Below are positions 1-64,000 of a stretch of DNA of 64,000 nt, in pieces. This DNA comes from Amphiscolops sp. MND2022 (taxonomy: Eukaryota). The stretch's first letter is position 1, and the number at the start of each line of letters is the position of its first letter. The position numbers and the translations under genes are program-made. The DNA is taken from contig OZ076409.1 in NCBI GenBank assembly GCA_964187785.1, positions 19,594,001 through 19,658,000 on the forward strand. Direction: 5' to 3'. The notes under the pieces are model-generated. The model was not told where the DNA came from, did no database searches, and was given only the letters and a program-made list of their open reading frames with translations.

Positions 1-1276
1 TATTACAGTCACTCGTTTTTTTAAGACAGACTCGAAGCGACGAACGTTAACGTTCAACTGAAGGAAACTAAATACCAGGGAAACGCATCTAAATTATTCC
101 AAAGGGTCCTCCCTTTGGTTTTTAGGAGTCGGAAAAAATTTTCGACTACTTATGCAATCGTGCTGTTTTTTTTTGTTTTTTTTTCTCCCGACCTTTTCAT
201 GAAAATTTCAAATTTCTCAAAAACTGTCTATACGATTTTCACGAAATTTTGCACAGTCATTCTACACCCAAAGGGGCCCCTGCGTGTGCAAAGGCATCAA
301 AATCGTATGGCCTGGATGTGAGAAACATGGCCAAAATTAGCCCAAAAGTGGCAAAAAAACAGCCATTTTTCGACTTTTTTCGATTTTCTCAAAAACTGTC
401 TATACGATTCGAACGAAATTTTCTACAGTTATTTTACACCATATTAGAGTCCTATATGTGCAATGGCATCAAAATCGTATGGCTGGGATGATGTGAGAAA
501 CATAGCCAAAATTAGCCCAAAAATGGCCAAAAAACAGCCATTTTTCGACTTTTTCGATTTTCTCAAAAACTGTCCATACGATTCGAATGAAATTTTCTAC
601 AGTTATTCTACACCATATTAGAGTCCTATATGTGCAGTGGCATCAAAATCATATGGCTGGGATGTGAGAAACATAGCCAAAATTAGCCCAAAAATGGCCA
701 AAAAACAGTCATTTTTCGATTTTTTTCGATTTTCTCAAAAACTGTCCATACGATTCGAACGAAATTTTCTACAGTCATTCTACACCATATTATGGTCCTT
801 TATGTGCAATTTCATTAAATTCGTATGGCTGAGATGTGAGAAACATAGCCAAATTTAGCCCAAAATTGGCCAAAAAAACAGTCATTTTTCGATTTTTTCA
901 CAAACTTCATACGATTCGAACGAAAGCGAGTCAGAAGGAAAAAGACTTAAGCCGACTCCTTTACCGCATATGCGGCTCTGGTTTACTTTTAAAACGTAAC
1001 CTACAAAACCGGACGGGACTAAAGGGCCCCCCTTTTCGATTTTTTTTTCGGCACTGCGACTTTTTTTCGAAATTTTTTTGTCTCCAAAGGGTTCCCCTTT
1101 GGTTTTTTACTTTTTAAACGTAGCCTACAAAACCGGATGAGTGTAAAGGGTTCCCTTTCGGTTTTTTTTCGGCACTGCGTGACTTTTTCTCTCTATTTTT
1201 TTGTCTCCAAAGGGTCCTTCTTCGAGTTTATTTGAGCCTTAGATATAGCGCCGACTTGAGACGTTCCCGTCTTGTT
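1..1276 (+). mobile_element. Helentron/DINE-1-like non-autonomous element (HINE); 5' end lies just before the window
   Basis: 3' end reads gagccttagatatagcgccgact, then a short stem-loop agacg-ttcc-cgtct, then tgttt (1234-1276). The window starts with tattacagt, which follows the 5' terminus in other copies. Contains central tandem repeats. Confidence 0.6.
200..925. repeat. ~173-bp tandem repeat, about 4 copies
   Basis: tttctcaaaaactgtc recurs at ~213, 385, 559 and 731, with the rest of the unit conserved. Confidence 0.9.
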
Positions 1277-1931
1277 TCTTTTCCAACAGTTTTTGCTTGA
1301 AACCACTAGACTAGATTATGCTGGAGAGAACATGTCACTTGTTCTAACTGTTTCCTGTGGATGTCAATGTGGTGACTGAGACTGTGAAGATTTACCCTGG
1401 TTCAAATCACGCGCTGGACTAGAATTTTCATACGAGTCGGTTTTTTGGCACTCTCGAAAGTTTTTCCGTTTCACCAGAGATCCACGTTTTGGTGTCTATT
1501 CCAAGTTATCAGTAATGGAATTGCGTTTTCCATGTTTGAAATGCCCCCTCTTTGGATAATTTTGGCAGCGTGCGAGGTCATCAAAAGGTCTTCTTCAAAA
1601 GGTCTTCCCCTCTATTTTTTGAAAATGATTTTAGCATTGTTTTTTTTTGGTATTTAACAGTTTTCCTAGTTTAGTCAGTTCCCGTGACAATTTGCATCTA
1701 ACAGGTTTCAAACTTTCGTTTATTTTCTCATAATTCCTATGGAATTAGTGTTTTCTGATGTCAATGAAAAATGCACTTTAACCAGATTGATGTTTTACCC
1801 GAAGTTGTTTTTTGATACAATATAATCAATAGTCTAAAGTATTGAACAGTGTGGGCCAATGTCGAACTTCTGTATCTTCAAGCTGATGAACAATAATAAC
1901 GGTTTCTGATACAGCAGGAACAATGATATGA

Positions 1932-3143
1932 ACAAGCCGGGAACGGCCCAAGTTGGCGCCATTTCTAATGCTCAAAAATAGCGAAAGAACTTCAAAGTCT
2001 CAAGTTTGTTTGTCTGTTGCAAAATCAAAAAATTGAATGGACCCTTTGAAGACATCAAAAAACTATCGAAAAAAGTCTCACAAAGCCGACAAAAACGAAG
2101 GGGAACCCTTTGGGATTTTTAAACATCCATTCTGTTGAAAAATATCAAAAAAATAGAAGGGGACCCTTTGCAGACATCAAAAAACTATCGAAAAAAGTCT
2201 CACAAAGCCGAAACAAGGCACAAAAGTGTATCCGGGGGACGTGGTTTTAGTATCACTTAGTAATAAATATTTCTCCACAATCCAAACAAGTCTTTTAGTA
2301 CTGAAAACTCGACCCTAAAGCTTTACACTGGACGCAAATTCTGTGAATTTTTTGGGTAAAAATTGATCTTATACGAGAAATGAAAGCAATATATCCGAAC
2401 TTTGAAAACGTTAGATTCGAACTTTGAAAGGTTTTATCCGAATTGATGTACGCGTTAGATGCTATGTATGGTCTAAGGAAGTGTTCTGCAAGTTGAACAA
2501 AATTGATAGAAATTGATGAAATCTGTCACTTCGTCGGTTTGAAAAAAAAACGTTATATCCGGTATACGCTATATCTGGAATTCGTTATACACGCTTTGCG
2601 TTGAATCCGGTATGGGTTGTGCCTATATTTACGGTAAACGTTGTATCGCGTATTCGTTATATCCGTTTTGCGTTAAATCCGGTATGGGTTGTTATATCCG
2701 GTATACGTTATATCGGGTTTTTGTTATATCCGGTTTGCGCCAAAATATCTAAAGGGGATCCTTTTGTAACACTGAAAAGTTCTCCAAGGAACGTTATATC
2801 CGATATACGTTATATCCGGTATACGTTATATCCGATTTGCGCCAAAAAATCCAAAGGGGGAGCTTTTTGTATTACAGAAAACTTCACAAAGATACGTTAT
2901 ATCCGGTATACGGCATGTACGGATATTCTTTATTTCCGAATGCGTTAAATCCGGTATGGGTTGTGTTATTGTGACAGGGGACTACCTTATTGTTCAAAGG
3001 TAGTATGTAGATTACCAAAGGGACATTGCCAGATTAAAAGAACTTTTGTAGAACTGCTTTGGACAGTTCAGGTGTATTGAAAAATCACTGATAAAAAGCC
3101 ATGACTATAGTCGACCCTTTTCTTAAGAGAAGCGCCGGCTAAA
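1932..3143 (-). mobile_element. HINE (Helentron-associated) element
   Basis: Left end acaagccgggaacggcccaagttggcgcc; right end ctatagtcgacccttttcttaagagaagcgccggctaaaa. Same termini as copies at 17.4-20.9 kb, 43.9 kb and 47.5 kb. Confidence 0.65.
2550..2960. repeat. cgttatatccgg-type minisatellite inside the HINE
   Basis: Many copies of cgttatatccg / atccggtat. Confidence 0.8.
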
Positions 3144-3249
3144 AACAGTGTCCGCTGAAGAGTGTGACTTGTATATCAGGAATGGAGGTTTATTTTAAGT
3201 TTGGGACAAAAAACGTTTCACACGCTTTTGTTTTTCCATAAAAGTTCTT

Positions 3250-4250
3250 TATGACTAACAGGATTTTCCCATTAGCTAGCTACATCCAGAGTAGAGTATG
3301 GTCAACACGATCGAACGCTTTCTCATAGTCAATGAAGGTGACAAACTGCCTTTGGCCTAAGTAGAATAAGACTATCGTATAAAGGACAAAAGCGTGATCA
3401 GTGCACCCCATTCTATTCCCTTAAACCTGCTTGCTCTATTCCTAATGCTCGTCTGCTTTCTAGGTCTTTTTGCATTCTCTCCGCTAGAAGAGGGGTAAAA
3501 CAATTTACATCGACAGTTTGCGAGATATTTTCCTATGTAGTTGTTCATGTCGTTTATATCAACTTTTTTAAAGATTGGGCAGTGCGCTGAAAGTGACCAA
3601 TCATCGGGCACCTCCCGTCTAGCAAGAATTGCATCGAAGAACTTCGTAATCACAACAACTAGCTTCTCACGCGCATACTTAAGAAACTCTGGGAAGATAT
3701 CATATTGACCAGCTGATTTTCCATTGTTTTTCAAATAGCAGTAAGTTTCATCAAAACTGAAACTTATTATTCGCATTCACTTTTGCAACATCATTATAAT
3801 GACTTTCGACTATATTAAGATTCGAGGCACTATTGAGCTCTTTGACATGTTGAAAGACAGTTGTGTTATCAATAGGTATGTTTACATCGCTTTTTAAAAC
3901 TTCTCAACCGAGACTAATAGCCCTTGGGATCATTAGATTTCTGTTAGTTTAGACTGTTAGTTTTTGCAGACATTCATTGAGGAAACTCCTACTCTCTTAG
4001 TCATCTCGCCTCAAAGCATTTTCCGATAAATCGATCGTGGTAGTTTACAGTCCCTATCAAACCACGAACTAGACTTTGCTCTAGTATGACCCGAAACATA
4101 TCGTACGGCACCATATTGCAGAGCTGATTTCTTCGTGACATTCACTCTTAAGAAGTTTGTTTCGTTCAGGGCTTCAAGCGTATTCAATTCAGTTTCTGGG
4201 AGTGTATCATTGTCCGTCATTTCATTGAAGTGTGGATCACATTGGGGCAA
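3250..4250 (-). pseudogene. Decayed non-LTR retrotransposon (LINE) ORF2, reverse transcriptase N-terminal part
   Basis: Motifs WFDRDC, GKSAGQYDIFPEFLK, PDDW..CPIFKK.D..DMNNY and FIDYEKAFDRVDH (~3300-3340) lie in shifted frames. Confidence 0.85.
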
Positions 4251-6276
4251 GATATTGAGTTTTAGAGTTTAGCGTTGAAAAAGAGCAGAGCGTTCGTTTC
4301 TTAATAATAGAGCAGAGAAATGTTAATAGTTCAACTCAACAATTGTTTACTGTTTCAAAGTTCGATTTGCTCAAAAAATTTTCAATATAATATTTTTGGG
4401 TAAAGCTTGATCTAAATCATCTGATATGTAGATTCATTATAGTGAAACAGTTTCACAGAGTTATCATTTGAGCAGTTTTTGGATTTTCAATATTGTTCTC
4501 TTTTGGAAGTGAAGCCGATTTGCTCAGATACATAGCGCAATATTCTCCAACCTCCGCTTCTTTCTTAGTGAAACGCAATTCACTTCGGATATAATGAGAA
4601 ACATTCCGATACAGGGTGCTGGACCAAATTGGCATTTCAAGATTTTTATTTCTGCGGTAGCAGCAATATTATTGAAATCCCAAGATGTCTACTTTTTTCA
4701 GTAAAATTCTTCGCATGATACTGAATATTTCAGATATTTTGTTCCGCAGTGACTATAAGCGTGAGAATTAAATTTCTCAAGCTCCCGACTACATTTCAAT
4801 TCTCGTGCAATGGAACGAGCGAGTGGTACTTATGCATTCGGACGCTGACGTCATTGAGATGAAGCGAATGAGTGTTAATTATTTGTTCGCTGAAAACTTC
4901 GCCTGCATTCAAATGCGAATGCGAAACTTCGTCTACGCTTAGTAGTTGTACATATTTTTTTTAGTCCGAGAAGAGTTAAAGGCGGTGTAAACTTGTACAG
5001 TGATTAATTGTGCGCTAAATATTTATTAAACAGGAGTGTATTGGTATTCCAGACATGATTCGAATATTGATGAAAGCTATCATTTGACAGTAGCTGACTG
5101 TTTTTGATTCAAGCGTAGTGCCGCCGCCTCGTTGTTGTTAAAAAAGTTCAATACGTCAATGGGGCTGTTTTTGTCCAAACCTTTTGATGGCCAGCAAATT
5201 TGTTGACTTTTGTTCATAGTTTGTCTAATCACAGAATAACGAACTTGATTAACCTAAGCATCGCCCCTTCGGTCCAATTGTGAGTTTTTTTGCCTTTTCA
5301 ACTTGTAATAATTCAAATGCTTACTCATGTCTCAAACTTGTGAGATGTTTTCACCAAGTTTAGTTCCATCAAATTGAATGGACAATGATTCGGCGTGTAC
5401 ACATCGAGTTTCTGGGCTTTTTGCTCCTATTAGAATCCTAGAAAGTCTTCAATTTTTGTACCTTCGTTAGAATTACTCAAGGGATTGCTTGCTTATGTTT
5501 GATAAGGCGTCAGACGGATGAATTTGAACTGATGTTGCATAAATTGCGGAAAATCGTACTGCCAAGGTTATCGTTCGAACAGACTTCGAGATCTAATACA
5601 CTAACCAAAAAGTTAGACACCCGATTTGGCTGAAAATAATTCAAAGCAGGCGCAATAGCTTTTAATTTAGTCAATTTACAAAAAAAATCTCACGGACAAA
5701 AGTCAAATTTTGATCAGAATTACATCGGTAGTTTTTGTTTCGAAGTCGAATCAAAATATTAGAAGTTATTCCACAGCATTTCGATGGGATTTGGATTTTT
5801 TAAAAACTTTTTTAAGCATTTTCCGAAACAAAACTATTAGGAACGAAAATCTCGAACGTTTTTTATAGCCTTGACACAGTTCTTCATTTTTTAAAATTTT
5901 ATAATTAACTTTTTCTGAAAATGCGTTCTGGGAAAATGAATTGCCGGAAACATTTGTAATTCCGCCGAGTAAAATTCAAGAAATTCGCATTCTGTGATCA
6001 ATTTTGGGTAAAAGAGAATGCGTTTTTAGAAAATACGAGTCAAACACTTGAGTGAAAGTTTGTAGCAGACACTCTTTGTTACGAACAGCGGTTCTCGAGA
6101 TTTTCTTTGATTCCTGAACAAAACAAATCCCCAAAAATCTGATCGAAATTTGGGAAAGTTTTGCTGGGATTTTTGTGACTATCGAAAAAGTAAAAAAGAT
6201 TATTGCGATTCGAAATTTTGTGTCAGAGAAATCGAGTGTCTCCAGCTCTTTGGTACTCTAGTGTAATTAATAGTTT

Positions 6277-6716
6277 GGATGCGGGACAAAACAGCCGATT
6301 TTCAAAACGAGACAAAAAAGTCGATTTTCAAAACGAGACAAAACAGCTGATTTTCAAAACGGGAGCAAACAGCTGATTTTCAAAACGGAACAAAATGAGT
6401 GCTGTTACAGACAATATGCATGGAACTTGATTTATTTGAAGAGGTTCATATTTGTTTTATGGCTCGGTTGCTTCGCTCCCTTCGCCAAGAAGCAACATTG
6501 AGACATGGCCATGTGGCACGTCGCTCCGCTTCGCTCCTGCATTTAGGGCACTAGGGGTATGTGAACTTATCTGACTACGTTACAATAATTTTATTGACTG
6601 CTAATCTTACGCATTGACAAAATCGGCGATATTATTTTTACCAATTGGCTGTTTTGTCCTATTTTGAAAATCGGGTGTTTTGTCCCGTTTAAAATTGGCT
6701 GTTTTGTCCCGCTCTC
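6277..6716. mobile_element. Foldback-type MITE with tandemly repeated arms
   Basis: TIR ggatgcgggacaaaacagcc / ggctgttttgtcccgctctc. Degenerate 8-bp TSD aatagttt / aataattc. Confidence 0.7.
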
Positions 6717-6851
6717 AATAATTCTTTTCCGTTAATACTAGTAATGACAATGGAATAACAAACATATGGAAGCCCTGGCCCAAACACAAAACTTGCTGTT
6801 GTAGTTGAATAATATCCACAGATACTCACCCACTTGTGCTAATTTGGTACC

Positions 6852-8802
6852 TGTGGAAATTTTAGTTTTTGGCGTCTGCAAGAATCCATTGCTTTTGCGC
6901 GAAGCCCAGACCACAGACAGAACTATGTTAATTACGTTTTTGGACCGTCGGAATAGTGAAAACAGCTGCACAGGCTCACAATAGCATGCTTCGATATGGC
7001 TTATTTGGCAAACTAGGTATTTACTTAGTAAACGAAAGTTCTTAGGCAAAATTACCGAGCTAGTGAGTGACGTCAGCGAATAAATTGTTCGGATTAGCTA
7101 AGTAAGAATCGACCGCTTCGAGCGAATTTTACTAAGTTTTTCTCCCGTACGAAACGGAGCCATGCTGGCAAATACACCACCCTTTTTTCTGAAGGACTTA
7201 TCCGATCGGGCTGAAATTTGGCATGCATTTACAAGAGGTGTTTACTCAACTTTCGACTCGGAGTACCCGACCTCGTACCTCCCACCAGGCTCGAGCTATT
7301 AGCACGGGAAGTGACCTAGGTCGACCCCCCTACGAACTCATCGGCGAAACACGGAATAAGTCATATAGTATTTGGAATTGATAGCCCACATGATATTAAG
7401 CCGTTTGTGTATATTTTCGGAACCCTATGACGCGTGTATGAGGAGCACAGACCCTAACTAAATAAACCCCGAACGCTATGTAAATAGCCACCAGTTGACC
7501 CGAAGATCACGAAACTTACCCAAGATGTTCACCTAGTAACCCTAATATACATGAAAGATACATTGATCGGCCCACCACGCGCGGAGTAAGGTTTGTGTAA
7601 GGCACGCGGGACCAGACGCGCGGGCCCGACCGATAAAAGACTTTTAACCTTGGCTTGTAATACGTCAAACGAACCGGAATGATCAATGTAGTCGATTACA
7701 AACAAGAATGAAGCCGTAATTGTAACCCATGCGGGGGTAACCGCCCTAAGTAAACAAACTATACGCATGTCATGTAACTCGAAGACCATTGACCCTAGGA
7801 CGATATAACTTGGCATGTAGCAACCTTAGATGACGACAAATTACTTCAAGGTCACCGATGGACCTCAAGGTCATTTTAGATGCAATCCCTGAACGTATAG
7901 AGAAACTTACGATAAAACTGATGTAAATCAGCATCCTTGGATGTAAATCAGAATCCTTGCGTGATAATTTATGCATTTCAGTCAGGTGAGAGAATTCGCA
8001 ATGCACCGCGCTTAGAATAATAGAAAAGTACCCCTCACACGTGCAGAGCATGTAAACCATGTAATTGAAGGTCATTAAACTTTTTCTTCGATATTAAAAA
8101 TATCCTGGTTGACTTGAATTATTATAGAAACGTGAACTTCGGACAAGATATGAGCTTTTTGTCGTTGGCGAAAAAGAATTTCTGCCGAAATATAACTAGG
8201 GCGCTGCCATGCCATAAAAGGAATGGAGCTACATGAAGTCAAAAGCATGCAAATAAAAGAGCGACATCGAAACAACAAAAATGCGGGCGATGAACAATTA
8301 TAATTGAGGCGGAAAAAGAACAGAAGCGAATAGACAGAACCGAGTTAGAAAGCTGGGATCAAGTTGAGTCTTGCGGAGACGAGATACTTGTTCGGAGTAA
8401 CACTTGCGCTTCTCAACTGAGTAAGAAAGCTAGAAGGAAGTTGAGTCTCGCGGAGACAAAAGACACTTCTAGAAGATTGCGTTGTCGTCAGTTCAGTAGA
8501 TTTACTGACAAGTCCGGGACTTGTGATAAACCTGTAGTTGGATGAATCGAAGAATTGATGTTTCTCTGATTGATGAATAGTAGTTAGACTGATTTGAATT
8601 ACCCAGTGTTATTTTTGCGACAAAGAAGTAATTGTATTATTCCATTACTCGAAGTTTTTGGGTAAGTTTTTATTCCAAATCGGGAGAGAAGTAGACAGTA
8701 ACTTCAAGAGAATTGGCTAACTCACTAAAACAACTTTTTTTTCTGCTAAGCTTCCAATTGGAGGTAAAACTCTCTCCAAGACCCGAATTGGATTTTGTTA
8801 CA
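6852..8802 (+). repeat. 5' LTR (1951 bp)
   Basis: tgtggaaat...ttaca; direct repeat of 13706-15626. Confidence 0.92.
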
Positions 8803-8803
8803 G

Positions 8804-8821
8804 TGGCGCTCCTGGGTGGGC
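8804..8821 (+). promoter_or_regulatory. Primer binding site, tRNA-Asn-like
   Basis: TGGCGCTCCTGGGTGGGC lies 1 nt after the LTR and resembles the complement of the 3' end of metazoan tRNA-Asn. Confidence 0.75.
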
Positions 8822-9004
8822 TACCCATTCTTTTTGATGTTACTGTGGAGGTTTGTAGACTCTGTTGAAGAGATCATTGGATTTTACAGAGTTACCTTCC
8901 TGAGAGATGGATACTGAGTAAAAAGGTCTTGGGAGAGACCAAGAGGACGTTGGAAAGTTCCCGAGTAGCAATTCCCCAGCTGGAGAGGTTGGCTGCTGAA
9001 GTTC

Positions 9005-9724
9005 TTGAGCACGGCTGAGCAGTTAAATTGGAACTACCAAACGTGTTGTCAGATGATGTCGGAATCTCTCAGGGGAGCTGTGTTTAATGCATTTTTGGAA
9101 GCCAAGCTCTCTGTTGAAGTGGAATTGGGTGACCCCAGTGTAATTGACGTTCTGAGCAGAACATCAGAAGTGATTGGCGTTTCTCAGATTGAAGTTATTG
9201 AAGAACGTTTCCTTCTTGAGCTTCGACAGGAGAAAGAAGAAAATATCGCAGACTATGCACGAAGGGTGGGCACATTCAAGACGCTTGCCCTGGAAACATT
9301 CAGTGATGAGCATTGGGCCTCCAACTGTTTGTTAGGCTTGAACGACGAGTGCCTCCGAGATGTTGTGAAGGATCATGCGAAAATTACTTTAATTGTTCGT
9401 GAGTTGGAACGCCAAGATTGTTTGGAACAGCAGCTTAATGGGTTTTGGGCCACAATGCATCGAGTTCGACGTCGTCACACTGAGCCACAGGCTCAAGAAG
9501 AAAGGATGCCAAGCGACAAAAAAAACTTTAGTGTTGCCCAAAGTAGCGGAAGTCTCCAGAAACTTACGATCTTGTCGAAGGAGAAGCAGACGAGAAGGGT
9601 TGCTGACGTGGACAGTTCCAATGCTGACCAATGTAAGAAGGAAGAAACGAAATCAGAAAGCATTGCGCACACAAACGCTGCACGCGTGACGAGGTCAACA
9701 TCAGCGTGGAAAGCGTCATACTAG
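9005..9724 (+). pseudogene. gag: gag-like ORF (capsid-like)
   Basis: LRQEKEENIADYARRV resembles the gag Q-x3-E-x4-Y-x2-R motif, and the ORF lies just after the PBS. Confidence 0.6.
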
Positions 9725-12700
9725 GGAGGTGGAGACAGCAATGACGATTGTGATGATCTCATTGGAGACCACGAAGGTACTGCGCAGAGGCAGCCTCGAC
9801 GAAGCGAATGGTGCAGCTATTCCAGTGATGAAGAGTGGTCTGATGAGAAGGACGAGATCTGGAGCGAGCTGAATAGTGACGTTGACAGTTATTGTCCGTA
9901 CCAACCACTGACCTTAGAAGAAGCTCTTAGACAGATCGAAGACGGGAAGAAAACGAGGCTCGCCGGTAAAAAGACGGATAATCCTACACTGCTTGAATCA
10001 AGATTTGGCGGGATGTCAGGCCCAGTATTTGGTGAGTGGATCAATGGAGGTACTGAAAGCTTGAGACCAGCCTGTCAAGTAGGCTCAAGAAATATCAGGG
10101 TTGCATCTGTGTGTTTTGAGAGTCGAATCCAGCTGACCGCTCAAAAGTCCCTAGTCATTGAAATGAACGAAATTATGACTGGAAGCGTCGCAGTTCTCTC
10201 TTTAAAGAAGCATTGTCTAGAGAAATGAAAGTAATGGCCGTCGACAGAGTGGAACCATACAGAGCCAAGATGACTCCAGAGAGGTGCTCCTCAATCATGA
10301 TGCCAATCCAAGAAACTTTGATGCGGAAGAATGAAGCTGCTGAGCCTTCATTAGTATTCAACGTGAGCACTGGAGAAGCAATTGTTCAACGTGTTTGGGT
10401 CGAGTAGGATATGGAGATGACCGTTCAGATGAATCACATCAATTGGCCAGAACGTGGCTTGATTGAAAGCGCAATAGTTCGACTGAATCGTGAGGCAGCA
10501 GCTGCAGATTTTGAACAATTGAGTGCTGAGAGAACTACGCTTTCCCGTGAAGGATGTTTTCTCATACTGGAAGTAACAACGGAGCTTTCGCAAAGAACTG
10601 ATGAAACGTGGGAAGTCGAAAGTGGGAATTGTCCCATCCAAGAAATTGAGTGTTTTCAAACCCACAGAAGAGCTAATGCGTGAAGCAAGGCAATCAGAAC
10701 GGGATGCATGTGCAAAAGACAGAAGCAAAAAGGCCGTCGCACGGCGTTCAGACCTTTGTTGTTGACGATGAACTGTAATGGGACCCGCGACACAGTGGGT
10801 CGAGTTGTAAGGGCAGCGTCGCAGTGTGTACCAGACCGCAACGCTGATATTCAACTTACAGAAGGAAGCGGTGCTAGATTCAAAAGGCAAGTTTGGACGT
10901 CACTTCTGTGGCTCATGACTGCCTTGTGGGTGCAGGTAAACGTTTTGTCTGACCGTGGAACGTCCTGGCCTTGGAACGTTTTACCCAGAAGTTCCAAGGA
11001 ATGGTATCATGCGCTTTGTCCTTCGTCTGTTAATTGGAAACGAGCTGTGTCACTTATGAGTGATGAAGACTGGATGCAGCACAGGCATTGTCTTTCCTCC
11101 CGAGGCTGCTGCGAAGCCACGAATTGGAGAGAGGGTGAGGCACCCTACACCTTCGAACAGAGTGATCAAAGTTAGATTCGACACAAAGGAAATCCTGGGG
11201 TTAAGCTGATGCTCTTGAATACTGAATGTCCAAACGCGAAAACGAGTGTTCTCATTGTCGATAAGAGAACGGCCACTCAGAAATGATTGAGAAGTTGGGC
11301 GAAGTCTCTCGAGACACTCAATGTGGACAAATTCTAGAAGGGCAGCCTCTCAGTTTGCCCTCACGAACGACATTCATAAAACTCTCGAGGATTTGTCCGA
11401 AGCATCCACGCCATGAGACAAAGACGACATCGGTGCGTGAGTTCCGAGAAACAAGATGTAAATCACTACAAGACCGAGCGAGAGAAAGTCAGCCTAATGC
11501 GTTGAACTCAACTGGTGACCATTGGCGTCCATCAAAGAGCCCCACGATGAGTGACGAGCACAGGACTGCGAGGAAAGTCTACGACAAAGGAAAAATGAAA
11601 CTCGACAGTGGCGACACAGGCCAAGTGATACGCAAGGCGATGTTAACTCCAGAAGGGAAGTGGTTCTGCTACCCGCGAGCCCTACGCGACTACCGGAAGA
11701 ATCTTGCTTTGAGACGTGTCCGGGACAGTGGACCTTGCGAGGCTGGTGCGGACCAAAAACGAATTGTGACTGTGTCAAGCACTGATTGTTGCAGCTGGAT
11801 CAGTCACAGGAAACACGGAAGGTGGAAACCGAAGGAACATGCAGCGCAAGACTTGTTCAAAAGATGAACTATCATTGGACGACAAACGTGTCCACAAGAT
11901 GCCTCCAAAAGACTGTAAGATGTCAAATGAACACTAGTGACGAAAGATTAGTCATTAATTACAAACCTCAACTTTTAATTTTTTTGCTGGAGTTAGTTTT
12001 TTTCTTGACTCAATCTGACCAATCTAGTTGAAATTCTGCATGGCATAGCATGTTTGGTTTGAAAAAAAAGATGTTACAGTTTTGAAGATATAAAATTTTT
12101 CTGTTTGCTGCCTAGAAACAAATGAAAAAAAACATGCAGAAGTTCGAGAATGTTCTTTGTCTATATTCTTTTCGAGGACCCGCCCATCCGATTGTTTTTG
12201 TTTATACATGTTAAAATTATGCTGTTAAAATAGGTTTATCCCAAACCGCCGACCGTAACCCTTTTTCTATTGTTGTGCCCATGAACAGACCCACACCCCT
12301 ATCTCGCAACCCCTACCCCAGTGCTACTCCCTTGTTGTTTTGCTTGGCGCGATAAATAACCCCAAACAATCCAAACTTATCCTCGAACACGTAAATTAGG
12401 ACCAGTAGGACTACTCCCTCGAGCAGTACCAAAAAAGAACGATGCAATAAAATATTTTAGTAGGGTAATAGGGATGGAGCAATGAATGATGAAATTAGGA
12501 AGAACGTAATAATATCAGTAACATTCTTATGATGAAAAGTCTGGCGGCGTCGTCTTTTTAAATACTCGTTGTAGCTCGCGTCGGGCCAGCCGCATCCGGT
12601 AGGTCTGGCCCTCGACCCTCTCCCCCGGAATAGCCAGGCTTAATAGAACAGAGTGAACTCCACCCAGCCCGGTGATAAATATTCCAATAAGAGCTGCTCC

Positions 12701-13693
12701 TCATTCTCTAGTTTAAATTGTATGTCATGCCCGCCGTCGATAGACATACACAGGGTGGTAAACAACCTGCGATAGTAGGCAGAGAGCCATGACAGTCTCA
12801 TATCGATGTTTTCCCGAGTCATGTCTTCAGGATTTTTTTGGCAGCGCCTCCCGTGAAACTAGTCACGTAGATATAGAATAGAAAAGGAGAAGTTTTATCA
12901 CGCTCAGGATTCGGATAGCGCTAGTTGACAACTTGGCCTAGTGATTATTTGATTCGCAAGCTTTGACGAAAACTCAAAACTAGATTGTTTAGCAAACAAA
13001 GTCGTTATTGGTAATAAGCGTAAACCTTGGAACTTTGCCAGGAGATCTTGGCAAAGCGGAAACAATTATTTGCTCAGTAAATAGCTCTCTAAATCAACTT
13101 TTGGATAACGAAGCCTGGATCATAAAGAATCATTATCCGTCATTAGATGCTCATTTTAGTCGATTGCATAGATGGCGTTTAGAAAACTCTGCTATGATTG
13201 GCCTCTAGCGGACCGTATCAGGCCTGTACGGTTAGAGTGGATTAGGTGTTGGTACGATGGGGAACCCATCCTTGCAACTATATACTGTCGAGACCATTAT
13301 CGACAAGAAGTCCTCACTATACCCCCGCGAACATTACTTCGGAATGTGTTGTATGTTTTTTTGGGACTGGGCGGCAACGCGAACCCATCGGTTAGTCCAA
13401 GAATACGAGAATGTCTTCAACGTAATTGAGTACATGAGCGACTTCTTTCGACTCCCCTGGTGCGTAAATGATTGGTGTTATATATGATATTTCAATTGCC
13501 CATTTTCTGTTTTTTTTTTATTCGTTGCTACACTAGTTCATGAATGATGTAGATCATATCAACCCTTGATGTCCTTTCTTTTATTCGGAACTCATTTTGA
13601 CCAATGCCCAACTCCCTATCATTAAGTTTATGTGTAACCTAGATCCCACGGTTCAGCCAACGACGTTAAGTTTATTCGGGAGAATAAAAGTCC

Positions 13694-13705
13694 AGAAGGG
13701 AAGAG
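13694..13705 (+). promoter_or_regulatory. Polypurine tract
   Basis: AGAAGGGAAGAG abuts the 3' LTR. Confidence 0.85.
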
Positions 13706-15626
13706 TGTGGAAATTTTAGTTTTTGGCGTCTGTAAGAATCCATTGCTTTTGCGCGAAGCCCAGACCACAGACAGAACTAAGTTAATCACGTTTTTAGACC
13801 GTCGGAATAGTGAAAACAGCTGAACAGGCTGACAATAGCATGCTTCGATTTGGCTTATTTGGCAAACTAGGTATTTACTTAGTAAACAAAAGTTCTCCGG
13901 CAAATTTATTGAGCTAGTGAGTGACGTCAGCGAATAAATTGTTCGAATTAGCTAAGTAAGAATCGACCGCTTCGAGCGAATTTTACTGAGTTTTTCTCCC
14001 GTACGAAACGGAGCCATGCTGGCAAAAACACCACCCTCACCTTTTTTCAGAAGGACTTATCCGATCGGGCTGAAATTTGGCATGCATTTACAAGAGGTGT
14101 TTACTCAACTTTCGACTCGGAGTACCCGACCTCGTACCTCCCACCAGGCTCGAGCTATTAGCACGGGAAGTGACCTAGGTCGACCCCCCTACGAACTTAT
14201 CGGCGAAACACGGAATAAGTCATATAGTATTTGGGATTGATAGCCCACATGATATTAGGCCGTTTGTGTATATTTTCGGAACCCTATGAGGAGCACAGAC
14301 CCTAACTAAATAAACCCCGAACGTTATGTAAATAGCCACCAGTTGACCCGAAGATCACGAAACTTACCCAAGAAGTTCACCTAGTAACCCTAGTATACAT
14401 GAAAGATACATTGATCGTCCCACCACGCGCGGAGTAAGGTTTGTGTAAGGCACGCGGGCCCGACCGATAAAAGACTTTTAACCTTGGCTTGTAATACGTC
14501 AAACGAACCGGAATGATCAATGTAGTCGATTACAAACAAGAATGAAGCCGTAATTGTAACCCATGCGGGGGTAACCGCCCTAAGTAAACAAACTATACGC
14601 ATGTCATGTAACTCGAAGACCATTGACCCTAGGACGATATAACTTGGCATGTAGCAACCTTAGATGACGACAAATTATTTCAAGGTCACCGATGGACCTC
14701 AAGGTCATTTTAGATGCAATCCCTGAACGTATAGAGAAACTTACGATAAAACTGATGTAAATCAGCATCCTTGGATGTAAATCAGCATCATTGCGTGATA
14801 ATTTATGCATTTCAGTCAGGTGAGAGAATTCGCAATGCACCGCGCTCAGAATAATAGAAAAGTACCCCTCACACGTGCAGAGCATGTAAATATTGTAATT
14901 GAAGGTCATTAAATTTTTTCTTCGATATTAAAAATATCCTGGTTGACTTGAACTATTATAGAAACGTGAACTTCGGACAAGATGTGAACTTTATGTCGTT
15001 GGCGACAAAGAATTTCTGGCCGAAATATAACTAGGGCGCTGTCATGCCATAAAAGGAATGGAGCTACATGAAGTCAGAAGCATGCAAATAAAAGAGCGAC
15101 ATCGAAACAACAAAAATGCGGGCGATGAACAATTATAATTGAGGCGGAGTTAGAACAGAACCGAGTTAGAAAGCTGGGATCAAGTTGAGTCTTGCGGAGA
15201 CAAGATTCTTGTTCGGAATAACACTCGCGCTTCTCAACTGAGTAAGAAAACTAGAAGAAAGTTGAGTCTCGCGGAGACAATAGACACTTCTAGAAGATTA
15301 CGTTGTCGCCAGTTCAGTAGATTTTCTGACAAGTCCGGGATTTGTGATAAACCTGTAGTTGGATGAATCGAATATTGTTTCTTCGATTGATGAATAGTAG
15401 TTAGACTGATTTGAATTACCCAGTGTTATTTTTGCGATAAAGAAGTGATTGTATTATTCCATTACTCGAAGTTTTTGGAAGACGCGAGCCGATACAGCAA
15501 ATCTGGAGCGAAAAATAGACAGTAACTTCAAGTGAATTGGCTAACTCACTAAAACAACTTTTCTTTCTGCTAAGCTTCCAATTGGAGGTAAAACTCTCTC
15601 CAAGCCATGAATTGGATTTTCTTACA
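13706..15626 (+). repeat. 3' LTR (1921 bp)
   Basis: Direct repeat of 6852-8802 with scattered substitutions and small indels. Confidence 0.92.
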
Positions 15627-16734
15627 GTCCCGAAGACATGAAAAACTAGACAAACAGCCGCTTCACTTTTATAACACTACAATGCTACACTCTAGAGTAC
15701 TAAAATTTAAAGAACCTATTTGACTACCGACACTTTTCAAAGCACTATCTGGTAAAATATTCGTTTTCCAAAAACGTCTCAGGTGCAAAGTCCATTTAAT
15801 TTTGACAAGGATCACAACAATATTTTTTGGTTCACTAGGATCACAACAAACATTTTTACGGAATATAACTGCATTTTGCATTCTTTGAAGGAGTAGTTTT
15901 TTTGAAAGGGTGTGTCAGCTTGTACTCGGTTCTCAGAAAAGGTTGCACTTCGAACGTTCCCACCCTCTGGTCGAGGGGTAATGGTAAATCTCTGTGATAA
16001 CAACGCCAGCATTGTTATTTTCCGACCCCACATTTTATAATTGGGGGAGGAAAATCATGATCTGTGATTCGTTTTTTTTTCAAAGTCTGCCAAAACTCCA
16101 CTTGTCTATCTCCTCTATCGCTAAGAAGGGGAGAAGCTAGCTTAGAAGCTAGAAGCTAGCTTAGAAGAATAATATCTAAAGTTAAAAAGAGATCAAGATC
16201 TAAAATTTCAGGACTGGAATAAGATCTAAAGGGAATAAGATCTAAAATCACTAAATTTTAGATCTTATTCTTTAGATCCTATTCCCACCCTCCCAAAATA
16301 GCTATGGCTCAGTTGGTGAAGGCGAAAAGGGCGGAAGTTATCCCGGTGCTTAGCGGGTGTCTTGTTTTAATTTCCCTGTTTCCCGCGGCAAATTTTTTTT
16401 GCATCCTAGTGTCATTTTGGGAATGCATTCTATGTTTAGTTTAGACTCTCGTATTTGATCATGTTTGCCCTCCAACTAAAATTAAAAACCATTGTAAATC
16501 TTCAATGTTTTGATGAAGTTCGCATGAATCTATGCTCCCGGCAGTTTTGAATAACGTTTCCATTGGGTAGCGCAAATGCAAAAGCTTCTGTCACGTGACG
16601 GTAAATGGACGGATTGCAGTATCGGTTATTTTTTATATTTCTAGGCAACGTTCTTGGGATAACTAGACGAACTGATGAAAGAAAATGAATCGAATGGTGA
16701 ATATCTTATAATTCCCCGTGCTGACAACCCAGGG

Positions 16735-16865
16735 CAACCCACCGGTGGCCACCGCACTTCCCATCCATCGTAGCCCCATCGGTGGCCACCGCGGTGGCCA
16801 TGACACATTTTGTGGTGGCCAGGGGTGGACCACCAGTGGCCAGGGGTGGACCACCGGTGGCCACC
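16735..16865. repeat. ggtggccacc short-repeat tract
   Basis: Repeated palindromic ggtggccacc and ggggtggaccacc units. Confidence 0.75.
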
Positions 16866-16879
16866 ACAAAATGGCTTAT

Positions 16880-17410
16880 TACTGGAAAAACCACAGGATT
16901 AAGTTCTAGAATTATCGAAATACAACTGGAATAAGATCTAAAATTGCCGAAAAAACCACTGGAATCAGATCTTAACTCACTGGATAACCACTGGAATAAG
17001 ATCTAAAAGTACCGAAAAAACACTGAAATGAGATTTTAAATCACTGGAAAACCCACTGGAATAGTCTGGAATAGTCTAAAATTACCAAAAATAACACTGG
17101 AACAAGATCTAAACTCACTAAATAAAACAATGATCTAAGTCTAAAATTACAAATAAAACACTGGAACAAGATCTAAAATCACTGAAAAAACCACTGGTTT
17201 AAATCTAAATTTACAGAAAAAAAAACCACTGGATTAAGATGTAAAATCATTGAAAAAGTCACTGGTTTAAATCAAAAATTACCAAAAAAAAACCACTGGA
17301 ATAAGATTTTAACTCACTGGATAACCATTGGGATAAGATATAAAAGTACCGAAAAAACACTGAAATGAGATCTAAAATCACTGGAAAACCAACTGGAATA
17401 CGTCTAGAAG
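16880..17410. repeat. ~30-bp degenerate tandem repeat
   Basis: Recurring ccactggaataagatctaaaat unit; a related motif occurs at 16170-16285. Confidence 0.8.
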
Positions 17411-17415
17411 TACCA

Positions 17416-20400
17416 CCAAGACGAGAACGTCTAAAGTCGGCGCCATATCTAAGGCTCAAAAAGCGCAGTTTCCAAAGTATGCGTAGGATGTTTTCATCAA
17501 AAACTCTCGTTTTCAAACCTCCGCCCCTCCTTAGTAAATAGCAATAAAGTTCGGATAAACTGTAACGGCAATTTTTTCTTTGCAAAAAAAGTCGCATAGT
17601 GCCGAAAATGTAAAAGAGGGACCGCTCTGGATTTAACATACATTCCGTTGCTAAATCAAACAAGACGGGATCGTCTCAAGTCGGCGCCATATCTAAGGCT
17701 CGAAAATATTCAAAGAACAACTATTGGAAACATTTGGAAAAATTATTTTCAAAAATTTTTTTTTTGAATTTTTTTTTCGAAAAAAAGTATTTTTTTAGAA
17801 AGTCGCACAATGCCGAAAAACTCAAAAAGAGGCCATTCAGGCTCATTAAACGTTTTTACAAACCGAAAACTTCAAAAAAATGCAAGGGGTCCACCCTTTG
17901 ATAGAATCCGAAAATTTTCGAAAAAGAAGTCGCATAGTGCCGAAAAAAACCCAAAGGAGGGACCCTTTGGTCTCACCTGCTGTACTTTTGGAAGCATAAA
18001 AATATTATGGTTTAGTGCGAGAATCGAACCCCCGCTCTCCGGCTTCAGAAATTTAGTCGAAGATGAACAACAGAACAGATGAACAAATTGTAAAAAGTGG
18101 ACCATTCAGAGTGAGATTGTAGGCTGAAAAAGAAAAAAAACTACCCACTGTAATAGTCGGGCTTTTTTCCTTAAGGGAAAAGGCGCCGACTAAAAACTCG
18201 AAGGGGGACCCTTTGGGTACAATAAAAAATTTCCGAAAAAAAGTCGCACAGTGCCAAAAAAATCCAAATGGGGGACCCTTTGGGCACGTCTGGTTTTGTA
18301 GGTTTCCTTGAAAAAGTAAAGAATGAAAGAGGACCCTTTGGATTAAGTTTGCCTTGGTGGGACTTGGCCTTAGGTGGTTTCAGGATTGTTTCTAAAAAGT
18401 GGACCGATCAGTGTGAGGATTGTAGTCTGAAGAAACAAGACGGGAACGTCTAAAGTCGGCGCTACATCTAAGGCTCAAAAAGCGCAAAACATTTTTTTTG
18501 GAAAAATATCTTGAAATTTTTGAAAAATTTTTTCTTTAGGAAAATGTCGCACAGTGCCAAAAAATGTAAAAGGGGGACTCTTTTTGATTTATAAACTTGC
18601 ATTCTGTTGCAGAATAACAAAAAACTCAAAGGGGGGACCCTTTGGGGACGTTAAAAATTTTCGAAAAAAAGTTGCACAGTGCCGAAAAAAAAATCAAAAA
18701 GGGGGCCCCTTTAGTCTCGGCCGGTTTTTTAGGTTACCTTGAAAAAGTAAAAAATGAAAGGAAGGACCCTTTGCACTCAGTTTGCCTTGGACGGACTGGG
18801 CGCCTTAGGTGGTTTCACGATTGCTTCTAAATAGTGGACCGATCAGTGTGAGGATTGTAGTCTGAAGAAACAAGCCGGAAACGGCCAAGTCGGCGCCAAA
18901 TCTAATGCTCAAAAATAGCAAAAGGACTTCAAAATGTTAAAGTATTCTCTTTTACAGCACCCGAAAAACCCAAAAGTTGAACCGAATTGGCGCACCAGAG
19001 GGGACACTTTGAGATTTTTCATCCATTCTGTGGCAAATCATCAAAAAAAATTGGAGGGGCACTTTCGGTGAAAATTTTTTTTGAAAAAAGTCTCACAATG
19101 CCGAAAAAACTGAAAACTCTGTTTTGTCGGAAAACTCCAAAATAATTGAAGGGGGGACCCTTTGGGGAAATTTTTTTTTCAAAAAAAATTCTCACAGAGC
19201 CGAAAATACTCTAAGGGAGTACCCTTTGGTCCCTTTGAGTTTCTTAGATGATGTTAAGATACTACTTCGCAAGCTTTTGCGCCATTATTTCAAATTTGCT
19301 AAGTAAGAATTGTAAGATTTTAAGATTGTAAGAATTGTAAGAAAAGTGGACCGATCATTGTGAGGATTGTAGTCTGAAGAAAAAAAACAGTCACTGCTTT
19401 AGTCGGGCATTTTTCCCTTAATGGAAAAGCGCCGACTAAAAACAAGCCGGGATCGGCCCAAGTCGGCGCCATATCTAAGGCTCAAAAATACCAAAAGGAC
19501 TTCAAAATGTCAAACTACTGGTGAATTGGGGACTCTTTCATGGAATTTTTTTCAGAAAAAGTCTCACAATGCCAAAAAAACTGAAAGGGGGGACCATTTG
19601 GGATTTTTCAAAATCCATTCTGTCCAAAAAAATCAAAAAATTGAAGGTGGGACCCTTCGGTGAAAAAATTTTTTCGAAAAAAAAGTCTCACAGAGCCGAA
19701 AATACTCTTTGGTCCCGTTGAGTTTCTTAAATGACATAAAAATACTACTTCGTAAGCTAAGAATTGTAAGAAATTAAGAAATTGAGAAATTGTAAGATTG
19801 TAAGAATTGTAAGAAAAGTGGACCATTCAGAGTGAGATTGTCAGCTGAAAAAGAAAAAAAGATAAGTGACAGCTATAGTCGGGCATTTTTCCCTTAAAGG
19901 AAAAGCGCTGACTAAAAAACAGTCACTGCTATAGTCGGGCATTTTTCCCTTAAAGGAAAAGCGCCGACTAAAAAACAGTAACTGCTATAGTCGGGAATTT
20001 TTCCCTTTAAGGAAAAGCGCCGACTAAAAAAGCACTTGAATAAAATCTAAAATCACCAAAAAACCACTAGTGTTTAAAATTCCGGCAAAAAACTCACAGA
20101 GCAGAAAATACTCTAAGGGAGTACCCTTTGGTCCCTTTGAGTTTCTTAGATGATGTAAAAATTTTGCGCCAGTATTTCAAATTTGCTAAGTAAGAATTAT
20201 AAGATTTTAAGATTGTAAGAATTGTAAGAAAAGTGGACCGATCAGTGTGAGGATTGTAGTCTGAAGAAAAACAACAGTCACTGCTATAGTCGGGCATTTT
20301 TCTCTTAATGGAAAAGCGCCGACTAAAATCAAGCCGGGATCGGCCCAAGTCGGCGCCATATCTAAGGCTCAAAAATACCAAAAGGACTTCAAAATGTCAA

Positions 20401-20925
20401 ACTATTGGTGAATTGGGGACCCTTTTATGGAATTTTTTTTCAAAAAAAAGTCTCACAATGCCGAAAAAAACACAAAGGGGGGACCATTTGGGATTTTTCA
20501 AAATCCATTCTGTCCAAAAATATCAAAAAATTGAAGGTGGGACCCTTCGGTGAAAATTTTTTTTTTCGAAAAAAAAGTCTCACAGAGCCGAAAATACTCT
20601 TTGGCCCCGTTGAGTTTCTTAAATGATATAAAAATACTACTTCGTAAGCTAAGAATTGTAAGAAATTGAGAAATTGAGAAATTGTAAGATTGTAAGAATT
20701 GTAAGAAAAGTGGACCATTCAGAGTGAGATTGTCAGCTGAAAAAGAAAATAAAGATAAGTCACAGCTATAGTCGGGCATTTTTCCCTTAAAGGAAAAGCG
20801 CCGACTAAAAAACAGTCACTGCTATAGTCGGGCATTTTTCCCTTAAAGGAAAAGCGCCGACTAAAAAACAGTAACTGCTATAGTCGGGAATTTTTCCCTT
20901 TAAGGAAAAGCGCCGACTAAAAAAG
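17416..20925 (-). mobile_element. Cluster of nested and tandem HINE elements
   Basis: caag..ggaacg....agtcggcgccatatctaaggctc ends at ~17418, 17660, 18436, 18870, 19441 and 20330. Hairpin ends agtcggg..ttttcc..ggaaaa..gcgccgactaaaa at ~18155, 19400, 19875-20030, 20287 and 20768-20925. Confidence 0.75.
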
Positions 20926-20987
20926 CACTTGAATAAAATCTAAAATCACCAAAAAACCACTAGTGTTTAAAATTCCGGCAAAAAACT
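19187..20987. repeat. ~900-bp tandem duplication
   Basis: 19187-20092 is repeated at 20093-20987; the junction is at aaaaaactcacaga. Confidence 0.85.
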
Positions 20988-21400
20988 CCAACAAAACGAA
21001 GTTATCGTTATGCATGTGGATTCTCGTTGTCTCTTCTTGAGGCGCTTTCAGGTAATTCAAGCTAGGTGACAAAGGACAATTCTTGTCACCTCACTTTACC
21101 ATTGGCTAACATGGAAAGGTGTTAGTTATAAGTCACGTGACTACACATAATTTCACCGCAAGATACACTGAAACGCATGATATTTGCGGGCTGCTTAATG
21201 TATGTTGTATAATTTATCGCAATTCCATCGCACCTATGAATCATCCAAATAATAATTGACTATTACAAATAATTAAATGGAAAGGTTACGATGAATTTAC
21301 GATAAAACGAAGCAATTAGTCATGATGAAATTGAATGAAATACGTTTTGTATCTATTTCTTGTTTTGATTGCTCGCAGAGTTTAACAGAACAGATAGTTA

Positions 21401-21714
21401 GGATCTCTTTCACTATGTCCCCCCCTATATCACTTGTTACACTATGTCCCCCCTAGAGAAAAGAAATGTTTGTGGCTCATTTATATTTATCTCCTATTGG
21501 CTAATTTCTCATGCTATTCTGTCAATCAATTGATGTCGTCATAACTAACGACACTCTTTATTGGTTCTTATTATCAAAATCCCCACTCAGCCAATCAGAA
21601 GCGTTGTTAGATACGAGCAGATCTGCGCTATTAGAATGTGCAATACATGTATTTAATAGCGTTTCACTATGTCCCCCCTTTTTGCTGTAGGGGGGGATAT
21701 AGTGAAAGAGATCC
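21401..21714. mobile_element. MITE with GGATC termini and 8-bp TSD
   Basis: TIR ggatctctttcactat(g/a)tcccccc; perfect TSD gatagtta; a second, inverted copy lies at 53768-54077. Confidence 0.92.
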
Positions 21715-21731
21715 GATAGTTATTTAGCAAT

Positions 21732-22759
21732 TGTCGGAACGTGCATCAAGTTCATTTGATGTGGTAATGTTAGGGGCGTTCCCTTCTCTATCATTAGAGG
21801 ATGACTTTTCATTAGACGATATTTTCTCGGTTAGAGCTAGAACTAGATTCGTCAGTTCACTTATTTGTCTGTTCATTTCCGTAAATCTCTGATTTACGGC
21901 TTGACGTTCTGACTCGCCACTGAAATCCAACAGATTTCCATTGTCGAACTCGTTTATTTGTTCTCTCGTGAGAACTTCAGGGACACTACTTTCACTTTCG
22001 GTATCGCTATGTCGGTCAGGTCGGCACATGTGCGTTCGCTGGTTTTCTGCCACTTGAGATCTGGTATTGACCATTTTGAAGAGATATTGGGTTTTTGAGG
22101 TTTTATTGAGTAATTGAGAGAATGGTTAAGTATTCTAGTGATGAAATTATATCAAACTGAGAGGTACGTATTTAGCAAACTGTTCGTCAAACTATCGCAA
22201 AATCTACTGATGGTACAATTTCACTTGGTAGCAATTATGGCGACGTTGGTCACGTGACCACATCAACCAATCACATCGCTATTTTCGTTCGCACCTTTGT
22301 TAGTAATCGCGCAATATTGTCGCAGCACCAAAATGAAATGTAGTTACGTTGCTATGGTTGCATGACTCAATTTGTATAATGATGTGGTTGCACTACTAGC
22401 ATCATATATGTGAATGGTTAATGTATATAATTGTTTACAGGACTGACTGCACTGAAACGAAATCTGATGATGGCGTATCAGCCACATTACTTTCACTTCT
22501 AATTAAAATTCACGAAATTAATTTAAATGACATACGTAACTAATGTGTGAAATATGGGGGATAATAGTAAAGTTATTTAGGGACTGAATAGAAATGATGC
22601 TTTTTAGCAGATTCTAGTTCGAGTTTTATGATGTGGTTGACTTCACCACATTCTTTCCTTTCATCATCATCCTTTTACTGTTTGCATTTGTTTTGAGCTC
22701 AGGTATGCAGGATGGTTGACCACATCCTTGTTTGATATTTTCATGCGTCAGGCATGACA
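21732..22759 (-). repeat. 3' LTR (1028 bp)
   Basis: Matches 35548-36575 apart from about 3 substitutions seen by eye. Confidence 0.97.
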
Positions 22760-22776
22760 CTCCGGGTCTTTTTTTT
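22760..22776 (-). promoter_or_regulatory. Imperfect polypurine tract
   Basis: Minus-strand AAAAAAAAGACCCGGAG lies directly before the 3' LTR. Confidence 0.6.
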
Positions 22777-23693
22777 GAAAGAGAACGTGTGGTTGGAATG
22801 GTGAATTGTCTCGTTCGGTTGGTTGGAAGATCGGATGCGGCATGCTAGTTAGCAAAGTTGGAATTGCTGTATTCGTTAATTGGATTGAGTGCTCGTGTTG
22901 TTATAGCGACCACATTAGTAGTGGCGAGTTGACTTTGTGGTTGGAAATAGACAGTGATGTTGTTATAGCAACCACATTGACAGCGGCGGATTGATTTCGT
23001 TGCAGGAAATTGTCGGTTTGATTTCCGCTAGCTGCTAGTTCGTCTCGGTTCGGCAATCGAGAGGAAGAAAACTGAAAGTCGCGTGTTGACTGATCCACTT
23101 CGGTAGAGAGTAAATGTAGAGTCGATGTGGCGAGAATAGCCACGTCATCCAAGCGTGCGCGTTGTTTGCAGAGAGAGAGATAGCGTAAGAATGACTTTGC
23201 CGGAAATCAATAACGTGGCAGCGTAATATAATTACTCGGCTTATTCGGTAACTGTTCGGAAGTAAGATGCAGTGGAAATGTCGTGCGCTTCGTAAACAAA
23301 TCTTCGTCGATGCCAAAACCGAGAAACAAATCTTTCTCCATTATATTCATTGGTGCGATTCTTCAGCAGTTCAGTTCGGCCGCGGCTTACTGAGTGACTG
23401 TATCAACTAAGCAAGTAGGCTATAGATAGGATAAGCCAGGGAGTCGTGTTGTGATTTTGACAAATTTTTCGGGTAGGTGTTGACCGTTTTAGAGGAAATA
23501 TTAGTAGACGGGTGACGGGAATTCGGTTGTCCCTTTGAAATTTTCGGGTAGTAACTTTGCATAGATAATGTGGGTGATCAGGCCACATGATCCTTAGAAG
23601 TTAATTTGAATCTCAGTAAATCGCAAACGACTGCATGCTTCCAGATTGTTAGCCTTGATTTTATTCTTTTCAGACTTGCTTTTTATTGCCGTT

Positions 23694-26600
23694 ATGAGTT
23701 CAACGCCTCAAGTGGAGACGTCTCAGGCTGCGACTGATGTGGCTTCTGTTGTGTTAGCTGCGGAGGGAGTGTTCACTGAGTTGGCACAGTTAAGTTTTTC
23801 TTCGGTGGGCAGTGAATTAACAGCTGCTGTGGAGGAGACTCTGTCAGGAGAGCGTCTAGGAAATTGTTGCCGTTTCGCTGGGAAAGTGACTGCTGCCAAT
23901 AAAGAAGTAGCCAACACGTTATTAGAGATCGCTCTATCGAGTGAATTCCGTGAGTACCCTCAATTTCCAATATTTCGTTGTTCTTTTTCTTTTCGAAGTA
24001 GTAACCAGGGGAGGTTATCTTCCTTCAGAGCATCCTGAATTATGATATGCTAGTATGTGGTTTGCACGGTACTGGCTTGTGGCATGTACTTCCCGGGATC
24101 AAATGCTCTGGGTAACTGATGTGGTAGCAAATTAGGCATTATTGTGCTTTTAGAAGAATTGTCACTCGTAGAGATTGTGAGTTTGCTCCGGAGACTGTTA
24201 GCTTCGAAACGGAGTATTGCTGCCAGTGGTGCTACTGAACTAACTGCTGTGGAGGATCGGCTCAGTTCTGTCCTCGGTGATGAGCGAGGTACGTAGTTGA
24301 TTGTTATCCATTAGGTTGAATATACTTCCAGTCGTAGTTCACTGTTAGGATTGGCGGTATCTTGCATGTAGAATGGTGCACAGCATATGGTCAAAATTAA
24401 GTTGTGTTGTAGGGACTGTTACAGGCTTGCCTGTAACTATTGCTGAGTTGGAGTCATCCTTTCAGCGGATGACGAAAGAATTGGCAGAGACTGTCAAAGC
24501 GATTGTCGATTCCAAAATGGGCGGGCTGGGATCAGTCTGTGCGTTGTCCGTCGAGGAGTTCATCGGAAAGTTGAAAACAGCAATGGAGCACTTGGCTGCG
24601 TCTTCTGTGCCTGGTGGATCTGTCGAGCAAGCTGTGACAAGTGTGCCGTCAGTGCGGTTGGAAGCACCCGGGAGTCCTTTGGATGCCAGTAGTTCACGAT
24701 CTGTCAGCTTGAGTCAAGTGTCCGATGTTCCGACTGCTTTCGCTTGTGTCCGTTCAGTGGCTTCGAAAGAGGAGGGTATCTCCACATCCGCTACTGCTAA
24801 ACCTGGTAAGAAATCTCAGAAGATCATGGGAGGGGTTTTAGTATTAGCACTTAGGTTAAGGATTACGATTTACGACACAAGTTTTTTTTTGGAGTTTGCT
24901 GTTTTCTATTGTAGGTCGCAATAAGAAAGTGAAGACGTTGAAGCCGGCCTATTTCGTTTCTGGTGTGGTGGGGACCTTTGTTGGTTTCCCACGACATAAG
25001 CGCGTAGTCGACGGGTATGCCAGGTGCCTGTTGTACAAAGTCGACCTCAGCATTGCCGGACGTGGTTTGTCTTCCTTGTGGGAGCATTGGCGGGGTGTAG
25101 AACATACCCGTGTGGAGCAGAAGTTTCGCATCATGATGCAGATGCCGTTACTTGATAAGGCCTGTCGGCCAGTGTCAGCAGAAGAAGACAGACGGATTCG
25201 GCGAGCACGGATGTCTGAACCGCCTGTGTTTTTGGAGTCAGAGCTGAGTCTCAGTGTTGATGAGAGGGTTGCCATTGAAGAGGCTGAAGCGGTTGCTGGA
25301 GGAAAACCTGTTTTGGGCGAGGAGAGCGTTTCATTCCTGTGGTCGAGCCAATTTGTGAGCAGTTTCTGTAGTACTACCACATTCAGAGATGTGATGCAAA
25401 TGGTGGAGTCGCGGCGGGACACCATGAATACGGAACTGCGTGTTGAGTGCCGCACCTCAACCTACACACGATGTAAGGTATGTATCTACATAAGTTCATG
25501 TCGATTTCTGTTTGTGTGTGATGAGGTCATCTAAGGGTTGTGGCTGTATGTTTGGGTGTGCAACTATGCGGCTATAGTTGAAATTGTGCAGAAAGAGGTT
25601 GATTTTTTTTGTTTACAGAGTTTGGTTCACTATGGATTGTATCGGTTCGTCGTGGAGCAGTTAGATGAACTGATAGCTCGTGGTAAAGGCGCGAGTGTCA
25701 GTATCCGACGACATGAAGCAGATTGGTTGTGTGAGTGTCATGTGGTGTGCGACTACGCTGTGAAAACAATCGTTCTTGGTGTGGTGGTCGGCGGGACCGG
25801 CTGGGAGAAGCGAATGCTCGATACTGTTGTTCCGGTGTTGTTGAGTCTGCCACATGCTTCTTCTATGAGTGCGTACAGCACGGAGTCAGATACCTGCATT
25901 GGATACGCGCTAGCAGCTTCAGTCGGGATCGTTGACCCTTTGGTTGTGGGTCGAGTGACGCAAGTGTGGTTGTTTGACCTTTTTAGGAAGCACTTTCTTG
26001 CTGAGTTCGTGGGTCTGGATCCCCTCAGCGTTCTGGACTATTTGCGTGTTCGACTAGCCTCCGTGGTGCAGGAGAGAGTTCTGGATCGTTTGCCTCGTTT
26101 GAAACAAGTGAGTATTTTGAACTATACATGTATAGTATGTGGTATATCAAAGGACATTTGATCCAATTTTTTTTGGAGAGGAGGTGTTACTTTGCGGGGT
26201 CTACTTATTTTTCTTGCGTGGATGTTTCTTTTGTTGTTAAAGTTTATACTAGTCGAAGGAAGTGATGTGGTTTCGTTGGCTGCTTTGTGTGCAGAAGTTG
26301 TCGAATACTGGAACGACCTTGCAGTCTATTTTGGAACTCATCGCCCCCATGTGACTTCTGAGTTGCGCCTGGTGACTCCGCTTGAGGGGCAGGTATTCGA
26401 CGATGCCATGATGCGCCCTCGTTTTGCCGTTCTACGTTTCATTTTGGATTTGTGTTAGTATGGTTTTTTTGTAATTGAGTTCAGCTAGGATGTTGGTGGC
26501 TTTTGTCGACTTAACTCTTTATCCCCCCTTTTTTTTAAATGGTACGTTCAAACTAATTATGAGCATGGGTTAACGTGTGTTGCGTTATGTTTACAGTGGC

Positions 26601-27951
26601 CGAAACGTGTCCTCGATTGTGTAGGAGCAGCAGTGATAGTAACATGGTTGCTGAGCGTGAACTGTCACAATTCGTTCGGAGGCTGATGCGTTTAGTGTAT
26701 CCTGAATCATCCATACCTGCTGAGTATGAAGTGGATTCTCTCCTGAAGCCAGTGGATCGCGATTTCTCTACAATAGACGAGAGTCTGTACCAACTGCATT
26801 TTGGTCAGTATTTCCGGTATGACGTTCGCACACAACTCCCGTTCTTCTACCGGTCAGTGCAGAAATTGTTGGGAGTGATATGCACAGAGCTTGTGGGGAC
26901 GTGGCAATGTGGAGCTATTGACCACTTCAGTCTGACTCCTTTCGATCCACTGTTGGTGCATGGTGGGTCTGATGATCGCTGTATTGATGCTTTGGTCGGA
27001 ACCTGTGCTACTCTTTCTCGTTATAATTTAATGAGCGACACCATAGCTGCGAATACCCTGAGACAATATCGGGAAGTGGCCCAATTTTTCAAAACCAAGT
27101 GGACCTTGATTGAAGGCATGCCTGCAGTGGATGATGTAATCACGATGTGGTTCTCGTATCCTTTTTGGTCTCGATGTCAAGAGTTGTTGTCAGTGCTGAA
27201 CCTATTGTTTGGACTTGCAGTTGTCGGAACTTACAACCCTAACATCAGTGATGAGTTTGGTACTGCTATGTCTGTTGATACTCAGCGTTCTAGTCTGCAT
27301 CTTGTCAGGAGTTGGTTTTCGAAGATGTTTGCGGGTCATACCCGTCAATCGCTCACTGGGCTACTACGTGTTTGTTCTACTAGTGATATGCAAGTGTCCC
27401 GATTAACAGATGAGGCGCGGTGCAGGCCTTGGGATCGGTTAATCAAATCAAGTCTGAGTGAAGCTCTCTCTTTGGGAAATGCTGTATTGTCCAATGATCT
27501 AACTACTACCTCAACTGTGCCTATTGATGATTATCGATCGAATGTCTTGGCTCAATTGGATCTTGTGGAGGTATTGAGTCCCCCACGAGCTGGACGGCGA
27601 AGCAGTCCCATTGGTGTCAGTAGTGCTAAGTCAAAAAAGAGTGCACGGGGGCAGATTGATGTGACCTTGGGCATTAGTGCGCCGTTTTCCGTTCAGACAG
27701 CCCCCAAGAAGAAGAGATCCGCCGTTAAGAATCCTAGAGGTGCGAGACGTTGTACGCCTTCAACTAGTCGTGGTGGTGTCCTTACGAGACAGTCAGTTGG
27801 GCGTAGAACAGGAGGGATTCCCCGAGGAACGAAACACTTGCAGTTAGCTAATGTTGTTGGCTCCGATGACGATTCAGCTAGTGAAGTAGTTGTGAGCGGG
27901 AGGAAACGACTGAGCCGTATTCACTTGGATTCGTCTGGATCAGGCAATTAA
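23694..27951 (+). CDS. Spliced 7-exon gene, ~1133 aa, probably derived from a hAT transposase; antisense to the retrotransposon. Exons: 23694-23949, 24154-24288, 24413-24805, 24915-25477, 25619-26107, 26243-26453, 26597-27951
   Basis: Donors GTGAGT, GTACGT, GTAAGA, GTATGT, GTGAGT and GTTAGT; T-rich AG acceptors. Intron phases 1,1,1,0,0,1 all join in frame, giving 3402 nt with no internal stop. Zinc-finger-like motif at 25025-25105 and a basic C-terminal tail (PKKKRS). Confidence 0.88.
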
Positions 27952-29523
27952 ATGTATGCGAACTTGTCTACCGTGAAACTTATTTAGAAACTGTTATCTT
28001 TTCTGTTTGTTTTTTGGTCATAATTCACTACAGTGAATTATTTGTGCTATTCCGATTCATTTTTGGTCAGTGTAGATTTGCTATTTGCTCGATGTGATTT
28101 AATTATGTTACATTTTGATTTACATTTTGTGTGACGGCCTATGATTTGGTCTACATTTAGCTGATTGGTCGGCTAGTTTGCATGTTTTTCATGTGAATTT
28201 ACATGTTGACTGTGTTATACTAATTTTTTGCGTGTGAACTTCGTTAGCTGGTTTCAAAATGTTGGAGCGATAGGCTCAGCTTTGCAAGTCATTCAAGTTC
28301 TAGTAGAGTAGTCGCCTAGGTAACTACCATTGAAAAGCTCTCACTCACCAAGTGCCATTCTCGTCACAGCGTTGTTCATGATTATGGCTTACATGTGACA
28401 GAGGTGGAAACTTGATGGGTGGGTGGAGTCGCTCAACTCCTACAGATGATTTGAACTTTTTGAGTAGCTGCTTTTATAGTGCTCTAGTTGGTTGTTTGAC
28501 AGGTGTTTACTAACTTAAGTGTCAATTTAATCTGTCAATTCTTGTCGAGTTTTACATATGTTTATTTCTCATGTAGCGTTATTCTTGACGTCGTCATCGT
28601 TGATGTGTGTCATGCGACGTCATCACTCGTGTCGTGTGTCAAGTGTTAACGTCAATTTTAATGGTAGATGGGTTTCCCCATGGCCATTAAACTTTTTGAT
28701 AAGGGGTGGTGTGTACCATACCTTGTTACGAATCTTCGGTGATGTAGTGAATATGACTGCATGTTTTTGTTGTTCTGTCCTTCCTGCCGCGAGGCGAAGC
28801 CTACGAATCAACAGTAAGAACAAAAGTGTCGTGATCTAAATTCAATGTAGAGGTGACGACTGCATTTTACTGTCCTAGGAAAGGTTTTATATGTTGTTCG
28901 TTGGATTGGGAAGGTTATTTGCCGTCGCAAAAACCCATACAAAACTAGCACCGAATCCACTTGCTAAAGAGCAAGCTTCATCTGAATGTTTGCACAACCA
29001 CACAGACGCGTTTTTGATGACGCACCCACACAGCCGAACCACATCATGATTTCAGAGGCGGAAGTGCGGGACTAGATTTTGGCGGTGTAACTTAACTAAG
29101 GCAGCTATCTCTTTTGCATGTTCGGTTGTGTGCTATTACTTTTGCTAAAATGGTTTATTTCTGTCGTCATAAGGTTGGTAAGTACAGAATTGCGAAGCAA
29201 TTCCTTTGAAAGCGTGTGGTTGGGGGGTTTCTGTGAATTGCATAATTTAGTAGCTCGATTGCATGTGTTTTACATGTACTTAATAATTTCCGGTTAACGT
29301 GATGTGGTGTGTATGACTGCATTACATGTAGTTACTTTTGCGCTCAGCTGTCTCGGTAGAGAGTAACAATTTACTCTGCCGGTAAACTCAAGTATGTCGG
29401 ACAGTGAGTATCAGTCGTCACTGAATGGCGTAAAGTAGACTAAATAATTTAAAGGTATGATTGATGCATGTGGTGTTGTAGACTACATTCAGTTGAATGT
29501 GAAAATGAAATTTTAGGAAAATT

Positions 29524-32500
29524 TTACCAAAGGCTTGTTGATTTGCGTGGCATGAATTTTAAGAGTGTGGGCTTTGCTTGCAGTTCATGAACAAGAAAGT
29601 TGTCAAACGTTTTAGGCACGGGTGCCTCGCGAAGGCTGTATCGGGTAATGCTATTTCGTGTAATTGGTTGGGGTGTTTCGGCAGATGATGCGGTCGATTC
29701 CGCATCATTATTTGGATGGCTTTGTTGCTCAGGCAGTTGATCAGAAGACGGTGTGTCCATTTCATTTGTTTGAATTTCAGCTTCAGATCGATGTGTACTG
29801 TCGGTGTGGACGGTCTCAGGTAGAGGGTTATCCAGAGATGGTACCTCATGAACCCTTTTGTGTTCGTAATAGATTGCTCCATGCTCAGAGTCGACTGTGT
29901 CAGTTTCATTTGTGTCTAGTTCTACTGTGTTTTCAGCGGGAGGTAGCGTTTCGGATGCAGGTAGATTATCGTTGAATATTGATTGATCGTCGATTGCGTC
30001 AGGATCACTATAGTATCGTGATGCATCGTCGTGTATGTCTTCGATGGGATCGTGTGGTACGAATGGGCGAAGCCGCATTCTATGTACGCACTGTGTTCGG
30101 AATGTACCAATTTTTCTGATGATATAGTTTGACTGTGACAGGACTTTAATTACCTTGTAAGGTCCTTCCCATTTGAAAGAATTGAAAGGGATTTTTTCGG
30201 ATTGCTGGCCAATTTTGGGGTTCAGTAAAAAGACAAAGTCGTTTACTTTTAAAAGTGACGCTTGCGCTTTCCTGTCATAGTGCGACTTGTATTTATGGAA
30301 AGCACGGATTATGTTGGTGTGTGTCTCTTTGAATTTCGCATTCAGGTTATCCACTAACGTCTTCGCGTCAACAGCGTTTCGAGGCGGATTGAGGGGGTTG
30401 CTGAACTTCAGATCTAGTGCATTATATGGTACTCGACCGTGGAAGACTTCAGTTGGAGAGCACTTCAGAGTCTGGTGGTAAGTCGTGTTATGTGCCATCA
30501 CAGCGAGATTGACGTATCGGTCCCATTGTGGGCGGTCCACGGAAACGTTTATTTTCAGGACTTGTTTCAAGCGTTGATGTGATCTCTCGATCATCCCAAT
30601 TGTTTGGGCATGTTTAATCGTTGCAAGGGAGACTTTGATCCCGGCTTTGTTCATCAGTTCAGTTATGACTTCGCACGTGAATGCAGAGCCTTTGTCGGTG
30701 ATATTGTGTTTCGGTACATATGCATGTTTTGTGAAAATGTCTAGTAGAGCTTTGACGACGGATTTCGTGTCAGGTTTGCGTATCGGGATAGCAAACAGAT
30801 AACGTGAAAAATAGTCACAGGCCGTCAGAATGTGTGAGTACCCATTAGATCGCGGCAACTCACCTACGAGATCGATTTCAAGAACATCCTCAGGACCGTT
30901 GCAGGGGTCATAAATTGGTTCGAGTGGAGGTATCAGAGTGTTTGGTTTTGCAGGTTTCGTTTTGATACATTCTTGGCAGTTGTTTACAAACTCTTGGACC
31001 TTTTCGGTTAAGTTTGGGACGTAGTACCTTTTCCTTAGTTCACTTAGCATTTTGGAAGCGCCAGGGTGTCCCTGCATGGGGTCGCCATGCATCGTCCTGA
31101 TTATGGCTTCCGTAGTTTCTGGAGGAACTACAATTTGTCGGTAAGCTAGTTTTCCTACGTTGTCAAAAAACTGCCTGTACAACACGTTGTTCACTACTTC
31201 AAGTCTTTTACGGTTCTTGAAAAGATTTTGGAAAAAGGTACTTGCAAAGTTCACTTGGTTCGGAGGGGTTTCCTGGACGGTAAGAATCCTAATTACACGT
31301 TGAACGTCACTGTTTTCGCCTTGAGCCTTAACAATTTCTGAAGTCCCCAAAGGGCATACCTGATTTACCATATGAACCTGGTTCCGTTGGTAGAATCGGG
31401 TGAAGAAAAGGGTCGGGTCGGAAGGCGTCACAAATGGTTGTATCTGGGACCTGATCTCACTGATGCGTCTATCGTACTGTTCCCCGTCTTCGTGGTGTTG
31501 CCGTGGGAACATTGCCAGTAGCGTTTGCATCGTCGGATTTGATGATGTGGTCGCACCAGGTACATCGTGGTCTTCTGGGATGTACTCCTCCTCGTCATCG
31601 TCTTGTTTAGGCGTTTTGGATGCCAGGTCGATTTCAACTTTAAAGACTGGTATTTCGTCGTGGAGTTTGAGGTGGATCCTGTCTTTCGGTCTAATGTCAA
31701 TTCTGGACAGGTAGTCGGCTGCTGGGTTTTCGACGCCAGGTACATGGGCCAGGACGAAGTCGAATTGGATGGCCTGGTCGCAGTAGTTCCACAGTTTCGG
31801 AGGTATTCGCTTTGACTGGAAAAATCTTGTGAGGGCTTTGTTGTCAGTCATGACAATTGTTGGCTTCTTCACTCCCCACAAGATATGAGCGAATTCGTCG
31901 AAGGCGAAGTGCATGGCCAGGAACTCTTTTGCATACATCGTGAGTGACATCTGGCCCTCAGTAAACCTTTGTGAACCAAAGGCTACTGGTGCGTATGACT
32001 TCGTTGGTCCATCATTCGTCTCGGTGTAATCCTCGATCAAGAGAACGTATCCAGCTGCATGCTCGCTAGCATCGCACATGATCACGAGCTGTTTGTCCGG
32101 AAGTGTTAGTCGCAGGGACATCTTGGCTGCATTTGCGAGGTTCTCATTGATGTCGAACATGGCATCTTTGTGGACTTGAGTTAGTTCGAATTTGACGTCT
32201 TTCTGCAGGAGTTTGTAGAGTGGTACAAGTTTTTCAGCTAGGCATGGGATGTATTGGCGGTAGAACTGGACGAATCCAATGTACCGTTGCAAGGACTTCA
32301 CAGACGTTGGTAGTTTGATGTTTTTCAAGAACTTGTCACTTTTTTCCTCGATGGGAGCAACTCCCTTGGAGGTGATGCTTCGTCCCAGAAATTCTATCTC
32401 GGGGTGTCCGAAAGCGCATTTAGCCATTGACAGTTTCAGGCCAGCTTGTCTGATTTTGATGAACACAGCCTCAATATTGTCGACGAGCTCTTCGACATTG

Positions 32501-34464
32501 TTGGCTGCAATGCCGATGTCGTCGACGTATTGGGCACATTTGTCAGCCTTGACCAAGGGGTCCAAGTACTCTCGAACAGTACTGTTGAAGGCTGATAGTG
32601 ATCGGTTCAATCCTTGGGCTAGTCTGAGGTAGGCGAACGTCCTACTTCCAAAGTTGAAAGCGAGTAACTGGACTGACTGTTCATCTGCCATCTGCAAGCA
32701 GTGATATGCTTGTGAACAGTCCAGTTTGCAGAAGTATCGCTTTCCTGCCATGTGCTGCGCTGCATCTGCCATCGTCGTCACCGGATGATTGTGTTGATTG
32801 TAGTCGTTCTTCAGTAGGTGATTGATTCTTCTCAGATCTACGAGGATTCTAAGCTTCCCATTCGGCTTGCGTTGGGCGAAGATGGGTGATGAGTACTTGC
32901 TGTACGGCAATGTTGTGATTATGCCGTACTCCTGCATCAACGCCAATTCAACGAGTAAGTCGTCCTTCAGGTTCGTCGGTGTGGGTAAGCTTTGGGCATA
33001 GACTGGTTCGTCGTGTTTAGGAGTCAACTTTATCTTGAATTCGGTGTTGATTCCTATGTCCAGTCTTTGTCTGGCGAAGATGTCATGGTACTTGACCAAT
33101 AGATCCTCAATTTGTTGCTTTTCGTGAGGGTTCAGTATTGATTGTTCCCACTGGAAGTTTGCCAGAAATTCATGCCGTTGTTCTACGCTTGTTGTTGGAT
33201 CCAGTTTCTCCTCTGCCCTGAGTTTGACGATTTCGTCATAGATTCGTTTTTCAATCCTGTTGAGTTTTGATGGGTCGTCACAAGTCTCAGGGGTAGGGTA
33301 CCATCGTCTATCTGATTTGGTAGTCGGATCCTGGAAGATTTGGTTCAAGACAGCTTCAGCATCATCTGGGTACTGTGAAATCAGGTGTAGTTGGTGATTG
33401 GTCATCGGTTGAAGGTTGTTAGCTTGCTTCGGTGTCATTATCTTGAATGATGCTACCGGTGTACCCACATTGATGGTGATTTGGTAGTCGAGTGGGTTTG
33501 TGATCTGGACATGAGTCCGCCCCTCCTGGGTCTCGCTGAGAGCCGGAGAAACCAACAGGTGTGAGCGTTTTTCGAACGCTGGTAGTCCTTCGGCAGTTCC
33601 AGTGATGTCACCTAGATCGCGTTCAATCACCACTGGGACGAACACTTGTTGGTTGGGTTGGATCACAGTCTTCTGGGTTGTCTTCAGTTCTCTTAGTTTG
33701 TTCTTGAATTTCCCGTTGACTGATCGCAGTTGGAGGGTGATGTCCGGGAATTTGACGATGTTGTTGGCCAGGTCTAGCGTAACGGAGTATTTTTTGAAGA
33801 AAGACATTCCTATAAGTACGTTCCCCATCGTCGGGAGGACCATGAATGTTTCTTCAAATATTTTGCCGCCGATGAAGAATCGAAGCAGGACTTGCTTCTT
33901 GACTGGGACGATGTTTCCGTTGGCAATCTGCACTTTGAACTCCGGGGCAGGGAGTTCCTGGAGGAGGGCGGCTGGGTGGGCTGCAAGGATGCGGCGGAGT
34001 TCCGCTTCTGAGAGAGCACTCTGGATTGCTCCCGTGTCAAGTAGGCCGAAGTTTTCGTATTCTCGGATTTGGAGTGGTACGTAGAGCATTCTGTCCTTTT
34101 TATTGAGTTGGAGGGTGGCACTCAACTGGCGTATTTCGTACTTCGGCTTCTTCTGTTGGTTTTGTGGTTTTGGCGATGTGGTTCGTTTGTCATCATTTGG
34201 TTGGTCAGGCAGTGTGCATTCTGAACTCGGCTGTTGGATGTTGTGGACTTCGGGTCTTCGCTTGGTCTCCCTTGGTTTAATGGTGTAGTTGTCAGTTGAA
34301 TGTCTTGTGATGACAAAGTTAGTAGTCTCCTTAGTATAAGTTGGAGGACGGGACTGCCACCCCGTATGGTTTCCAGTATGTAGTCGAGTCTGAGGAGTAG
34401 TTTGTTGGTGTTGGTTTAGTAGCGCACTTTTGTATGTTTGAGGAGGATGACGTGGCTTTAGAAG
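29524..34464 (-). CDS. pol: Gypsy Pol polyprotein (protease, RT, RNase H, integrase), expressed by -1 frameshift
   Basis: LDTGA; YVDD; CDAS..EFLA..TDNKAL..ADYLSR; HHCC (H-x6-H..CQEC); D,D,E (DLVG, TDKGS, IERSH); WEGPY. The frame stays open upstream of the track start (34125) as far as the slippery site. Confidence 0.97.
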   Translation of the reverse strand, partial: LLKPRHPPQTYKSALLNQHQQTTPQTRLHTGNHTGWQSRPPTYTKETTNFVITRHSTDNYTIKPRETKRRPEVHNIQQPSSECTLPDQPNDDKRTTSPKPQNQQKKPKYEIRQLSATLQLNKKDRMLYVPLQIREYENFGLLDTGAIQSALSEAELRRILAAHPAALLQELPAPEFKVQIANGNIVPVKKQVLLRFFIGGKIFEETFMVLPTMGNVLIGMSFFKKYSVTLDLANNIVKFPDITLQLRSVNGKFKNKLRELKTTQKTVIQPNQQVFVPVVIERDLGDITGTAEGLPAFEKRSHLLVSPALSETQEGRTHVQITNPLDYQITINVGTPVASFKIMTPKQANNLQPMTNHQLHLISQYPDDAEAVLNQIFQDPTTKSDRRWYPTPETCDDPSKLNRIEKRIYDEIVKLRAEEKLDPTTSVEQRHEFLANFQWEQSILNPHEKQQIEDLLVKYHDIFARQRLDIGINTEFKIKLTPKHDEPVYAQSLPTPTNLKDDLLVELALMQEYGIITTLPYSKYSSPIFAQRKPNGKLRILVDLRRINHLLKNDYNQHNHPVTTMADAAQHMAGKRYFCKLDCSQAYHCLQMADEQSVQLLAFNFGSRTFAYLRLAQGLNRSLSAFNSTVREYLDPLVKADKCAQYVDDIGIAANNVEELVDNIEAVFIKIRQAGLKLSMAKCAFGHPEIEFLGRSITSKGVAPIEEKSDKFLKNIKLPTSVKSLQRYIGFVQFYRQYIPCLAEKLVPLYKLLQKDVKFELTQVHKDAMFDINENLANAAKMSLRLTLPDKQLVIMCDASEHAAGYVLLIEDYTETNDGPTKSYAPVAFGSQRFTEGQMSLTMYAKEFLAMHFAFDEFAHILWGVKKPTIVMTDNKALTRFFQSKRIPPKLWNYCDQAIQFDFVLAHVPGVENPAADYLSRIDIRPKDRIHLKLHDEIPVFKVEIDLASKTPKQDDDEEEYIPEDHDVPGATTSSNPTMQTLLAMFPRQHHEDGEQYDRRISEIRSQIQPFVTPSDPTLFFTRFYQRNQVHMVNQVCPLGTSEIVKAQGENSDVQRVIRILTVQETPPNQVNFASTFFQNLFKNRKRLEVVNNVLYRQFFDNVGKLAYRQIVVPPETTEAIIRTMHGDPMQGHPGASKMLSELRKRYYVPNLTEKVQEFVNNCQECIKTKPAKPNTLIPPLEPIYDPCNGPEDVLEIDLVGELPRSNGYSHILTACDYFSRYLFAIPIRKPDTKSVVKALLDIFTKHAYVPKHNITDKGSAFTCEVITELMNKAGIKVSLATIKHAQTIGMIERSHQRLKQVLKINVSVDRPQWDRYVNLAVMAHNTTYHQTLKCSPTEVFHGRVPYNALDLKFSNPLNPPRNAVDAKTLVDNLNAKFKETHTNIIRAFHKYKSHYDRKAQASLLKVNDFVFLLNPKIGQQSEKIPFNSFKWEGPYKVIKVLSQSNYIIRKIGTFRTQCVHRMRLRPFVPHDPIEDIHDDASRYYSDPDAIDDQSIFNDNLPASETLPPAENTVELDTNETDTVDSEHGAIYYEHKRVHEVPSLDNPLPETVHTDSTHRSEAEIQTNEMDTPSSDQLPEQQSHPNNDAESTASSAETPQPITRNSITRYSLREAPVPKTFDNFLVHELQAKPTLLKFMPRKSTSLW

Positions 34465-34470
34465 TTTTTT
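34464..34470 (-). promoter_or_regulatory. -1 ribosomal frameshift heptamer A AAA AAC
   Basis: ccA AAA AAC ttc taa at the end of gag; the -1 frame is exactly the pol frame and is open for more than 110 codons before the protease. Confidence 0.85.
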
Positions 34471-35529
34471 GGATCTTCTACGTCATCGTGTCGTTCTGTT
34501 TCCTCTGCATTTTCGGTGTCATCGTTGGGGTTGTGGGACATCTCATTGGCATTGGCGTTGTAGACCCTGTTGTTGGTCTGTTTGAAGTCCCTTCTAAATT
34601 GTCGGTTTTCCTCGGTGGACTGCTTAGGATACGGGACGCTGCGGTAGGCTGATGTCGCCGTATTCCTATAGTAGCAATCTCGGGCGGAGTGTCCCACTTT
34701 GCCACAGATTTGGCATACAAGTTTGGCGTTGTATTTCGGCCTGATCTCTTGAGGTTGGGCTGGTTGTTGCTGGTTTTGGCCCTGGGGTTTGGTTGGTGCT
34801 TCCTCCCGGAGGCGTTTCCTGCACTCAGCCCACTTGTGACCATGTATTCCGCAGTGGCGACATTGGCCATCAAACTTTCGTTTTGTCTCCCTGGGTTGCT
34901 GGGTTTGGACGTTAGATGTCTGAGGTGTGGTTACATTCGGCTGGGGTGCGCTTATCTGATTGAATGGTTGCGCATTGGTTGTGTTAGGAATGAGCTGCGC
35001 ATATTGACATCTGCGCTGCACAAATATCCTGATCTCCTCCATCGATGCATCGTGTTTGCCTGCCATGGCCAAATCGTTTTGCATTTGGACTGGGAGTTTC
35101 GCAAATAGAAACGTCTCTGTATTATCACTTATCACTGGACTTGTCCCCAAATGCCTGCTTTGCGACCTTTTTGAACTTGTTGAGGAAGTCATTGAAGGTC
35201 TCTGCTGTAGGGTCGTAGCGCATTTGGTCAAATTTCAATGGCATCGTTGCGTAACAGGCTCTGGAAATATGTCAGTTTCTGTTCTTCTGACAATTTGTGT
35301 TGGTGTGGCCTGAGGTGGTTGAGCAGCAGGTGCTCAAACTCGTTGTACTTTTCCCGGTTTCCGCGGAATAGTGGAACTTGTGTGTGCAATATTTTTGGAT
35401 GTTGCACCGTGTCCGTCATCGTGTCCCTCAGATGATGGATTTCAGTGACAATGTCATCGTACTGCTGGGCGGATGACTGAGGGTATTGTGAGGTGGATTG
35501 TCGTGGTGGGTTCGGTAGGTAGTTGGTCG

Positions 35530-35547
35530 TTGGAACTCCTGTCACCA
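35530..35547 (-). promoter_or_regulatory. Primer binding site (tRNA-Leu-like), lying within the gag reading frame
   Basis: TGGTGACAGGAGT follows the 5' LTR end (..CGACA) with no gap; it is one mismatch from the Leu-type TGGTGTCAGGAGT. Confidence 0.7.
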
Positions 35548-36575
35548 TGTCGAAACGTGCATCAAGTTCATTTGATGTGGTAATGTTAGGGGCGTTCCCT
35601 TCTCTATCATTAGAGGATGACTTTTCATTAGACGATATTTTCTCGGTTAGAGCTAGAACTAGATTCGTCAGTTCACTTATTTGTCTGTTCATTTCCGTAA
35701 ATCTCTGATTTACGGCTTGACGTTCTGACTCGCCACTGAAATCCAACAGATTTCCATTGTCGAACTCGTTTATTTGTTCTCTCGTGAGAACTTCAGGGAC
35801 ACTACTTTCACTTTCGGTATCGCTATGTCGGTCAGGTCGGCACATGTGCGTTCGCTGGTTTTCTGCCACTTGAGATCTGGTATTGACCATTTTGAAGAGA
35901 TATTGGGTTTTTGAGGTTTTATTGAGTAATTGAGAGAATGGTTAAGTATTCTAGTGATGAAATTATATCAAACTGAGAGGTACGTATTTAGCAAACTGTT
36001 CTTCAAACTATCGCAAAATCTACTGATGGTACAATTTCACTTGGTAGCAATTATGGCGACGTTGGTCACGTGAACACATCAACCAATCACATCGCTATTT
36101 TCGTTCGCACCTTTGTTAGTAATCGCGCAATATTGTCGCAGCACCAAAATGAAATGTAGTTACGTTGCTATGGTTGCATGACTCAATTTGTATAATGATG
36201 TGGTTGCACTACTAGCATCATATATGTGAATGGTTAATGTATATAATTGTTTACAGGACTGACTGCACTGAAACGAAATCTGATGATGGCGTATCAGCCA
36301 CATTACTTTCACTTCTAATTAAAATTCACGAAATTAATTTAAATGACATACGTAACTAATGTGTGAAATATGGGGGATAATAGTAAAGTTATTTAGGGAC
36401 TGAATAGAAATGATGCTTTTTAGCAGATTCTAGTTCGAGTTTTATGATGTGGTTGACTTCACCACATTCTTTCCTTTCATCATCATCCTTTTACTGTTTG
36501 CATTTGTTTTGAGCTCAGGTATGCAGGATGGTTGACCACATCCTTGTTTGATATTTTCATGCGTCAGGCATGACA
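35548..36575 (-). repeat. 5' LTR (1028 bp), containing the gag start codon at 35890
   Basis: Direct repeat of 21732-22759; the boundary is fixed by the TSD and PBS. Confidence 0.97.
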
Positions 36576-37705
36576 GCAATATCTAGAGAAATATTTAGTG
36601 CTTTGGTTCAAAATGAAACAAGATGTATGAAAAATCTCAAATTTTCATTTTTCGTCTCATCTTTCATTTTCTCATTTTTCTTAGTTCATTGGCTATAGTT
36701 TATAAGGCTATGGCTTATAAGCTTGCGCCCTAAGACTTTGTTGTTAGACGATAGTACCGTGCGGAAAATATCCGAATGAAAAGAAATTATTCAGTAAAAC
36801 AAGAGTTCAAAAGAATTGTCTCTATATTTCATATGGTTACGTTAGCAATGATTTGAGTAAGAGTCGAAACCGTAACAATCAACCTGACAAGATTTCTAGA
36901 GGACTTATTCTGGGAAAGCTCTAATTTCATCAGCAATTATTGATACAATATACCTAAGATTTAAAGCTCAAACTGCAAGAAATATGTTGCCACTGAAATG
37001 TATATTTGGGAAAACAAGCTGAACAGGCAAAACAGGCATCGTTGAAGTATATTTACTTTCAGATGGTATAAAATAACGAGCATTTTGTTGTGCTTTGAAT
37101 ATTTTATGATGTCGCCTTCCGACCGCGCAAACAAGAGCTTTTCTGTGCGTGATTGAGAGGGAAAGTAGCTTGAACAGTTTATGGAAAGATGGGTACTGTT
37201 GTGCTTAATTCTGTGATGTCGAACGTTTGCGCACTATTAAGCCGATACATATCGATCTGTTTAGCAGTACTGCTAATGTATCAGTTAATTGCTCAATACC
37301 ACATAATATAACTCTAAGAGAGGTACGTAAAGTAGAAATAAGCTTCCTCCTACGGTTGTACACAAGGGAACTCCAGACTTCTTCTACTGATGCGTCCTGG
37401 GACACAATACCGTGATGAATTACCTTCATTAGAACTGCACGAGGTAATTTCCTCAAAGGGTATCATTACTGAATCCCCTGTCATATCTATTCTTCCCATA
37501 TTTCGACCAAGATAATTCCTAGCTTACCCCTTGCCATAAAAGGAAGCGCTTAGTCGTCGACTATGTACAAAATTTGGGCAGGCATCAAACTCAAGTACAG
37601 ACAATATAAACTGTGCACTGCAGTTCTATGATGCAGCAGCCATCATTTACCGCAAATTTCGTTACACAAGTCAATTCCCCCTTCTCTCCGTTTGTTAAAT
37701 TCACC

Positions 37706-38075
37706 GCTCAAGGGTCTTCTTGCTCCGAGGGAGAGAAAGGTAAGCAATTGAGGATTCATCTTCCAATCGTTAATCCAATAAATTGATACGCAAAACCTAC
37801 GTCACGGGTACATTGTACTTCGTAGTCACTTGGGGGTTGGGGTGCGGAGGTACGGGTGTAAGGGTTGCGAAAGACAAGGGCAAAGAAGCAAGTAAGCCTT
37901 TGTCATTGTCTTTTGGATTCTTTATTGCGTGGTGGTAAAGGAATATAAATTACGTCATACAGAAGAAACAAAATGGCATAATTCTTTACCGGTCATTACA
38001 CATGATGTATGCATCTTTGATTTTCCCGCATACCATCTTATCCGAATATCCAACCTAAATTTCAATTAGGTACGT
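37706..38075. repeat. Dispersed repeat, second copy at ~45211-45572
   Basis: Both share ctcaagggtcttcttgct..gagggagagaaaggtaagcaattgag through ggtacgt. Confidence 0.8.
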
Positions 38076-38606
38076 TAAATTATGGCTTCTTTCGAAAAAT
38101 TGAAATTTGCTTCCGTCTCTGTTGAAACTATACGAGCAACTTGCTTGTAGTCGATTGATTCAGCTTTCAAGTGTGAAGGACCCCAGGTATTCCTAATTTG
38201 CAGCAGTGTCTAAAATTTGTCAGGCTTCTAATTTTTCTGACAAAAGAGTCTACTTCTTCCCATTATTTGATAGAGAATTCCAGCCATGCTTTTTGACAGG
38301 TCATTAGTCTATGGATGCGTTTCTTCAGGACCGTGAGTGTCAAAATTGAATTTGCGTACTAGACTGCTTGAGAATTTTGATAAATCGTGGCCTTCCATGA
38401 AAGAAGCTTTGAACAGCTCCGTCATCCGAGCTTAGAACGCCGGATTGGCAGACGTACACAACGACTAGTGTTGAATGTTCGGATTAATTAAAAATTCTAA
38501 TTTGTCATGTCATTAATAGCAGCTTGCTGAATTAACCAATCACGTTCGTTTTTTCCATTCTCAACTTATTCTGATTTGTTCATTCACATTGTTTTGTCTT
38601 CTCTCT

Positions 38607-38738
38607 GGGGGACCAGGAACAGTATCTAAAGGAATAGTATCTAAAACGATATGATTGGTCAAAACAGCCTCATCCATGTCAGTTTGAGTTATCGGATTGG
38701 TTTAGATATTATTCCCTTAGATACTATTCCTAACACTC
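38607..38738. mobile_element. Small MITE with 8-bp TSD
   Basis: Arms ggaa(c/t)agtatctaaa / ttagatactattcc; TSD ttctctct on both sides. Confidence 0.75.
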
Positions 38739-38995
38739 TTCTCTCTGAATGAGAGTTTGTTCACTCCTTTTCTTGGTCTAGCACAAAAACGAGATTGAAT
38801 TCAAATTCTTTAATTCAACTAAAACGATTTGCGATACAACTAGTCTGTCTAGAATCGAATTATCCAGAATCGAAAAGAAGCTGAATTAAATAGTATCGAA
38901 TGTACTTAGGATCGAAGATTATTTAGAGTCACATTTTGATGAATCAAAAGAGATCTTAATTTTCATAGAGTAGAATAATAATCTAGTAATTACCT

Positions 38996-41900
38996 TGTTA
39001 TATTCTACTAATCTAAGGTTAAGAGAGAAGAATATTGTAAAATAGATATCTCTAGTTCTAGACTGTACTGTAGCAAACACAATTGTATATATGTAATAAA
39101 AGTAATTTAATATAGTTTGAGTTTGTTTGTACACAACTCTAGCTGGTATCTGGACAGTAGACAGTCTCTAAGTTTAAAGACAGAATCTCGGTTTGAGGTC
39201 ATGGGAACGGATTGAACCGAATATAACATTTCCCCCTCTATTTTTTTCTCGCACGTTTTCTTTAGTTTCGGCTTGAGGGGCCTGGTGGTGTGGTTTCCTC
39301 CGGGAGGAAATATACTGGTTTCTGAATTGTCTCCGGTTGGGGTGTTCCTTTGTGTCTAGTCCACACGGTACCTGTAATATAAATAATGTATGTTAGACAT
39401 TTAGGTTTCATCCCCCAAAATTTCCAGTGTAGGGTATACTACCGTATCTATTCGGTTTTTTGCTCTCTCGGTTAGATCGTCTTATTTGTGTTTTTAAGTT
39501 CTCACCCGTTATTTCCCTGTCGGTATGTAGCTGCAGTGCATCTTCCGGATTGGTCCGTATTGGCACGTATCTTCCGTCTCTTTCGGATGTGTCGTACACT
39601 GTTGGTGTTCCGGTTTCTTCCGGCATCTCTTCATCGTCTCCGTCATCATCATCATCATCGATGTCACTTTCTGTCCGTTTTTTGTTTTGGACGATTATCA
39701 GTTTACCGTTCAGGATGTCCCGAAGGATTTCGTCTCAACGGTCATACCTCCAGTCCATTCCGCGTAGACAGTGTTGGTTTTTGGGATTAATTTCACGGGT
39801 TGTGCTCAGTGCCGGTTTTTTCTGTCCCTTCTTTCGGTCTGAAACAATGGTCCCGAAAACAGAAAGGCTATCTAACCGAATTTTTCTTTTTGGGCAACTT
39901 CGGTCCATCGGCGAGGTGTTTCTCCTCTGTGTTGGTTTTCGCCATAATAATATGGTTTGTGATGTCCCCGTCCGCATCACGGCCCACATATATGGGAATT
40001 TTTGGTCTGTTTGGTGCTGAAACAGACAGTTCTGACCAATTAGATAAGTATGATTTTGCGTCTTCAACGACATTCGTTAGTTCGGTTCTCGGTTTTCTAC
40101 CGTGGTGTAGTTCGAATGACGTTAATTTTAGTCCAATATGTATTGTGAACCGCATTACGCGTAGTGTTTGGTTCACACTTTCGGTTAGGCTTATGCCATC
40201 TTCCAAATTTGCTATGATTAGGTTCTTTAATGTTTGTATTGCTCTTTCCACTGCTCCGTTACCCGTATGTACTCCGGGAGTGCAGTATTCAAGTTCGATT
40301 TTTCGGTTTCTGCAAAATTCTTGGTAATTTTTGGAAACAAATGCTCCTCCTTTATCGGATTTAATTTTTTCGGGTATTCCGTACAGATTAGAATTACGCG
40401 ATAAAAAGTTTGTGACTTCTTTAGTCTCCGCTGTTTTGCAAATTTTCACGGTCGGCCATTTATTAAGTCTATCTATTGCTTTTAATATTTGTACTTCACC
40501 GTGTATATCTTTGTTTTGTAAATTCCCGGTGAAATCAATTTGTATTTCTTGGCCAGGTTCGGTCAGTTTTCCTAATTTTCCGTAGTGTTTTTTCGATAAT
40601 TGATATTTTAGGTTTTCAACTGATGCGAAATATGCTGTACAGTCTTTCACTTTGTTCTCAATGTCCTGTTTCATTTCGGGCCACAAAAATAAACGTGCTT
40701 CCGATATCATCTTCGTTGTGCCGAAGTGACCGAAATGAAGGATGTCTAGGAGTCTTCGTCTTAGATCTATTGGTATTACAATTTGATCGTCGACAAAGAC
40801 CAATCCCCATCTTACAGACAGCTTGTCGAATACGGTCCGGTAGCCATCCGGGATTGTTTCCCAGTCTTCTATTCGCATACTGTTCCTGACGCGGGTTAGC
40901 CCGGGTCGATTGCTGTTTTGGCGATGAGTGTCTTCAAGTCCATCATGAACTCAAACTCGGCTTCTTGATGTGGTCTTCGGTGATCTTTTTGTTGCTCGTT
41001 AGTTTTCCCACGATGTGGTTAATTTGTATGTAATGCTCCTCCTTCTTTTCTGTGTTATATTTGCTGAGGTCTACTATTGGCAAGTTGTCGCCCCGCATTA
41101 TAACACTATCTTCATCCGTCTCGACAGTCTCTATTTCCAGTTCGCCTTCGTCCCGTAATTCTTCCGGTTCTTCTTGTTCTTCTACTTTTGGTTGGTATCC
41201 GCCGCCCAGTCGATTTGCTCTCCTCATGATTTCCGCGTCAATCTCGGCGATTTCTTCTCTACTTCTTTTATTAGGTCTCGATGGGGCGAATACTGTCCGT
41301 TGTGAATAGTGGCCGTACAGGCGTCGCAGTGTTCCTGGTCGGGATGGCTCGTTTCTCTGCTTTATCAACCGGCGTGTCTCTGAGCTGTTGTTCCGTCTGC
41401 GGATAATTTTCCTAATTTCGCGTCTAGCGCCCCAATGACAAAAGTTTTCACGATCCATTCCGGTACTTTCCGTATTTAACTTTCTATTTTCGGACTGCCC
41501 GGATGTAACTTTCTCGTTTCGTTGGTCTTTGTTCACGCCGTATTTCGAATGTTCTATTCGTTTGTGATTGGTTCGCGCATTTCTAATTTTGTTCTTCGGA
41601 TGTATCATTCTTTGATTCAGTTTTCGCTTTCTCGCGTTTTGAATGGTCGGCGAATATTGGTCCGTGTTTTATGTTCAAATTTGCTTGTTCAGTCAGATGT
41701 TAATGACGTATTCCTCATCGTAAGTTTCTTCCGGTGTGGCTCCCCCTACCGGATGTCTACTAAGGGAGTCGGTAAATTTCAAATTATTGCCTGCAATATG
41801 TTGTATTGATATATCAAAATGAGTTAAACTATTTAACCATCTTGTTAGTCGCGCGCTGTTTTGTTTGTTGCTCCGTTTTCTTTTGAATAATGGTTCCAAT

Positions 41901-43915
41901 GCTTGATGATCGGTAGATAGATATACCTTCTTTCCGTATAAGTAAAATCGGAATATTTCGAGTCTCCACACTACTGCTAATAGTTCTAATTCACCGATAG
42001 AACATTTCTTCTCGGTATCAATCTGGTATCTACTTCCGAATGCTGTCGGTTTTTTGTTTCCGTCGTCTTGTTTTTGCCATAGCGTTATTCCCAGTCCGTA
42101 GTACTAGCGCCTGTTGTTACTATGTTATCTTAGTCTTTTGCATAGTGTGCCAGGCATGGGCCTTCAGTTAGCATTCGCTATTTTTTTCCAAAATATTTGT
42201 TGTTCTTCTCCCCATATTCATGGCTCATTTTTTTCAATAAGCTTCGTAGTCGGTCGGTTTGTTCCGAGAGTTTTGGTAGGAGTTTTGCCATATGTTGTAT
42301 TGCCCCGAGTAATGATTTCAACTCTTCTCCGGTAGTGTTTTCCGGTGGTTTCAATTTCAATATTGCTTCTACTTTTTCTTCGTTCGGTTTAATTCCGTTC
42401 TCATCAATTTCATGTCCCAACCATTTTTTCCCGTTCATGAAAATTTCTGACTTCTTTTTACTTGCTCGATAACCAGCTTTTTCCAGTTTATTCAAATCGT
42501 CATATAGTTACTTCTCATGGTCTTGTCTACTCCCCCGTGTTACTACAATTATGTCGTCCAGCCATGCCGGTGTGCAATATCCGAGTGTTCGGTCGGTTTC
42601 TTGGAATATAGTGGGTATGTCGGCGGCAAATCCGTAGAACCATTTTTGAATCGGCAAAATCCGCTAAATTTTCCCCCGGTTAGTGCAAATGCGCATTGTC
42701 GGCTTGTTTCTTCGGATAACTTCATTTGTCCGTAAGCGTAGTCTAGGTCTATTTTTGATATGAAAAGTTGTACTGTTCGGTCACGGGTAATTTCTATCGA
42801 AATTTGATTCAACAATTCCTCCATATTTGGCCTGTGAGGTCTCTTTTTGATACAGCTATCATTTAGTTTCCTTGAGTCTATTGCTATTTTCACCGATTTG
42901 TCGCTTTTCACTGTTATAACTACTGGTGATACAAAGCATTTTTAGCTACATCTTTTATCTTTTCTAGATGTCCGGGTTTTATCAGTTTTTCTACTTCGCA
43001 TCCCACGTCTTCTTGAAGATGTAGTGGTGTCGGTCTTGCTTTTTGTTTTACCGGATAATGTCCCGGTTTTAATTGAATGTTTATCTCGGTATCTTTTATC
43101 GTTTCATTATTTTCAAATAGGTCCGGAACATTGTTGAATAATTTCTCGTGTTCCGATGGGTTGTTTTCGGCCAATTGTATTTTGCCGATCAATAGTTTGA
43201 ATTTTTTCATCCAGTCCATCCCGAGTAATGGTGTCATGTCTGTTCTTTCGGTTATCAGAAATTCCACTTTTTGCTTGTTATTTTCATATTCAACATTTAC
43301 CGCAATTTTTCCCCTTGAATTTTACTTCATTCTTGTTCACATCTTGGTATCGGTTTGTTATTTTCTGTATTTCGGTTGATTTTGTGATTTTTTCATCCGG
43401 TGGCTTTAGTGATATTGGTGATCCAGTATCTATTATAATTTCTTTCATTACTCCGTTAATCTTTAGCGTTGTGGTGAAGTGTTTGTTTTTTTCATCGATT
43501 TTCTTTATTTCTTTTCTGTAGTGAATGCTATCTTCGGATTGGCTTGATGGTTCGTCCGGTTCGTTCAATTCGTTTTTCGTTAGTCTTTTCACCATTCAGT
43601 TGTTGTTTGTCTTCTGTCTACATACTTTTGCATAGTGTCCTTTCTTACCGCATTTCTTGCAGTTGGCGTCTAGTGCGGGACATTTATGCATTGATGTCCA
43701 ATTTGATGCGTTGCAGAATCTGCATGTTCGGTTTCCGAAGTTTTTATTTTCATGTCTTGTATCGAATTGTTCCATTTCTTGAATTGGTTCTTTCTTTATT
43801 ATGTGTTTCTCTTTCAATAATATCAAAGCTTGTGGTATTGTATTTTTTTGTTTTTCTTCTCATCTGTGTTCTGTTTAAGTAGTTCGATTATCTTCTTCAG
43901 TTCTAGTGTTTTTTC
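38996..43915 (-). mobile_element. Decayed Ty3/gypsy element, 5'-truncated by a HINE; 3' LTR at 38996-39228
   Basis: Fragments CKKCGKKGHYAKVC, IDTGS, DSRKLN, KIDLDYAYGQ, TDHQAL, QIDFTG, SDKGGAF and VERAIQTLK. The LTR has a 10-bp inverted repeat tgttatattc / gaatataaca and a PPT agagggggaaa. Confidence 0.9.
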
Positions 43916-43916
43916 T

Positions 43917-44269
43917 TTCGGCGCCATATCTAAGGCTCAAAAAGACTCGAAAACCACTTTTTCTACAACTGGAGACAACAAAAGCTCTCAAAAAACTAAG
44001 AATTGAGAAAAAAAATTTCCGAATTTTGATTTTTTTTTCGAAGTTTCCGGTAAGTCGCATAGTGCCGAAAATGTAAAAGGGGGGACGCTTTTTCTCATAT
44101 TAGACGCTTTGGATGCGTTGAAAATGAAGTATTAGGTACATATGGTAAAAGTTGGTAAATGTGCATTAATTGGATTAATGCACAAAAAGTGGACGTTACG
44201 CGTTGAACTGACGAAAAAAAACTAGCCACTGTAAGAGTCGGGATTTTCTTCGAAAACGCCGACTAAAAA
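43917..44269 (-). mobile_element. HINE element
   Basis: tcggcgccatatctaaggctc ... agtcgggattttcttcgaaaacgccgactaaaa. Confidence 0.7.
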
Positions 44270-47200
44270 AGGCAGGCGTGTAATTAGTTTCATTGTTACG
44301 GCTTTTGTTCCAATTTCATTAAACTAGGTGTGAAAGTAATACCTAATTAAACTGGTAATGCAATCGTTCGATTCTAAATAAAATTACACAATCATTCAAT
44401 CCTTAATAATGTTGAACCATTTTCGATACTAAATAATTTGATCTCAGAAAGTGATCCCTACACAATGTTACAAAAAGGTTAAAAAGTGTTGATAAATTGG
44501 TCAACAAAACGAATGAGAAGAAATTGATGAGAAGTTCGATTTGACTGTTTCCACGTTCTGGTCTTATAATTGAAAAATAAATGTGGAAAAATTTTTCTTC
44601 AAAAAGTTCCGGTGGAAGAAATGATGAAGTTTAAAGCGGCACGCTTCCGAATGTTTGCAAACATTTACCGAACTCACAATCCGATAATCATGTGCCGCGA
44701 TAAAAATGAGATGGCTTGAAGATTGAACAGGACACCGAAAATTTCCGAAGAGTTTTATCATGACAATGAAACCTATTCTGATGATGAGCTTTTGAGGTTA
44801 ATAAATCCGGTTTGTTTTTATACCCGGTCGAACTATCCAAAATAATTCTACAACGGCCTTTTTTCACGCCTAAGATCTAACGCGTACTCAAACTTAAAAT
44901 TACGATATTTATACATGATCTGCGAAACTATGTCAAACGTAATGGTTCTCCCTTTGCGGTTTAATTTAATTCGGTAGTTAGAATTATTTTGAAAAAAAAT
45001 TTTCTGAAAAGGGTTCCCGTTTTAGTTATTTTTTGATGTTTCATGTTAGAAAAACCCTTTTCAACACCAAAGGGCTCACCTTATGAAAAAAAATTAACCG
45101 AACAGTTACCTTCAATTAAAAATTAGAAGACGAGGGTTACATGCAAAAGGTGATGATTATTTTACGGGTTTTCACTGTTCTTGCAGGAAAATTTTTCTCG
45201 CAGGTTCACCACTCAAGGGTCTTCTTGCTTTGAGGGAGAGAAAGGTAAGCAATTGAGAATTCATCTTCCAACCGTTAATCCAATAAATTAATACCCTGAA
45301 TCTACGTCACGGGTACAATGTACTACGTAATACTTGGGGGGGGGGGGGTGGGGAGGATGAGGGTTGCGGAAAACAAAGGCAAGAAAGCGAGCATGCCTTT
45401 GTCATCGTCTTTTCTGATTCTTTATTGCGTGGTGGTAAAGGAATATAAATTACGTCATACAGAAGAAATAAAAATGACATATTTCTTTACCGGTCATTAC
45501 ACATGATGAATCTTTGATTTTCCCGCATACCACTTTACCCGAATATCCAATCTAAACATCATTCAGGTACGTCAAGTTCACAGCGTTTTGTCGAAAAGTT
45601 TTCATCCGAGTTTACACACAATATTACTTTAAGGTTAAAAATTATTGAGAAATCGGTCAAGAAAACGAATGAGAAGAAATTGATTAGTTCTATTTGACAG
45701 TTTCTATGCGTTAATCTTATAATTGATGTAGAGTAATATCAAACAAATGCAGTGTATTCTATAATATTGTATCATGAAAAATTTGATTCAAAAATCCAAC
45801 AACTTAGGGTTTTCCCCTGTAAACAGTTTTCTTGGTTGTTCAGAAACCTGTGTTTTTATCATGTTTAGGGAAAACTATCATTTCCAAAAATGTTTCCAGG
45901 AAAAGAGAAACTGGCATACTGAAAAATGTTTCAAGCCCAAGCAGTGAGCACAATGAATATGTGTCTCAAAATAAAGCGGTCGGGTTAGAATTGTTTAGAA
46001 TGGTCATTCAACACCCAGCAACTGATTTTTGGAATATCACATTCGGTTTATTCCGGTTCCTGACTTCTATCGAGTTTCGGTTCATAGACTGTCTAGAAAA
46101 CCAGGAGTTGTTTACCAACAACATCAAAATAGACAACCAATTAGAAGATACATTATATACTTTATAGTATCTGAAATACGAAATACAGTCGTACGAGCTA
46201 GAGATATTAATTTATTCATATTCTTTTCTCTTAGAGGCTAGTTTGGTAGAATACAACATGGCACAGTCAGCCAAATTTTAAACAAAAATTTGAAATTCTT
46301 AATAAACAGAACTATGGCAGAGAAAAATACAGTACCGAACCTTGAATACAGTTAAACACCCAGTATTGCTTGCCGAAACACAATACGTAACACAACCCAG
46401 GAGATTTCGTCTAGGCCAAACAATCAAAGGAAGAAACACCCGAAGAATTTTGAAAACGACTGATTGAAATCTCGAAGGAGTGCAATTTCAATACTGTCTC
46501 AGCGGAAAAATATTGATATCAAAATACGTGACCGCAATTAACGAGAAACAACCACAGGACAAAATGATGAATGAACAAACGCTTAGCTGAAGAAAACAAT
46601 TGAACTAAACGAAAAACACGAGAGAAAGAGCTCACACATTTGAACAAAAAGAACTCAATACTAATTTGTACAGGAAGTAATAATCTCAATAAAAGAAAAA
46701 CAGATACCAAAAGAAGAACCGATAGAAAGAATGGAAAAACTTTGAAGACCAAAAATAAAACATTTTGAAACCGATCATGAAGACTTTGCAATGCCCCAAA
46801 ATGGTCTCCAATACAGAAATGCCCGGCACTACAGGCAAAGTGTAGCAAATGCGGAACGAAAGGCCATTTCGCAAAAAGCCTGCAGACAGAATCCTTCAAC
46901 AACTGAACAGCGAAAAGACTAACCGAAGGAGAATTACATTAACCAGACGAATCAACAAGTGAATCAGATGTTAGTATACACCAAATCAAAGATATAAAAC
47001 CATTTGAAGAGAAGAACGAAAACGACACCACAACAGTGAAGATAAACGGGATATTGAAAGACTTCATAATATAAACCGGATCACCAATAACAACAATGTC
47101 ACCAGTCGAAAAATTATGGAAACCACCGGAATACAGAATATAACAAATAGTTATGAAGATGTGAACAAAAATGAAGTAAAGTAAGTTTTGGGGGAAAATA

Positions 47201-47469
47201 CCGGTTGATGTGGAATATGACATCAACAAACAAAAAAGTGTAACGACAAACAAAAGTACTAAATACTGAAAGAAGAGACATAACACCATTTCTTAGTATG
47301 GATTGGACGAAAACATTCAATCTGACAATCGGAACAAGACGTTTGGCCGAGAACAGCCAATCAGAAAGGGAGAACATCAAAAATTAATTTCTGGACCTAT
47401 TGTGAAACAACGAGACAAAAAATACCGAAATAAACATACAACTGAAACCAGACAATTCTTTGTACATGA

Positions 47470-47931
47470 AAACAAGCCGAGAACTGCCCAGGTCGGCGCC
47501 ATATCTAAGGCTCAAAAATAGCAAAAGGACTTCAAAATGTCAACGTATTGATGAATTGGGGACCCTTTTATGAAATATAATAAAAAAAATCTCACAATGC
47601 CGCAAAAAACTGATAGGGGGCACCCTTGGAATTTTTCAACATCCATTCTGTCGAAAAATATCAAAAAGTTGCACGATTGACACTTTGAAAAAATGAGTCT
47701 CACGGTGAAATTGAGTCTCACAGAGCCGAAAATACTCTAGAGACTACCCTCTGGCCCCGTTGAGTAGATGATGTAAAAAGACTTCGTAAGCTAAGTAAGA
47801 ATTTTAAAAATTGTAAGATTGTAAGAATTGTAAGAAAAGTGGACCATTCAGAATGAGATTGTAGGCTGAAAAAAACTACCCACTGTAATAGTCGTGCTAT
47901 TTTCCTTAAAGCAGGAGGATCCGACTAAAAA
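47470..47931 (-). mobile_element. HINE inserted into an A-run inside the decayed pol
   Basis: Both termini are present; the flanks rejoin as pol-like sequence; no TSD. Confidence 0.75.
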
Positions 47932-48606
47932 CCGGTCAATATCACTACACCTACTAGAAGATGTGGAGAGTGAACTAATGAAGCTAATAAAATCAGGGCA
48001 CCTAGAGAAATTGAGAGATGTCGACGAAGATGGCTTTATGGGACCGATGATTAGCACGATAAAAATGATAAATCAGTGAAAATAGCACTCGACTCCAGAC
48101 AACTAAACGACAGCTGCATCAAAATGATACCCGACATGCCAAATATGGAGAAACTGCTAATCAAGTTTCAATAGAAATAACTCGCGACCGAACAACTCAG
48201 TTATTTATTTGAAAGTTTGATTTGGATTACGCATACGGACAAATGATTTTATCAGACAAAATCCAACCAACAATGTGTATTTGCTGTAACCGGTGGAAAA
48301 CTTTACTGTTGCTATAGATTCAAAAGGTCTTCGGACTTGCCGAAACATAAACAACAAATCGACTGAACACTCGGATACTGTATTGCAGCCTGAGAAGACG
48401 ACATAAGTGTCGTAATCCGCAGAATTAGACAAAAACACGAAAAAAATTGTTTGATGTTCTAGATACCTCACAAAAAAACAGATACCTGAAGAAAATGACG
48501 ATGAAGAAAACGTAACCAATATACTTACCGAGCAAGCCGAATTGAATCTAAAATACCAAATATTATTCGCTGACGAATCAGAACGCAAGAAAACCATAAT
48601 TGAAAG

Positions 48607-50135
48607 AAACCACAATGATTCCAAAAACAAAATTGAGCACCCGATAGACAAATAACAATTGAATGGAAAGTTCGAAAACAAAAACAACGTGAACGGAAGC
48701 CAACGAAATGAAACAACATCCGGGCTGTTCGATATTAGCACTCTTATGGAAGTTAGGCAACTGTCAATACAAAACCATTACACTAAAAATGACTTGGAAA
48801 ATTCGTACCATTAAGGAGCCAGCTGAGAAATAATTGATAATATCAGTCCAGAGATGAAAAACTTGTGTTATCCCGACCTGGAACACTGCGACGCTGGATC
48901 GATCTTCAGACACAATGCACGGTGTTTCCCCCGTCACGAGCCAAAAACAGAGCAGGGAAAAGGTTGTCGATAATGATGCAGAGGAGATAAGGCGAGCCAA
49001 TCGACTGGGTGGCGGCTACCAGCTAATAATACAAAAAAAGAACAACTCGATGAAGTACCAGAGGAAGGAGAGGGCGAGCAGGAGGCACCCGAATTGAAAG
49101 AAGACAGTGTGATAATGTGGGCAACAATCTACCAATCGTAGGTAAACACAAAACGGTTGAAAGAGAGGCACACTACTTCCAGAAAAACCACATTTTCGGA
49201 AAACTTAGCGCAAGCAAAAAGATGATCGAGGACCACATCAAAAAGGCCGAGTTCGAGTTCATTAGTGACTTGAAAACTTCATTTTCAAAAACCGCTGTCG
49301 ACCCGGAACTAACTTGGGTTAGGAATAGTATGCGCCGAGAAGACCGAAAGACACTTCCGGATGGCCACCAAACCACAATGATTCCAAAAACAAAATTGAG
49401 GAGCACCCGATAGACAAATAACAATTGAATGGAAAGTTCGGAAACAAAAACAACGTGAACGGAAGCCAACGAAATGAAACAACATCCGGGCTGTTCGATA
49501 TTAGCACTCTTATGGAAGTTAGGCAACTGTCAATACGAAACCATTACACTAAAAATGACTTGGAAAATTCGTACCATTAAGGAGCCAGCTGAGAAATAAT
49601 TGATAATATCAGTCCAGAGATGAAAAACTTGTGTTATCCCGACCTGGAACACTGCGACGCTGGATCGATCTTCAGACACAATGCACGGTGTTTCCCCCGT
49701 CACGAGCCAAAAACAGAGCAGGGAAAAGGTTGTCGATAATGATGCAGAGGAGATAAGGCGAGCCAATCGACTGGGTGGCGGCTACCAGCTAATAATACAA
49801 AAAAAGAACAACTCGATGAAGTACCAGAGGAAGGAGAGGGCGAGCAGGAGGCACCCGAATTGAAAGAAGACAGTGTGATAATGTGGGCAACAATCTACCA
49901 ATCGTAGGTAAACACAAAACGGTTGAAAGAGAGGCACACTACTTCCAGAAAAACCACATTTTCGGAAAACTTAGCGCAAGCAAAAAGATGATCGAGGACC
50001 ACATCAAAAAGGCCGAGTTCGAGTTCATTAGTGACTTGAAAACTTCATTTTCAAAAACCGCTGTCGACCCGGAACTAACTTGGGTTAGGAATAGTATGCG
50101 CCGAGAAGACCGAAAGACACTTCCGGATGGCCACC
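48607..50135. repeat. ~765-bp near-identical tandem duplication
   Basis: 48607-49369 matches 49370-50135; ORFs are duplicated at a 766-bp offset. Confidence 0.92.
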
Positions 50136-53100
50136 AAACAGTCTCTGACAATCTTTCAATGGGATGGTGCCCCGTGTTTGTCGACGACCAGGTCGTCATT
50201 ACTAACAACCTTAGACGATCCATACGGTACATACTTTATTCCAGTCACTCCAGCATAGCGATGATGACGTCCGAAGCGGAATTAATCAGGTGGCCAGAAA
50301 AGAAAAATGACATCGAGTATAAAGTGAAAGACTGCACACCATGCTTTGCATCAGGTGAAAACACCAAAAACCATTTACCGGAAAAAACACTACGAAAAAA
50401 ATAAAACAATTATCCGAAGGCGATCGAACAATACCAGTCGATGTTACCCGAAAACTACATAACAAAACCTACACTGTGAAAAACAAACGCTCATTGTGGT
50501 AAACAGCTTAGCAAATGACCGACCGTAAAAGTTTGCAAGACATCGGAACCCAAAGAATACAGGATTTTTCTCTCTAGCATTTTAATTTTGTGCGACTTAC
50601 TTGAGAAACCTAATTCTGACGAGGGGAGCACTATTTCAAAAGAATACCGGGAACTTTGTAAAAACCGGAACAATTAAAAAGAATACTGTGCTTATTGAAT
50701 GCATACGTGAAACGGAGTAGAAAGAGCAGTAGAAACACTCGAAAGTCTAATTATAGCGAAGGCCGAAAGTCTCCGAAAAAAAACTCTCTTGGATTGGATT
50801 TCTTTTCAACAGTATGAGAAAACAATATGACAAAACAATGAGAAAAACAAATAGAGAAAAACTATTTAAAAAATCATTAGAAGGGAAATTGGGAAACAAA
50901 ATACAACCTGCAGTAAGCGGAACCGAAAGTACCGTAAAAACGAACACCAGGAAGTTAACGAAAAGAAAATTGGTTTCGGGACCATGACTTCAGAACAAAA
51001 AGAAAGCGAGATAACCTGCTATTAACACAAGCGGTGAAATAAATCCGAAAAACCGGTATTTCTTACAGGGCCTGGATGAAAAATAGGGCCTTTGGCACAA
51101 AGTTCTACGAGGCATTTAGAGCAGTAAAACCAAACCAGTGCTCATCGGAATGCAAGCGAAAAAGAAGTACGCGGTGAGAAAGCTTCACTAAGAAGATTGC
51201 AATGACAAGCCTTAAAGGAATGGGACACGTCCTGAGGATTGGCAACTGCAGAATAACAAAGCATATGACGCTAGCGTGGCCAGCAAGCGAGATCACCAAA
51301 TGGAGAAAAAGAAAAACCCAGACAACAATTAGCTTCTGGAGACAAATCTTGAGGAACGCTGACCTGGACCAAGACATCGTCGAAATGAAAGTCCACGACA
51401 AGACCTTTAAAAAACCCTGAGAAAACGAGAACACCATCTGGAACGATGGGAAGAAGAGGAGGCAGACGCAGAAAAAAAAGCAAGATCACAAAGAGAAAAA
51501 CTCACAAATACAACGTGTTAAGAATAAGGGAAGAAATGCCGGACAGTCGCGGGTCTGAAAGACTATATCACAAAAATGCACAAGAAAAATAGATAAATGG
51601 AGAAGTGCAACGACTGCGGGACGAATTTCTCAACAAAAACGTCACTAGCGAACCACCGGAAATTATGTCTAGGAGCAGCACCCGGCATTTGCCCACATTG
51701 CAACAATCAACAAAAGGAAATCTGGCAAAACACGTAGGAAAGTGTAGACAAGACAAAACTACCTACCAATCCCCCCAGGAGTGACACCGGCACAACGGCG
51801 AACGGAGAGCGCGCTGGCAAATAGAAAAAAGAACTCAACGTGAGAACCTACACGTATGGGTACGCAAGAAATGTGACGTATGTGTGTCCTGGTTGCTAGC
51901 CACGAACATATCAAGACACAGAAACAGAGTCAATGCCTTCTGGGGCTAGTTCTGGGCATGCCTCCTGAAGGCCAAAAAGCCCGACTAATAGCCAGTCAGC
52001 CGGAAGAAACCGGAACGCCAAAAACTTGTGACACTTCCAAACGTGACGGAAGATATGCGCCAATACGGAGCAATGCGGAAGACGATGCAATTCAGATACA
52101 CGGGTGATATCGGTGAAAAATTGGAAACACTAATAAGTCGATCAAACAGAAATAGTAAAAAACAATGTAGGTACGGTAGCATACCTTACACTGGATAGTT
52201 TTGTGGCTGAAATATAAATTGTTTATTGGATGCTGTTTATATTACAGTGATTCCTCATGTCAGACACAAAGGAACACCCCAGATGAAGTTAATTCGGAAA
52301 CCGTCGGATTTCCTACCAGGAGATGCTACGTCCTCGGGAACAGCCAGCCGAATTTCAGAAAGAGAAAAAAAGGGGAGAATGTTTTATTCGGTTCATTCCG
52401 GTTCCTGGCCTCTATCGAGTTTCGGTTGATAGACTGTCTAGAAAACCAGGAGTTGTTTACCAACAAACGCGAAATAGACAGTTAATTAAAAGATACATTA
52501 TATACTTTATAGTATCTGAAATAGAGTCGTTCAAACTAGAGATAGTATTTTAATTGTATTCTTTTCTCTTAGTTGCTAGTTTGATAGATTAGAACACACT
52601 TTCTCCAACACAGATCACAACACCCGAATGAATATCAAGGCGCCCGCTGTACACCGGGATGTTTTCCGCTTTCGAAAGCGATGGCTTTTTTCGAACCTCC
52701 GCCTCCTCCTTAGCATAATGCAATATAGTTCGGATATAACGTCAAAAAATAGGATATAACGCAATAATTTTGAGCAAATGGCAGGTCTTTAATAAGCACC
52801 AGGAGATAATATAAAAATAGAGTAAAACGTGGAGATTTGGCAAAGTTTGGAAAAAATGCAACACAGATTATAATTTTCCTGCCCAATTCATGAGGGCGGA
52901 AAATGATAAAATCAATAATTGAACCGGAAAATCTTCAAAACTAACTTTTTTTTAGTCCGTCGTGTCGCGGCGTCACTAAGAAACAGTGTAATGTTTTTAG
53001 CGCATAGTAACTGTTTTGAGCTGAACAACGCTTGTGAAAACAGCGCATTGTTCGTTCATGCTTTAAACAAAATCTGCATGGAACACGCATTGAAACACAC

Positions 53101-53767
53101 TAGTAGCGCTATAAAAAATTTTTGAAACAAATTTTTAGCGCGGTGTAACTTTTTTCAAACGAAGAAGTCCTTTAAATTTTCAAACTTCAAACAGGAATAG
53201 GCTTTTCTATAGTTCATATATTTGAAGCTATAGTTAAAAACACCTGAATAGAGATCAGTTGGAGATCGCTTTTAGTTTCACCGCGTGCTTGCGATTACGA
53301 ACAGCAAAAAAATCTGAAGGTTTTTGCGTCCGGGACACGTTCCAATCTGTCAATAAACCAATTTTGACTCCTAGAGTGGGTGTGCATTGGGCGGATGTCC
53401 CGCTTCTCCAATGATGTACGATCGGTCCCAGTCTGTAGAAATGACGGGCATAATGCCTGGCTAGAACTACTGTCCAAATAGTCTTCAAAAACAATGCCAT
53501 GAAAAAAAGCGTTCATTCGTAAAAGGTGATCAATTAATTTTCATGGGTAATAGCAAATTGCAACAAGGACAGTAGCTCACGATTACATATTTCTTCCTAT
53601 GCAATTTCGACCTATACTAATTTTGGCTAATTACTGCTAACTTGATTAAGTAATTATTTCAGTACAATTGTTAGTGATAAACCAAAAAGCTTTAATTATT
53701 GGTAATTATTCATGAAGAAGCCAAAACGGATCAAAACTTGCGTGAAATTTAGCACATTTGAATTTAG

Positions 53768-54077
53768 GGATCGCTTTCACTATGTCCCCCCTACAGCTTT
53801 AGGGGGGACAAAGTGAAACACTATTAAATACATGTATAGCACATTTTAATTGCGCAGATATGCTCTTATCTAACAACGCTTCTGATTGGCTGAGTGGGGA
53901 TTTTTATAATAAGAGCTAATGAAAAGTGTCGTTAGTTACGACGACATCAACTGATTGAAAGAAGAGCATGAGAGATTAGCCAATAGGAGATGAATATAAA
54001 TGAGCCACAAATATTTTTTTCTCTAGGGGGGACATAGTGTAACGGGTGATATAGGGGGGACATTGTGAAAGAGATCC
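53768..54077. mobile_element. MITE, same family as 21401-21714
   Basis: ggatc..tttcactatgtcccccc TIRs; perfect TSD gaatttag. Confidence 0.92.
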
Positions 54078-54118
54078 GAATTTAGAAATGTATGTGAATA
54101 AAAACCACCTAAAATAAT

Positions 54119-54561
54119 GGGATGCGGAAATTTCGTCGCTTGAAATTTTTTCGTCAGATATTTCGTCGTATTGACTAAAATTAACAGCGTTCACGAATAA
54201 ATATTATTTGAATTATTCATTTATTTGATTATTAAAATTGTTGCTTCGAGAGATCCTCAGGTCAAGTTTCATTTTGACACCAAAAGTGAGTCAAAAAGTT
54301 AATTGCATTCAATTAACTCATCAAAACTCTTATTGAGCAATGGTATTTTTCAGTCCTGAGCTTTTTCTCTCAAAATCATAACTAAAAGTAGTCAATGATA
54401 GCAACAATTGCACAATTAACGATAATCAAGACTCAATAAAACTAGACCTAATAGATTATATAAATGTGACAATTTATAGAACGTAATTACCGACGACTTA
54501 ATTACTGCTGGCGAAGAAAATTCTGACGTCGGAGTTTCCGACGACAAAATTTCTGGTTATC
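54119..54561. mobile_element. Degenerate foldback MITE
   Basis: Arms aaatttcgtcg / cgacgacaaaattt; TSD aaaataat / aaaataaa. Confidence 0.55.
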
Positions 54562-54636
54562 AAAATAAATTTATATAACTAATTATGATTCATCAGACAA
54601 AATTAGTTTAAGTCGTAATTGCGGAAGGTTGAAAAT

Positions 54637-55672
54637 GGGCGTGCGTTCATTTCACCGCAAAATAATTTCACCCTATATCATTTCACCCCACATTCAATTC
54701 ACCCCCCCCACGTTCATTTCACCCCACATTCATTTCACCCCACATTCATTTCACCCCACGTTCATTTCACCCCACTTTCAATTCACACCATATTGTAGTT
54801 ATACAAAAGTGTCTCACCTTAATTAACCAATTATTAATTAACCTTTGATGCCTACTGTCTCTGAGATGGCTTTGATTTGATTGTCAATTTCTGGCCTGTA
54901 GGAAATTTTTACCGTAGGAAAACGGAATAGGATATGTTTTGCTGAAGATTCGCAGCATCCATAATTGTAGTCTTTAATTGACGGAAAAATGATTTTATTT
55001 CAGCGCCTGGTTCAGAAGTATTACAATTCCGATACGTGAAACTTTCCGGTTCCGATTTTGTGATTCACATAGCAAGCATCATTTGCTTATCTAATTGGTA
55101 ATTATATTCAAGACGCTTGTCATTAAAATTGTATGGCAATAGTGATTAATCTGAGTCGCATTTGATAATTTAAATGTGGGGTGAAATAAACGTGGAGTGA
55201 AATGAATTTGGGGTGAAATGATGTGTTGTGAAATGATATGTGGTGAAATGAACGTGGGGTGAAATGGGTGTCCGGACATTACGCCCAAAGACATTACGCC
55301 CAAGGACATTACGCCCAAAGCGGACATTACGCCCAAATGTAAATTACGCTCAAGGAAATTACGATAATGTAATCAGCTATGCTCACATACCCCTAGTGCC
55401 CTAAATGCAGGAGCGAAGCGAAGCGGAGCGACGTGCCAATTTGGCCATGCCTCAATGTTGCTACTTGGCGGAGGGAGCGAAGCGACCGAGCCATACAACA
55501 AACATGCTAACCTCTTCAAATAATAACCTGAAAAAAATCGCTGCTATTCTCTTTGAATAGCCTAATTTCCTTGGGCGTAATTTCCGTTTGGGCGTAATTT
55601 CCTTTGGCGTAATGTCCTTGGGCGTAATGTCTTTGGGCGTAATGTCCTAGAACCGTGAAATGATACTAAACC
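54637..55672. mobile_element. Foldback MITE with atttcacccc repeat arms
   Basis: Left arm 54647-54790 and inverted right arm 55177-55265; TSD ttgaaaat / ttaaaaat. Confidence 0.75.
55267..55654. mobile_element. Foldback MITE (ggacattacgcccaa arms) nested in the right arm of the previous element
   Basis: TIR ggtgtccggacatt / aatgtcctagaacc; TSD gtgaaatg. Confidence 0.85.
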
Positions 55673-58600
55673 TTAAAAATGCAATAGGTTGAAATTGTGC
55701 GAGGTTGAAATGGCAACGGTTGAAATTGCATAAGATGAAATGTCCTGACACTGTAGCTATATGATCTAAGCAATATTTATCTCTGCCCAACAAGTCGCAC
55801 TGTGTAAATTACCACTGAGCTCAAAAGCTGGGGTTCCAAGCACCGAAAATTTCTACTTCGTTCCAGAGTTTTCACGGGCTATTGTTATCTTGTTCTCCCA
55901 TATTCGGAAAGGCGGACTGTCAAATGAACAATCAGTCATGCTCAGTGACTACGTCAACCATTCATTTCGAGTTTCTTAAATATCACGTTGGGGGGGGGGG
56001 TTGTTGTTACATTTAATTGAGAAAGATGTCAGAGCTAAATTCTAATATATGATTCTTCAACATTTTTTCGTCAAAAGTTTTATGTGACATTTACACCGCT
56101 CGTAAAAAGTTGAAGTTAGATTTGGGAACTTTTGAAATAGCTGAAAATGCAGTTTTTCATCTATATCCGGAGCGTGATAATGATTGTTTAACAACATGTC
56201 ACTGATTTCATTTATATCTTTTATTTCCGTGTGAACAGAAAATACTTTTGAAATAAAATCAGTTGTTCTTTTCGTTCTCTCTGCATTTTTTAGAAGCTGT
56301 CAGCGGAGGAAAACTTCTTGAACTTCAAGAAAGTAAGTGAAATTGTGAAGGGTCTAATCGTTTTTTTTTCACTCTGCAGATATCTCAAGGAAGTTGTCTA
56401 CTCATCAGCTTAGAGACTTGCAATATCTCTTCAATAACAGAAATTCAAAGCATCAAGTTAACAGCCATCTAGGAAACCAGTGTGGAAACCTGGGGTCTTC
56501 TTGTATCATGAAATCAAAGACTCCAAGGTTGTCTCAACGTGTACATCTACCATACATGTTCCTTTTATTGAACTACATATGATTACAGAAACTGAGTCAT
56601 TGACTGGTAATCATAAAAGGAATCATTGAGCATAATTTACGATGCGTTTGTCAGATTGTGTTTGCACGGAAACGAAGCAAGCTGGAGCCTGGCTTGACAA
56701 AACTGTCGTCGGAATTCACAAAATAAATCCTTCTTAAAACTACATGTCTACATGAATAGTTCATGTACCTGAGGAAAAATTTATCAACTATTTCTTTTTT
56801 TTGTGATATCAATCTTTTGGAAGCAAAGCAAACGGTGTGATTTGGACATTGAAATGGAAATTTAACATACTTGCGACGACGAGCGTTGAAGTAAATCCAA
56901 AAGTTATGGAAATTTATGGATAGGACGGAATGTGTATTCCCAAACTTGAAGAACAAGATTAATCACTCATCAACTGCTGATCTGAGCTCGAGGTCAAACT
57001 GCCATGACAAAGCCAGTGACATGTCAACACTGCCAGAAGGGTTTTTTGTGTTTCAGAAGAACGACCTCTAGTTGAATTTGCTTGAAGTTTTGAAGTTTCA
57101 CTATGTTTTTGTGAGTTGCCAAGCACATTTACCATAAATTTATGAAAAACTGCATTCTCCAGCGTGAAATTTGAAGAACAATGATCTGTTAGTCGAACAG
57201 TTGACAATCGAAAATGAGAAATGGTTTCAATTTTGATTCAAAAAGCTGCGTTGTAACTGTGCAAACTTCTTCCATTCTTTTTTCCAAACTCCCAAAATTC
57301 CACTGACTACACAGTAACAATCAAATGCATGAATGTAACCTGGAACACTAGTTCCAGTAGGGACACCTATAGGGCGAATATTTATAGTTCTTGTGGCAGA
57401 AAAAACTTGTTTCCCCATTATTGCGAGGTGGGCGATAAAATAGCTGTTCTTTTTGGGACACGAGCTTTGCGAGATGCCCATATGGTGACGTTTTTTTTTT
57501 CGCAGATTTCGTGACATGTGCCAATTTTTCAAACTTGTGAGGCAAATTTCTCAAAACCCAGAACAGATATGGACACCATGTTTTCGCTAAAAGTTGCGCA
57601 GGATCCTAGGCTACATTTTCGCCGAAAAAAGTTTTCGAAAGAAAAATTCGGCTTCATGGGATTTTTTCAAAAGAAATTTTGAAAAAACGCTATTTTTGAC
57701 AATTTTTCATCTTTGATCTCCTATATCTCAAAACTGCGACCGAATACAATGTCCATGGTCTCGTGAATTGTACAAGCGTTTTATAGGCTACATTTTGGCC
57801 TAAAATGACGTCAAAAGTTTTTTCATACTCGGTGTTTTTGGGCAAAAAAGAGGACAAAAAATTTTTCGAAAAATCTTTTCTCATTCCAAGCTCATATTTC
57901 TCAAAACTGATAAAAGATACAGAAACCGTTCTCTTTCGAGAAAAACAGCATAGATATAGGCTACTTTTGGGACCAACAAAGTTACTGTCATCAAGTATGA
58001 CGCCTTCGTTTTTCTGCCAAATAAACTTCCATTTTTTCAAAAAAATTTCTTGGTTCTTTTTTACTTGAGCTCGTATATCTCATGACCGAGACCAAATATG
58101 GGGTTCATGGTTTCGTTAATCTTACGAGGCCTATGTAGAAAACGTTTTGGGTTGAAAGTGATGTGGAAATCTTTTTCGCTCTAGATTTTTTTAGCAAATA
58201 AAGTAATAAAAAATTTTTTTCTGAATTTTTTCCATTTTTTTCTAATTTGTAGCTAATTTTTCTCGAAACTGAAAATAGATACGAACACCATTCTCCCTAA
58301 CAAAGTGAGGCAAGTATGTAGGCTACTTTTTGTACTATCAAAGTTTCCGTCATGAAGTATGACGCTTTCGGGTTTCTGCCAAAAATACATTTTTTCATTT
58401 TTCTCAAAAAAATTTTCCTTCATCTTTTTAGTTCTTTCATCAAAATATCCTCATCTGAGACTGGATAAGTTCACAAGGTTGTAGGCCCTGGAACACAAAG
58501 AATTTGTAACATCTTCTGCAGACCATTGATTGTTTCTGCTCGTGCACAAGCGCGACATGCCGTCGCGCCTATGTTTTCCAATTCAATACCCTTTTTGGCT

Positions 58601-59445
58601 AATATCTCCCCATAGCAAGAAATGGTGAGTATTTGCAGCACAGTGGTTAAGAAGTCTTTTCAGAGCAGCGTCGTGAACCACTTGTCAGCTTGAATCGGTT
58701 GCTGCCATGATAATTTGCCCCAAGATTACAAATGGCTGATTTTAATTTTGACTAACAATTTTGAAATTTGTTTAAAAATTAACCCTAAATGGACCAGGAC
58801 ATTTCCGGATCCATCCAAAAATCTGGTGTTTAAACGTTAAACCTCAATATCTCCTAAACTATTCAAGTCCGACAAACGATTCATGGCGCGCTCGAAAGAA
58901 GAACATCAGGACTTTCAATTTGATTTTTTAACTGCTGGGCTGGAGGCTTCGCCGCACTGGCTCCGGACTTTGCGCCAAAACTTTGCACTCCCCGTGTCTA
59001 TGATTGCATTTCAGCATGTTTCAACACATGCCAGGGTTACTTTGACTTAATCTTGAAACCAGTGGGATAAAAAGGCCAGAAATGAAAACTGGGAAAACGG
59101 AAAATCTGCGCTAAAATTTTTTCAGATTTTTTGGTGCCATTTTCATGATTTCAGAGACATCATGTCAATGTTCCGTGAAATCGCGTGCGATGGTATGTAA
59201 AATCGTCTGAAAATTATTTCAAGAGTTTTCTTCACCATACGGTCAGCTGGATCGTTTAGAAGTTTGCAGAATTTGACTGGTACGAAATCGTACCATGGTC
59301 CATTTAGAGTTAAATATTCGTTGAAAATTTTAAAACAAATTGACGACAAAAATAGCTCTCGTCAGTAACTGTTGGAAAAGGGAGTGATAAATTCGTAGGG
59401 CCACTTTTTCGCTTTTTTAAAAAGGATTAAAGGATTTGTCACGAA

Positions 59446-62400
59446 TGTAAGTTTATAAACTTTACTTTTGGGTCTTTGCTTGAGTGAACTTTAGGCGGTG
59501 ATTGTTGAACAACCAATGATTGAGTCAGTTGTGTGAATGAAAAGTCGTAATGCAAAGTTGTAGTTGTAGTGAATCATTGACTTCTCCATTACAGCCAGCC
59601 TCATTTTACCTTGGTAAAATAATTAGGCCTAAGTCCTTTTTCTTAGGGAGTCTGCTGCGTTCCAAACATTAAGAATAAGTTGAAAATGAAGTGTTGAAGT
59701 GTTCAGACAAAAAATGTCTCTGCTGTTCTGTTGTGTGTTGAAGTATCCTGTTGCTGAGTTGTGTTCTTGTACATTGTGCAATGATCTGTGCTTCCTCTTC
59801 TTCTTCATCTTCGTCGGAGTTGTCGTCGTGGTGCCAGGCGATAACCTGGAATTGTGAACGTTCCTGTTTTTGTCTTAAATTCGTACTGACGTGGCTGCTG
59901 TGTGTCGTTGTCGGCGATAGCTGAGATTCTTCCAATTGGCCAAAGACCTCTCGGTATGAAATCTTTGAGGATCCAAACTGTTTGGCCAACTTTTAGAGGT
60001 GTTGTACGTTTTAGCCATTTTTGTCTGGGTAGAAGTGTCGGCAGGTATTCCTTGATCAAGCGCTTCGAAACATGATCTGCAATTAATTTTGCGTACTTCC
60101 ATCTTCTGCTCTGAGTGACTTGACTCGTTTTTTTGTCGAAATGTCCAAGTGGCACCTTGACGTGTGTCCTCCCGAGAAAAAAATGGTTCAACGTGAGGGC
60201 ATTTGTGTCGTTGATGACAGTGGAAACGTCAGTTATTGGTCGATTGTTCAGGAACACTTCAATCTCATTATTCAAGGTGGTGGCAAAGGTTTCATCGGTT
60301 AGTGTCTGAGATCCAATGACCGGATAAAGAGCGTTTTTGCAAGACCGTAAAAGGCGCTCCCATATTCCACCGAAATGAGGTGCGTGTGGTGGAATAACAT
60401 TCCATTTGATTTCTTTGTTTACCAAGAATGCCTGAAGTGATGAACTCTTGAAGATGAGCTGTAAATCTTTGTCGGCGGCGACGAAATTCGTTGCTTTGTC
60501 TGATACGAGAAGTACAGGGAATCCACAGCGAGCGGGAAAACGGCGTAAAGCGTTAATGGTGACAGCTTCTGAAACGTCTGGGCACATTTTGAGGTGGACG
60601 GCGCGGGTTGTAAGGCATGTGAAAATTTGTGGTGGTGTGCCATAAGCATGTTGAGGGCGGCAGTCGAAGCAATGCGTTATGACGCGACGAATGACTGAAC
60701 GAGCTGATGTTACCCAAAAGGTTTACTGAAGAACAAAACGGGTGTGTAGATAAACCATAGTGTTGTTCCTGGCGAGAATGAGCAACTGTGAGATTGAATG
60801 CTTGCCATCTAATATGATTGGGCGTTTTGTGTCATGGTCAAGTTGAGAGAATCCGTTGGGGGCAGATATGAGGTGTTAATGTTTTGATGCGGCTGTTGGT
60901 TGGCAGTGGTTGTTCCGACTTTTGGGCTTTGTGTTGGTGAATTCGGCAGCTGTGAGGTACGGCGGTAGTGAGGTACGATATTGAGAGTTTTTGACGGAGT
61001 TACGGAAAATAGGAACCGCGGTAAACAAAAGCTGTGATACGTACAAAGCGAAACGAAGAAGAAAACTTAGTAAAATTGTTGGGGAATTTGATTGTTTGTG
61101 TGAGTTGAGCGCGGTGGAAAACAGCATTGATTGACTTATCGGATACGGCTGGTTGCGAAGAAGTTTGTACTATGTCAGTAGGCCAGTTTTCTGGCGTCTT
61201 CATCTGAAAAGCTGGACCTGTAAACCAGCGGCAATGGTAAGTTAGATCGGCGATGGGTATATCTCTTGTAGCGTCATCCACGATGTCTATGTCGCCGGGA
61301 CTGTGACGCCACTGATTAACAGTAGATGTTTCAAGACTTTCAAAAACACGTTTGGCGATAAAAATTTGTTGTCGTTCATTTGAATTTCAGATCCATTGAA
61401 TGACGGTGCTGCTGTCGGACTCGTAAAATGTTTGAGTTATCGGTAAGGTTGATTCTCTGTTGACGAAGTTGGCGATACGCGTGGCAAGCTCGACTGCTTG
61501 GAGTTCGAGTTTTGTTATTGTATGTTGCTTGAAAGGAGCAACACGTGCTTTTCCCAAAAACAAATGCGGTATCAAATGTGTCAGTGTTGGATAAATCATA
61601 AACGAGATAGGCAACGGCGGCGAAAGCGGAGTACGAAGCGTCGCAAAATTAGTGGAGAGACAATTGTGTGTAGTCATGTATGAATAGATGTCGAGATAGT
61701 ATTGGAGAACGAAGAGTTTCCAGTTCTTGAACGAAAGTTGTATTCCGGCAGATCATCGTTGGCGATTTGTTCATCGCGTTTATAATTTGTTCTCCTGAAT
61801 GACTGTTGAACGATTCGCAAGTGAATGACGATAGGTGCGATCATCCCTAAGGGATAGAATTGGGAAGAAATGATGCGGAGTAAGGTACGTTGGGTCGGTT
61901 GAAGATCCTGAAACTCGCTCAATTTAGAAACGTTAGCAGACACGGTGTGGTTTTCTATAATCCACGGTATTCCTAAGATACGTTGTTAGGCGTGCGGGAT
62001 GTCGGCTGGCGATAGAGCGCTATGTTCAGCGGGAACGGCGGTCAAGAATGATTCATTGGAGGGAACCTATTTAGTGAGGTTGAAACCACCTTTTTGTTGC
62101 ACACAGCGTTTATTGTCCTTGTGCTGGATGGCTTCTGAGATGGTGTCTGTAGATAGGTAGAAGTCGTCCATATAGAAATTTTCGTAAACGAGGCGCTGAA
62201 CGGACGGGTAGTCAGATGCGTGATTCGTGGAGCATGTCTGAAGAGCGTGATTAGCACTTGTAGGCAAACATTTTGCTCCGAAGACATGGCGGACGAACTC
62301 GCACATTTCGGGATCATCCTTTCCTCAGAGGAAACGAAGAAATTTTCGATCTTGTGGGCGGACCGAAACTTGCATGTACATTCCTTCGATGTCGGCGGAG

Positions 62401-63190
62401 ATTGGGAACATCATCTGACGAAAGCGTAAAATGACCCAAACAAGGTTTGCGAGGAGGTCGGGACCTTTGAGGAGCATGTCATTGAGACACGGTCCTTTAT
62501 ATTTTGCGGCGGCGTTACATACTCGGCGGAGTTTTGCTTTGGCATGACTATAATCACCATGTCCGGGTATGATCCATCAGTCGGGTAGGAATTTCATGAG
62601 ATTCCAGTTTACGAATGTATACTTTTAAATGTCTTTATCAATGGTGTCTTGGTACATGGCGTGTAGGTCGGGTTGTTGCGAGAGGCGATGTTTCATTTTC
62701 TTGAACTGTTGGATTGCAGCTGCGAAGTTATTCGGTAGCGAGGCAATGGGGTGCCAGAGAAGATCAACTTCGTGTCGACCATCCTTGAAGGTAGTTGTTT
62801 TCTGTAGCGTTGACATAGCGTGTCGTTCTTCTTTAGACATGGTGATTTCAGGCGAAGTGACATAGTTTTCGTTCTTCCAAAAACTTGCGAGGAGATCGCA
62901 GAGTTGATCATCGGATGTCGCGGGGGCGTTAATGATTGTGGCACGAAAAGTGAAATGTGATGATGTTTGATTAGGACCGGCGATGGTCCACCCAAGCTTT
63001 GTTTGGATGGCTCGAGGTGAGTTGTTATGTCCTTTGATCACCAGTTCCGGTGTGATGAGGTCGAAGTTGTCTTGACCGAGGATCACTGTATTTGAGTTGT
63101 CGGGTAGAATTGGAAAGCTGACGTCTTCAAGATGTTGATGTTGTTGACAAATTTAGTTTAGTGCTTGTGGTTCAGATGAATTGAGATTAA
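59446..63190 (-). pseudogene. pol: Decayed BEL/Pao LTR retrotransposon pol
   Basis: TKLGWTIAG, HVFGAKCLP, FYMDD, GGFNLTK, KARVAP..TITKLELQA, SDSSTVIQWI, PHAPHFGGIWERL and KEYLPTL..RQKW, in shifted frames. The left boundary is approximate. Confidence 0.92.
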
Positions 63191-64000
63191 GGTGATCCAT
63201 AACAAAAATGTTATGGAGGTTGAAATACCCCCCGTAACACCTATGCCCTCCTTGTGTGTTTCGAGAGCTCACCAGTTTCAGAATCGAACGAACTGCCAAA
63301 GAAACAATCATCTGATGCAACCTAACCTTCTGATATTGGCGCCACTTTTCAGAATCAAAACGCGATTAGTCCTTATATTATGTTTAAGAATGGCTACTGA
63401 CAAAGTTTTGAAAAATTCTCGGTTTGGAAAAATCCGAAGAGGTCCTTCAGGTTCTTAAACCTAATTCTCTAATTCAAAACATTATATAACAAAACGTTAA
63501 TGAAGAGTGCTAAACAACCCTAAGATCGACCAATTGCCTTCTTCTACCTTCGCAGGCGTAAAAACTGTCAGCAACTCATGTTACCGGACATCGTGAACAA
63601 AGTCTGTACAAAGTGGACAACTCAGATGCATTCTGTGATCTGGCGAAAAAAAACTGACAAGTCGTTTCCTGCATTAACTGCCAAAGTGTTTGGTGTTCCT
63701 TCAGTATAGAAACGCCGCTTTTTGCAGTGTATACAAAAATTCGTATTTTGGTAATACAAATAGTCACCAAGCCGAGAACGGCCCCAATTGGCACCTCACT
63801 CAAGTGAGGAAAACACAAAGTCCTTCAATTTATTTCAGAATCTTCTTTTGAGAAATGTTTAAACTAATGCACTGTCCCGAAGAAATTGCAAGGGGACCTC
63901 ATAGGGTCATCTTTGCTTCCTCGTGGTTCCTCTGGACCCTTTCTAATTTCGTAAAATAAAAACAGGTTTCGATGGGACCGTTTGAATTTGTTTTCGCTCA

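Follow-up and report, generated by a model that had tools for sequence, protein, structure and literature searches.

Genes that run against the coding direction of LTR retrotransposons are known from plants, where open reading frames lying antisense between pol and the 3' LTR (aORF-3R) comprise gene23 of maize Grande and those of rice RIRE2 and Silene Retand, and for Grande a promoter of its own and a nuclear protein have been reported (PMC7264820, PMC11963269). The Boty-like Ty3/gypsy elements of Botrytis cinerea possess an extra antisense gene named brtn (PMC8365987, PMC7264820), and two deltaretroviruses, HTLV-1 and HTLV-2, encode near their 3' end the antisense genes HBZ and APH-2, whose products are nuclear regulators (PMC11963269). 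Among animals, the LTR retrotransposons of bdelloid rotifers (Juno, Vesta and others) carry third ORFs of the env, DEDDy, GDSL, CC and TM types (PMC5408684). A sequence-only reading of the locus described here had stated that antisense ORFs are known mainly from plant Tat-type elements; the plant cases are indeed known, but the statement leaves out the fungal gene brtn. In the literature that we searched, outside which most subscription journals and Repbase reports fall, there was no report of a spliced antisense gene in an LTR retrotransposon of an animal. The locus analysed here very probably holds such a gene, that is, a real, selected and spliced gene borne by the element, as judged from the sequence and its relatives.

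The retroelement lies on the minus strand at positions 21732-36575 of the window (the whole stretch of 64,000 nucleotides that was analysed) and measures 14,844 bp. It was assigned to Ty3/gypsy on account of LTRs with TG..CA ends and a short target-site duplication (TSD), the PR-RT-RNaseH-integrase order of pol and a gag with a zinc knuckle, and it is without env. The two LTRs, of 1028 bp each, differ by three mismatches, and the TSD, a perfect 5 bp, directly abuts both of them, in agreement with the near-identical LTRs and perfect TSD of the sequence-only reading; the element that hosts the antisense gene is young. The pol frame comprises the Pfam domains gag-asp_proteas (146-231, a weak match), RVT_1 (538-700), RT_RNaseH (795-902), Integrase_H2C2 (1119-1177) and rve (1196-1288), while the zinc knuckle (zf-CCHC) is found in the gag frame 34458-35234. 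An A8-rich purine run abutting the 3' LTR makes a putative polypurine tract, and the putative primer-binding site begins with TGG immediately inside the 5' LTR, no tRNA having been matched to it. As had been claimed, the predicted gene is antisense, lies in the interval that separates pol from the 3' LTR of this young element and converges on pol, with 1572 nt separating the two stop codons; the strand skew of its region resembles that of pol and is unlike that of the flanks. The animal nature of the host was likewise recovered through 114 cadherin-domain matches, some of them in open frames of 1000-1800 aa. The features of the element are collected in Table 1.

Table 1. Position of the retroelement, its predicted antisense gene and their parts in the window.
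Feature	Positions	Strand	Remark
TSD GCAAT (left)	21727..21731	.	identical 5 bases beside both LTRs
3' LTR, 1028 bp, TG..CA	21732..22759	-	3 mismatches/1028 versus 35548-36575
Putative polypurine tract, minus-strand reading AAAAAAAAGACCCGGAG	22760..22776	-	role assigned from position
Tandem repeat, two copies of a ~62-nt unit, internal region close to 3' LTR	22896..23017	.	75% identity
Upstream part of shared cassette, putative promoter and 5' UTR	23100..23693	+	promoter role predicted
Exon 1, ATG at 23694	23694..23949	+	ATG kept in 24/26 full copies and in L030
Intron 1, 204 nt, GTGAGT...TTTTAG	23950..24153	+	copy lengths 204-212 and 290-295; GT/AG kept
Exon 2, 135 nt	24154..24288	+	
Intron 2, 124 nt, GTACGT...TTGTAG	24289..24412	+	
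Exon 3	24413..24805	+	in-frame +3 in most B and C copies
Intron 3, 109 nt, GTAAGA...ATTGTAG	24806..24914	+	conservation of relatives begins on exon-4 side; acceptor position kept in L039
Exon 4, most conserved protein part	24915..25477	+	109 related ORF fragments, 54-97% identity
CX2CX16HX5H motif in exon 4, probable BED-type zinc finger	25025..25105	+	
Intron 4, 141 nt, GTATGT...TTTACAG	25478..25618	+	position kept in family G
Exon 5	25619..26107	+	24 related ORF fragments
Intron 5, 135 nt, GTGAGT...TTAAAG	26108..26242	+	
Exon 6	26243..26453	+	
Intron 6, 143 nt, GTTAGT...TTTACAG	26454..26596	+	
Exon 7, predicted helical domain then basic disordered tail, stop 27949-27951	26597..27951	+	148 related proteins
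Downstream end of shared cassette, putative 3' UTR	27952..28250	+	UTR role predicted
pol (PR-RT-RNaseH-integrase), 1652-aa open frame, convergent with antisense gene	29524..34482	-	
gag region	34458..35941	-	two frames in the window's copy: 35228-35941 and 34458-35234
Putative primer-binding site, minus-strand reading TGGTGACAGGAGTTCCAA	35530..35547	-	role assigned from position
5' LTR	35548..36575	-	near-identical to 21732-22759
TSD GCAAT (right)	36576..36580	.	identical 5 bases beside both LTRs

The predicted gene spans 23694-27951 of the plus strand, and its seven exons amount to 1133 codons. With the lengths that the sequence-only reading had given to six GT-AG introns, the frame was found to be open from the ATG to the stop codon, and the splice sites are conserved in relatives. 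As many as 32 GT-AG combinations of those six lengths keep the frame open, and therefore GT-AG by itself cannot single out one gene model. The favoured model has the donors listed in Table 1 and pyrimidine tracts ahead of the acceptor AG, and the GC content of its introns ranges from 0.34 to 0.42 versus 0.48 to 0.53 in the exons. The relatives of exon 4 lose their conservation at ...CQ, which is followed by the V that corresponds to the GT donor, and related ORF fragments in general cease to be conserved exactly at the exon ends; at the level of sequence, the favoured combination of predicted splice sites is confirmed by these relatives. By eye, no canonical AATAAA was seen shortly after the stop codon, an ATTAAA overlapping the stop instead.

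The comparison of copies indicates how the gene has been maintained. It stands at the identical position in all 26 near-full copies examined, and the 12 GT/AG dinucleotides are all intact in 25 of the 26 full copies and in L030, which belongs to an 80%-identical subfamily; the spliced frame as a whole is intact in seven of the 26. Indels are scarce in the exons (42 events over 3402 nt, 27 being multiples of three) in comparison with the introns (187 events over 856 nt, 16 being multiples of three), that is, 0.49 versus 8.7 per kb per copy, an 18-fold difference in density. Likewise, differences at codon positions 1, 2 and 3 number 152, 126 and 372 in the exons (p=3e-37) versus 55, 66 and 56 in the introns (p=0.51). 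The dN/dS ratio amounts to 0.82 within subfamily A and goes down to 0.42, 0.30 and 0.18 when A is compared with B, C and D, respectively; in the A-D comparison it stays below 0.25 in each segment and reaches 0.08 in the finger. The exons, with ratios of 0.18-0.42 between subfamilies, are thus not neutral, a point on which the proposal of a selected gene could have failed. Exon and intron divergence are equal in the youngest subfamily when its members are compared with each other, which we attribute to decay after insertion, so that selection is visible only between lineages. The synonymous divergence between A and D (0.44) exceeds that of the introns (0.23), and this was counted against our explanation. 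As read from these patterns, purifying selection keeps the predicted frame, splice sites and protein sequence in the replicating lineages, and the signal of the predicted antisense gene is far beyond chance.

Full elements of subfamilies B, C, D and D2 carry the antisense gene as well, and it is found, convergent with pol, in two families more distant than the 80% subfamily, namely L039 (covered over 7.5 kb) and L040 (covered in its 3' neighbourhood only), whose pol C-termini are 78% and 54% identical to that of the window element. With the same place in the 26 copies, the 80% subfamily and these two families, the suggestion of a dedicated accessory gene stands. The convergence with pol persists even in families whose last exon is at most 47% identical. 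Family G shares with the window's gene 52% protein identity over exons 4-6 and 47% over exon 7, and it keeps every splice position examined, i.e., the acceptor of intron 3 together with the donors and acceptors of introns 4, 5 and 6. When searched against its own genome, exon 7 gave at least 96 matches, mostly open, from 100% down to 43% identity, and further families were seen. No relatives were detected in JGI metagenome contigs or IMG/VR, and the cluster names of ten relatives (from ENA, except for three short members from JGI/IMG called just "hypothetical protein") were not informative.

What the protein might do is suggested by the motif in exon 4. Of its putative zinc ligands, C37, C40 and H63 recur in 90% or more of 30 aligned sequences and H57 in every one; only in the window's copy is the second Cys (C40) replaced by Tyr, a private change. 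Since this replacement adds to a gag in two frames, the window's own copy may be non-functional. The top Pfam family was zf-BED (PF02892), weakly matched by eight of the 30 members (best E 0.0061) with none reaching Pfam significance, and the window's own exon 4 has no match to it. In the Atlas, CGGBP1-like and zf-BED clusters were matched at 0.90-0.93, values of about 0.9 being obtained also for 4-10 of 100 shuffled proteins according to the tool's note. The structural model of exon 4 (pLDDT 54, and below 50 over the finger) displays a hairpin (34-37, 42-45) followed by helices, and the exon-4 profile reached at best E 0.37 against PDB sequences. On balance, BED-type DNA binding is more likely than not the function of this motif. 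Pfam searches of all exons assigned no family, with neither Transposase_28, PMD and bZIP nor hAT dimerisation or transposase families, and those of 34 exon-7 relatives returned four single matches at chance level. The AlphaFold model of exon 7 (mean pLDDT 60) shows helices across residues 20-330 and disorder from 333 onward; Foldseek found no PDB structure at E <=0.001 (best 1.2), the highest Z that VIA-align reached among 48,161 chains was 5.8, within the range common for helical models, and the ESM Atlas yielded no usable match. XerD, which came up as a fold match of exon 7 at Z 4.8, was dropped as noise.

The gene does not always follow the history of the element around it. Three lineages whose gag-pol regions are 73-87% identical and whose LTRs are unalignable share an antisense-gene cassette that is 95-99% identical, which implies a recent exchange by recombination. 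Its edges can be located, as the identity between subfamilies A, B and C rises from about 0.55-0.65 to 0.86-1.00 at ~23100, and that between A and C, which is 0.92 or higher before ~28250, falls there to about 0.5. Since the cassette is near-identical across lineages with unrelated LTRs, the protein probably does not act via lineage-specific LTR sequence. More speculatively, repeated sweeps of a favoured allele, by recombination of co-packaged RNAs, would fit this pattern; such sweeps would be expected if the protein took part in an arms race against host silencing, or if it served any related element.

Taken as a whole, the best explanation, to which we would give a probability of about 0.75, is that of a selected antisense gene of seven exons in an animal Ty3/gypsy clade that probably encodes a trans-acting nuclear DNA-binding protein. 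Because the predicted introns lie on the antisense strand, the genomic RNA of the element does not carry them in the orientation of introns, and they pass on to each new copy. A promoter within the ~600 bp that precede the ATG would drive the antisense gene independently, and the host would splice its transcript. The product may be a nuclear protein that binds DNA by the BED-type finger of exon 4, with a large helical domain and then a basic tail after the finger, and it would serve the element in trans. Selection maintains this gene in many related elements, and hence they seem to bring their own regulator. It is tempting to hypothesize that the protein regulates transcription or the chromatin state at element copies, a tentative choice that we rank below even odds against all other roles, the next best guess being that it tethers or targets integration.

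Other readings of the locus deserve to be weighed against this one. One could argue that a single transduction brought in a host gene, or a part of it, in antisense orientation, and that it travels with the element but has no role in the life cycle; a review of plant aORFs treats both the capture of genes by LTR retrotransposons and the origin of aORFs by transduction (PMC7264820), and a passenger would also agree with the fact that the function proposed here is inferred only. Captured passengers occur, however, in one or few copies (PMC7264820), whereas the antisense gene is equally placed in every family examined, down to 54% pol C-terminal identity, and shows purifying selection over the full length of its protein; as selection on a multi-copy element-borne gene acts only via the propagation of the element itself, this counts against a passenger and leaves it improbable. 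BED fingers occur widely among host proteins and hAT-derived genes, which would suit a captured host gene. Still less probable is a function at the RNA level only, in which an antisense transcript would pair with the sense RNA (dsRNA, small RNA or piRNA, transcriptional interference) and the frame would be incidental. Non-coding antisense transcripts are known for the micropia retrotransposon (cited in PMC7264820), and the convergence with pol would make the RNAs overlap if the transcripts were long enough to bridge the interval between the stops, but neither the third-position bias, the dN/dS of 0.08-0.25, the contrast of in-frame exon indels with unconstrained intron indels nor the conserved splice sites would be accounted for. 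Such an RNA-level role may nevertheless coexist with the protein.

The weak BED-finger signals of exon 4 could further suggest a nested DNA transposon, i.e., a hAT-like element inserted in the retrotransposon. The segment is not bounded by inverted repeats (three pairs were found, all elsewhere), it is present in all copies and families examined, and it shares the strand skew of the retroelement; neither hAT dimerisation nor transposase families were detected in any exon or in the 34 exon-7 relatives, although distant relatives could escape such searches. We consider this nesting, which had been named beforehand as the finding that would overturn the accessory gene, highly improbable; that the finger descends from an ancient hAT or ZBED gene, which concerns its origin and not its present state, is less remote and yet doubtful. 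Finally, the introns might be an artefact of bridging a decayed single ORF via frequent GT and AG, in which case there would be no gene at all. The many combinations that leave the frame open speak for this artefact, as does the fact that three of the six introns are divisible by three, two of those with a single in-frame stop. Yet the intron intervals are lower in GC, accumulate indels that are mostly not multiples of three and have no codon periodicity, and in distant relatives the protein conservation vanishes exactly at their borders while GT/AG is invariant, so that the probability of an artefact is practically negligible.

Returning to the selected antisense gene, one may go further and speculate, with the odds against us, that this is the first animal LTR-retrotransposon clade with a regulatory gene of its own, in the manner of complex retroviruses, and that this gene, spliced, antisense and endowed with a BED finger, has been long kept (pol C-termini down to 54%) as a module that moves between lineages as a cassette. 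The exchange of the cassette suggests selection on the accessory gene separate from the replication machinery, and if so the role of such genes for their element becomes testable in an animal. The system offers advantages for this purpose: the gene is a large one with several exons and clear signs of selection, its hundreds of copies in many families constitute a natural comparative series, and the probable DNA-binding finger provides an experimental handle. It would also represent a natural instance of antisense introns that survive reverse transcription, as exploited in engineered retrotransposition reporters. With regard to genome annotation, the exons would enter gene lists as orphan host genes by the hundreds if their membership in a transposon went unnoticed.

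Compared with known systems, the finger resembles those of BED-finger proteins (hAT transposases, ZBED, CGGBP1) in its CX2CXnHX5H spacing, its weak zf-BED matches and its Atlas neighbours. It is unlike them in staying below the Pfam threshold, in being followed by no detected transposase or hAT dimerisation domain, and in being borne by a retrotransposon; hAT transposases begin with BED fingers. The deltaretroviral genes HBZ and APH-2 offer the likeness of an animal retroelement with an antisense gene toward its 3' end, and the HBZ mRNA is spliced. HBZ is, however, a small bZIP protein whose transcription is driven by the 3' LTR, whereas the window's gene is wholly internal, has six introns and gives no bZIP signal. 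In brtn, which is reportedly due to Zhao et al. (2011, Virology 417:248), we find another antisense accessory gene of a non-plant Ty3/gypsy element, differing by its fungal host and its small, unrelated protein. The bdelloid elements are likewise animal LTR retrotransposons with captured third ORFs common to several families, and the main text of that paper contains neither "intron" nor "opposite" and uses "antisense" for small RNAs only (PMC5408684). The layout is shared with the aORF-3R class, taken to include Boty beside the plant elements: an open frame on the strand opposite to gag-pol occupies the interval from pol to the 3' LTR, and it recurs in all or most copies as well as in related families. 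Unlike the plant cases, the present gene has an animal host, its cassette is exchanged between lineages, and its protein of 1133 aa is much larger and has neither Transposase_28 nor PMD, the likeness being in layout rather than descent; six introns are predicted here, and the word "intron" is absent from the main text of both plant sources (PMC7264820, PMC11963269). Antisense accessory genes of LTR retrotransposons, described so far in plants and in one fungal family, thus find the same layout in an animal.

The element in question is a young Ty3/gypsy retrotransposon of 14,844 bp on the minus strand, as follows from its LTR pair, flanking GCAAT motifs and pol and gag domains. The near-identical LTRs and perfect TSD claimed by the sequence-only reading were borne out by a direct-repeat search and base-by-base comparison: the two LTRs (1028 bp each) differ at 3 positions, both start with TG and end with CA, and GCAAT lies immediately outside on either side. 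Pol is a single frame of 1652 aa whose domains, protease, reverse transcriptase, RNase H and integrase, are arranged as in Ty3/gypsy elements; a gag zinc knuckle lies in a minus-strand frame upstream of it, the minus strand just inside the 5' LTR reads TGGTGACAGG..., and a purine run adjoins the 3' LTR. The antisense frame and the pol frame are both open in the window's copy, and its gag consists of two overlapping frames of 237 and 258 aa, the same region being one 469-aa frame in a subfamily-B copy. The plus strand is skewed towards G and T evenly through the antisense gene and pol, with the skew ending at the LTR borders, and no inverted repeats bounding the antisense-gene segment were found within the window. 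A 62-nt unit is present in two tandem copies (75% identical) in the interval that separates the antisense gene from the 3' LTR. Just outside the element, on its 3' LTR side, there is a repeat block with a period of ~890 bp and several families that are 89-98% identical. Farther away, a second and distinct integrase-bearing frame (rve, Integrase_H2C2) is probably another LTR element, within a strongly strand-skewed region at 39-44 kb, and a 305-aa frame carries DUF5641, a domain known from the C-terminal region of pol in BEL/Pao-type elements.

Positions of features in the window
Feature	Position	Strand	Remark
Repeat block	18367-20988
Element	21732-36575	-	Ty3/gypsy
3' LTR	21732-22759
Tandem 62-nt unit	22896-23017
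Antisense gene	23694-27951	+	ATG 23694, stop 27949-27951
Intron 1	23950-24153	+	favoured combination
Intron 2	24289-24412	+	favoured combination
Intron 3	24806-24914	+	favoured combination
Intron 4	25478-25618	+	favoured combination
Intron 5	26108-26242	+	favoured combination
Intron 6	26454-26596	+	favoured combination
Cys-to-Tyr codon	25034-25036
pol	29524-34482	-
gag	34458-35941	-
5' LTR	35548-36575
Second integrase-bearing frame	39868-41668	-
DUF5641 frame	59805-60722	-

Between pol and the 3' LTR, the plus strand presents a series of long open frames, and the six intron lengths proposed earlier do make a frame of 1133 codons possible. The same frame length is given by 32 different GT-AG combinations, so that GT-AG by itself is little proof. 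A single combination shows good signals throughout, with the donors GTGAGT, GTACGT, GTAAGA, GTATGT, GTGAGT and GTTAGT and pyrimidine tracts ahead of the acceptors; in this favoured model the GC content of introns is 0.34-0.42 versus 0.48-0.53 for exons.

The assembly GCA_964187785.1 (1.07 Gb, 1929 contigs) was then the ground for a comparison of copies. A DNA search with the 4258-bp gene segment returned 26 near-full copies with identities of 94-99%, three further truncated copies and one subfamily at ~80%. The flanks of all full copies align with the window's element, the gene lying at the same position in each. When 30 loci were aligned, 25 of the 26 full copies, together with L030, the ~80%-identical copy, proved to have retained all 12 splice dinucleotides; the spliced frame is wholly intact in 7 of the 26. 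In most copies exons keep their length or change it in steps of three nucleotides, and intron lengths are off by one to a few bases in nearly every one; across 25 copies, 27 of 42 exon indels (3402 nt) are multiples of three, versus 16 of 187 intron indels (856 nt). Differences between the window's copy and L030 fall unevenly on codon positions 1, 2 and 3 of the exons (152/126/372, p=3e-37) and evenly on pseudo-codon positions of the introns (55/66/56, p=0.51). That the host is an animal is borne out by 114 cadherin-domain matches in the same genome, several within open frames of 1000-1800 aa.

The antisense gene is part of the element, and a whole clade carries it. In subfamilies B, D and D2 (the window's copy being of subfamily A), the full-length representatives have their own LTR pairs, 99.3%, 96.9% and 93.3% identical respectively, and the gene sits between pol and the 3' LTR in each. 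A protein search of the genome with exon 7 gave, among the 96 matches listed, identities from 100% down to 43% with clusters near 78%, 68%, 60-63% and 45-48%, and most of the listed matches are open frames of 450-500 aa starting within a few residues of the exon start. In L039, a family G copy of the 45-48% group, exons 4 to 7 stand in unchanged order, the acceptor of intron 3 and the donors and acceptors of introns 4, 5 and 6 fall at matching codon positions with GT and AG, and a pol C-terminus, 78% identical, lies downstream on the opposite strand. A more distant family, L040, has a pol that converges on the gene from ~2 kb past the last exon and is 54% identical across residues 1264-1644. 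It is worth mentioning that L039 carries a ~1062-bp tandem duplication (1536-1910 and 2598-2981) repeating exon 6 and flanking intron parts, and that a subfamily-D copy (L033+L034, G000:C10:25524500-25544000) has its pol frame in several pieces and a 575-bp internal duplication in the pol region, 97% identical and ~3.9 kb apart. Several more distant last-exon families occur as groups of open copies that score identically (e.g., a 449-aa frame in seven places), which looks like very recent amplification.

Pairwise Nei-Gojobori estimates between real copies point to coding constraint: dN/dS, which is 0.82 within subfamily A (decay after insertion), lies below the neutral value between subfamilies, at 0.42 for A-B, 0.30 for A-C and 0.18 for A-D. 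By protein segment, every A-D value is <0.25, and the beginning of exon 4 has the lowest, 0.08. Exon diversity is about that of introns in young copies, as expected because their changes arose after insertion. Between A and D (window 23694-27951 versus L030), synonymous sites (0.44) have diverged roughly twice as far as introns (0.23), and this excess could reflect lost unalignable intron columns, CpG decay or intron constraint.

The relationships of the gene differ from those of the rest of the element. Subfamilies A, B and C are 73-87% identical in most 500-nt bins of gag-pol and nearly unalignable in their LTRs (46-62% identity), yet 95-99% identical from ~23100 to ~28250, a cassette comprising the gene with flanks of ~600 bp on its upstream side and ~300 bp on its downstream side; A-B similarity continues to the pol stop at ~29520. 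The breakpoints are close to 23100, to 28250 and to that stop. Subfamily D is ~80% identical everywhere. Slower evolution of the cassette is ruled out as the cause by the introns and synonymous sites, which are similar too. Lineages A, B and C must therefore have exchanged the cassette in the recent past, most likely by template switching between co-packaged RNAs or by gene conversion.

What the protein does is approached through its conserved parts. No Pfam family was found for any exon at E <=0.01. Exon 4, the most conserved part, contains the motif CX2CX16HX5H, with each of its four ligand columns >=90% conserved in 30 sequences. The commonest Pfam family among the relatives is zf-BED (8 of 30, a weak best E of 0.0061), a language-model search places the motif region near CGGBP1-like and zf-BED clusters (scores 0.90-0.93), and a low-confidence structure model gives a hairpin followed by helices. 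These signals are weak and agree with one another, and the motif is therefore a probable, putatively assigned BED-type DNA-binding finger. In the window's copy Tyr replaces the second conserved Cys, a private change after insertion seen in 1 of the 29 copies covering the site. Exon 7 is modelled as a helical domain (residues ~20-330; pLDDT ~80-90 for residues 20-210) with a basic disordered tail, and structure searches with this predicted model found no convincing neighbours.

Among 1.84 billion representative proteins searched, 148 relatives of exon 7 were found, and word-based searches gave 109 for exon 4 and 24 for exon 5. They are unnamed ORF fragments; the exon 4 and 5 sources are all ENA, as are the clusters of ten exon-7 relatives looked up, bar three short JGI/IMG members of one cluster. 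Their conserved part starts and stops at the window's exon borders, and in exon 4 relatives conservation ends at ...CQ, after which V (corresponding to the GT donor) leads into unrelated sequence. At least one relative is identical to an ORF in L039, so that many of these records may come from Amphiscolops sp. itself. Two related proteins, P0068 and P0009, had nothing in this genome above 28% and 44% identity respectively, and the family thus reaches beyond it.

As the introns lie opposite the genomic RNA strand, reverse transcription copies them intact, and they are indeed kept in all copies. We propose that the gene has its own putative promoter in the conserved upstream block, that its transcript would be spliced by the host, and that the product would be a nuclear DNA-binding protein serving the element in trans. 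Since one cassette serves lineages whose LTRs are unrelated, recognition of a lineage-specific LTR sequence by the protein seems unlikely; action at chromatin, on host DNA or within the cassette itself would be a better fit.

Additional ORFs in antisense orientation, placed between pol and the 3' LTR, have been described in the plant elements Grande, RIRE2 and Retand and in the fungal Boty (brtn) (PMC7264820, PMC11963269, PMC8365987), a layout shared with the Amphiscolops element. The Grande protein is reported to be nuclear and its gene to have a promoter of its own, such genes being still without assigned function, and the retroviral antisense genes HBZ and APH-2 are named as the animal analogue in the plant-element papers (PMC7264820, PMC11963269). 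In the main text of these papers, introns of the plant ORFs go unmentioned, whereas the Amphiscolops gene has six. An animal LTR retrotransposon with such a spliced antisense gene was not found in the literature searched, of which our coverage was incomplete. Compared with the known layout, the new features are the kingdom of the host, the family of the protein, the several introns of its gene and cassette exchange among lineages.

Follow-up and report, generated by a model that had tools for sequence, protein, structure and literature searches.

The window analysed here, a stretch of 64,000 nucleotides from Amphiscolops sp. MND2022, contains a 14.8-kb Gypsy element on the minus strand, which encloses an accessory gene. 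The carrier is a Ty3/Gypsy LTR retrotransposon, as seen from its paired TG...CA LTRs, its short TSD and its order of protease, RT, RNase H and integrase. The 3' LTR (21732-22759, minus strand, 1028 bp, TG...CA) and the 5' LTR (35548-36575, minus strand) are 99.7% identical over a gap-free alignment, which marks the element as young, and the 5-bp TSD GCAAT lies on both sides of it (21727-21731 and 36576-36580). The pol gene (29524-34482, minus strand) is an open frame of 1652 aa encoding protease, RT, RNase H and integrase in the Gypsy order, and gag (34458-35890, minus strand), which encodes a CCHC knuckle and whose frame begins within the 5' LTR, has a stop and a frame break in the window copy. 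The accessory gene sits between pol and the 3' LTR, antisense to pol, on the plus strand (23694-27951), and its seven predicted exons give, once spliced, a stop-free frame of 1133 aa.

Three predicted exons, all on the plus strand like the rest, form the 5' part of this gene: exon A (23694-23949, aa 1-85), in which the ATG is aligned among close families and the donor GT is kept in most families, exon A2 (24154-24288, aa 86-130), with conserved AG and GT, and the Ser/Ala-rich exon B (24413-24805, aa 131-261), the least conserved of all. Exon C (24915-25477, aa 262-449) carries a BED-like finger followed by a helical segment that matches the pre-catalytic part of hAT transposases, exon D (25619-26107, aa 450-612) a predicted RNase H-like core, and exon E (26243-26453, aa 613-682) has lost the RW motif and kept the downstream W635, the W of a W..L..Y motif. 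Exon F (26597-27951, aa 683-1133) encodes a helical insertion domain, a degenerate ERGFS region and a basic tail (18 K/R versus 1 D/E over aa 1011-1085, with KKKR at 1053), and ends with the stop. A previous interpretation of this DNA from its letters and open reading frames (hereafter, the sequence-only reading) had recognised the core of the gene, which proved to be larger: it has three additional exons at its 5' end, and its last exon is longer. The peptides on which it relied are indeed present, namely ARCLLYKVDLSIAGRGLSSLWEHWRGVEH at 25019-25105, ASVSIRRHEAD and AYSTESDTCIG in exon D, and PFDP and FWSRCQELLSVLNLLFGLAV in exon F. In a DNA alignment that includes 25 diverged loci, the GT/AG sites fall into register but the intron sequence does not, and the sites stay in register in families sharing as little as about 50% protein identity; exon lengths also recur across families (563 nt for C, 489 nt for D and 211 nt for E). 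Splicing of the gene into seven exons is predicted from these alignments. A mini-exon candidate at about 23998-24055 was dropped, as it is not conserved.

The accessory gene is widespread. A search of the host genome with exon F gave 141 scored matches among 947 candidates, a distant database relative led to a second group, and another database relative led to a third one, with at least 130 matches and 7628 candidates. The pol of this third group is only about 40-47% identical to that of the window element. Homology between the third group and the window group spans the whole core, with a strong match in exon F (P 99%, E 6e-18), a match in the finger exon (E 1e-5) and a weak one in exon D. In 78 of 85 loci (28/31, 16/20, 18/18 and 16/16), hand-picked among good matches and scored for pol within the 10 kb fetched, pol runs opposite to the accessory gene. 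By position this is an aORF-3R, a conserved antisense ORF present in most copies, of which gene23 of maize Grande, rice RIRE2 and TRP28 of Retand are examples (PMC7264820; PMC11963269).

Among 20 close copies, the frame of the seven exons is uninterrupted in seven and broken in 13. Seventeen pairs were tested for selection on the core: the dN/dS was 0.05-0.08 in seven between-family pairs, 0.19 and 0.23 in two near-identical pairs, and eight pairs were saturated. The integrase gave comparable values (0.04-0.08) and the N-terminal part of the accessory protein 0.17-0.33. The recurring exon lengths and the low dN/dS of the core argue that the gene is not a product of chance, and the codon comparisons show a real and old gene, evidently under strong purifying selection. 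That the gene is a passenger, left by a hAT element that decayed inside the retrotransposon and is replicated with it, a scenario that draws on the frequency of nested insertions and on the many broken gene copies, is thereby rendered extremely improbable, since the low core values occur with synonymous sites near saturation, which refutes it if the codon alignments are right, and since splice sites are conserved and the gene is retained across Gypsy groups as distant in pol as those described above.

The finger in exon C (C299, (C)302, H319 and H325, at 25025-25105) is the best-conserved part of the accessory protein. In the window copy, the codon at 25034-25036 is TAC (Tyr), and the sequence-only reading had recognised a BED-type finger here on the supposition that TGC originally occupied this position. 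This supposition proved right, as TGC is found in 19/19 other close copies (L002-L020), from which the family finger reads as CxxC-x16-H-x5-H, the window copy being short of one zinc ligand with its Tyr at the second Cys. Across the aligned family proteins, the second Cys is present in 30/32, the exceptions being the Tyr of the window copy and one gap, and C299, H319 and H325 are invariant in all 32, which come from three groups. In Pfam, zf-BED stayed below the cut-off in eight members, with a best E of 0.028 (36-row alignment, with the finger exon in 19 rows), and true transposases score no better (E 0.025-0.05). The conserved finger suggests that DNA binding has been kept by the accessory protein.

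Standard searches hardly recognise this protein. In Pfam, single exons had no match and exon F had none to a hAT family; the Pfam profiles expected by the sequence-only reading appeared in part, as the weak zf-BED signal, and failed for the rest. Sequence searches of the PDB with exon F, A1, A2 and A11 returned nothing meaningful, and exon F found no usable match in the atlas. HMMER with exon F against 1.8 billion representatives produced 144 matches; no hAT Pfam family was found in the 26 of them that were scanned, and 21 that were read look like the same accessory family, except for the repeat protein P0128. Word-index searches gave 1, 0 and 69 matches, none of them named, and no related loci with the finger exon were found in metagenome contigs. 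A search of the host genome for DUF4371, an insensitive one, was blank. A transposase motif pattern had one chance match in the host genome and none in viral contigs; this pattern is too strict, since donor-type transposases are present in the host genome and were missed by it. A language-model search with a natural C+D frame pointed to the hAT-type clusters FAM200/ZBED5 and DUF4371 at 0.85-0.89, which counts as a lead only, and its ten best family-assigned matches have in common the hAT family or clan of the top one.

Descent from a hAT transposase is supported by profile comparisons. A short motif served to fetch candidate transposases from metagenome contigs (76 motif-bearing frames, 79 loci). 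The family HMM scored 17 of the 76 frames at 15 bits or more, and all nine frames longer than 500 aa reached 19-45 bits, the best reversed control giving 4 bits. Profile-profile alignment of 32 family rows with the 30 longest fetched frames gave P 98.3% and E 2.4e-14 over 569 colinear columns, with a score of 125 versus 14-21 in ten shuffles and 20 in the reversed control; alignment A6 (exons E+F) was misaligned and left out. The match begins at the finger and, because it stops short of the motif used for fetching, is not circular. Its halves also match separately (exons C-E, E 7e-6; exon F, E 1.5e-9), and exon F gave P 94% and E 1e-7 in a second profile comparison. Group 3 alone matched the fetched transposases with P 95%, and group 1, that of the window, only weakly (P 21%, E 1e-3); the strong hAT match needs the distant third group, itself linked to the window group by the exon F match described above. 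Could the accessory protein instead be an unrelated combination of a finger and an RNase H-like fold? Its structure scores do not exceed the background, no Pfam match passes the cut-off and no named transposase occurs among the 144 and 69 database matches, but this reading is highly improbable against a 569-column colinear match with its controls, and integrase and RT/RNase H controls scored at background.

The fetched frames include intact DDE transposases: seven of the eight longer than 560 aa have all five catalytic-type motifs, the eighth beginning after the first motif. The fetched set matches the hATs of the host with P 96% and E 8e-9, TIRs and 8-bp TSDs being present in three of these host hATs, and it stays at background against integrase and RT controls. 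Host Ac-type hATs match the accessory family only weakly (score 23-26 versus 15.5 +/- 1.5). Relatives of the donor-type transposases exist in the host genome as TIR elements, and TIRs with 5-bp TSDs were found in 3/18 host loci with a donor-type transposase; four host loci of a more distant family have 8-bp TSDs. A 5-bp TSD defines hAT5, which is placed inside the Blackjack lineage (PMC12730594). On a comparison that covered the fetched and host transposases, the donor group may have been hAT5/Blackjack-like.

Predicted structures agree with a hAT protein in the order of their parts and leave the origin undecided. For the natural C+intron+D frame of a group-2 copy, AlphaFold placed in exon D three strands, a helix, a strand, a helix and a strand, which is the RNase H order, with a pLDDT of 67-81 over most of the core and a mean of only 54. 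Foldseek ranked Hermes 3rd, 5th and 7th for this model (best E 0.015), among other RNase H-like folds, and in a wide structure search it aligned with Hermes 143-264 (Z 6.0, rmsd 3.9, 109 aligned, rank 10). The exon F model consists of confident helices (pLDDT 82); it had no match in Foldseek, and in the wide search it aligned with Hermes 367-606 (Z 4.6, rmsd 5.4, rank 19), with 173 aligned, the longest row. Hermes therefore aligns to the two models in gene order, and its Z values of 6.0 and 4.6 tie with unrelated rows. The Hermes-like fold anticipated by the sequence-only reading thus receives weak backing for C+D and none from Foldseek for exon F.

Aligned with donor-type transposases, the accessory protein has R479 in place of the first catalytic Asp and E538 in place of the second, both in exon D, where the sequence-only reading had located the two Asp motifs; aligned with Ac-type hATs, the first Asp falls on H481. 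The CxxH site corresponds to T563-W566 and the RW site to G618-D620, both motifs being lost. The catalytic Glu corresponds to N896 or P897 by ungapped extension and ERGFS is lost, which agrees with the absence of ERxFS reported earlier. The loss is general, with Asp in 0/32 family proteins at site 1 and in 0/32 at site 2. Acidic residues occur at site 1 only in 13 of the 32 proteins, at site 2 only in six, at sites 2 and 3 in five and at none in eight. A donor-type TIR, the only pattern searched, is absent around the gene in the window element and in 11 related loci. With the DDE residues absent, CxxH and RW gone and no flanking donor-type TIR, the accessory protein is no active hAT transposase but a derivative of one, as the sequence-only reading had proposed and as the profile-profile alignment to intact transposases bears out. 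A nuclease or transposase that still works with shifted acidic residues is very unlikely: Glu is constant at site 2 in 11/11 group-1 proteins and at site 1 in 13/13 group-3 proteins, and 5/32 proteins have two acidic sites, but none has three, the acidic site varies by group, and the loss of both motifs and the absence of a donor-type TIR weigh against it as well.

The same reading had also argued for a retained dimerisation domain. The FWSRC segment of the accessory protein is the Pfam 'dimerisation' region. In Hermes structures, however, this region reportedly runs up to the third catalytic residue, and dimer contacts are made by the segment ahead of the RNase H core, whose equivalent in the accessory protein would be the end of exon C. 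The argument thus rests on the name given in Pfam.

Taken as a whole, the accessory protein resembles hAT5/Blackjack-like transposases in its order of finger, helical segment, predicted RNase H core and insertion domain, in its colinear profile match and in the W..L..Y and DP motifs that it keeps. It differs from hAT transposases by the absence of D, D, E, CxxH and RW, of TIRs and of a TSD of its own, by an extra N-terminus of 260 aa and a basic tail, and by a mobility that depends on reverse transcription. With aORF-3R it shares the same place and orientation, presence in most copies and conservation like that of pol. A nuclear or DNA-binding role has been proposed for these ORFs, gene23 has a demonstrated antisense promoter of its own, and TRP28 is named 'transposase 28', without a known role (PMC7264820; PMC11963269). 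According to the same sources, however, they are plant and fungal ORFs without similarity to other transposons and of unknown origin (PMC7264820; PMC11963269), whereas the ancestor of the window gene can be traced to a whole hAT transposase and the gene has six predicted introns. The reuse of a BED-finger hAT transposase as a nuclear DNA-binding regulator is known from ZBED1/DREF and DAYSLEEPER, which are single host genes (PMC7471704; PMC3499209), while the owner here is a multi-copy retrotransposon. CopiaMBD (PMC6673714), the extra ORFs of bdelloids (PMC5408684) and planarian Burro (PMC6431247) offer likewise an animal LTR element with a selected captured protein, but their cargo, in the portions of these papers available, is host- or virus-derived and includes no DNA-transposon transposase. 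Literature searches, which extended neither to Repbase Reports nor to subscription journals, revealed no LTR retrotransposon carrying a gene of hAT descent; a prior description may exist. What antisense ORFs at this place derive from and what they do is an acknowledged puzzle, in which the accessory gene offers a traceable origin. It shows that another transposon, too, can domesticate a transposase, a process well known for host genomes.

We therefore hypothesize, with a probability of about 0.55, that the hAT-derived antisense gene makes a nuclear DNA-binding protein which aids the transcription of the element or its escape from silencing. A hAT5/Blackjack-like transposon would once have landed antisense between pol and the 3' LTR. 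In this orientation the genomic RNA would be free of usable splice and poly(A) signals from the gene, whose introns could thus be copied at each retrotransposition. The loss of TIRs and catalysis would have fixed the cassette in the element, since a live transposase would excise it. The protein would come from its own antisense transcript, the basic tail would bring it into the nucleus, and the finger would bind DNA, most likely the LTR or the leader of the element itself. Maintenance of the finger, the scaffold and the basic tail by selection points to a nuclear DNA-binding protein, and regulation or anti-silencing of the element would be its most likely role, by analogy with domesticated hAT regulators and with Grande GENE23, a nuclear protein (PMC7264820).

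Two other roles are compatible with the same origin. The protein might steer integration, the finger binding chromosomal DNA or chromatin and thereby tethering integrase and its complex at favoured sites. No part of the protein is better conserved than the finger, the transposase scaffold is built for holding DNA ends and target DNA, and CopiaMBD is a precedent of a captured reader that biases insertion (PMC6673714); nevertheless, this role seems rather unlikely for a separate antisense gene that is unfused to integrase, which needs another route into the particle, and in an element with an ordinary 5-bp TSD. Also doubtful is an action on host defence or on RNA, whether by decoying or inhibiting silencing factors or by exporting the unspliced genomic RNA in the manner of Rev, even though the basic C-terminal tail, the success of a lineage with thousands of first-look candidates (947 and 7628) and the retroviral accessory functions proposed for antisense ORFs in one study (PMC7264820) speak for it. 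No RNA-binding domain was found in Pfam scans, and a decoy role accounts less well than DNA binding for the conservation of a whole transposase frame of 700 residues with its finger. What such an ORF does can be directly tested here, since its finger is defined, natural variants are numerous and the host genome also contains relatives of the donor type.

A more far-reaching version of the regulator hypothesis, in which one class of mobile element took over the enzyme of the other and a single ancient capture gave an intron-bearing regulator that binds the element's own LTR, shields the element from silencing and drove a radiation of thousands of copies, is possible and we advance it tentatively. 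If this version is true, no earlier antisense ORF of an LTR element would have had both its transposase descent traced and its role defined. The accessory proteins are monophyletic in a FastTree phylogeny against only nine, long-branch outgroups, which is no proof of a single capture. Groups 2 and 3 are each single on both the integrase tree and the accessory tree, and the former requires two changes for group 1.

In comparisons, among the Gypsy carriers, of the window copy with six loci fetched from the host genome (L069, L071, L074, L075, L078 and L079), integrase dS ranged from 0.58 to 1.07, whereas dS of the accessory gene was saturated in the same comparisons, and within the accessory-gene groups the accessory-protein tree disagreed with the integrase tree. 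This discordance suggests that the accessory module may have been exchanged between Gypsy families. As judged by eye, the distant carriers that constitute the third group (L160-L164, L170 and L175-L190) have an intron layout unlike that of the other groups, with exons D and E held in a single frame and an additional break farther along, while the position and phase of the last intron are apparently unchanged.

At four further loci (L097, L098, L100 and L103, with flanks L337-L344), an LTR-like piece accompanies the accessory gene and the adjoining pol is absent; in its stead, the opposite strand carries a second, diverged accessory gene, whole or partial, that faces the first. Among these pol-less loci and flanks, C4 and C6 are 96-99% identical over more than 20 kb, and a search of 27 kb revealed no LTR pair. 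Either a non-autonomous derivative of large size or a segmental duplication may account for this arrangement.

Three database proteins distantly related to exon F (P0085, P0111 and P0130) are 21-29% identical to the sequences of this genome that match them best and are located on short contigs, which probably come from other families or species. By eye, P0130 looks nearer to the transposase motif that precedes the third catalytic site. The hAT elements of the host include one set with CAGGGT-type TIRs and 5-bp TSDs (L324, L333 and L335), another CAGGGT family whose TSDs measure 8 bp (L327-L330) and Ac-type elements, also with 8-bp TSDs (L125-L127).

In the Gypsy element that carries the accessory gene in the window, gag overlaps the 5' LTR at 35548-35890 (minus strand): its frame opens about 340 bp within the LTR and traverses the primer-binding site; a corresponding open frame is also present at the 3' LTR (21724-22125). 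A second LTR-like pair (6852-8804 and 13706-15628, about 1.95 kb each, 93% identical) encloses decayed gag-like frames, to which no Pfam family could be assigned. Features at 16884-20988, 39868-41668 and 59805-60722 comprise arrays of repeats whose units are 32-68 bp and about 890 bp long, another integrase fragment and a DUF5641 frame of BEL/Pao type.
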